NCBI RefSeq assembly: GCF_014280195.1 | Contig: NZ_CP047960.1 | Coordinates: 2,190,001 to 2,222,000, forward strand | Origin: Synechococcus sp. A15-24 | Lineage (GTDB): Bacteria > Cyanobacteriota > Cyanobacteriia > PCC-6307 > Cyanobiaceae | DNA length: 32,000 nucleotides | Direction: 5' to 3' | Shown: one piece after another, positions 1 through 32,000 of the stretch | Position numbering within the stretch: the stretch's first letter is position 1 | Layout: every line of letters starts with the position of its first letter | The notes under the pieces: model-generated | Seen by the model: only the letters and a program-made list of their open reading frames with translations | Database searches by the model: none | Told to the model about the DNA's origin: nothing | Made by a program: the position numbers and the translations under genes

Positions 1-191
1 GGCCGAATCGCTGCGATGCAGTGAAGGCCGCTGATGGATCAGCTGGCATCAGTCAGAAAAGGCACGGAGCTGCACTCTTCCTTGCAGCCCCATATCCACG
101 TTCATTAAACACTAGATGTTGAGTGCGGCAAACCTACAAACGCTCCATACGGTGTTTGGCGAAGTCCCCCTGAGGTCCTTAGCTGGAGTGA

Positions 192-1899
<1,708 letters not shown>

Positions 1900-1906
<7 letters not shown>

Positions 1907-2298
1907 AAGTGCCGTGCATCAGCCCGTTGTTGCCGCAATCGGGTGTGCTGCTGAGCGATCAGCTCCACCACCAAGGTGGGATGGCGATGGATCAGCGCGA
2001 GAAATCCCGAGCGGTTCAGCCGGATCAGCGCCAGGGGGGTCAACGCTTTGGCATCACGGCTGTGGAACTGGTTGGTGGTCACCAGATCCTCGTAAAAAAA
2101 CAACTCACCGGAGCCGTAGCGGATGCGGTTTCGGGGGCCACAACTAAGTTCCACCAGCCCCTGCTGAACAATATGAATGGCATGCACCGGTTCGCCACGA
2201 CGGAACACAAAAGCGCCGGTGGGCAGCGTCAGACGATCAGCCTCAGGATGCTCACCGATCAGCTCAAGAGCATTATTAGATCGGTACAACGCGGTCAA
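1900..2298 (-). CDS. stand-alone cyclic-nucleotide-binding (cNMP/Crp-type effector) domain protein with no DNA-binding domain
   Basis: 132-aa ORF. 'FRRGEPVHAIHIVQQGLVEL...GELFFYEDL...RDAKALTPLALIRLNRSGFLAL' matches the beta-roll pattern of cNMP-binding domains. There is no room for an HTH. Its 3' end overlaps the speB 3' end by 7 nt. Confidence 0.6.
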
Positions 2299-2745
2299 TT
2301 CGTGAAAAAAGACAAGAGATGATCATCGACTGAAAAACACATCTTCTTCGTGACATACATCACAGTCAGCGAAGTCTTGACCAAAGCTTCACCGAGTCTT
2401 AAGCGAAGGTACGGTCCAGCTCAAGCTGTTGATCCATCTGCGGGAGCTGTTCCCTACTGAACATGGGCAACTGAGGCGATCTCGGTGTCCAGTGATGGCA
2501 GACCACGAGATCTGCCACGTCCGCATGCACAGCCAAACGACGCAAGCGGCACCACCCTTCGGCTGTTCCGCCCCCCGAACAGTGCTGACAGCTGCGACAG
2601 CTGGGATTGGGCGTCAATAACAGACAGCGAAGAGCACTCAAGCTAGGGACGGTCGAAAAAATGGACCAGTCCCGCTGGCGAATCTGCGGGTTCCCTTCCA
2701 GTTGGTGAAGCACTCCATAAGAATGCTGCGGTCATCCTCCCGTTC

Positions 2746-3849
2746 ATGACGCTGCAGCGCACACCCCTCCATCAGCTCTGCCGGGACGGCGGCGGCCGCA
2801 TGGTGCCCTTCGCTGGTTGGGAGATGCCGGTGCAGTTCAGCGGCCTGATCCAGGAGCACAAGGCCGTACGGGAGCAGGTGGGGATGTTCGACATCTCCCA
2901 CATGGGCGTCTTGCGACTGGAAGGCCCGAATCCGAAAGATGCGTTGCAACAGCTGGTGCCGAGCGATCTTCATCGCATCGGACCCGGCGAAGCCTGCTAC
3001 ACCGTCTTGCTCAACGAGAGCGGTGGCATCCGCGATGACCTGATCGTTTACGACTGCGGCGCCGTTGATGCCGAACGGGGTGCCCTGGTGCTCGTGATCA
3101 ATGCAGCCTGCGCTGAAGCGGACACCGCCTGGATCCGTGACCAAATGGAACCGGCTGGCCTCACGGTGAGCGACATCAAGGCGGGTGGCGTACTGCTAGC
3201 CCTGCAAGGCCCGCAGGCCATCCCTCTGCTGGAGGAGCTGTCTGGCGAAAGCCTCAGCGGCTTGCCCCGCTTCGGACATCGCACCCTGAGCCTCAAAGGT
3301 CTTGCCCATCCCGTGTTCACGGGCCGTACGGGCTACACCGGTGAAGACGGTGCCGAGTTGCTGCTGACCGACGACGACGGACGAAAGCTCTGGCAGGTTC
3401 TGCTGGATCGCGGCGTCAGCCCCTGTGGTCTCGGCGCGCGCGACACCCTGCGTCTCGAAGCTGCCATGCATCTCTACAGCATGGACATGAATGCCGACAC
3501 CACCCCCTTTGAAGCAGGGCTCGGCTGGCTGGTGCATCTGGAGATGCCTGCGGATTTCGTCGGTCGGCAGGCCCTGGAGCAGGCCGCAGCATCCGGTCCC
3601 TCAAAACGACTCGTGGGCCTCAAATTGCAGGGACGCGCCATCGCCCGTCACGACTACCCCGTGCTCCACAACGGCGAGACCGTCGGTGTGGTGACCAGCG
3701 GCACCTGGTCTCCAACCCTGGAGGAGCCCATCGCGCTGGCTTACGTCCCCACAGCCTTGGCCAAAATCGGAACGGAACTCAGCGTTGAGATCCGCGGTAA
3801 GGCCCAACCCGCCTGCGTGGTCAAACGCCCCTTCTACCGCCGGTCCTGA
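2746..3849 (+). CDS. gcvT: glycine cleavage system T protein (aminomethyltransferase)
   Basis: 367-aa ORF. '[13 protein letters not shown]', '[17 protein letters not shown]', '[10 protein letters not shown]', '[14 protein letters not shown]' and 'SGTWSPTL' are classic GcvT motifs. Confidence 0.92.
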
Positions 3850-3886
3850 GCTGTGGGAAACTCGCCTGTCCTCGGCTGAAACTCCC

Positions 3887-5716
3887 ATGCGCAGCAACGG
3901 TTGCGGCGACCTGCGCGAGCAGAACATCGACAACGCGGTGCAGCTGTGCGGCTGGGTAGACCGGCGCCGCGACCATGGCGGCGTGATCTTCATCGACCTG
4001 CGGGATCGCTCCGGCACCGTGCAGATAACGGTGGATCCCGATCTTGGGGCTGAGGCCTTTGCTGTGGCCGAGCACCTGCGCAGCGAAACCGTGCTGCAGG
4101 TGGAAGGAAAGGTGCGGGCCCGTCCGGCTGAATCGTTGAACGACAAGCTGGCCACCGGTGCCGTGGAAGTGCTGGCCAACGGAATCACCGTGCTCAACAG
4201 CGTTAAGGGCAACCTGCCCTTTCCCGTGTCGGTGCACGACGATGAGAACACCCGCGAAGAGCTGCGGCTGCGCCACCGCTACCTGGATCTGCGCCGCAAG
4301 CGCATGAACGACAACCTGCGCCTGCGGGCCCAGACGATTCAGGCAGCCCGTCGCTTCCTGGAGGACGCAGGCTTCATCGAGGTGGAGACCCCGGTGCTGA
4401 CCCGCTCCACACCGGAAGGAGCCCGCGACTACGTGCTGCCCAGCCGGGTCTGCGGTGGTGAATGGTTTGCCCTGCCCCAGTCGCCGCAGCTGTTCAAGCA
4501 ACTGCTGATGGTGGGCGGCATCGAGCGCTACTACCAGGTAGCCCGCTGTTTCCGCGACGAAGACCTACGGGCCGATCGCCAGCCGGAATTCACCCAGCTG
4601 GATATCGAGATGAGCTTCATGGATCAGCAGCAGATCCTGGAGCTGAACGAATCGCTGATCTGCGCCATCTGGAAGGCCGTGAAGAGCATCGAACTGCCGC
4701 GGCCCTTCCCGCGCATGACCTGGCATGACGCCATGGAGCGCTATGGCACCGACCGGCCCGACACCCGCTACGGCATGGAGCTCATCAACGTGAGCGACAT
4801 CGTGAAGGACATGGGCTTCAAGGTGTTCAGCGGTGCTGTGAAATCCGGCGGCGCGGTGAAGTGCATCGCGGTGCCCGGCGGCAACGATGCGGTGAGCAAC
4901 GTGCGGATCAAGCCCGGCGGCGATGTGTTCAGTGAAGCCCAGAAAGCCGGTGCCGGCGGCCTGGCCTTCATCCGCGTGCGCGACGGCGGCGAGATCGACA
5001 CCATCGGCGCGATCAAGGACAACCTCAGCGACGGGCAGAAGCAGGAGCTGCTCAGCCGCACCGGCGCCGAGCCCGGCACCCTGCTGCTGTTCGGCGCCGG
5101 CGATACCGCCACGGCGAACAAAGCCCTCGACCGGGTGCGCCAGTACCTGGCCAAGGAGCTGGGCATGGTCAAGGCCGACCTGGACAACGACCAGTGGAAC
5201 TTCCTCTGGGTGGTGGATTTCCCGATGTTCGAGTTCAACAGCGACGAGAACCGTTACGAGGCCCTGCACCATCCCTTCTGCGCCCCCAATGCCGAGGATC
5301 TCGGCAGCGATGCCTCCCTGTGGGCCGACACCCTGCCGGGTGCCCGGGCCCAGGCCTACGACCTCGTGCTCAATGGCCTGGAGCTCGGCGGCGGCTCCCT
5401 GCGCATCCACGACTCAGCCCTGCAACGCCAGGTGCTTCAGACCGTTGGCTTGCCGCTCGAGGAAGCCCAGGAACAGTTCGGCTTCCTGATGGACGCCCTT
5501 GATGTGGGCGCCCCACCCCACGGCGGCTTGGCCTTCGGTGTTGACCGGATGGTGATGCTGCTGGCCGGCGAGGAATCGATCCGCGACACCATCGCCTTCC
5601 CAAAAACCCAGCAAGCTCGCTGCCTGATGACCAATGCCCCGGGCGGAGTCGCCGACAAGCAGCTGGAAGAGCTGCATGTGGCCAGCACTTGGGTGGACCC
5701 CAGCGACGACGAGTGA
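3887..5716 (+). CDS. aspS: aspartyl-tRNA synthetase (class IIb)
   Basis: '[22 protein letters not shown]', '[11 protein letters not shown]', '[23 protein letters not shown]' and 'GGGSLRIH' motifs. I chose the internal ATG at 3887 ([11 protein letters not shown]...) because the track start at 3785 lies inside gcvT. Confidence 0.92.
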
Positions 5717-5817
5717 TTCCTCACCTGAGCTGAGCAGATCCCAAAGGGATTCAGCGCTTTTGTCGCACTGACGACGGCTGCGGGGAACCCTTAAGGCAGT
5801 CCAATTGCTCCACGCCG

Positions 5818-6951
5818 TTGCCCCGTCAACCCCGACGGACCGGGGAAACCCGCGATCGCCGCAGCCGCAGCACGACAGATCTGCTGCGGCTGTACCTGCA
5901 GGACATTGGCCGGGTTGATCTGCTCACCAACGAGGAGGAGGTGACGCTGGCCCGGCTGGTGCAACGACGGGAAGCGTTGCTGCAGCAGCAACGGGATCTG
6001 GCCACCAGTAACGCCGCCATCGGAGAGCTTTACAGCCTTGAGGAACTGCAGCGTCGGGAAGCCAATCAGCACAGCCATTGGCCCACCAAGCAGGAATGGG
6101 CTCGCGCCGCAGGCCTGTGCCTGACGGAACTGCAACAGCGGATCGAAGCCGGCTACAGCGCCTGGGCCCGGGAAGCCAACCTCGAAGCCCGTGAGCTCAA
6201 GACAGCCCTGCGCAATGGTCGCCGGGCCAAGGACCACATGATCCAGGCCAACCTGCGCCTGGTGGTAGCCGTGGCCAAGAAGTACCAGCAACGCGGCATG
6301 GAACTGCTGGACCTGGTGCAAGAGGGCACCCTCGGCCTGGAACGGGCGGTGGAAAAGTTCGACCCAACACGGGGCTTTCGTTTCAGCACCTACGCCTACT
6401 GGTGGATCCGCCAAGGCATGACGCGGGCTATTGCCACCCAGAGCCGCACGATCCGGCTACCGGTGCATGTCACCGAAAAACTCAACCGGATCAAACGGGC
6501 GCAGCAGGAAATCGCCACCAACGAAGGACGCATCGCCTCGATCGCCGATCTGGCCCGTGCGCTGAAGCTCAGTGAGGACACCGTGCGCCAGACCCTTGCC
6601 CGGGTTCCCCGCTCCGTGTCGTTGGACACCCGTGTGGGGCGGGACCAGGACACCCAACTGGGAGACCTGATCGAAGACGGCAAAGCCACACCGGAACAGA
6701 GCCTCACCCACGACGAACTGCACAACGACCTCGAGCATCTGCTCGATGAGCTCACCAGCCGAGAAGCGGCGGTGCTGCGACGGCGCTTCGGACTGGAGGA
6801 CGACACGCCCCAGACCCTGGCGCAGATCGGTGAAGCCTTGAAATTATCCCGCGAACGGGTGCGTCAGATCGAAACGCGGGCCCTGCTGAAGCTGCGTCAA
6901 CCGCAAAGGAGGAGCAAGGTGCGGGACTACATCCAGGGGCTGGATTCATGA
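5818..6951 (+). CDS. RNA polymerase sigma-70 family factor, group 2 type
   Basis: Region 1.2 'DLLRLYLQDIG', region 2 'ANLRLVVAVAKKY...GTLGLERAVEKFDPTRGFRFSTYAYWWIRQ', region 3 'IRLPVHVTEKLN' and region 4 'TLAQIGEALKLSRERVRQIE'. There is no in-frame ATG upstream of region 1.2. The only candidate start seen is TTG at 5818. Confidence 0.9.
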   Translation: MPRQPRRTGETRDRRSRSTTDLLRLYLQDIGRVDLLTNEEEVTLARLVQRREALLQQQRDLATSNAAIGELYSLEELQRREANQHSHWPTKQEWARAAGLCLTELQQRIEAGYSAWAREANLEARELKTALRNGRRAKDHMIQANLRLVVAVAKKYQQRGMELLDLVQEGTLGLERAVEKFDPTRGFRFSTYAYWWIRQGMTRAIATQSRTIRLPVHVTEKLNRIKRAQQEIATNEGRIASIADLARALKLSEDTVRQTLARVPRSVSLDTRVGRDQDTQLGDLIEDGKATPEQSLTHDELHNDLEHLLDELTSREAAVLRRRFGLEDDTPQTLAQIGEALKLSRERVRQIETRALLKLRQPQRRSKVRDYIQGLDS

Positions 6952-7020
6952 ACCTGAATCAAAGCTCCCAATTAACCTTCGGATGACGCTGGAGATCGAG
7001 CCCCACGCCAGGTAGCTTGA

Positions 7021-9290
<2,270 letters not shown>

Positions 9291-9449
9291 ACCATTACGC
9301 AACACCAAAACCACTCATACTCATGCAACTCTCAGGATCCATTCAGAGAGATTCATGAGAACACCCATCTTTGAAGACGCTATCATTCAAACGAACACTT
9401 TCCACAACTTTTCCAAAAAGGACCTTCAACGTAGTATTTCCGGCGACTA

Positions 9450-12400
9450 ATGCCAAAAAAATATGGCTATGACAAGGCGGACGACCAAGGCAATAGAGCC
9501 ACTAAAAGCATCAAAAAGTCCAATAGAAGTAGCATTAAAAATAAAAGTTTATCCAGACCAATTGTCGACAGAGATGGCAATGGCTTAGTCGACAGCTCCG
9601 AGAAGACTGGATACCAGCTCTACATCCCCGAAAGCGAGATTTTTATTACCACCGCATCTGGTAAAATATTTTCCGATGTAACATCTAAAAAGTGGTCAGC
9701 CATTGCGGCAGCCCCAGCAGAGAAAGGACATCAAGTTTTAATAGCGAACAATCAATCCAAAAAAGCCAAATACCAAATTTGGAGATTGAGAAGCAAGGGA
9801 ATCGTCCATTTAAAAGGTCGGCGGCTCACAGAAAGAGCCCTTAGCTCACAAGGCTACGAGCAAGTTTTCGATATTGATTTTAATGGTGACGGCATCATTG
9901 AAGCTGACACACTGATCGACGCAGGAGACGCAGATTTCTCTCTGACGGGAACTGCAATGGTTGGGAAACGATTACGGGCGATGCGAGCTGCCGATGATCC
10001 AGATGGAAATGGACGACTCCTCATCACCTGGCAGTCATCATCAGGAGCAAGCATCTGGACAACAACCGACACCGGCAAATCGATAAGTATCCCAGCAACA
10101 CTGGAGGGCGCTCAGGTCCGTGCCAGGGTTGAGTACAAAGATGGCGATAGGTTTCAAGAAACTGTCTTTACCCAGTCGCGCTTCATTCCATACATCGATC
10201 ACGGCGATGCTGCCTTCCTAATTCAAGGCACTCCAGCAGTCGGTCAAACCCTCTCTATCTCACAATCCGTCGCTGATCCCGATGGGGATGGGACACCCTC
10301 CTTCTCCTGGCTCCAATCCCGCGACGGCATCAACTGGTCTTTCCTTAGCTCCAACCCCACCTTCGCCATTTCTGACAACCTGGAAGGGCAGAACATCAGG
10401 GCGGACGTCCGATACACCGATGGCCAGGGCTTTGAGGAATCCATCTCCACGAATGCTGTCTCCATTCCCTACGTCGATAGCGGCGACGCTGCCTTCCTGA
10501 TTCAAGGCACTCCAGCAGTCGGTCAAACCCTCTCTATCTCACAATCCGTCGCTGATCCCGATGGGGATGGGACACCCTCCTTCTCCTGGCTCCAATCCCG
10601 CGACGGCATCAACTGGTCTTTCCTTAGCTCCAACCCCACCTTCGCCATTCCCGACAACCTGGAAGGGCAGAACATCAGGGCAGACGTCCAATACACCGAT
10701 GGCCAAGGCTTTGAGGAATCCATCTCCACAAATGCTGTCTCCATTCCCTACGTCGATAGCGGAGATGCTGCCTTCCTAATTCAAGGCACTCCAGCAGTCG
10801 GTCAAACCCTCTCTATCCATCGCTCCATCGACGATCCAGATGGCAACGGTGATGACACGCTTGAGATCACCTGGCAAGCCTCCCTCGATGGAGTCAATTG
10901 GTCTCTCGCCAGCACCAACCCCTCCTTAATCATTCCCAAAACCCTCGAGGGGCATCGAATCGATGCAACTGTCGCCTACACCGATACTCAGGGATTCAGC
11001 GAATCCATCAGCACCGACGATCTCACCATTCCTTTCATCGACGACGGTGATGCAGCCTTCACAATCCAAGGCACGCCAGACGTCGGCCAAACACTCTCCA
11101 TCCATCGCTCCACCGACGACCCAGATGGTAATGGTGATGACTCGCTGGAGATCACCTGGCAAGCCTCTCTCGATGGCATCACTTGGTGGGAAGTCGGAAC
11201 TACCCCCTTATTCCAGATCGGACCTGAGCTCGCCGGACATCAACTCAATGCCTTCGTACGGTACGTTGATGGGCAAGGTTTCAAAGAAAGAATTAGATCC
11301 GTCAACGTCTCCATTTCAGGCGCCATTGAATCAAACCTCAGTAGAGTCGACGACTTCGATAGCAACATAAATACAAGTGGCAAGCTCAATGTCAACAGCA
11401 GTATTGACGGTGAACTTGAATCTGCTGGCGACCGCGACTGGTTTGCCATCGACCTGACAGCAGGCCGTAGATACCAAGTCGACCTGGATGGCGTCAGTCT
11501 TCACGATCCCTTCCTCTATCTCCGCAACGGGTCATCAGACCTGATTAATTTTAATGATGACAAGTCCTTATTCAGCCTTAATTCACAGATAATTTTTGAC
11601 GTAGATAGCAGTGATACGTATTACCTTGACGCAGGCTCTTACGACGACGCTTATGCGGGTCGCTATACCCTCAAAGCCTCTGAGCTCAGTGCAGTAAAAC
11701 CTAGTTTCAGCAGCACGGATGGTTACGGCCATGTGAGCGCCAGACGCGCCTTCGAAGAACTTTTGGATATTTCACTTGACCCAGTCGCCTCCATTGGCGG
11801 CGCACTCTGGGGAGTCGACAATGTTGATGCGCCAGAAGTTTGGAACGGTGGCAGCATTTTTCCAGGTACAACAGGTGGTGGAACTACTGTTGCGGTGATC
11901 GACACAGGTGTGGATCTGGATCACCCAGAATTTGCAGGTCGCATTGTTGCTGGATACGACTTCGTCGACAACGATTCAATCGCTGATGATGGCGAAGGCC
12001 ATGGCACCCATGTTGCTGGCATTATCGCTGGTGCTAATGACGGTCAGGGAATAACCGGGGTCGCCCATGACACCTCGATCATGCCCCTTCGAGTTTTGGA
12101 TAATGATGGCAATGGCTGGGTCAGTGACATCATTTCCGCAGTGCGGTGGGCTGCCGACAACGGAGCTGATGTGATCAATTTATCTCTGGGTGGAGATGGC
12201 TCCAGCCAGGCCATGGCCGATGCCATTCGTTACGCATCACAGCGCGGGAGCGTTGTCGTAATGGCCTCTGGCAACACCGGTAGCAATTCCCCCGACTATC
12301 CCGCCGCCCATGCCATCAATCACGGCATTGCTGTTGGTGCTGCAAACAGCTATCAATTCCTAGCCGGGTTCTCCAACCGCGCCGGGAGCACACCGTTGGA

Positions 12401-12950
12401 TTACGTCACAGCACCGGGCGTCAATATCTATTCAGCTGTTCCTGGAGGCGGTTACGACACGTTCAACGGGACATCGATGGCGGCTCCGCATGTGGCCGGA
12501 GTTGCAGCCCTACTTAAAAGTTATAACCAGGGCTTATCAGCATCAACTATCGAAGATCTGCTCACAAACTCTGGTAGCAATTCACAAGGTAGAGCTACAG
12601 CATCAAATCAATCACCTCCGACAGGATTGACAATAAGTGATGTGATCACCCGGCAGACACTTGATACTTTCAGTGACAAACAACTCAATGGCACTTTGAT
12701 CGCCAGCATTGACGGAAACCGGCAAGAATGCCGCTCAACTATCCGCTTGCTCAAGCGAGGGATTCGATCCAACGATGTCACTTACAAAGGCCTGGAAGAT
12801 GTGCGTGTGATCGAAGCCAGTCGCAACAGCTTTGCCACGCTGAAGATCTCCAATGAGCGTTCGGTAGACCAGCGGGAGTTACTGAGTGAACTTCTGGCCA
12901 CCAACCACTTCAATTACTTTGAAGTCGACCAACAATTTTCAATCGTCTGA
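9450..12950 (+). CDS. 1166-aa multidomain subtilisin-like (S8) serine peptidase: basic N-terminus, 5 tandem ~93-aa repeats, PPC-like module, S8 catalytic domain, propeptide(I9)-like C-terminus
   Basis: Single uninterrupted ORF in lower-GC DNA. S8 triad contexts are 'VAVIDTGVDLDHPEF' (D, 11901-11903), 'GEGHGTHVAGIIAG' (H, 12000-12002) and 'NGTSMAAPHVAGVAALL' (S, 12474-12476). The PPC-like stretch is 'GDRDWFAIDLTAGRRYQVDL...TYYLDAGSY...GRYTLKA'. No hydrophobic N-terminal signal peptide is visible. Confidence 0.85.
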   Translation: MPKKYGYDKADDQGNRATKSIKKSNRSSIKNKSLSRPIVDRDGNGLVDSSEKTGYQLYIPESEIFITTASGKIFSDVTSKKWSAIAAAPAEKGHQVLIANNQSKKAKYQIWRLRSKGIVHLKGRRLTERALSSQGYEQVFDIDFNGDGIIEADTLIDAGDADFSLTGTAMVGKRLRAMRAADDPDGNGRLLITWQSSSGASIWTTTDTGKSISIPATLEGAQVRARVEYKDGDRFQETVFTQSRFIPYIDHGDAAFLIQGTPAVGQTLSISQSVADPDGDGTPSFSWLQSRDGINWSFLSSNPTFAISDNLEGQNIRADVRYTDGQGFEESISTNAVSIPYVDSGDAAFLIQGTPAVGQTLSISQSVADPDGDGTPSFSWLQSRDGINWSFLSSNPTFAIPDNLEGQNIRADVQYTDGQGFEESISTNAVSIPYVDSGDAAFLIQGTPAVGQTLSIHRSIDDPDGNGDDTLEITWQASLDGVNWSLASTNPSLIIPKTLEGHRIDATVAYTDTQGFSESISTDDLTIPFIDDGDAAFTIQGTPDVGQTLSIHRSTDDPDGNGDDSLEITWQASLDGITWWEVGTTPLFQIGPELAGHQLNAFVRYVDGQGFKERIRSVNVSISGAIESNLSRVDDFDSNINTSGKLNVNSSIDGELESAGDRDWFAIDLTAGRRYQVDLDGVSLHDPFLYLRNGSSDLINFNDDKSLFSLNSQIIFDVDSSDTYYLDAGSYDDAYAGRYTLKASELSAVKPSFSSTDGYGHVSARRAFEELLDISLDPVASIGGALWGVDNVDAPEVWNGGSIFPGTTGGGTTVAVIDTGVDLDHPEFAGRIVAGYDFVDNDSIADDGEGHGTHVAGIIAGANDGQGITGVAHDTSIMPLRVLDNDGNGWVSDIISAVRWAADNGADVINLSLGGDGSSQAMADAIRYASQRGSVVVMASGNTGSNSPDYPAAHAINHGIAVGAANSYQFLAGFSNRAGSTPLDYVTAPGVNIYSAVPGGGYDTFNGTSMAAPHVAGVAALLKSYNQGLSASTIEDLLTNSGSNSQGRATASNQSPPTGLTISDVITRQTLDTFSDKQLNGTLIASIDGNRQECRSTIRLLKRGIRSNDVTYKGLEDVRVIEASRNSFATLKISNERSVDQRELLSELLATNHFNYFEVDQQFSIV
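9921..11327 (+). repeat. in-frame tandem coding repeat array, 5 units (279, 279, 279, 285, 285 bp)
   Basis: Unit starts at 9921, 10200, 10479, 10758 and 11043. Units 2 and 3 (10200-10478 and 10479-10757) differ at only a handful of positions. Unit 4 shares the first ~60 bp with them. The periodicity also appears as duplicated shadow ORFs in the track (10244-10465 and 10523-10744). Confidence 0.95.
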
Positions 12951-12953
12951 TCC

Positions 12954-13811
12954 ATGACTTCTGTAGCCGTTGTAGGGACAGGGCTCCTGGGTACTGCCAT
13001 CACCAAGCGACTATTAGAGAAGGGCTTTGAGGTTCATGTTTGGAATCGCAACCCCGCGCGTTTGGCAGATCTGCAAGAGCTTGGGGCGCACGCCATCCAA
13101 GAGCTGCACGGAGCTGCCCAAGGACGCCAAGCCGTCATCACCGTGTTGCGCGACGGAGCAGTTACAGCAAACGTGATCCATGCACTTGGGCCAATCCATG
13201 GCTCCACCGTGATGCCGATGGGAACCATGGGCATCACGGAAATCCGCAGCTTGGCTGAACAGGTTCAGCATCAGAACGGACACTGTTTGGAAGCGCCTGT
13301 GCTGGGCAGCAAACCTCAGGCCTTGAAAGGAGAACTGTTGGTGATGGCCGGTGGTGAGCCGGCGCTGTTTGACCAGCAGAGACCGCTCCTGGAGCATCTC
13401 TCACAAGAGCCAATGCTGGTGGGACCGATCGGCAGCGGTGCTGCCACCAAGCTTGCGCTCAATCAACTGATCGCCAGCCTTACCCACGCCTTTTCTCTGT
13501 CGCTGCGACTGGTGCAGCAGGCAGGCGTGCACGTTGAGACGTTCATGGCCATCCTGAGGCCCTCGGCGCTCTATGCCCCCACCTTCGATAAGAAGCTGCA
13601 GCGGATGCTGGAGGGTCACTATGACGACCCGAACTTCAGCACAGCCCTGCTGCGCAAGGACCTGCACCTGTTCCTGGAGGAGGCGACCGCTGCTGGACTC
13701 CAAATCCAAGGGCTGCAGGGTCTGGACGCCCTGCTGGAACAGTCATCCGGTAGCCAACTGGATGACCTCGACTATTGCGCCCTGCATGAGCTGACGCAAG
13801 AAAGTTTTTAA
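12954..13811 (+). CDS. NAD(P)-dependent oxidoreductase, 3-hydroxyisobutyrate/6-phosphogluconate dehydrogenase-like family
   Basis: 285-aa ORF. N-terminal Rossmann motif '[29 protein letters not shown]', then 'GTMG...LEAPVLGS...G.L.VMAGG' typical of the HIBADH-related family. It starts 3 nt after the stop of the giant ORF. Confidence 0.7.
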
Positions 13812-13818
13812 TGAGGTC

Positions 13819-14499
13819 ATGACCCAACGCACCTCCGTCGCGCTGCTGTCCGGCGGCCTGGATTCAGCCACGGCGGCGGCCATGGCCCTGGAGGAAGGTG
13901 ATCGTGTGATCGGCCTGTCCTTCGACTACGGCCAGCGTCACCGTCGCGAGCTGGAGGCTGCGGCTGCAGTTGCCTCGCACCTGGAGCTGGCGGAGCATCA
14001 CTGTCTTGCGGTCGATCTGGCGGCCTGGGGCGGATCCGCCCTCACCGACGACGCCATCACCATTCCCACCGATGGCGTCCAGGACGGCGTGATCCCACCC
14101 ACCTACGTCCCTGGTCGCAACACTGTGTTCATTGCAGTAGGACTGAGCCTTGCCGAGGCCCGTGGAGCCGAACGCTTGGTACTGGGGGTGAATGCCGTGG
14201 ACTATTCCGGCTATCCCGACTGCCGGCCCGATTATCTGAACGTCTTTCAGCAGCTGGCTAATCTAGCTAGCAAAGCTGGTCGCGAAGGCCATGGCACCCG
14301 GCTCTGTGCACCGCTGGTGGAGTGGAGCAAAACCAGAATTGTTGAGGAAGCACTCAGGCTCAACGTGCCGATCCAATCCACCTGGAGTTGCTACAGCGGT
14401 GGCTCGACCCCATGCGGAATCTGCGACAGCTGCCGCATCCGCGATGCCGCCCTGCGGGAAGCCGGTCGCCCGGACCTCTGCAGTAACGCGTCAACATGA
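13819..14499 (+). CDS. queC: 7-cyano-7-deazaguanine (preQ0) synthase
   Basis: PP-loop '[13 protein letters not shown]', 'FDYGQRH', and the C-terminal Zn-cysteine cluster '[18 protein letters not shown]'. Confidence 0.9.
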
Positions 14500-15782
14500 C
14501 CGTGCCCCAGCGGTTGGACCTGCCCTGGCGTGAACCGCTTGCCGTGGCCCGACAGCTGGAAAGCGACGACGGGCTGATATGGCTGGATGGTGACGGCAGT
14601 GACCTGGGCCGCTGGGTGACCCTGGCCAGCCAGCCGCTGGAGGTGATCCACAGCCAGGGCCTGCCGGGGGATGCGGAAGCCCGCGACCCTTTCACTGCAT
14701 TGAACGGGCTGGGTCCGGGCCACTGGACCGGCTGGCTCAGTTATGAGGCGGCCGCCTGGACTGAACCCGGCAACCCCTGGTCCAGGGATGCCATGGCCAA
14801 CCTGTGGATTGCCCGCCATGACCCGCTGCTGCGGTTTGACCTGCAGCAGCGGCAGCTCTGGATCGAAGGCACGGACCCGATGGCGATGCAGCAGCTGGCA
14901 GCGCGACTGCAGCAGAGAGCGCCCATCCCGCCGGCCACAGCGCCCATCCCGCTGGAGGCCTGGCATCAGCACACCAGCCGCGAAGGCTTCGCTGATGGCG
15001 TACGCCGGATCCGTGCGCTGATCGCCGCCGGTGATTTGTTCCAGGCCAACCTCACCGCCTGCTGCAGCACCGATTGGCCCAGTGATGCCTCGGCGGTGGA
15101 GTTGTTCCAACGGGTTCGTCAACGCTGCCCTGCGCCGTTTGCGGGCCTGGTGGTGGCGGACAACGGCGAAGCACTGCTCTCCTCCTCGCCCGAACGGTTC
15201 CTTCAGGTGGACCCCGCCGGCCGGGTCGAAACCCGACCGATCAAAGGCACACGGCCTCGCCATCGTGATCCAGACCGCGACGCCGAGCTGGCGGCGGAGC
15301 TGGTCTGCAGCGACAAGGACCGGGCCGAAAACGTCATGATCGTGGACCTCCTGCGCAATGACCTCGGCCGCGTCTGCCAACCGGGCTCCATCCAGGTGTC
15401 GCAACTGCTCGGCCTGGAGAGCTACAGCTCGGTGCATCACCTCACATCGGTGGTGGAAGGGCAGCTGCAAGCTGGGCTCAGCTGGGTGGATCTGCTTCGG
15501 GCCTGCTGGCCGGGTGGATCGATCAGCGGTGCCCCGAAGCTGAGGGCCTGCCAGCGGCTGCAGCAGCTGGAGCCCACCAGCCGCGGCCCCTACTGCGGCT
15601 CCCTGATCCGCATCGACTGGGACGGACGCTTCGACAGCAACATCCTGATCCGCACACTGATGCGGAAGGATCACAGGCTGAGGGCCCATGCCGGTTGCGG
15701 CATCGTTGCCGACTCCGACCCCGATGGCGAAGCAGAGGAGCTGATGTGGAAATTACGGCCACTGCTGGAGGCCCTGGCTTGA
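14496..15782 (+). CDS. pabB: aminodeoxychorismate synthase component I (chorismate-binding enzyme)
   Basis: Chorismate-utilising enzyme motifs 'SSSPERFL', '[10 protein letters not shown]', '[16 protein letters not shown]', '[13 protein letters not shown]' and 'RGPYCGSL'. Assigned to pabB rather than trpE or menF because a class-IV aminotransferase-fold gene follows. ATGA overlap with queC. Confidence 0.75.
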
Positions 15783-16618
15783 CGGGAGGGGTCGCCTGGT
15801 GTGAGGGCCGATGGGGCACACCGGCTGAGCTGAGCCTGCCCCTGGATGACCGGGGCCTGCAACTCGCCGATGGACTGTTCGAAACCGTGTTGATCCGCGC
15901 CGGTCAGCCCTGTCTGCTGGATGAGCACCTGCAGCGCTGGAGTGAGGCCAGCGCGCAGCTGGGCCTGGATCCTCCGCCCGGCCGCGACCATCTGATGCCC
16001 CTGATCCAGGAGGCTGTGCAGCGGGCCTTGCCCGACCAGAGTTGTGGTGCCCTGCGGCTCAACTGGAGTCGGGGTTCATCCTCCCAACGCGGGATCGCAC
16101 CGCCATGTATCGGGGGACATCGGTTCTGGCTGACGCTTCAGCCCTGGATACCGATCTTCACACCTATCTCCGCGATCATCAGTCGCCTGGAGCGCCGCAA
16201 CAGCGACAGCCTGCTGAGCCGTTGCAAGACCTTTGCCTACGGTCAAGCGGTGCAGGCGAGACGGGAAGCTTCAGAACGGGGCTGCGATGACGCCCTGTTG
16301 CTCAACACCAACGGCGAGCTCTGCTGCAGCACCACCGCCAATCTGCTGCTGAAGCCTGGCGGTGCGAAGGGGGATGGCCCCTGGCTGACTCCTCCCCTCA
16401 GCAGTGGCTGCCTGCCGGGGGTGATGCGGGCCCGGGCCCTGCGGCTGGGACTGGCGGTGGAGGCCGACCTGGGCGCCAGCCTGGGGTCAGACGATCAGCT
16501 GCTGCTGATCAACAGCCTCGGTTGCCGAAGCCTGTTGAGCCTCGACCATCAGCCCCTCTACTCCCAAGCCCTGGGAATCGATTCAGCCGAATCGCTGTGG
16601 CAACATCTGCTCAACTAG
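15746..16618 (+). CDS. pabC: aminodeoxychorismate lyase / class IV aminotransferase-fold protein
   Basis: 'PLDDRGLQLADGLFETV' N-terminal motif and overall class-IV fold pattern ('CLPGVMR'). The start is uncertain. The track ORF opens at 15695 inside pabB. The in-frame GTG at 15746 is my preferred start. Confidence 0.6.
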   Translation: MEITATAGGPGLTGGVAWCEGRWGTPAELSLPLDDRGLQLADGLFETVLIRAGQPCLLDEHLQRWSEASAQLGLDPPPGRDHLMPLIQEAVQRALPDQSCGALRLNWSRGSSSQRGIAPPCIGGHRFWLTLQPWIPIFTPISAIISRLERRNSDSLLSRCKTFAYGQAVQARREASERGCDDALLLNTNGELCCSTTANLLLKPGGAKGDGPWLTPPLSSGCLPGVMRARALRLGLAVEADLGASLGSDDQLLLINSLGCRSLLSLDHQPLYSQALGIDSAESLWQHLLN

Positions 16619-16662
16619 CACGATATACATTATATATTTATAGATATGAGTTAAATATCTTA

Positions 16663-17457
16663 CTATCTGAGTTGTAGCAGGCGTTCCACCGCCTCAGCCC
16701 ACCCTTCTGCATGGGGGGCACGGGCGAGCTCAAAGCGACCGCTCTCCACGCCAGGACGCAACTGCGGATGGGGACCCTCGGCACCCGGCACCACCACCGC
16801 AAGGTCCGCCACCTCCAGCAGGGGCAGATCGTTGGGGGAATCACCCAGGGCCAGCACCTTCACATCCGGTTCATGGAGGCGCTGCTTCAGAGCCGCCAAG
16901 GCGTTTCCCTTGCTGACCTCGGCGCCAAGCAGATGACACATCCGGTTACCGCGCACAACGGCCAGCCCCTGGGCCGCCGCCAGGGCATCAAGGCGCCGCT
17001 GGATCGCCGCTGAAGGCGGAACAAAGGGCACGCTGCAGCGTCGCCGTTGGGCCTGTTGCAACAACTCGCCGGAAAGCCCAAGCAGACGTTCCCCCTCCGC
17101 GTCCGTGAGTTCATCGAGAGCCTGCAACGGTTCAGACAGCTGCTCAGACAGCTCCTGCAAGCGAGGTTTCAACGCCGACCAGCCAGGCCCCAGGGCCTGG
17201 TCCCAGGGCTCGCAGGTTGGCGTTTCACCATGAATGGCACCCCCATTTTCGACGATGTAGGGATCCCGCAGCAGAGCTGCAGCGCGGAAACGCTCCACCT
17301 CCTCCGCCGTTTTGCTTGTGCAGGGAATCACGGGCACTCCTGCCCGTTGCAGCGAGCGCAGCGTCGCCGCTGCCGGAGACCAGTCGTAGTGATGGTCCAT
17401 CAAGGTGCCATCGAGGTCGGTGACCACCCACCAACGGCAGCTCTGGGGGTCGCTCAT
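16663..17457 (-). CDS. gpgP: HAD-IIB phosphatase, probable glucosyl-3-phosphoglycerate phosphatase (mannosyl-3-phosphoglycerate phosphatase family)
   Basis: HAD motifs 'WWVVTDLDGTLMD' (DxDGT), 'IPCTSKT' and 'ALGDSPNDLPLL'. I chose the ATG at 17457 (MSDPQSC...) because it forms an ATGA overlap with the stop of the upstream phosphorylase gene. Its context with gpgS supports the call. Confidence 0.7.
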   Translation of the reverse strand: MSDPQSCRWWVVTDLDGTLMDHHYDWSPAAATLRSLQRAGVPVIPCTSKTAEEVERFRAAALLRDPYIVENGGAIHGETPTCEPWDQALGPGWSALKPRLQELSEQLSEPLQALDELTDAEGERLLGLSGELLQQAQRRRCSVPFVPPSAAIQRRLDALAAAQGLAVVRGNRMCHLLGAEVSKGNALAALKQRLHEPDVKVLALGDSPNDLPLLEVADLAVVVPGAEGPHPQLRPGVESGRFELARAPHAEGWAEAVERLLQLR

Positions 17458-19181
17458 GCCTGAATCAGCCAATGCACGGCATAAGGTTCCAACTGAAGTT
17501 GCGAGCCATGGGTCTCGGAGGATCCGCTCAGACAATCGGCCCAGGCAAGACCAGTGCGACCGCCGAGACGCCCCAAGGCCAGGGTCAACCGCGAAGGGGT
17601 GACGTTATGAACCGCCACCAGGGTCTGACCGCCACCACTTCGACGCAGCATTACCAGATCGGTGCGTCCAGCACTCAACACCTCCATGGCCGCATCGGGA
17701 TGCAAGGCCGGCTGATCGCGGCGCACACGCAGGGCATGACCCAACACCGATGTAACGGCGGTGGCATCGCTGTCGGGATCCTGCAGCCGCCGCTCAACAG
17801 TGTCCGCCTTGAACTGCGGGCGGTTGAGATCCCTGCGCTGTCCGGTGCGGCGGAACCGGCCCAGGTCATTGGGTGTGGCCAACAGGGCCGGCAAATAAAA
17901 CGCCGGAACACCGGGCAGGGCCAGCATCAGCAGCTGGGTCATCAGAAAGCGTGCCCGTTGCAGATGGGCCGGGTCAATTCCGGCATCCGCCATGGCACTC
18001 CACCAGCTGATGTTGATCTCGTAAGGAGCCTCCTCACCGTTGGTGAGGCGACGGTGACTGATCAGACCACCCCGCTGCTCGCAGGCAATCAACAGCTGCA
18101 GTCTCCGCTGATCCGACATCAGCCCCTCGAGGGCCCGCAGACCGACACCGTCATGGCAAGCGGTGAAATTGAACAGCCCCGTGGCCTCCGGTAGCGCGGG
18201 CCAACGGTTGAGCCAGCCGTTCAGCAGATCAGCACGACCACTGATGGCCGCCTCCAGCAAGAGGGGCGGCAACGGGAAGTTGTAGGCCAGATGGGCCTCT
18301 CGACCGCTGACCAGATACGACAAGTTCTCCTGCTCCGGAACATTGGTCTCCGTCACCACCACCCCGCCTGAACAGCTGCGCTCCATCAGCTGCCGCAGCA
18401 CCTCAACGATGCGATGGGCTTCTGGCAGGTGGATGCAGCCTGTCCCCGGCGTCTTCCAGATGAACCCGACCGCATCCAGCCGGACCCAGCGGACCCCATG
18501 GCGAAGCATCTGGTCCATCAGCCGCGTGAATCCCAGCAGCACCTCCGGACTTCGCCAATCCACATCCACTTGGTCGGGCCCAAACGTGGTCCACACTTGA
18601 CGCGGACCATCCGACCCGCTCAGCTGGGTGAACAGAGAAGAACTCCGCGGCCGCACCACCTGGTCCCAGCAGGGATCAGGCGTCGCCTCCAGCACACAGG
18701 AGCGCCCCGGCTCCTCATCGCGCAGGAACTGCCTCACCCAGGGATGGGAGGCGGAGATGTGGTTCAGCACCAGGTCTGCCATCAGACGACGACCGTCAGC
18801 AAGGTCCGCCAGATCTCCCCAGTCACCGAAGCGCGGCTCGATCCGGTCGTGGCTGGCCACCGCAAAGCCGCCATCACTGGTGGAGGTCAGAAACGGCAGC
18901 ACATGCACCACCTCAGCGAAGGGCCGCAGGCGGTTGTTGAGTAGCTGACGCAGGCTGCGCAACGCGGGCACCCCATGCTCCACCACCGTATCGGCATAGG
19001 TGATCAGCACCGCATCGGCGCCTGTCCAGAGATCCGTCGCACCGGGCGGGTCGTCGTTTGCTGACGCACCACGCAAAATCTGCAGCAATTGCGACGACAG
19101 CTGCTCGGAATCAGCGGAAGAATCCTCGAGGTAGAGGTTCTCCAGCAGGCCCTGCAGCGTTTCAGCGCTCAAGGTCTGCAT
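17454..19181 (-). CDS. sucrose-phosphorylase-like glycoside hydrolase family 13 enzyme (GH13_18-like), candidate glucosylglycerate phosphorylase
   Basis: GH13 conserved regions 'DLVLNHIS', 'GVRWVRLDAVGFIWK' (nucleophile Asp), 'VVTETNVP' (acid/base Glu) and 'FTACHDGVGL'. The start is set at the ATG at 19181, which has AGGAGAG 6 nt upstream. The track start is 19199. Confidence 0.75.
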   Translation of the reverse strand: MQTLSAETLQGLLENLYLEDSSADSEQLSSQLLQILRGASANDDPPGATDLWTGADAVLITYADTVVEHGVPALRSLRQLLNNRLRPFAEVVHVLPFLTSTSDGGFAVASHDRIEPRFGDWGDLADLADGRRLMADLVLNHISASHPWVRQFLRDEEPGRSCVLEATPDPCWDQVVRPRSSSLFTQLSGSDGPRQVWTTFGPDQVDVDWRSPEVLLGFTRLMDQMLRHGVRWVRLDAVGFIWKTPGTGCIHLPEAHRIVEVLRQLMERSCSGGVVVTETNVPEQENLSYLVSGREAHLAYNFPLPPLLLEAAISGRADLLNGWLNRWPALPEATGLFNFTACHDGVGLRALEGLMSDQRRLQLLIACEQRGGLISHRRLTNGEEAPYEINISWWSAMADAGIDPAHLQRARFLMTQLLMLALPGVPAFYLPALLATPNDLGRFRRTGQRRDLNRPQFKADTVERRLQDPDSDATAVTSVLGHALRVRRDQPALHPDAAMEVLSAGRTDLVMLRRSGGGQTLVAVHNVTPSRLTLALGRLGGRTGLAWADCLSGSSETHGSQLQLEPYAVHWLIQA

Positions 19182-19250
19182 ATCGGCTCTCCTGAACATC
19201 GCTCAGGTATGGGTCATGACCTCATCAACTGTTGTCGCATTAAGCACCGG

Positions 19251-20528
19251 ATGGATTTTCAGCAGAGCCTGATCACCACGGTTCATGACTACAGCCTGGG
19301 CAACCTGGATGCTGTTGCCTTCAACCGCGAGCTGAGCCAGCGGCCGACGACGCTGCTGATCCCCTGTCTGATGGAGGAGTTCAGCCGTCCAGCACTGGCG
19401 CTGATCCGCGACACTCTGTCGTCATTGAAAGGCCTCAATCGCCTCGTCATTGCTCTGGCCGCTGAAAGCGCGGAGGACGTAGCCCATGCCGAAGCCTTCT
19501 TCGCCGGCATGCCCTTTCCCGTTCAGGTGCACTGGACCAATGGCCCAGCCGTGAAGGACTTGCTTGAGTCCATGGGCGCCCTGGGACTCGAGGTCACCGG
19601 TCCCCCCGGCAAGGGCTGGGCGGTCTGGCAAGGGCTTGGGGTGGCCTGTCAGGACGCCGAAGTGGTGGGCCTGTTTGACGCCGACATCCGCACCTTCGGC
19701 TCGGCATACCCGGAGCGGATGTTGCGTCCACTGCTGGATCGCTCCCACGGCATCGCCTACGTCAAGGCCTTCTACAGCCGGCTATCGCTGGAAACCCAGG
19801 CGCTGCAGGGTCGGGCCACCCGCCTGTTCGTCGGTCCTCTGCTGGTCAGCCTCGAACAGATCTTTGGCCCACTGCCGTACCTGCGCTATCTGCAGTCTTT
19901 TCGCTACCCCTTGGCTGGTGAATTCGCCTTCACCACCGATCTGGCGATGAATCTGCGCATCCCCTCCGATTGGGGCCTGGAGATGGGGTTGCTCTCGGAG
20001 GTATTCCGTCATGTCGCCACCAGTCGCATTGCCCAGGTGGATCTGGGGCTGTTTGATCACAAGCACAAAGGACTCGGAAGCAAACCCAGTGAGGGGTTGC
20101 AACGCATGGCCGGTGAAATCTTCGGAACCGTTTTGCGCAGCTTGATGGAGCACGAGGGCGCCGTGATCTCGATGGATCAGATTCCCACCCTTGAGGTGCT
20201 CTACCGACGCGTCGGTGAGGATCGGGTGCGCCAATTCGGCATTGATTCGGCGATCAACCGGCTCCCCTATAACCGCCATGGAGAAGAACTGGCTGTGCAC
20301 AGTTTTGCTGAACTGCTGCGGCCAGGACTCTCCCGCCTAATGGAGTCTCCAGTTGCTCATCAGCTCCCCAGTTGGTCACGACTGAAAAGCTGCAATCCTT
20401 CACTTCAAGGCGACCTAAGTGCAGCAGGTCAAATGGATCGCACTACATCTCGAACATTGCCCCAGTCTCAACCATTGCGTCGACCCAATCACAAACCCAG
20501 ATCATCAACATCTGAGCTTGTTGCCTGA
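19251..20528 (+). CDS. gpgS: glucosyl-3-phosphoglycerate synthase (retaining glycosyltransferase)
   Basis: 'FQQSLITTVHDY' N-terminus, 'LLIPCLMEE', the DxD-type 'GLFDADIR', and 'YPLAGEFAFT...DWGLEMGLL' typical of glucosyl/mannosyl-3-phosphoglycerate synthases. The start could instead be the ATG at 19209. The track start at 19089 overlaps the divergent gene. Confidence 0.7.
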   Translation: MDFQQSLITTVHDYSLGNLDAVAFNRELSQRPTTLLIPCLMEEFSRPALALIRDTLSSLKGLNRLVIALAAESAEDVAHAEAFFAGMPFPVQVHWTNGPAVKDLLESMGALGLEVTGPPGKGWAVWQGLGVACQDAEVVGLFDADIRTFGSAYPERMLRPLLDRSHGIAYVKAFYSRLSLETQALQGRATRLFVGPLLVSLEQIFGPLPYLRYLQSFRYPLAGEFAFTTDLAMNLRIPSDWGLEMGLLSEVFRHVATSRIAQVDLGLFDHKHKGLGSKPSEGLQRMAGEIFGTVLRSLMEHEGAVISMDQIPTLEVLYRRVGEDRVRQFGIDSAINRLPYNRHGEELAVHSFAELLRPGLSRLMESPVAHQLPSWSRLKSCNPSLQGDLSAAGQMDRTTSRTLPQSQPLRRPNHKPRSSTSELVA

Positions 20529-20556
20529 ACGGACTTGAATCAAATGTAAACGAGTC

Positions 20557-20600
20557 AAATTGGCCCCAATCGTCAGATTGGAGCCAATTTCTATTCGTTT
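20557..20600 (+). terminator. putative intrinsic terminator between convergent gpgS and the small minus-strand ORF
   Basis: AAATTGGCcCC (20557-20567) pairs with GGaGCCAATTT (20580-20590), giving 8+2 bp with one mismatch and a 12-nt loop. It is followed by TTTCTATTCGTTT. The same DNA also reads as two ATTGG-N2-CCAAT palindromes 18 bp apart. Confidence 0.4.
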
Positions 20601-20619
20601 AGACAAATCCCAAGACGCA

Positions 20620-20799
20620 TCAAAGAGCCTGCTGCTGCCGCATTACCCATTGCGTAGCAGCGCGCTGGGATTGCCAGGCATGGAGAAGTTGCTTGGCAAG
20701 CGTCTGCAACTGCGCTGGGTCAGCAGTGGCTTCAATGGCACGGTTCATCCGCTCCACTTCAAAGCATTGCGTCGTGGACATTGCAATCGATTCCCTCAT
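20620..20799 (-). CDS. 59-aa two-helix protein, NblA-like (phycobilisome degradation protein-like) by pattern
   Basis: The ATG at 20799 is preceded by GGAG with a 6-nt spacer (TTGGAGTAAGTGATG). 'FEVERMNRAIEATADPAQLQTLAKQLLHAWQSQRAATQWVMRQ' follows the size and heptad-like pattern of NblA (F..x..F/M...Q/I....(E/A)Q.Q.L...L...). Confidence 0.45.
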   Translation of the reverse strand: MRESIAMSTTQCFEVERMNRAIEATADPAQLQTLAKQLLHAWQSQRAATQWVMRQQQAL

Positions 20800-21065
20800 C
20801 ACTTACTCCAATTGAAGACTTCACTATTTTCATGCCACCACGAAAAAGAATTGTTTCATTTGAAACGAAACATCCACACTGTGTGAACTTTCAGACTTAC
20901 GTACTGATCAACCCACACTCCGCAACCAAAAAGAGCCGCGCCATCATCAAAAAGTCGCTAAAGCTACCAAACCAACTGCATCTGTATCACGGGGTCTAAA
21001 CGAAATCTGAAAGCATTTCCAATTCGTGCCCAATCCAACACTCCACTGGCGCAGAGTTCTGCAAA

Positions 21066-21338
21066 GTGGCATCATTCTGGGATTCAGACATGATTGAGTG
21101 CGTCTACCGCAACGACACTGACCGAATGGTGATTGTTAAATGTGTCGGGGATGACCGCTTTTACCGTGAAAAGGTTGTGCTTCCCACTGAGATGTTCTGG
21201 TTTGAAGCCCCTGAACAGGCGCGGCTTGAAATCTGGAAAATGTCGGTGAGCGGTCAGATGCTGCACGTACGCGCCGATGTGAGCGAGTACGCCATGAATC
21301 AAGACGAGGCGGCCACCGAAACAGTCTGGGCCTGCTAA
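21066..21338 (+). CDS. DUF1830-like conserved cyanobacterial small protein
   Basis: 'IECVYRNDTDRMVIVKCVGDDRFYREKVVLPTEMFWFEAPEQARLEIW' resembles the DUF1830 signature (C.Y.N......I......YFERVV.P......FEAP..A.LEI). The track start at 21066 is GTG. An alternative ATG lies at 21090. Confidence 0.6.
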   Translation: MASFWDSDMIECVYRNDTDRMVIVKCVGDDRFYREKVVLPTEMFWFEAPEQARLEIWKMSVSGQMLHVRADVSEYAMNQDEAATETVWAC

Positions 21339-21368
21339 ACCGCTCCAGCCCCAGGACCTCAAGGAGGG

Positions 21369-21635
21369 CTAGCGGCCAATCAGATCGACTCCGAGCAGCT
21401 CAGCAGTCATCCTTGAGCGCAGAAAGCCCCCGGGACGGAGGGTCTTCGCCTTTGCCGCAGATGCTCCAGCCTCAAATGCATGCCGTTGATCATCTTGCAC
21501 ATCGTCGGAGAGGCTAAGAAGCTCAGCAGTTTTCTTGGAACGGATGATCTGGCAACTTGCCGTCTTCCGCCCGGAAGGCCGGTAGAGCAGTTGAGACGTT
21601 TGAATAATCGAGCGTTGAGATTGAAGTTTGGACAT
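21369..21635 (-). CDS. hypothetical 88-aa protein with an internal duplicated motif
   Basis: The ATG at 21635 is preceded by GGAGAGGA. The motif (I/F)(I/L)RS(K/R)xTAELL(S/G)(L/V) occurs twice ('IIRSKKTAELLSL' and 'FLRSRMTAELLGV'). The longer track versions (to 21776) add an implausible N-terminus. Confidence 0.35.
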   Translation of the reverse strand: MSKLQSQRSIIQTSQLLYRPSGRKTASCQIIRSKKTAELLSLSDDVQDDQRHAFEAGASAAKAKTLRPGGFLRSRMTAELLGVDLIGR

Positions 21636-21863
21636 TCGTCCTCTCCGAGATGAACAGGTCCCCGTTCCTTGACCTGAGAACCACTGCGCCCTGAACCAGG
21701 GTGAACGGCTGGTATTGGTTGATACAGATAAATCATGACAAGCCAATGGATACAGATGTCGTTCGTGTCGAAACAAAATGGCAAACGGTTAATATTCTTC
21801 ACAAAGGTCTGCCCCAGCAAAGTAGAAGGTGCCCATGTACGGCATGTCCCTGCCCGAAAGCAA

Positions 21864-22343
21864 TTGAAGAATTTCTTACCAATTGGAGCGATAGCCTGCC
21901 TACTCTCCGTGACAACGACAGCAATTCAAGGGTGCTACCAGCAAGCCAAGGAAACTCCCAGTCATGAAGCTCAACCCGGCGACACGCTTGTGGTGAAGGG
22001 AGGTGCAGAGATACGCCTGACCCACACCTTCAAACCAGGAGAACCCAATGGACTCTTCGATGGAGGAATCAGGGTCACAACGGATCAATCCGTGACGAGC
22101 ACTGCAGAGGTGAATGCGGTCTGCAGCATGCCTGATCTGCCGAACTGGCCTCAGTACGACAACATTTATGGACGTTGGTTAACGGACGGCGAAACGCCTG
22201 GTGTCGAGGGAGGAAAAACGGACTGGCAACTGTTGCTCTATTTCAATGGCCAGACCGAGGAGAAGGGCCGCGAACCAGCTCCTGCATGGGCCCAACGCCT
22301 CGCGCAAAACCTTTGTCGAAAAGGAGATTTCCTAGACGACTGA
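21864..22343 (+). CDS. putative lipoprotein (159 aa if TTG start)
   Basis: Within the 21735-22343 ORF, 'KNFLPIGAIACLLSVTTTAIQGC' is a signal peptide ending in a lipobox-like IQGC. The in-frame TTG at 21864 would place it at the N-terminus. The ATG at 21735 would leave 43 aa in front of it. Confidence 0.45.
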   Translation: MKNFLPIGAIACLLSVTTTAIQGCYQQAKETPSHEAQPGDTLVVKGGAEIRLTHTFKPGEPNGLFDGGIRVTTDQSVTSTAEVNAVCSMPDLPNWPQYDNIYGRWLTDGETPGVEGGKTDWQLLLYFNGQTEEKGREPAPAWAQRLAQNLCRKGDFLDD

Positions 22344-22471
22344 GCTACCTAGGGAGGCCAAGCATCTCCGTAATGGCCAACGGTCGCCCAACAAAATGAC
22401 ACAACAGTGGCAATTGATACGGCCAGGCTCTCCTCGAGACCTGACTATGGGAATGGTTCTCATTCTCGCCA

Positions 22472-22774
22472 ATGGCTAGTACCGGCAGTGTCAGTTCCTG
22501 GGACGAGTCTGTGCTCGTCGCAATGATTCAATATCCCGTGCCTGTGATCACAGGTCCAGCCGATATCCATACACAAGTCGACCAGATTTGCAAAGCCGTA
22601 GCGTCAACAAAAGCTGGATATCCGGAAGCAGACATAATTGTGATGCCTGAGTACTCAACTCAAGGTTTAAACACAGCCATTTGGACCTATGCCACAGAAC
22701 AGAGTGACAAATTCGATCCCAGCAACAGCAACAGCCTGACAAAGTTTGCTGCCGCAAGTTTGCTCTCTGCATGA
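22472..22774 (+). pseudogene. truncated remnant of a nitrilase-superfamily aliphatic amidase/formamidase (AmiE/AmiF type)
   Basis: The first ~70 codons, 'VLVAMIQYPVPVI...DQICKAVASTKAGYPEADIIVMPEYSTQGLNTAIW', match the N-terminus of AmiF/AmiE-type enzymes as I recall them (...AAIQFPVP...ATKAGYPG..LI.FPEYSTQGLNTAKW), including the catalytic Glu. Full-length enzymes are ~335-345 aa. The frame here degenerates after ~22685 and stops at 22774 inside a palindrome. The Lys and Cys of the triad are missing. Confidence 0.6.
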
Positions 22775-22786
22775 GAGCAAACTTGC
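22754..22786. repeat. perfect 14-bp inverted repeat with 5-nt loop
   Basis: GCAAGTTTGCTCTC-tgcat-GAGAGCAAACTTGC. The 9-mer AAGTTTGCT also occurs directly upstream (22742-22750). The pseudogene stop codon lies in the loop/stem. Confidence 0.9.
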
Positions 22787-22883
22787 GACGAATTAAGATT
22801 TTTTTATCATACTGTAGGATTAAAAAAAGTATCACATAAAACAAAGTTTTAGTATCAAAACAGTGCAATTTTTAATTGCGTAT

Positions 22884-22906
22884 AAAGGGCCACATCTTGG
22901 CCCTTT
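22884..22906 (+). terminator. GC-rich hairpin in the fmdA upstream region (terminator-like or 5'-leader structure)
   Basis: AAAGGGCCA-catct-TGGCCCTTT (9-bp stem) followed by CGTTGTGTCTTT, ~40 nt upstream of the fmdA ATG. The T-tract is interrupted, so terminator function is uncertain. Confidence 0.35.
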
Positions 22907-22947
22907 CGTTGTGTCTTTAATAAAACAGTGTTAGCTTCTTGCTATCA

Positions 22948-24153
22948 ATGCCCGAAACGCTTTTCAAAGTTGATCTCACCAAGTCGATGGATCAGCAGGA
23001 TATGCCTGGACATAACCGTTGGCATCCAGATATTCCTGCAGTCGCATCAGTTAATCCAGGCGATGTCTTTCGAATTGAGTGCAAAGACTGGACAGATGGA
23101 CAGATTAAAGACAACGACAATCCCCAAGATATTGCTGATGTGAATCTCGAGGTTGTTCACGTTCTAAGTGGTCCAATTTGGGTCAATGGAGCTCAGCCAG
23201 GAGATATTTTGGTTGTTGATATCCTCGAGGTAGGAGCACTTCAAGGTGATGAGTGGGGTTTTACTGGAATCTTTGCCAAAGAAAACGGTGGAGGATTTCT
23301 GACCGATCATTTTCCAAAAGCAGCAAAAGCAATCTGGGATTTGGAAGGAGTTTTTACGTCCTCTCGCCACATTCCCGGAGTTCGTTTCGCTGGCATCACC
23401 CATCCAGGCCTGATCGGTTGCGCTCCCTCCATAGATCTGCTCCAGGAATGGAACCGTCGAGAAACAGAGTTGGTTCAGACTGCACCAGACCGCAGAACCT
23501 ATGGCGCAGGACTTTCTGGAACGGAACCGGTTCTGGCAGCTTTGCCGAACCCAAACAGCGCCATTCTTGGGAACGTCGCTGCTGGAGATTTTGAGAGAAT
23601 TGCTAACGAAGCAGCTCGGACTGTTCCTCCACGGGAACATGGAGGAAACTGCGACATTAAAAATCTCACAAAAGGAACACGGATCTATTTCCCTGTGTAC
23701 GTAGAGGGTGCAAAGCTCTCCATGGGTGACATTCACTTTTCTCAGGGTGATGGGGAAATTTCATTCTGTGGTGCTATCGAGATGTCTGGATATCTCGATC
23801 TTCATGTTGAGCTGATCAAAGGAGGGATGGCTAAATATGGCATGGTCAATCCAATGTTCAAGACCAGTCCTGTTGAGCCTCATTACTCTGATTATCTAGT
23901 CTTTGAGGGCATCTCTGTCGATGAATTTGAAGGGAAACAATATTATATGGATGTGCATATCGCTTATCGCAGAGCCTGCCTAAATGCAATTGAATACTTG
24001 AAAAAATTTGGTTATACAGGAGAACAGGCCTATCTCTTGCTGAGCTGCGCTCCGGTTGAAGGCAGGATCAGTGGAATTGTCGACATTCCAAATGCGTGCT
24101 GCACCCTTGCCATACCAACTTCCATATTTGACAAAGATATTCTCCCCTGCTAA
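22948..24153 (+). CDS. fmdA: formamidase (acetamidase/formamidase family, FmdA type)
   Basis: 401-aa ORF from the ATG at 22948. 'HNRWHPDIP', 'PGD.F..EC.DWTDGQI.D', 'H.LSGPI.V.GA.PGD.L.V.I', 'REHGGNCDIKNL..G..IYFPV' and 'GDIHFSQGDGE' are hallmark FmdA/AmdA motifs. The size matches ~400-410-aa formamidases. Confidence 0.85.
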   Translation: MPETLFKVDLTKSMDQQDMPGHNRWHPDIPAVASVNPGDVFRIECKDWTDGQIKDNDNPQDIADVNLEVVHVLSGPIWVNGAQPGDILVVDILEVGALQGDEWGFTGIFAKENGGGFLTDHFPKAAKAIWDLEGVFTSSRHIPGVRFAGITHPGLIGCAPSIDLLQEWNRRETELVQTAPDRRTYGAGLSGTEPVLAALPNPNSAILGNVAAGDFERIANEAARTVPPREHGGNCDIKNLTKGTRIYFPVYVEGAKLSMGDIHFSQGDGEISFCGAIEMSGYLDLHVELIKGGMAKYGMVNPMFKTSPVEPHYSDYLVFEGISVDEFEGKQYYMDVHIAYRRACLNAIEYLKKFGYTGEQAYLLLSCAPVEGRISGIVDIPNACCTLAIPTSIFDKDILPC

Positions 24154-24187
24154 GCACTTACTTCTACCATTATTTATCGATTTTCAC

Positions 24188-24472
24188 ATGCCAGTCTACG
24201 AATATTCCTGCCAATCTAGTGAATGCCTCACCTATGAAGTATGGCGATCAATTGATCAACGTTCTGTTCAAACAGAATGCCCTACTTGTGGAAGAGAAGG
24301 CAAGAGGATTTTCAATCCACCCATGGTGTTATCCTCATCTATTCGCTCGAAAATCGAAGTTAAGGAACCAAAACTTGTGAGCAAAAAAAATTCAATATAT
24401 GCGACTGAGGCTTCAAAGCCTCGATTACGCACAAACGATTCACGTCCTTGGATGTTGAATCGAGGTTGCTAA
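24188..24472 (+). CDS. fmdB: FmdB-family zinc-ribbon putative regulatory protein
   Basis: 'MPVYEYSC....C...EVW.S........CP.CG......F' matches the N-terminal FmdB/CxxC_CxxC_SSSS zinc-ribbon pattern. The tail is Ser/Lys-rich and ends in GC. I chose the ATG at 24188 because the track start at 24056 lies inside fmdA. Confidence 0.7.
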   Translation: MPVYEYSCQSSECLTYEVWRSIDQRSVQTECPTCGREGKRIFNPPMVLSSSIRSKIEVKEPKLVSKKNSIYATEASKPRLRTNDSRPWMLNRGC

Positions 24473-24495
24473 GAAAAGACTATCAAAATCAAAAC

Positions 24496-24535
24496 AAATG
24501 GGGTGTGATTAAAAATCACACCCCATTTTTATTCT
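24496..24535. terminator. bidirectional intrinsic terminator between convergent fmdB and urtE
   Basis: AAATGGGGTGTGATT-aaa-AATCACACCCCATTT (about a 15-bp stem) is followed by TTTTATT on the plus strand and by TTTGTTTTGATTTTG on the minus strand. Confidence 0.8.
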
Positions 24536-24537
24536 GA

Positions 24538-25284
24538 TTAAACTGTCAGGAATTCTTCAATCACATGATCTGATAATTGTGAGGTTGGACCACTCGATAC
24601 AATACCACCTCGTTGCATCGCATAATAGAAATTAGACTGCTTCACAAAATGAAGGTGTTGCTCAACCAGAAGAACACTAATGCCTGTTTCTTTAATGATC
24701 CGTTTGACAGCACGTTCAATGTCGAGAATAATCGATGGCTGGATCCCTTCGGTTGGCTCATCTAACAAAAGAAGCTTGGGCTTGCCAAGAAGTGCACGTG
24801 CAATCGCAAGTTGTTGCTGCTGACCTCCACTGAGGTCACCTCCACGTCGATTCAGAAACTGTTCAAGAATAGGAAACAATTCAAAAACAATGGGATCAAT
24901 ATGACGATTTCGCCCCATCCCCCCAGACAATGATTCCATTCCGATCAAAAGATTCTCTCGAACTGTAATTCGAGGAATAATATCTCGGCCTTGGGAAACA
25001 TAACCAATTCCTCCCCTTGCTCGTTTATAAGGAGGCTGGTTAGTTAACATTTTTCCGTCATATTCAATCGAACCAGATCGTTGCTCGAGAAGACCAATGA
25101 TCGTCTTTAGAAAGGTTGTCTTTCCCACTCCATTACGACCGATCAAACAAATCATTTCCCCCTCAGGGATATGCAGATCAACATTTCTGAGAATGTGACT
25201 CTCGCCATAATAGACATTCAAGCCATTTGCTCGAAGAACTGTTTTTGCTGAGGTTGGATGTGTGGTGGTTGTCGTTTGTACCAT
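24538..25284 (-). CDS. urtE: urea (short-chain amide) ABC transporter ATP-binding protein UrtE
   Basis: Walker A 'GRNGVGKTT', ABC signature 'LSGGQQQQL', Walker B 'LLLLDEP'. Branched-chain/urea (LivF-like) type, last gene of the urtABCDE order. Confidence 0.85.
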   Translation of the reverse strand: MVQTTTTTHPTSAKTVLRANGLNVYYGESHILRNVDLHIPEGEMICLIGRNGVGKTTFLKTIIGLLEQRSGSIEYDGKMLTNQPPYKRARGGIGYVSQGRDIIPRITVRENLLIGMESLSGGMGRNRHIDPIVFELFPILEQFLNRRGGDLSGGQQQQLAIARALLGKPKLLLLDEPTEGIQPSIILDIERAVKRIIKETGISVLLVEQHLHFVKQSNFYYAMQRGGIVSSGPTSQLSDHVIEEFLTV

Positions 25285-25316
25285 GATCTTTAAAGGGATT
25301 AGTGAATAAAAAGATA

Positions 25317-26060
25317 CTATTCAGATTGACCGAGATAAACCTCAATCACTTTTGGATCAGACTTTACCTCATCAAGTGAACCTTCCGTCAACAACTGCCC
25401 TTGATGCAACACAGTGACTGGTGCGGCAAGATCACGAATAAACTCCATATCATGCTCAATTACCACCACGGTATGTTCACCTGCAAGGGATTTAATCAGT
25501 TCAGCTGTTTTGTTCGTCTCGTCATCGGTCAAGCCTGCCACTGGCTCGTCCAGAAGAATGATATCTGGAGATTGAGCAACAAGCATTGAAATCGCAAGCC
25601 ATTGTTTTTGGCCGTGAGACAAAGAACCGGCCAAGACCTTTGCATAAGGAGCAAGGCCCACATAATCCATCAAGCGATAGACCTCATCTTTAGCCGTGTT
25701 ATTGAGTTTTTCAAACATAAGACTGAATGGCATCTTGCTCGGTGAAGCAGCCAACTCAAGATTTCTAGAGACCGAAAGATTTTCAAACACGCGAGGTGTC
25801 TGAAACTTACGACCAACACCTAGTCTTGAAATCTTCTGTTCCGAAAAACCAATAATGCTGGAACCTCGCAGGGAGACTGAGCCTTTGGTTGGCTTAACCT
25901 TTCCAGTGATGACATCTAGAAAAGTTGTTTTACCAGCGCCATTGGGTCCAATGATTGATCTTAACTCACCATGCTCTAGTGAGATGGAAAGATCAGTCAA
26001 TGCGAAGAAACCATCAAAATCAACGCTGACATCGTTCAATTCAAGAATTGGTGTTGACAT
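25317..26060 (-). CDS. urtD: urea ABC transporter ATP-binding protein UrtD
   Basis: Walker A 'GPNGAGKTT', signature 'LSHGQKQWL', Walker B 'IILLDEPVAG'. LivG-like, fourth gene of the operon. Confidence 0.85.
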   Translation of the reverse strand: MSTPILELNDVSVDFDGFFALTDLSISLEHGELRSIIGPNGAGKTTFLDVITGKVKPTKGSVSLRGSSIIGFSEQKISRLGVGRKFQTPRVFENLSVSRNLELAASPSKMPFSLMFEKLNNTAKDEVYRLMDYVGLAPYAKVLAGSLSHGQKQWLAISMLVAQSPDIILLDEPVAGLTDDETNKTAELIKSLAGEHTVVVIEHDMEFIRDLAAPVTVLHQGQLLTEGSLDEVKSDPKVIEVYLGQSE

Positions 26061-26110
26061 TGCTTAAACAGTGTTGGTTGACATGAAGAAGAAGGTTGTT
26101 TAAAAGCAAA

Positions 26111-27232
26111 CTATTGTGATTCAACTGTGTAACTTTTATCTATTTCTAATTTTGGATAAGTCGAAGATTTTTTGGCAATTCCAAAGGCTGCCAACATCGA
26201 AGTAAATCCACCATTCTTGAACCATCCATAAATACCATCCGGCATCAACACAACCACGAAGATAAACAGACCACCCTGCACAAACAACCAGGCTTCTGGT
26301 AGTGCTTCACTGACAAGGCTTCGTAAGTAGTTCACCAAAACGGCGCCTATAATCGGTCCGATCAATGTTCCACGACCACCAACGGCGACCCAAATCACCA
26401 TTTCAATAGACATTGAAATGGCCATGTACTGAGGTGAAACGATACCTGACTGAACTGTATAAAGTGCACCTGAAATGCCAGCCAAGCCACCAGCAACTAA
26501 AAAGACGATCACTTTAAAAGGAACCGGATTAAACCCACTGAAACGGAGTCGTGCTTCATCATCTCTGATCCCGATCAAAGCATCACCAAAACGACCACTC
26601 GTTAAAAACTTACATAAGAGATAGGCAAAAGGGAGAATTATAAGTGTAATCCGATAGAACATAATCTGAGCATCATCGGAGCCCACGATCATTCCGAAGA
26701 TCTCCGTTGTGCTCGTCTTAAGGCCATTCGTTCCATTAACAAGCTTCTGCTGACCATTGAAAAAATGGTAAAAAACCATCAAAGAAGCCTGAGTAATAAT
26801 AGAAAAATAAACACCCTTGATTCTGTTTCTAAAAATCAAATATCCGACAAGGCCAGCAACCACAGCAGGAATTAACCATATAGCAATCAATGTCCAAGGG
26901 AATGACCAGAATGGTTGCCAGAAAAACGGAAGGTTATCAACACCATAATTCTCAAAGAACTTAGGCAGACCATTAGCACCAGTGGTGAAATCATTGTTAG
27001 TCACCAAGAGAAGATGCATGGCTATGGCATAACCACCCAAGGCAAAGAAGATACCTTGACCAAGACTTAGGAGTCCGGTATATCCCCAGATCAGGTCGAT
27101 ACCTAAAGCAATGATAGCTAAAGAAAAATACCTACCGAAAAGGTTAAGGCGGAACTGTGAAAGAATCGCTGGTAGGACAAAGAATGCGAAGGCGAGAAGA
27201 AGCCAGGGAATCAGCTTTTTGAAAATTTTCAT
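26111..27232 (-). CDS. urtC: urea ABC transporter permease UrtC
   Basis: 373-aa polytopic membrane protein of the LivM-like family ('LSLGQGIFFALGGY', 'GGRGTLIGPIIGA'). Confidence 0.8.
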   Translation of the reverse strand: MKIFKKLIPWLLLAFAFFVLPAILSQFRLNLFGRYFSLAIIALGIDLIWGYTGLLSLGQGIFFALGGYAIAMHLLLVTNNDFTTGANGLPKFFENYGVDNLPFFWQPFWSFPWTLIAIWLIPAVVAGLVGYLIFRNRIKGVYFSIITQASLMVFYHFFNGQQKLVNGTNGLKTSTTEIFGMIVGSDDAQIMFYRITLIILPFAYLLCKFLTSGRFGDALIGIRDDEARLRFSGFNPVPFKVIVFLVAGGLAGISGALYTVQSGIVSPQYMAISMSIEMVIWVAVGGRGTLIGPIIGAVLVNYLRSLVSEALPEAWLFVQGGLFIFVVVLMPDGIYGWFKNGGFTSMLAAFGIAKKSSTYPKLEIDKSYTVESQ

Positions 27233-27249
27233 GGTAAAAACAGTAGTAA

Positions 27250-28407
27250 TCAGGATTCGACAGATCGTCCCTTTTGAGGGAACATCCCAGTAGGTTTAAA
27301 TTGAAGGAACGTAATAATAAAGATAAATATCAGCACATATGACATACTTGTTGTGGCAAAGAACTCAATCACAGCAGCAGGACCAGCCGGTATATTGTCG
27401 AAAGCAATTAAGATGGCACCAGATCCAATGATGGATTGAATGATGCCAAGCATCATCGAAGCAATCACAGTACCAACAAGATTTCCAACTCCCCCTAGAA
27501 CAATAACCATAAAGCAAGAAACGATATAGGCCGCTCCAAGATTGGGTCCTACAGAGCCAAGCAGAGTGATCGCACTACCAGCAACACCAGCTAAGCCTGA
27601 TCCAATCCCGAAGGTGATGCTGTCGACACTATCAGTGGGAATACCCAAGCAATTGCTCATCTGGCGATTTTGAGTGACAGCACGGATACGTAAACCCCAA
27701 ACACTCTTTGTGAGGAACCATGCCACAAACGCAAGCAGCAGAGCCGAAAGGATAATGATAAAAATTCGAATACCTGGCAACTCAATCCCCGCAATGGAAC
27801 CCCAGCTTCCTTGCAACCATTTCGGAGCTGTCACGTCAATATTGCGAGGTCCAAACCAAGCTTTAGAGAGCATCTTAGAAGCTGTCATCGCATTAATTGA
27901 AATAAATCCAATCGCTGATGCCACAACCCAAGCAAAACCTGATAAATAAGGGTAGAAATTAGCACTTTTAAGCTTTGCTGGTGAAAATCGTTGAGAGAAA
28001 TAACCTAGCAATATCGCAATTAATATACCTAAAACCATACTTGTTGAAACACTGCGTATAAATTGAATCAGCACAAGGCTGACACCCCAAGTAGCAAGCA
28101 ATGTCTCAAGCGGTCGGCCATATAATTGCCGTATTAATGTTCTTTCCAGAAGAATGCCGACAATTCCAGTAATGACAAAGGCAAAAAATAATGCGAAAAA
28201 ATAATAGAGTTGGAAAACACCTTCGCCAAGAGGCTTGAACATGTTTTGAGTGACAAAAGTCACGTAAGCTCCAACCATCATCAACTCGCCATGAGCGAGA
28301 TTGATTACCCCCATCAAACCAAAAACGATGGCAAGGCCAGTAGCCGCAAGAAGCAAAACTGACCCAATGCTGAGCCCATCAAGGAGCTGTGAAAAAATTA
28401 ATTCCAT
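27250..28407 (-). CDS. urtB: urea ABC transporter permease UrtB
   Basis: LivH-like polytopic permease ('GVINLAHGELMMVGAY', 'LGGVGNLVGT'). I chose the ATG at 28407 (MELIFSQLLDGLS...). The track start at 28437 is a TTG inside the urtA terminator hairpin. Confidence 0.8.
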   Translation of the reverse strand: MELIFSQLLDGLSIGSVLLLAATGLAIVFGLMGVINLAHGELMMVGAYVTFVTQNMFKPLGEGVFQLYYFFALFFAFVITGIVGILLERTLIRQLYGRPLETLLATWGVSLVLIQFIRSVSTSMVLGILIAILLGYFSQRFSPAKLKSANFYPYLSGFAWVVASAIGFISINAMTASKMLSKAWFGPRNIDVTAPKWLQGSWGSIAGIELPGIRIFIIILSALLLAFVAWFLTKSVWGLRIRAVTQNRQMSNCLGIPTDSVDSITFGIGSGLAGVAGSAITLLGSVGPNLGAAYIVSCFMVIVLGGVGNLVGTVIASMMLGIIQSIIGSGAILIAFDNIPAGPAAVIEFFATTSMSYVLIFIFIITFLQFKPTGMFPQKGRSVES

Positions 28408-28420
28408 CAGTACATGGGGT

Positions 28421-28451
28421 AAAAAAAAGGGCCACAAGTTTATTGTGGCCC
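28421..28451 (-). terminator. intrinsic terminator/attenuator between urtA and urtB
   Basis: On the minus strand, GGGCCACAA-taaac-TTGTGGCCC (9-bp GC-rich stem) is followed immediately by T8 (plus-strand A-run 28421-28428). It lies 29 nt after the urtA stop and 14 nt before the urtB ATG. Confidence 0.75.
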
Positions 28452-28479
28452 ACTATTCAAAGAAATTCAGAAGTAACGA

Positions 28480-29787
28480 TTACATCTTGAACTTTCCGGC
28501 ATCAGCACGATCAAGGGTCCAGTCGCACTTGTAGCCTTTGGTCTCAGGAACGTACTGGTTCCAAGTGATAGGAGGAACAGGGGTCTTGCTGTCCCAGAGA
28601 ATCTCAAACTGACCATCCTCCTTAGCCTCACCAATCCGCACAGTCTGTGAGATGTGGTGATTGGGATACATCTCAATCGGACCCTGAGGAGCATCGAGCT
28701 TAATTCCGATCAGTGCATCCCGGACAGCATCCAGATCTTCATAAGTGCCAGCCTTCTCAACAGCAGCCTTCCAGAGGTAAACCATGTTGTAAGCCGACTC
28801 CATCGGATCGTTCGTCACACGATCATCACCGTACTCAGCAAGGAATGCTGAATTGAAGGTATCGGAGGCCGAGGTTCCGAGGGACATGAAATAGTTCCAG
28901 GCCGCATAAGTGCCGCCCACATACTCAGGTCCGATCTGACGGATCTCCTCCTCAGCGATGGAGAAGGACATGATCGGATACTTTTCCGGAGTAATTCCTG
29001 CTGCCTTGAACTGCTTGAACAGGGCAACGTTGGAATCACCGTTCAGAGTGTTGATGATGATTCCACCATCAGGGAACTCCTTCTTGATCTTGGCGATGAT
29101 AGGTGCCACCTCAGTGTTGCCCAGAGGGATGTAGTCCTCACCGACTGTCTCACCACCCAGGCTCTTGACCTGCTCTTTGATGATGGTGTTAGCAGTTCTG
29201 GGGTAGACGTAGTCAGAACCAACCAAATAAACCTTCTTGCCGTACTTGTCGGCGAACTGCTCAAACAGCCAGTCAACAGCGGGCTCAGCCTGCTGGTTAG
29301 GGACAGCGCCGGTGTAGAAGATGTTCTTGGAGCACTCCTGACCTTCGTACTGAATTGGGTAGAAGAGGAAGTGATCCTTGGCTTCGTAAACCGGAAGCAT
29401 TGCCTTCCGACTTGCGGATGTCCAGCCGCCAAACACAACGGCAACCTTATCGGCGTCGATCAGCTTCTGTGACTTCTCCGCGAAGGTAGGCCAATCTGAA
29501 GCACCATCTTCAGAGGTGTAGGTGATCTTGTAGCTCTTGCCATCGATTTTGACGCCACCGTCGGCATTGATTTCCTTGATCGCCATCTCCTCGACTTCTT
29601 TTAGAGTCGTTTCGGAGATCGCCATCGTTCCGCTAAGGGAATGAAGGATGCCAACTTTGATTTCACCATCAAAATCTGCACCACCACCAGCGGAATCACC
29701 ACTGTCTCCGCCACAGGCGGTCATTGTGACTCCCACTGTTGTGGCAGCGAAAGCAGCTAGCAGACGCTTCGTAAACGTTGAATTCAT
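28480..29787 (-). CDS. urtA: urea/short-chain amide ABC transporter substrate-binding lipoprotein UrtA
   Basis: 'KVGILHSLSGTMAISE..L.....MA..EINA.GGV', 'VFGGWTSASRKA' and 'YP.QYEGQE' are typical of UrtA/FmdD-type binding proteins. The signal peptide has 'VTMTAC' followed by a Gly/Ser/Asp linker. The ATG at 29787 is preferred over the track GTG at 29799. Confidence 0.88.
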   Translation of the reverse strand: MNSTFTKRLLAAFAATTVGVTMTACGGDSGDSAGGGADFDGEIKVGILHSLSGTMAISETTLKEVEEMAIKEINADGGVKIDGKSYKITYTSEDGASDWPTFAEKSQKLIDADKVAVVFGGWTSASRKAMLPVYEAKDHFLFYPIQYEGQECSKNIFYTGAVPNQQAEPAVDWLFEQFADKYGKKVYLVGSDYVYPRTANTIIKEQVKSLGGETVGEDYIPLGNTEVAPIIAKIKKEFPDGGIIINTLNGDSNVALFKQFKAAGITPEKYPIMSFSIAEEEIRQIGPEYVGGTYAAWNYFMSLGTSASDTFNSAFLAEYGDDRVTNDPMESAYNMVYLWKAAVEKAGTYEDLDAVRDALIGIKLDAPQGPIEMYPNHHISQTVRIGEAKEDGQFEILWDSKTPVPPITWNQYVPETKGYKCDWTLDRADAGKFKM

Positions 29788-29834
29788 GAAGAAAGACACA
29801 CGGTGGATGAGACCGCCATGAGGGCGACAATAGA

Positions 29835-29876
29835 ACCGTATGAACCGTCCAAGACCCGATTTGTATCGACTACGAC
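29835..29876 (-). promoter_or_regulatory. candidate NtcA-activated promoter of urtA
   Basis: The minus strand reads GTCgtagtcgaTAC (29876-29863), one mismatch from GTA-N8-TAC. After exactly 22 nt comes TACGGT (29840-29835), which fits the TAN3T -10 consensus. That hexamer lies ~48 nt upstream of the urtA ATG. Confidence 0.5.
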
Positions 29877-29904
29877 ATTTTGAGAATTGCCGCGATTCGT
29901 TGAC

Positions 29905-30507
29905 TTAATTCGGTAGCTGTTGCAACACAAATGCCTCCACTTCCTTCAATCCTTCGCCGCTCTGGAGATTAGTGAAACACCAGGGACGCTCGCCCCGCAT
30001 TCGCTGAGTGTCCGCCTCCATCACCGAGAGGTCGGCACCCACTAGGGGTGCCAGGTCGATCTTGTTGATCACCAGCAGATCGGATCGGGTGATGCCAGGC
30101 CCTCCCTTGCGGGGAATCTTGTCCCCAGCGGCGACATCGATCACATAAATGCAGAGGTCCACCAACTCCGGACTGAAGCTGGCAGCCAAGTTGTCGCCAC
30201 CGCTTTCCACCATCACAAGATCCAGATCCGGAAACTGTTTCTCCAAATCGGCCACAGCCGCCCGGTTGATGGAACAGTCCTCACGGATCGCCGTATGCGG
30301 ACAGCCGCCCGTTTCCACGCCGCGGATCCGTTCCGGCTCAAGGGCGCCAGCGCGCGTCAAAAATTGCGCATCTTCCTGGGTGTAGATGTCGTTGGTGACA
30401 ACAGCCAGCTCAAGCTGACCGCGCAGTCTGTGGCAAAGCGCCTCCACCAACGCAGTTTTGCCGGAACCGACCGGACCGGCCACCCCAAGACGCAACTTGC
30501 TGCTCAT
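29905..30507 (-). CDS. ureG: urease accessory GTPase UreG
   Basis: '[16 protein letters not shown]' P-loop, '[13 protein letters not shown]' and 'ESGGDNL' motifs. Confidence 0.95.
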
Positions 30508-31175
30508 CAGCTCCGAAACAAGCGGGAATACAACTCAGCATGAGCGAGCTGCGCCATGCCAGCCCCAACGCCGCTGGTCCACAACTGCCGGGGATCCCGT
30601 CGTTGCAGCTGCTCGGCCTGCCCAATGATGAATGGCAGCAAGCGGTTCTGCAGCTGCTGAGCCCGGCTGGGGCCCAACGGCAAGAGCCGCACCGCAGCAC
30701 TGAGCTGATTGGCGACCCAGCCGTAGAGGTAGCCCTCCACCATCTCGCTCTCCGCCACCCCCAAGGCCTGCGCTGCCCATGCCCAGGCCGCTGGCCAGCT
30801 CAACGCCACCTGCTCCGGCAAGGGGTGGCCCATCTCCGCGAGGAGATTGAGCAACGACCCACCCATCTGTCGTTGCTGAGCCCGCAGTTCAGCCGATTCA
30901 CGACCGGCCAGCAGCCAGCCATCAAGATCCAGCACCCGGCAGCAGGCCGCGGTCTCTCCTGCTGACCATGCCGTGAATGCACGCAGCAGCGATGGCAACG
31001 CCGCCGCCTCCAATCGGATCGCCCCCCGCGACAGCTCCGCCTCCAACCAGGCCTGCAGTTGCTGCTCATCTCTGATCGTCTCCGACTGGATCAGAACTTC
31101 CAATCCCTCCGAATAACTGAAGCCACCAACCGGCAGAGCGGGGCTCACCAGCTGCAGCAGCGCCAGCGAACTCAT
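30507..31175 (-). CDS. ureF: urease accessory protein UreF
   Basis: '[21 protein letters not shown]' is the canonical UreF N-terminus. There is a 1-nt TGATG overlap with ureG and an ATGA overlap with ureE. Confidence 0.9.
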
Positions 31176-31624
31176 CCGTGCTGATGGCCTGCGTAGGCGC
31201 CGCCTTCGGGCCGGAACGGTCGCTGACAGCGACTGAGCTGCAGACCACGGCTTTCCAGCATCGTCGCCAACACGGCGTCCTCCAGCAGATACAGATCCTG
31301 CTCATGCAGCTCGAGGGCCACATGTCTGTTTCCCAGGTGATAAGCCGCCTGCATCAACGCCAAGGCTGATGTCGCCCGCACCCGCAACAGCGCTTCGGTG
31401 GCTGCCGTCACTTCCACCCTGGCTGTACCAGCGGCATCACTGAGCTGATCCCCTGGCTGCAGGGCCCCGTCCCTTGGCAACTGCAACAGCACCTCCCGGC
31501 CACAGTCCGTGCGGCGACGGCCACGCACAACGCTGCGTTCATCCGCCGTGAGCGGCAACAGCAGATCAGCTTGATCAGCCCTGGCGGCAAGCCGTTGATC
31601 CAGAACAAGAACGGCCTGCGTCAC
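31172..31624 (-). CDS. ureE: urease accessory metallochaperone UreE
   Basis: 150 aa. 'LMQAAYHLGNRHVALEL' is the conserved UreE motif, and the tail is His-containing ('AGHQHG'). The start codon is GTG at 31624, with no nearby in-frame ATG. Confidence 0.85.
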   Translation of the reverse strand: MTQAVLVLDQRLAARADQADLLLPLTADERSVVRGRRRTDCGREVLLQLPRDGALQPGDQLSDAAGTARVEVTAATEALLRVRATSALALMQAAYHLGNRHVALELHEQDLYLLEDAVLATMLESRGLQLSRCQRPFRPEGGAYAGHQHG

Positions 31625-31722
31625 CCGTGCTTCACGTAGAAACTCAAGCCTGCCCAGCCGTGGGCCAGCATTTGGTGATGGTTGTTACCGAGCTTCATCC
31701 CACGGCGAAGGAGCGTGCCCCC

Positions 31723-32000
31723 ATGCAATCCCTTGAGCCCTGGCACGGCCGCTGCCGGCTGCAGTTCCAAACCACCAACGGCAGCACCAAACACCAGGGG
31801 GGATGCACAGCTCCGTTCAAGCTGCTGCGGGCAGACGTGGGGGATCACGGCCGCTGTGAGCTGCCCCTTCTCCACACCGCCGGCGGCCTGGTGGGAGGCG
31901 ATGAGCTCAGCATTGAGCTTGACCTCGGCCCTGACAGTCGCAGCCTGATCACCAGCGTGGCGGCCCAGAAGGTCTACGGCTCCGTGGGCCGCAGCCGTCT
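31723..32000 (+). CDS. ureD: urease accessory protein UreD (5' part; runs off the window end)
   Basis: Not in the ORF track because it is open-ended. My translation from the ATG at 31723 is MQSLEPWHGRCRLQFQTTNGSTKHQGGCTAPFKLLRADVGDHGRCELPLLHTAGGLVGGDELSIELDLGPDSRSLITSVAAQKVYGSVGRSR, with no stop. 'LL.TAGG.VGGD.L.I...L' and 'T.AA.KVY' are UreD/UreH motifs. AAGGAG lies ~10 nt upstream. It is divergent from ureEFG. Confidence 0.8.
   Translation, partial: MQSLEPWHGRCRLQFQTTNGSTKHQGGCTAPFKLLRADVGDHGRCELPLLHTAGGLVGGDELSIELDLGPDSRSLITSVAAQKVYGSVGRSR

Follow-up and report, generated by a model that had tools for sequence, protein, structure and literature searches.

The window, by which we mean the whole 32,000-nt stretch of Synechococcus sp. 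A15-24 DNA that was analysed, holds a GC-poor block between gpgS and ureG in which formamidase genes and the urtABCDE genes lie beside those of urease (Table 1). All five Urt proteins exceed their NCBIfam equivalog cut-offs, and family-model matches confirm the identities (an amidase remnant, fmdAB and urtABCDE) that an earlier note had read from the sequence. Judging from family membership, UrtA would bind urea in the periplasm, UrtB and UrtC would form the channel and UrtD and UrtE would supply ATP, after which urease and formamidase would yield ammonium. UrtABCDE and adjacent urease genes are known from Anabaena, Synechocystis, Synechococcus and Prochlorococcus (PMC6737895; PMC10119275), and ureA-G/urtB-E has been termed a quasi-core region (PMC10119275). 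With all five models passed and ureGFED/ABC alongside, the locus in the window resembles these systems and differs from them functionally in nothing; the compositional and phylogenetic behaviour of the urt locus is not mentioned in either paper.

Table 1. Annotated features between gpgS and ureG, in window coordinates
Feature	Position	Strand	Evidence or remark
gpgS 3' end, glucosyl-3-phosphoglycerate synthase	20290..20528	+	NCBIfam
Small DUF1830 gene	21066..21338	+	Pfam PF08865, 80 bits
Small ORF, ~88 aa, downstream of the riboswitch	~21369-21635	-	88-aa gene called there in A15-28
Glutamine-II riboswitch (downstream-peptide motif)	21653..21710	-	Rfam RF01704, 49.9 bits vs gathering score 33
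NtcA-type box, exact GTA-N8-TAC	21712-21725		Ahead of ORF 21735..22343
Conserved ORF upstream of amidase remnant, same strand	21735..22343	+	Orthologues called in L082-L088
CN-hydrolase amidase remnant (formamidase/aliphatic amidase type)	22472..22774	+	NCBIfam NF009803, residues 1-74 only
fmdA, formamidase	22948..24153	+	NF045496, 667 bits vs cut-off 500
fmdB-type zinc-ribbon protein	24188..24472	+	TIGR02605, PF09723
Hairpin between convergent fmdB and urtE	24491..24533	.	20-nt arms, 90% complementary, 3-nt loop
urtE, ATP-binding subunit	24538..25284	-	TIGR03410, 314 bits vs cut-off 286
urtD, ATP-binding subunit	25317..26060	-	TIGR03411, 359 bits
urtC, permease	26111..27232	-	TIGR03408, 440 bits
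urtB, permease	27250..28407	-	TIGR03409, 346 bits; 385-aa gene called in A15-28
urtA, periplasmic urea-binding protein	28480..29787	-	TIGR03407, 589 bits
Candidate NtcA box upstream of urtA, GTC-N8-TAC	29863..29876	-	One mismatch to consensus; read by eye; weak
ureG, first native-GC gene of right flank	29905..30507	-	TIGR00101, 330 bits; GC3 0.69

The left part of the block is made up of smaller elements, several of which recur in relatives. The DUF1830 gene has a counterpart at the matching position in strain A15-28 and in metagenome contigs, and the riboswitch keeps its relative position in seven marine loci (L004, L005, L006, L007, L008, L013 and L015). The conserved ORF, 179-202 aa long in relatives, found no family in an NCBIfam/Pfam-type search; the exact NtcA-type box ahead of it is the single exact match in the window, where about one is expected by chance. 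The amidase gene has been truncated by a 769-bp deletion lying between two GGACCTA microhomologies and is intact (348 aa) in L083, L084, L087 and L088, and the hairpin between fmdB and urtE probably acts as a two-way terminator. As a set, the locus would combine a small gene under glutamine riboswitch control, an amidase dead in the source strain, FmdA/FmdB and the UrtABCDE importer. The earlier observation that mobility features are missing was borne out by searches, which found no tRNA, no integrase or transposase domains in its small ORFs and no flanking repeats beyond chance-level short matches.

Integrity and composition of the block

The earlier note allowed that, if the sequence came from a metagenome bin, the block could instead be an assembly chimera, i.e., DNA of another organism joined to Synechococcus flanks by an assembly or binning error, and there do exist short block-only contigs whose ends coincide with the block edges (L001, 9478 bp) and which sit binned in non-cyanobacterial MAGs. 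However, the finished chromosome of A15-28 (CP047931.1), a strain placed in clade IIIb in a passage of PMC7522525, is arranged in just this way, with 99-100% identity from gpgS through ureE, and five contigs from separate metagenome assemblies (L082, L085-L088) share the same junctions, identity being 97-100% when A15-28 is included. L082 covers both junctions and L085-L088 the right one; L087 extends left into the last 270 bp of gpgS, and L088 ends within the block, some 20 bp from its left edge. These sequences, and the same gene order in more than 70 other genomes, exclude a chimera for all practical purposes.

In 1-kb windows, GC averages 0.632 (sd 0.026, n=34) outside the window's two low-GC stretches and 0.464 (minimum 0.409) across 20.4-29.9 kb, which is 6.4 sd lower. 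The drop extends, as the earlier note had it, from the end of gpgS to just upstream of ureG: the left edge falls within gpgS, whose final ~80 codons have a GC3 of 0.36-0.38 vs 0.68-0.85 upstream (a dip also seen in A15-28 and MIT S9507 and weaker in other relatives), and on the right the block ends between urtA and ureG, at ~29.8-29.9 kb. Within these limits there are three tiers, with GC of ~0.50-0.53 at 20.4-22.9 kb, 0.41-0.47 at 22.9-28.45 kb and ~0.52 in urtA. GC3 is 0.34 in urtE, 0.40 in urtD, 0.41 in urtC, 0.38 in urtB, 0.41 in fmdA and ~0.37 in fmdB, as against 0.67-0.84 in flank genes; urtA, whose intermediate character had also been recognized, stands at 0.60 (T3 29%, A3 11%). Spacers in the core have a GC of 0.25-0.39, compared with 0.56-0.58 in three flank spacers, and tetranucleotide usage correlates less well between block and flanks (r 0.58-0.69) than between flank and flank (r 0.81-0.89).

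The GC dip among relatives

Our comparison set comprised 89 sequences, i.e., 88 fetched loci and the window. ureG, scored as present where a match covered at least 80% of the query, was found in 77 of them and lay beside urtA in every locus checked, and the adjacency of urt and ure is thus as ordinary as the earlier note had it. The order fmdA-fmdB-urtEDCBA-ureGFE is kept from marine Synechococcus to freshwater Cyanobium. GC3 of urtBCDE is below that of the flanks in all 79 loci with enough data, by at least 4, at the median 22 and at most 42 points. In marine loci it stays at 29-53 regardless of flank GC3 (50-78), and even the relatives lowest in GC show a dip (flank GC3 50-56 vs urt 33-39); among freshwater lineages, each clade has a dip of its own size, and the trees agree for the most part.

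These data bear directly on the earlier proposal of a recent replacement of urt, confined to this genome and accompanied by a gain of fmdAB, from a low-GC donor whose signature has yet to ameliorate. Such an import would account for an abrupt change of composition at the two edges (the left one within gpgS), for a urt tree incongruent with the flanks (see below) and for the lower GC of the genomes that carry the closest cross-lineage alleles (L004 and L007, with flank GC3 of 62 and 50). It is nevertheless very improbable, since L004 and L007 themselves show dips of 23 and 12 points and share the gene order and direction of the gap with all the other loci, and since fmdA holds the same position at 89-97% amino-acid identity across 77 loci; neither an anomaly special to the source genome nor an acquisition of fmdA and fmdB together with urt is upheld. 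Between the window and its nearest cross-lineage relatives pS is 0.76-0.82. Against L004 (pS ~0.8), and more generally against L004, L013 and L015 (0.76-0.83), synonymous sites in the window's alleles have reached saturation while GC is low on both sides, which means that there was time for amelioration, yet it did not occur. The top 120 UrtC matches of each allele class include none labelled as Prochlorococcus. The low GC is therefore not a donor signature or relic of recent foreign origin; it is a long-standing trait of the locus across the whole group.

As to why the locus should be GC-poor, we consider a locus-specific mutation-selection balance the most probable cause, for which nitrogen thrift in a nitrogen-starvation regulon and a general AT-richness of frequently exchanged DNA are candidates, singly or together. 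Nearly all of the GC difference between lineages is synonymous, and spacers (GC 0.25-0.39) are AT-rich as well as genes. Nitrogen cost minimisation in the proteins and transcripts of nutrient assimilation is reportedly the subject of Baudouin-Cornu 2001, Grzymski and Dussaq 2012, Gilbert and Fagan 2011 and Read 2017. In keeping with it, the Urt/Fmd proteins are sparing of nitrogen-rich side chains (UrtA-D and FmdA contain 0.19-0.29 nitrogen atoms per side chain vs 0.33-0.49 in flank proteins, and UrtA has 1.8% Arg and 7.6% Lys) and urt/fmd transcripts are U-rich at third codon positions. That literature, however, deals with proteomes and whole genomes, whereas here there is a 20-40 point GC3 dip in one operon. 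Against nitrogen thrift it also counts that UrtE is not nitrogen-poor and that the adjacent ure and gpg genes show no dip; urtA, reportedly expressed more strongly than any other gene of the operon, dips least, which argues in the same direction, and urtA, ure and gpg genes alike fail to fit a simple expression-scaled nitrogen cost.

Conflicting trees and a probable exchange of alleles

Neighbour-joining trees with simple distance corrections were built for UrtBCDE, for the left flank (GpgS+GH13) and for the right flank (UreABCDEFG); species relationships were inferred from the two flanks alone, and the sampling was without Prochlorococcus urt genes. The earlier note had coupled low GC in all close relatives with congruent trees as the mark of an ancestral feature, and of these the low GC was found and the congruence was not: UrtBCDE conflicts with both flank trees at 98-100% bootstrap. 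It supports {A15-28, L083, L004, L007} (99-100%), {L013, L014, L015} (100%), {L011, L012, L013} (100%) and {L005, L006, L008, L010} (98-99%), whereas the left flank supports {A15-28, L083, L013, L014} and the right flank {L006, L011, L022}, each at 100%. Amino-acid composition is uniform, and a Dayhoff-6 recoded tree gave the same result. In the window, the fmdB-urtA segment groups with MIT S1220/NAT70 alleles and the flanks with other lineages, and urtC is 94% identical to MIT S1220 vs 84% to the SAGs closest by flanks. The best nucleotide match of the window is L004/L007 over 24.0-29.85 kb (L004 being 82-89% identical in urtA and the best match until ~29.85 kb) and L015/L012-14 from ureG onward. 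This switch at the right edge, together with the conflict between urt and flank trees, indicates that urt alleles were replaced in place by homologous recombination in the ancestry of the window; this much of the earlier replacement proposal stands, while its genome specificity, co-acquired fmdAB and low-GC donor do not.

Our best reading, to which we give a probability of roughly 0.6 as a whole, is that the block is an ancestral organic-nitrogen scavenging locus of cluster-5 picocyanobacteria, here beside the urease genes of a clade III marine Synechococcus, with long-standing low GC and with alleles exchanged by homologous recombination as a fixed-position cassette. fmdB-urtEDCBA alleles would have been replaced repeatedly between marine Synechococcus lineages, with highly conserved fmdA and, at the opposite end, urtA/ureG as probable anchors. 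In the ancestry of the source strain, an allele of the class found in MIT S1220, NAT70, CRD1-type strains and KORDI-49 would have come to lie between flanks that are most closely related to those of carriers of the other class and, more recently, one version of the block may have spread among clade III sublineages. Within clade III, dS between the window and L084 is 0.018-0.052 in the block vs 0.34-0.48 in the left flank, i.e., about 10-fold lower, and for the related contig L087 it is 0.11 in ureG and 0.08 in ureF of the right flank. The opposite case is also seen, L005 and L008 having a pS of 0.32-0.55 in the flanks but 0.64-0.75 in urt and ureDEFG. urtD is a mosaic tract much closer to L083/L002 (dS 0.12-0.23) than the neighbouring genes (0.6-0.9); the index of the assembly collection lists a protein identical to UrtD in 119 blocks.

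A purely vertical history, in which AT-richness is kept by selection such as nitrogen thrift and the conflicts stem from incomplete lineage sorting of ancient allele classes or from rate artefacts, would fit a dip that is universal, does not depend on the host in marine lineages and differs by clade in freshwater lineages, whose trees mostly agree, and also the nitrogen-poor proteins and U-rich third positions; moreover, a passage of Grebert 2022 (PMC8995045) proposes incomplete lineage sorting for the phycobilisome rod region in the same organisms. We consider it unlikely, given that conflicts also occur within each allele class, which is not expected from a sorting of two old classes: L006 and L011, deep by their flanks, nest in urt beside L005/8/10 and L012-14, respectively, at 98-100%. 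The 10-fold fall in dS confined to the block and the urtD tract are, in addition, direct signs of recombination.

Exchanged DNA is typically AT-rich, and marine urtBCDE GC3 lies below the flanks of every sampled host without tracking the host, which could suggest repeated seeding of the same homologous site from an unsampled low-GC reservoir, whether a picocyanobacterial lineage, a phage or another vehicle. But no such source is among the best 80 species-representative loci or, for either allele class, the best 120 protein matches. Dips in freshwater are passed down with the lineage and the block has no mobile-element features, and we regard a reservoir as distinctly improbable.

The flanks may recombine too, the window being 10-16% divergent from A15-28 to the left of ~18.8 kb and ~0-1% divergent to the right.

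Comparison with other picocyanobacterial loci

Coleman 2006 and Hackl 2023 are said to describe the classical genomic islands and tycheposons of picocyanobacteria. Such islands differ from genome to genome in whether they occur and what they carry, and are often found next to tRNA genes and integrases. The urt block shares with them (a definition of genomic islands is given in PMC2441476) a lower GC, deviant oligonucleotide usage and a role in nutrient acquisition. It differs in that nearly all relatives have it, always in one position, and in that tRNA, integrase and flanking repeats are absent.

The phycobilisome rod region of marine Synechococcus is reportedly treated in Six 2007. It combines deviant tetranucleotide and GC composition with trees incongruent with the core (Dufresne 2008, PMC2441476), and the urt locus is like it in its fixed position, conserved function, deviant composition and incongruent trees; neither locus needs classical mobility genes. 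The genes themselves are different, those of the rod region serving light harvesting and those of the urt locus nitrogen uptake, and the rod region has its pigment types, whereas the two urt allele classes are not known to correspond to any comparable phenotype classes. Unlike the rod region, the urt locus keeps one gene content throughout, and its alleles alone differ.

Composition and gene content of the urt block

GC content in the window averages 0.632 (sd 0.026) over the 34 one-kb segments outside two low-GC stretches, as compared to 0.464 in the 19 such segments centred in the block that runs from the 3' end of gpgS through small ORFs, an amidase remnant and fmdAB to urtEDCBA; this places the block 6.4 sd below the rest. 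The decrease falls mainly at third codon positions, where 35 points separate the flanking genes from urtBCDE. It is also seen in the spacers (GC 0.25-0.39 inside the block core versus 0.56-0.58 in three flank spacers) and in the last part of gpgS, inside which the left edge lies; on the right, the block ends between urtA and ureG. Tetranucleotide profiles correlate at 0.58-0.69 between block and flanks versus 0.81-0.89 among the flanks. The low-GC block described in the earlier note is thus apparent in window GC, GC3 and tetranucleotide profiles alike, and in composition it deviates from its host as a horizontally acquired genomic island does. NCBIfam and Pfam confirmed all of the gene names used in that note: the UrtABCDE transporter is complete, with a binding protein, two permeases and two ATPases that all score above curated equivalog cut-offs, and the FmdA formamidase equivalog is followed by the FmdB zinc-ribbon gene.

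Features in and around the urt block, with positions in the window, GC3 and model scores
Feature	Position	GC3	Score vs cut-off
Second low-GC stretch	9100-13850		
Breakpoint versus A15-28, inside GH13 gene	~18.8 kb (~18750-18850)		
Low-GC block	20.4-29.9 kb		
gpgS, final ~80 codons		0.36-0.38	
Glutamine-II riboswitch (RF01704)	21653-21710(-)		49.9 bits vs 33 (Rfam gathering threshold)
Exact NtcA-type box, GTATTGGTTGATAC	21712-21725		
Amidase deletion point	22689		
Segment best matched by L004/L007	~24.0 kb (fmdB) to ~29.85 kb (urtA 5' end)		
fmdA (NF045496)		0.41	667 bits vs 500
fmdB (TIGR02605; PF09723)			37.9 vs 31.3 (TIGR02605)
urtE		0.34	314 bits vs 286
urtD	25317-26060	0.40	359 bits vs 304
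urtC		0.41	440 bits vs 296
urtB		0.38	346 bits vs 250
urtA		0.60	589 bits vs 493
Flank genes		0.67-0.84	

Several small elements accompany these genes. UrtABCDE is characterised by high-affinity urea uptake that NtcA induces under nitrogen limitation; in the window, a one-mismatch NtcA-like candidate box lies upstream of urtA. The sole exact NtcA-type box in the window, for which about one match is expected by chance, sits between a Glutamine-II riboswitch and a conserved ORF that points away from it and is the first of the amidase-fmdAB gene row. The riboswitch occupies the same position in seven marine loci (L004-L008, L013 and L015; such handles denote relative loci or contigs compared with the window), and downstream of it lies a small ORF of ~88 aa, called as an 88-aa gene in Synechococcus sp. 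A15-28. A second copy of the riboswitch is found beyond ureC in L005, L008, L013 and L015, so that the ure-urt-fmd supercluster is bracketed by glutamine-sensing elements. L005, L006, L008, L013 and L015 also yield Rfam matches to '5_ureB_sRNA' (134-160 bits), which fall within ureB/ureC coding sequence and most likely reflect similarity of that sequence to a Helicobacter model rather than an sRNA. The amidase remnant could be confirmed as such: in other members of the population the CN-hydrolase gene is intact and 348 aa long, and from it 769 bp have been lost in the window between two 7-bp GGACCTA repeats (L084 6505-7274), and the intact and deleted forms coexist in ocean metagenomes.

The same locus in related genomes

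The earlier note had proposed that a low-GC donor may have supplied the urt genes together with fmdAB, or else that the block could be an assembly chimera. The latter is excluded, as the junctions are reproduced in the finished A15-28 chromosome (CP047931.1) and in independent metagenome contigs, of which five (L082 and L085-L088) extend across at least one junction and are 97-99.5% identical to the window; both junctions are covered in A15-28 and L082, and the right one in L085-L088. Strain A15-28, which belongs to subcluster 5.1, clade IIIb, with a GC of 60.1% and a GC3 of 70.75% (PMC7522525 supplement), encodes the window UrtD protein unchanged and is 96.9% identical to the window over 15.3-32 kb. 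Identical copies of the window's UrtC and PyrG proteins were not found on record. Within the GH13 gene the divergence of A15-28 changes sharply, from 10-16% on the left to ~0-1% on the right, where the close similarity extends over 13 kb or more and spans the entire block as well as the ure genes; this is a recombination breakpoint.

Contigs L001, L002 and L003 hold the block only and stop at its edges; L003 is binned in a MAG labelled Deltaproteobacteria, L001 and L002 are in 'uncultured bacterium' MAGs, and near-identical UrtC proteins (P0001, P0073, P0125) come from MAGs that bear the names Deltaproteobacteria, Planctomycetaceae and Opitutales. Composition-based binning splits the block from its host because the locus lies 15-20 GC points below its own genome, and the deviant composition probably breaks the assembly or binning of Synechococcus genomes at the block. 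Several whole Cyanobium MAG records also bear unrelated organism names (Chitinophaga, Rhizobium, Tabrizicola).

A scan with UrtC as query and one genome per species returned 80 loci, among which the gene order fmdA-fmdB-urtE-D-C-B-A-ureG-F-E is common to marine Synechococcus and freshwater Cyanobium/Vulcanococcus. Given this conserved order and the similarity of FmdA (89-97% identical to that of the window), the formamidase genes did not arrive together with a foreign urt operon, contrary to the earlier proposal. Marine lineages have gpgP, GH13, gpgS and a few small genes between pabC and fmdA, and only the amidase and small ORFs vary among relatives, so that the variable content of a genomic island is not seen here.

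Nor is the dip in GC a genome-specific mark of a donor, since it recurs in the same direction wherever it could be measured: GC3 is lower in urtBCDE than in the flanks in 79/79 loci with enough data (gap minimum 4, median 22 and maximum 42 points), and the gap exceeds 10 points in 56 of them and 20 points in 44. Marine urtBCDE genes have a GC3 of 29-53 regardless of that of their flanks (50-78), and even the lowest-GC hosts show the dip, from 50 to 39 in L007 and from 56 to 33 in L011. The dip is largest in marine lineages and of clade-specific size in freshwater ones. The amino-acid composition of UrtBCDE is nearly equal at urt GC3 values of 30 and 87 (FYMINK 25.7-29.0%), so the GC difference between genomes is almost purely synonymous.

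The age of the alleles bears on the same question. Compared with its nearest cross-lineage alleles (L004, L013 and L015), the block of the window has reached saturation at synonymous sites (pS 0.76-0.83), yet the copies remain at a GC3 of ~0.3-0.4 within flanks of 0.6-0.75, which argues that low GC is a maintained state of the locus and not an unameliorated relic; that much change under the host's usual pressures would be expected to have erased a donor's signature. A recent import should match its donor genome in composition, and the holders of the closest alleles, L004 and L007, themselves dip by 23 and 12 points. Prochlorococcus is unlikely to be the donor, as for each allele class the 120 UrtC sequences that match best (down to 74-77% identity) include none so labelled, the sampled loci including none from Prochlorococcus. 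None of the sampled genomes has flanks as GC-poor as its own urt genes, and no obvious low-GC donor is thus in sight. As the earlier note had observed, hallmarks of a mobile island are absent: ARAGORN finds no tRNA in the window, Pfam no integrase or transposase domains in the block, and only chance-level direct repeats flank it.

Probable exchange of urt alleles between lineages

Marine UrtBCDE proteins fall into two classes. G1 comprises those of the window, A15-28, L083, MIT S1220, NAT70, MIT S9503/9507, CUG2217 and TMED19 and, placed by UrtC alone, KORDI-49 and the CRD1 strain UW179A; G2 comprises those of the AG-67x SAGs, CUG2171 and L015. Clade labels refer to A15-28, KORDI-49 and UW179A only. 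The trees are neighbour-joining trees with bipartition frequencies as supports, dS is by Nei-Gojobori counting, and species relationships were taken from the flanking genes only, so that "core" here means the flanks.

UrtBCDE supports the splits {A15-28, L083, L004, L007} (bootstrap 99-100%), {L013, L014, L015} (100%), {L011, L012, L013} (100%) and {L005, L006, L008, L010} (98-99%); the left flank (GpgS+GH13) supports {A15-28, L083, L013, L014} (100%) and the right flank (UreABCDEFG) {L006, L011, L022} (100%). The segment tree thus conflicts with both flank trees at 98-100%, as is expected of in-place allelic replacement, and pairwise identities differ accordingly: A15-28 and L013 share 96% in UreABC and 82% in UrtBCDE, L006 and L008 84% and 89%. 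A compositional artefact is ruled out by the narrow FYMINK range in all taxa and by Dayhoff-6 recoding, after which the conflicting splits persist at 95-100%. L006 and L011, which are deep by flanks and nested by Urt, place conflict inside each class too, which the sorting of two old allele classes does not by itself account for, and at least three exchanges would be needed. Of the xenologous replacement proposed at the outset, the replacement stands, and the low-GC donor and the gain of fmdAB do not. Freshwater Urt and flank trees are mostly congruent, with 10/18 strongly supported splits in common and 3 in conflict.

At the nucleotide level, the window is most similar to L004/L007 from fmdB to the 5' end of urtA and to L015/L012-14 from ureG onward, so that on its right side the exchanged segment ends where the composition changes. 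More recent gene flow is evident against L084, from another clade III population, for which dS is 0.34-0.48 in pabC, gpgP, GH13 and gpgS and 0.018-0.052 from fmdA to urtA; against L087, dS is 0.11 in ureG and 0.08 in ureF. Synonymous constraint is ruled out as the source of this similarity, as these sites reach saturation between more distant lineages. With the more distant L083/L002, dS is 0.4-0.9 in the block and 0.9-1.6 in the flanks; urtD alone stands at 0.12-0.23, with a nucleotide identity of 95-97% as compared to ~86% in its neighbours, and is a gene-sized mosaic tract within the operon. The reverse is seen between L005 and L008, whose flanks (pS 0.32-0.55) are closer than their urt/ureDEFG genes (0.64-0.75). 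A locus that is now far more similar and now far more different than its surroundings is the pattern that allele exchange predicts.

Among known systems, the nearest parallel is the phycobilisome rod region of these organisms, which occupies a fixed position, deviates in tetranucleotide usage and yields trees that disagree with the core (PMC2441476; PMC8995045). The urt block shares its fixed position, deviant composition and decoupled phylogeny, and would be a second fixed-position exchangeable region in marine Synechococcus; it differs from a classical island or tycheposon in that tRNA, integrase, flanking repeats and variable core content were all tested for and are absent. The ure/urt genes have been described as a quasi-core region with scarce lateral transfer between ecotypes (PMC10119275), and horizontal transfer has been argued to be unlikely for cyanobacterial urea genes (PMC6737895); neither these papers nor the other literature searched mention the compositional dip or allele exchange, and we found no earlier description of Synechococcus urt genes as GC-poor or subject to lateral exchange. 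The matter is of practical concern: urtA and its neighbours are in wide use as metagenomic and proteomic markers of ocean nitrogen stress, and if urt alleles move between Synechococcus clades, similarity cannot assign reads from the locus to clades.

Candidate causes of the low GC

We favour, with a probability of about 0.6, a locus-specific mutation-selection balance together with recurrent in-place exchange, in which the step that would make the locus AT-rich is one that we infer. A regional cause is favoured by the low GC of the spacers and the gpgS tail. Amino-acid bias of membrane proteins is ruled out by the low GC3 of FmdA and the cytoplasmic ATPases UrtD/E, and is also contradicted by the AT-rich spacers and the near-equal amino-acid composition of high-GC freshwater orthologues.

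Nitrogen thrift is a candidate cause that several observations suit: side chains carry 0.19-0.29 N atoms per residue in UrtA-D and FmdA, as compared to 0.33-0.49 in flank proteins, Lys replaces Arg in UrtA, third positions are U-rich (T3 38-41%), and the dip is biggest in marine lineages. However, the dip is smallest in urtA, whose expression is the highest in the operon, no dip is seen in the ure and gpg genes, and UrtE is not nitrogen-poor. We regard it as unlikely that selection on a nitrogen-starvation regulon keeps the urt/fmd locus at a low-GC, U-rich, nitrogen-poor equilibrium, strongest in lineages of the nitrogen-poor ocean and relaxed in many freshwater Cyanobium, with favoured alleles spreading between clades by homologous recombination; if true, this would be compositional adaptation within a genome at the scale of an operon, not the footprint of foreign origin. 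Frequently exchanged DNA tends to be AT-rich, and this general tendency is a further candidate. The locus offers a clean natural case in which gene flow, nutrient thrift and biased gene conversion may be compared as reasons for the long persistence of AT-rich core loci.

The second low-GC stretch in the window (GC 0.48-0.55) encodes a HIBADH-like dehydrogenase and a 1166-aa secreted-type protein (GC3 0.53) that combines a subtilase S8 domain with PPC and W_rich_C domains. Its genes separate queE from queC, two genes that adjoin one another in TMED19 and freshwater relatives, and the stretch resembles a true lineage-specific insertion more closely than the urt block.

Follow-up and report, generated by a model that had tools for sequence, protein, structure and literature searches.

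The formamidase locus of the marine strain Synechococcus sp. A15-24 raises the question of how the stump of one type of formamidase gene came to lie beside an intact gene for an unrelated type, and which of the two was there first. We examined it within a window of 32,000 nucleotides (the whole stretch of DNA analysed) and against the corresponding loci of relatives. The best explanation as a whole, which we hold with considerable confidence, is that amiF is a relic left by one deletion, that fmdA and fmdB are live, that the slot they occupy has seen displacement in both directions, and that FmdAB would be the older resident.

The amiF remnant and its intact neighbours

The 5' remnant (amiF', 22472..22690, plus strand) holds AmiF codons 1-73, the catalytic Glu motif PEYSTQG included, and forms the greater part of a mechanically called 100-aa ORF (22472..22774, plus strand) in which the 73 AmiF residues run into a 27-residue frameshifted tail. 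Against the NCBIfam model NF009803 'formamidase' the ORF aligns with model positions 1-74 of 333 (E 4.9e-26, 91.3 bits), which lies below the curated cut-off of 406 bits and falls short of full-length coverage. Its residues 1-73 also match the solved AmiF structures 5G3O (E 1.8e-19) and 2DYU (E 5.7e-17). The Pfam CN_hydrolase score of 15.1 bits stays under the gathering score of 23.2 because 57 of the 256 profile positions are present. The initial annotation had read about 70 residues of an AmiF-type N-terminus here, with the Glu context PEYSTQGLNTA present and the Lys and Cys regions absent, and comparison with intact alleles (93-97% amino acid identity) bears this out: within the Cys-Glu-Lys triad the Glu is kept, and the regions around Lys (HYRKLQPW) and Cys (AVCICHD) are deleted. 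Set against AmiF of Helicobacter pylori and Bacillus cereus (2DYU/2E2K and 5G3O, nitrilase superfamily), residues 1-73 with the triad Glu align end to end; intact alleles of sister haplotypes reach the equivalog score and possess all three catalytic motifs, whereas the window copy lacks codons 74-333 and hence Lys and Cys. The Synechococcus enzymes differ further in a C-terminal extension of about 12 residues.

The accompanying claim that no remainder exists downstream stood only in part. The final 15 codons of amiF and the stop (PQNRVTNSIPATATA plus stop) persist at 22692..22739 on the plus strand, out of frame with the 5' remnant, and match the C-terminus of the intact allele L096 (PQNGVTNSIPATATA plus stop); a tblastn search of the 32-kb window with full AmiF gave no match beyond these remnants. 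Directly 3' of the original amiF stop lies a perfect 14-bp inverted repeat, GCAAGTTTGCTCTC-TGCAT-GAGAGCAAACTTGC (22754..22786, plus strand), which was detected as a self-inverted BLAST match and also occurs 3' of the intact amiF in L096. It is probably the 3' hairpin of amiF, and the TGA that terminates the 100-aa ORF falls inside it.

From the end of AmiF homology at 22690 a gap of 257 nt leads to fmdA (22948..24153, plus strand), which encodes an intact FmdA-type formamidase of 401 aa with no stop codons, much as first described. The product covers positions 1-372 of the 373 in PF03069 FmdA_AmdA (E 2.9e-187, 622 bits, cut-off 27), exceeds the equivalog cut-off of NF045496 (667 bits against 500), matches the solved 'formamidase' 2WKN (E 6e-166) and is identical to WP_186498331.1. 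Beginning 34 nt past the fmdA stop codon, fmdB (24188..24472, plus strand) encodes a 94-aa zinc-ribbon protein of the FmdB family (TIGR02605, 39 bits, cut-off 31.3; PF09723, 35.3 bits, cut-off 34.4), whose first Cys pair, as read from the sequence, is spaced Cx4C. AmiF, FmdA and FmdB all belong to known families, and we regard FmdA and FmdB as a bona fide pair adjoining a Urt transporter, with formamidase activity predicted.

The wreck results from a single loss of 779 bp between copies of a 9-nt repeat, GGACCTATG. Intact alleles carry two copies spaced 779 bp apart, and the lone copy remaining in the window marks the junction (22683..22691, plus strand). When the window is aligned with L096, the aligned blocks share 11 nt and are displaced by 779 bp relative to each other; three independent intact alleles (L096, L098/L099 and NAT70) place the break points identically. 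Codons 74-333 were thereby lost and the final 15 codons shifted in frame. Since the junction recurs in the complete A15-28 genome, CP047931.1, and in nine metagenome contigs independent of one another (L081, L089-L095, L097), the deletion is not an assembly artefact. A MAFFT alignment of the window with NAT70 had smeared it across spurious matches, and from that alignment 22692-22812 was considered as filler of unrelated origin or a small insertion bearing a hairpin. L096, a closely similar intact allele, ruled this out by identifying the segment as the amiF 3' end and downstream hairpin. A 44-aa ORF of A15-28, considered as a more degraded variant, proved on DNA alignment to be the same 100-aa ORF and to differ by gene-calling choice only.

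Intact amiF orthologues occupy exactly this position in NAT70 (L001 8749-9795, 348 aa), L096 and L098/L099 (L098 911-1954), scoring 531-603 bits against NF009803. The window copy is a pseudogene from an AmiF family member, orthologous by position to these genes, and a protein without Lys and Cys cannot act as an enzyme; the initial view of a dead AmiF is upheld. The deletion is a recent one, the remnant having diverged from NAT70 as fmdA has (pN 0.033 and pS 0.83 for the remnant, pN 0.031 and pS 0.83 for fmdA). An ancestor of this Synechococcus lineage carried a hyp202-amiF-fmdA-fmdB tandem convergent with urtEDCBA, and the deletion between the repeat copies, likely caused by slipped-strand or other illegitimate recombination, removed the amiF Lys and Cys.

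The formamidase slot across relatives

The upstream flank of the slot is always hyp202 (our label; 21735..22343, plus strand), a conserved hypothetical gene for which Pfam and NCBIfam searches gave no match and which lies directly 5' of fmdA or amiF in L001-L013 and the marine contigs. Between it and urtE the comparison of loci found fmdAB only, both formamidase genes in two orders, amiF' with fmdAB, amiF with a ruined fmdA, and amiF only. The order hyp202-fmdA-fmdB-urtE-...-ureG is conserved in 12 Cyanobium-type genomes (L002-L013), in which tblastn with AmiF found no amiF trace. About 20 marine loci have amiF and fmdA intact side by side, and among marine lineages amiF has two insertion points, preceding fmdA in some and following fmdB in others. 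Losses of amiF are repeated: the amiF' plus fmdAB state arose through two independent deletions, the second being in frame and at the same locus in L102-L104. At another locus, on contigs not claimed as cyanobacterial, amiF has suffered an in-frame 831-bp deletion (L083) or frameshifts (L082). The opposite state is represented by L113 and L114, where a live amiF stands beside an fmdA broken by many stop codons and frameshifts, and amiF is alone in L124, L130, L136, L140 and L144.

AmiF and FmdA belong to different Pfam families, CN_hydrolase for the one and FmdA_AmdA for the other, without cross-hits, and AmiF from intact alleles and FmdA both reach NCBIfam 'formamidase' equivalog thresholds, the shared reaction being a matter of annotation. 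The locus therefore resembles non-orthologous gene displacement in that two unrelated folds with one annotated reaction share a chromosomal slot among related genomes, where single genes, both genes together and pseudogenes all occur. Such displacement is usually inferred from presence and absence in distant genomes; here the intermediates, pseudogenes of both partners among them, survive side by side at a single locus, and one of them still segregates within a sample. Across picocyanobacteria the comparison shows the slot to be in ongoing two-way displacement between enzymes annotated for the same reaction. We put forward more tentatively, as something short of an even chance, that in marine Synechococcus a two-way replacement is still segregating with every intermediate preserved in natural populations. 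The initial annotation had spoken of a replacement in progress, and this survives as displacement across lineages with states of both directions; the picture it implies, of FmdA as a newcomer ousting an incumbent AmiF in this genome, finds no support, given the fmdAB of the 12 amiF-free genomes.

The two enzymes may also be non-redundant, acting on different substrates or under different conditions (for example as a metal-free Cys hydrolase and a metal-dependent enzyme), in which case the deletion would represent adaptation to local conditions rather than the shedding of a redundant gene. The roughly 20 marine loci with both genes intact are in keeping with this, as are two non-cyanobacterial contigs (L139, L141) in which amiF adjoins an fmdA homologue and an AmiE-like gene, and the occurrence of an intact amiF-fmdA-fmdB haplotype in the same sample as the deleted allele. 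However, either gene has been lost while the other stays, which is the signature of interchangeable functions, and the common equivalog assignment points the same way. We consider local adaptation unlikely and favour the loss of an interchangeable copy.

As to the order of events, the reading of the initial annotation, in which AmiF was original at the locus and horizontally acquired fmdA-fmdB is replacing it, appears improbable. In its favour, the annotation gives both genes the same function and it is amiF that is dead, and the GC3 of the amiF'-fmdAB-urtBCDE block (34-47%) differs from that of the flanking genes (67-80%) to such a degree that the block looks foreign to the A15-24 genome. The composition of amiF, however, is atypical like the block and unlike the backbone. 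Moreover, the absence of amiF from the 12 Cyanobium-type genomes, together with its two insertion points in the slot, makes AmiF the likelier add-on that was lost again, and since amiF and fmdA are equally diverged from NAT70 they were inherited together and not recently acquired one after the other. Enzymes of Legionella, Photorhabdus and Corynebacterium share about 80% identity with AmiF, a pattern that fits a horizontally mobile gene. In A15-24 the losing AmiF was thus probably a later arrival and not an incumbent displaced by FmdA; the argument is one of parsimony, and the pattern would look no different had the Cyanobium ancestor lost amiF cleanly. With FmdAB as the older resident, amiF would have been added later and lost again in A15-24 and A15-28, and in other lineages fmdA would have decayed or vanished and AmiF stayed.

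Selection on the relic

Segregating sites in the 73 codons of the amiF remnant divide into 1 synonymous and 5 non-synonymous, against 5 synonymous and 1 non-synonymous in the 402 codons of fmdA across 11 haplotypes (small counts in both cases), and such sites are about 5 times denser in the remnant than in fmdA. Selection is relaxed on the relic, which drifts neutrally, and fmdA is constrained; fmdA and fmdB are both intact and subject to purifying selection. That the 100-aa ORF encodes a functional, conserved small protein, an AmiF N-terminus put to new use, is very improbable: the start codon is kept, along with a conserved stretch of 17 nt on its 5' side, and identity is 96-98% in two strains and several contigs, but this polymorphism, a tail composed of the frameshifted amiF 3' end and its hairpin, the lost stop codon in L091/L094 (extending the ORF to 122 aa), the quite different remnants of other lineages (62 and 60 aa) and the loss of two of the three catalytic residues all speak against it.

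Transport, regulation and predicted nitrogen use

Downstream of fmdB, and convergent with it, lies the urea-type ABC transporter urtEDCBA (24538..29799, minus strand, conserved synteny), comprising urtE (24538-25284, source name 'urea ABC transporter ATP-binding subunit UrtE'), urtD (25317-26060), urtC (26111-27232), urtB (27250-28437) and urtA (28480-29799), all on the minus strand, with matches to Pfam Peripla_BP_5/6 and BPD_transp_2. A bidirectional terminator hairpin (24496..24528) separates fmdB from urtE. In its ureEFG-urtABCDE order, and in a UrtE identical to the RefSeq 'MULTISPECIES' UrtE, the region agrees with the ure-urt cluster of marine Synechococcus; it differs in carrying one or two extra formamidase genes next to urtE and in the strongly atypical base composition of urtB-E and the formamidase genes.

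The arrangement also recalls Methylophilus methylotrophus, for which fmdA-fmdB with fmdC and fmdDEF are described (Wyborn 1996 and Mills 1998, as given in PMC10781810). To the extent of that account, both organisms have an FmdA-type formamidase followed by an FmdB zinc-ribbon gene and linked to a binding-protein-dependent transporter of the urea/short-chain-amide type. By comparison with it, the A15-24 transporter is the five-gene urtABCDE, which adjoins urease genes and, being convergent with fmdAB, lies outside their operon; no FmdC porin gene was seen here, and control would probably be by NtcA and not by formamide induction.

In the spacer between amiF' and fmdA a terminator-like hairpin (22884..22906, plus strand) ends 42 nt 5' of the fmdA start codon. 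The spacer gave no credible match to Rfam (the SraG match, 22.7 bits where the gathering score is 50, is noise). GTAN8TAC boxes stand 5' of fmdA at 28 of the 80 loci, compared with 3.7% for background pieces, an enrichment across cyanobacterial loci, and a canonical NtcA box is present in the upstream region of NAT70 fmdA. Upstream of the window fmdA the canonical NtcA promoter (GTAN8TAC-N22-TAN3T) is absent, with just GTA...-N22-TAGTAT left. FmdA of Arthrospira is induced by nitrogen depletion (PMC4509649).

The only intact formamidase at the slot in the cultured strains A15-24 and A15-28 is FmdA. A15-24 should hydrolyse formamide to formate and ammonium by FmdA alone, substrate uptake would run through the adjacent Urt-type ABC transporter, and fmdA expression would be nitrogen-controlled; formamide may accordingly serve these cells as a nitrogen source. 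Searches under Synechococcus, Cyanobium and picocyanobacteria, with subscription journals outside their scope, found no published description of formamidase genes in marine picocyanobacteria. If a two-way replacement is indeed still segregating, marine picocyanobacteria would have in Urt-imported formamide, or a small amide like it, a genuine nitrogen source that has gone unrecognised until now, and the enzyme retained by a lineage may track its environment. Metal supply is one possible factor, because AmiF is a metal-free Cys hydrolase and FmdA has a different, possibly metal-dependent fold. The locus offers an unusually complete natural series of the replacement of an enzyme by an unrelated one for the same job, in which the ancestral state, the doubled state, half-dead states of either direction and the resolved state share one slot and one step is polymorphic in a single seawater sample, and it suggests that abundant phototrophs of the ocean may draw nitrogen from formamide.

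Truncated amiF beside intact fmdA and fmdB

The 32 kb of A15-24 sequence covered contains members of two unrelated families annotated as formamidases, AmiF (nitrilase superfamily) and FmdA. The initial annotation had described an AmiF-type fragment with the Glu but without the Lys and Cys motifs, and this was borne out by profile, structure and motif comparisons. At 22472-22774 (+) lies a 100-residue ORF. Its residues 1-73 match the AmiF N-terminus (positions 1-74 of the 333 in NCBIfam model NF009803, E 4.9e-26) and residues 1-73 of the solved structures 5G3O and 2DYU, while the protein as a whole scores 91 bits on NF009803, where the cut-off is 406. It keeps the Glu motif PEYSTQG, and the Lys and Cys motifs known from intact relatives are absent from it. 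The proposed check of CN_hydrolase against FmdA_AmdA profiles left the 22472 ORF below threshold (15.1 versus 23.2) and matched the 22948 product to PF03069 (E 2.9e-187). Judged on scores alone, the ORF is a fragment. An intact 401-residue FmdA about 260 bp further on and an FmdB gene 34 nt after it had likewise been claimed, and both are present: fmdA (22948-24153, +) starts 257 nt past the end of the AmiF match and matches the NF045496 equivalog (667 bits versus 500) and the solved 'formamidase' 2WKN (E 6e-166), and fmdB occupies 24188-24472 (+). A bidirectional terminator (24496-24528) lies between fmdB and the convergent urtEDCBA genes (24538-29799), with the urease accessory genes ureGFE next. 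RefSeq proteins of Synechococcus sp. A15-24, a marine strain of clade III (PMC7522525), are identical to the window FmdA (WP_186498331.1), FmdB, UrtE, UreG and upstream hypothetical protein.

The upstream flank is the conserved hypothetical gene hyp202 (21735-22343, +), which has no family match, immediately precedes the formamidase slot in every case from Cyanobium to marine Synechococcus, and has a lipoprotein-signal-like N-terminus with a conserved [IL]QGC at its end; hyp202 may be functionally linked to the amide genes. Between a DUF1830 gene and hyp202, a glutamine-II riboswitch (21653-21710, -; Rfam RF01704, 49.9 bits versus a gathering score of 33) sits 17 nt upstream of an 88-residue ORF (21369-21635, -), which ends ...RPGGFLRSRMTAELLG..., has no Pfam match and resembles an ORF in Cyanobium sp. 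NAT70.

The amiF deletion and drift of the remnant

NAT70 (L001) carries a full 348-residue amiF at the exact window position, flanked by the same upstream gene and by fmdA, and a much closer intact allele occurs on metagenome contig L096, whose UrtE is identical to that of the window. The window aligns with L096 at 99% as far as 22689 and at 97% from 22679 on, the two alignments overlapping by 11 nt with a 779-bp offset. The sequences reveal a direct repeat, of which the intact allele has one copy in codons 70-74 (...ATTTGGACCTA(C/T)GAC...) and another 779 bp downstream (...ATTAGGACCTATGCC...), and a single GGACCTATG copy is left in the window (22683-22691). It is ordinary for genes to be lost through deletions that run between short repeats. 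The length removed here is not divisible by three, so the final 15 amiF codons and the stop (22692-22739) survive in another reading frame and give the ORF a 27-residue nonsense tail. The tail stops at a TGA within a hairpin (22754-22786, perfect 14-bp stem) that is also found downstream of intact amiF. Alignments of contigs L098 and L099 and of NAT70 to the window break at the identical two points, and the deletion is confined to amiF coding sequence, with the fmdA upstream region intact.

Strain A15-28, whose genome is complete (L088), shares this junction, and nine independent contigs from the environment do so too (L081, L089-L095, L097). Nine of the ten contigs with identical UrtE carry the deletion, L096 being the sole intact one, and sample ERZ27267471 is the source of both L096 and the deleted L081. 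Measured against NAT70, the remnant (pN 0.033, pS 0.83) and fmdA (pN 0.031, pS 0.83) have diverged to the same degree, which indicates that constraint on the two genes was equally strong through almost the whole of the history they share. Among deleted haplotypes the remnant has one synonymous and five non-synonymous sites in 73 codons and fmdA has five and one in 402, so that segregating sites are about five times as dense in the remnant, on small counts. Inversion of the hairpin loop in L091 and L094 removes the stop codon and extends the ORF to 122 residues. The 1:5 site pattern, the site density and this lost stop speak against a conserved small protein. The deletion is real and recent, and the drifting remnant behaves as a pseudogene. 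The loop flip itself spans 5 nt (window 22768-22772), reading ATACA in those two environmental haplotypes versus TGTAT or TGCAT.

States of the slot across relatives

Among species-representative genomes searched with FmdA, 12 of Cyanobium type (L002-L013) have the gene order hyp202-fmdA-fmdB-urtEDCBA-ureG, with no amiF remnant within 10 kb. L002 (CALRQM020000001.1) is a MAG titled 'Bordetella parapertussis', yet it has a typical Cyanobium-type hyp202-fmdAB-urt-ure region of 60-77% GC, and the label is probably wrong.

Metagenomes were then searched with AmiF, with targeted look-ups, and states were taken from contigs sharing marine flanking genes; assembly errors are possible in such contigs, and each key state was found in at least two independent ones. 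Intact amiF-fmdA-fmdB occurs at about 20 loci (e.g. L098, L105-L112), and amiF lies on the opposite side, as fmdA-fmdB-amiF, in L133, L135, L137 and L143. A second, independent in-frame deletion has left a 62-residue ORF of dead amiF with fmdAB in L102-L104. The reverse state, intact amiF followed by decayed fmdA (stop codons, frameshifts; 35-54% identity versus >93% in live copies), occurs in L113 and L114, and amiF alone adjoins urtE in L124, L130, L136, L140 and L144. In the last three the amiF-urtE spacer matches the sequence that follows amiF in the fmdA-fmdB-amiF type, which ties these two states together. At an unrelated locus, amiF relics have an in-frame 831-bp deletion (L083) or frameshifts (L082). 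On contigs L085-L087 a 164-residue ORF (8001-8495; 145 sequences in its cluster) has AmiF residues 25-80 joined to half of a UrtE-like ATPase, the C-terminal one, and this looks like another amiF-urt cluster wreck; these contigs also have Rnf-complex, cobalamin and ribosomal genes and are not clearly of cyanobacterial origin.

AmiF, FmdA, FmdB and Urt each belong to a described family, and non-orthologous displacement is of a known kind, of which this locus is a case with pseudogene intermediates. We found no description in open-access papers of marine Synechococcus carrying two adjacent, analogous formamidases of which one or the other has decayed in different lineages.

Order of arrival and proposed role

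We lean towards fmdAB as the older resident and amiF as a later mobile addition, lost again in A15-24 and the winner in other lineages. Four observations together suggest this order: fmdAB occupies the same place in Cyanobium-type genomes, which lack amiF; marine lineages have amiF inserted at two different points; AmiF is ~80% identical to Legionella, Photorhabdus and Corynebacterium enzymes; and intact amiF is also found elsewhere, in contigs with 60-74% GC, the GlmU adjoining it in L100 clustering with Aphanothece and MULTISPECIES proteins. The same pattern would follow if Cyanobium had lost amiF early and cleanly.

Cross-phylum conservation of both formamidases (P0133, P0134, P0137) is unusually high: Synechococcus AmiF is 78-80% identical to the Legionella, Photorhabdus and Corynebacterium enzymes, and FmdA is 72% identical to that of Brevibacillus and >80% to those of distant cyanobacteria. 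In filamentous cyanobacteria (L015, L018, L019, L023, L025, L028-L030) a CN_hydrolase within 10 kb of fmdA is AmiE-like, 35-38% identical to AmiF, and frameshifted in L015. In contigs L139 and L141 (54-58% GC) amiF and an fmdA homologue occur alongside urt-like genes and an AmiE-like gene, and amide-utilisation clusters mixing these enzymes seem widespread.

A compositional island spans about 20500-29500, GC3 being 34-47% in the remnant, fmdA, fmdB and urtB-E, 60% in urtA and 67-80% in flanking genes; the same dip occurs in A15-28 and L099 and is milder in Cyanobium loci. UrtA-E share 85-91% identity with NAT70 versus 72-81% with Cyanobium loci, and UreG shares ~86% with all of them. The island and these identities suggest that the fmd-urt block is swapped between lineages. 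A second lower-GC stretch (9000-13500, 48-55%) includes a 1166-residue ORF (9450-12950) with Peptidase_S8 (subtilase), PPC and weak W_rich_C domains.

GTAN8TAC boxes are enriched 5' of cyanobacterial fmdA (28 of 80 loci versus 3.7% of background pieces). In NAT70 this region contains a canonical NtcA-type promoter, GTATCAACAATTAC-N22-TAGTTT (L001 ~9883-9924), and the aligned window segment (22814-22855) has a degenerate version only; A15-24-type haplotypes retain the GTA and -10 box at unchanged spacing, with AAA as the right half-site. FmdA rises on nitrogen depletion in Arthrospira, and Synechocystis is said to respond likewise (PMC4509649). The intact, constrained FmdA and FmdB of A15-24 adjoin a complete Urt transporter and urease genes. 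FmdA would convert formamide, entering through Urt, to formate and ammonium, and its expression may be under nitrogen control.
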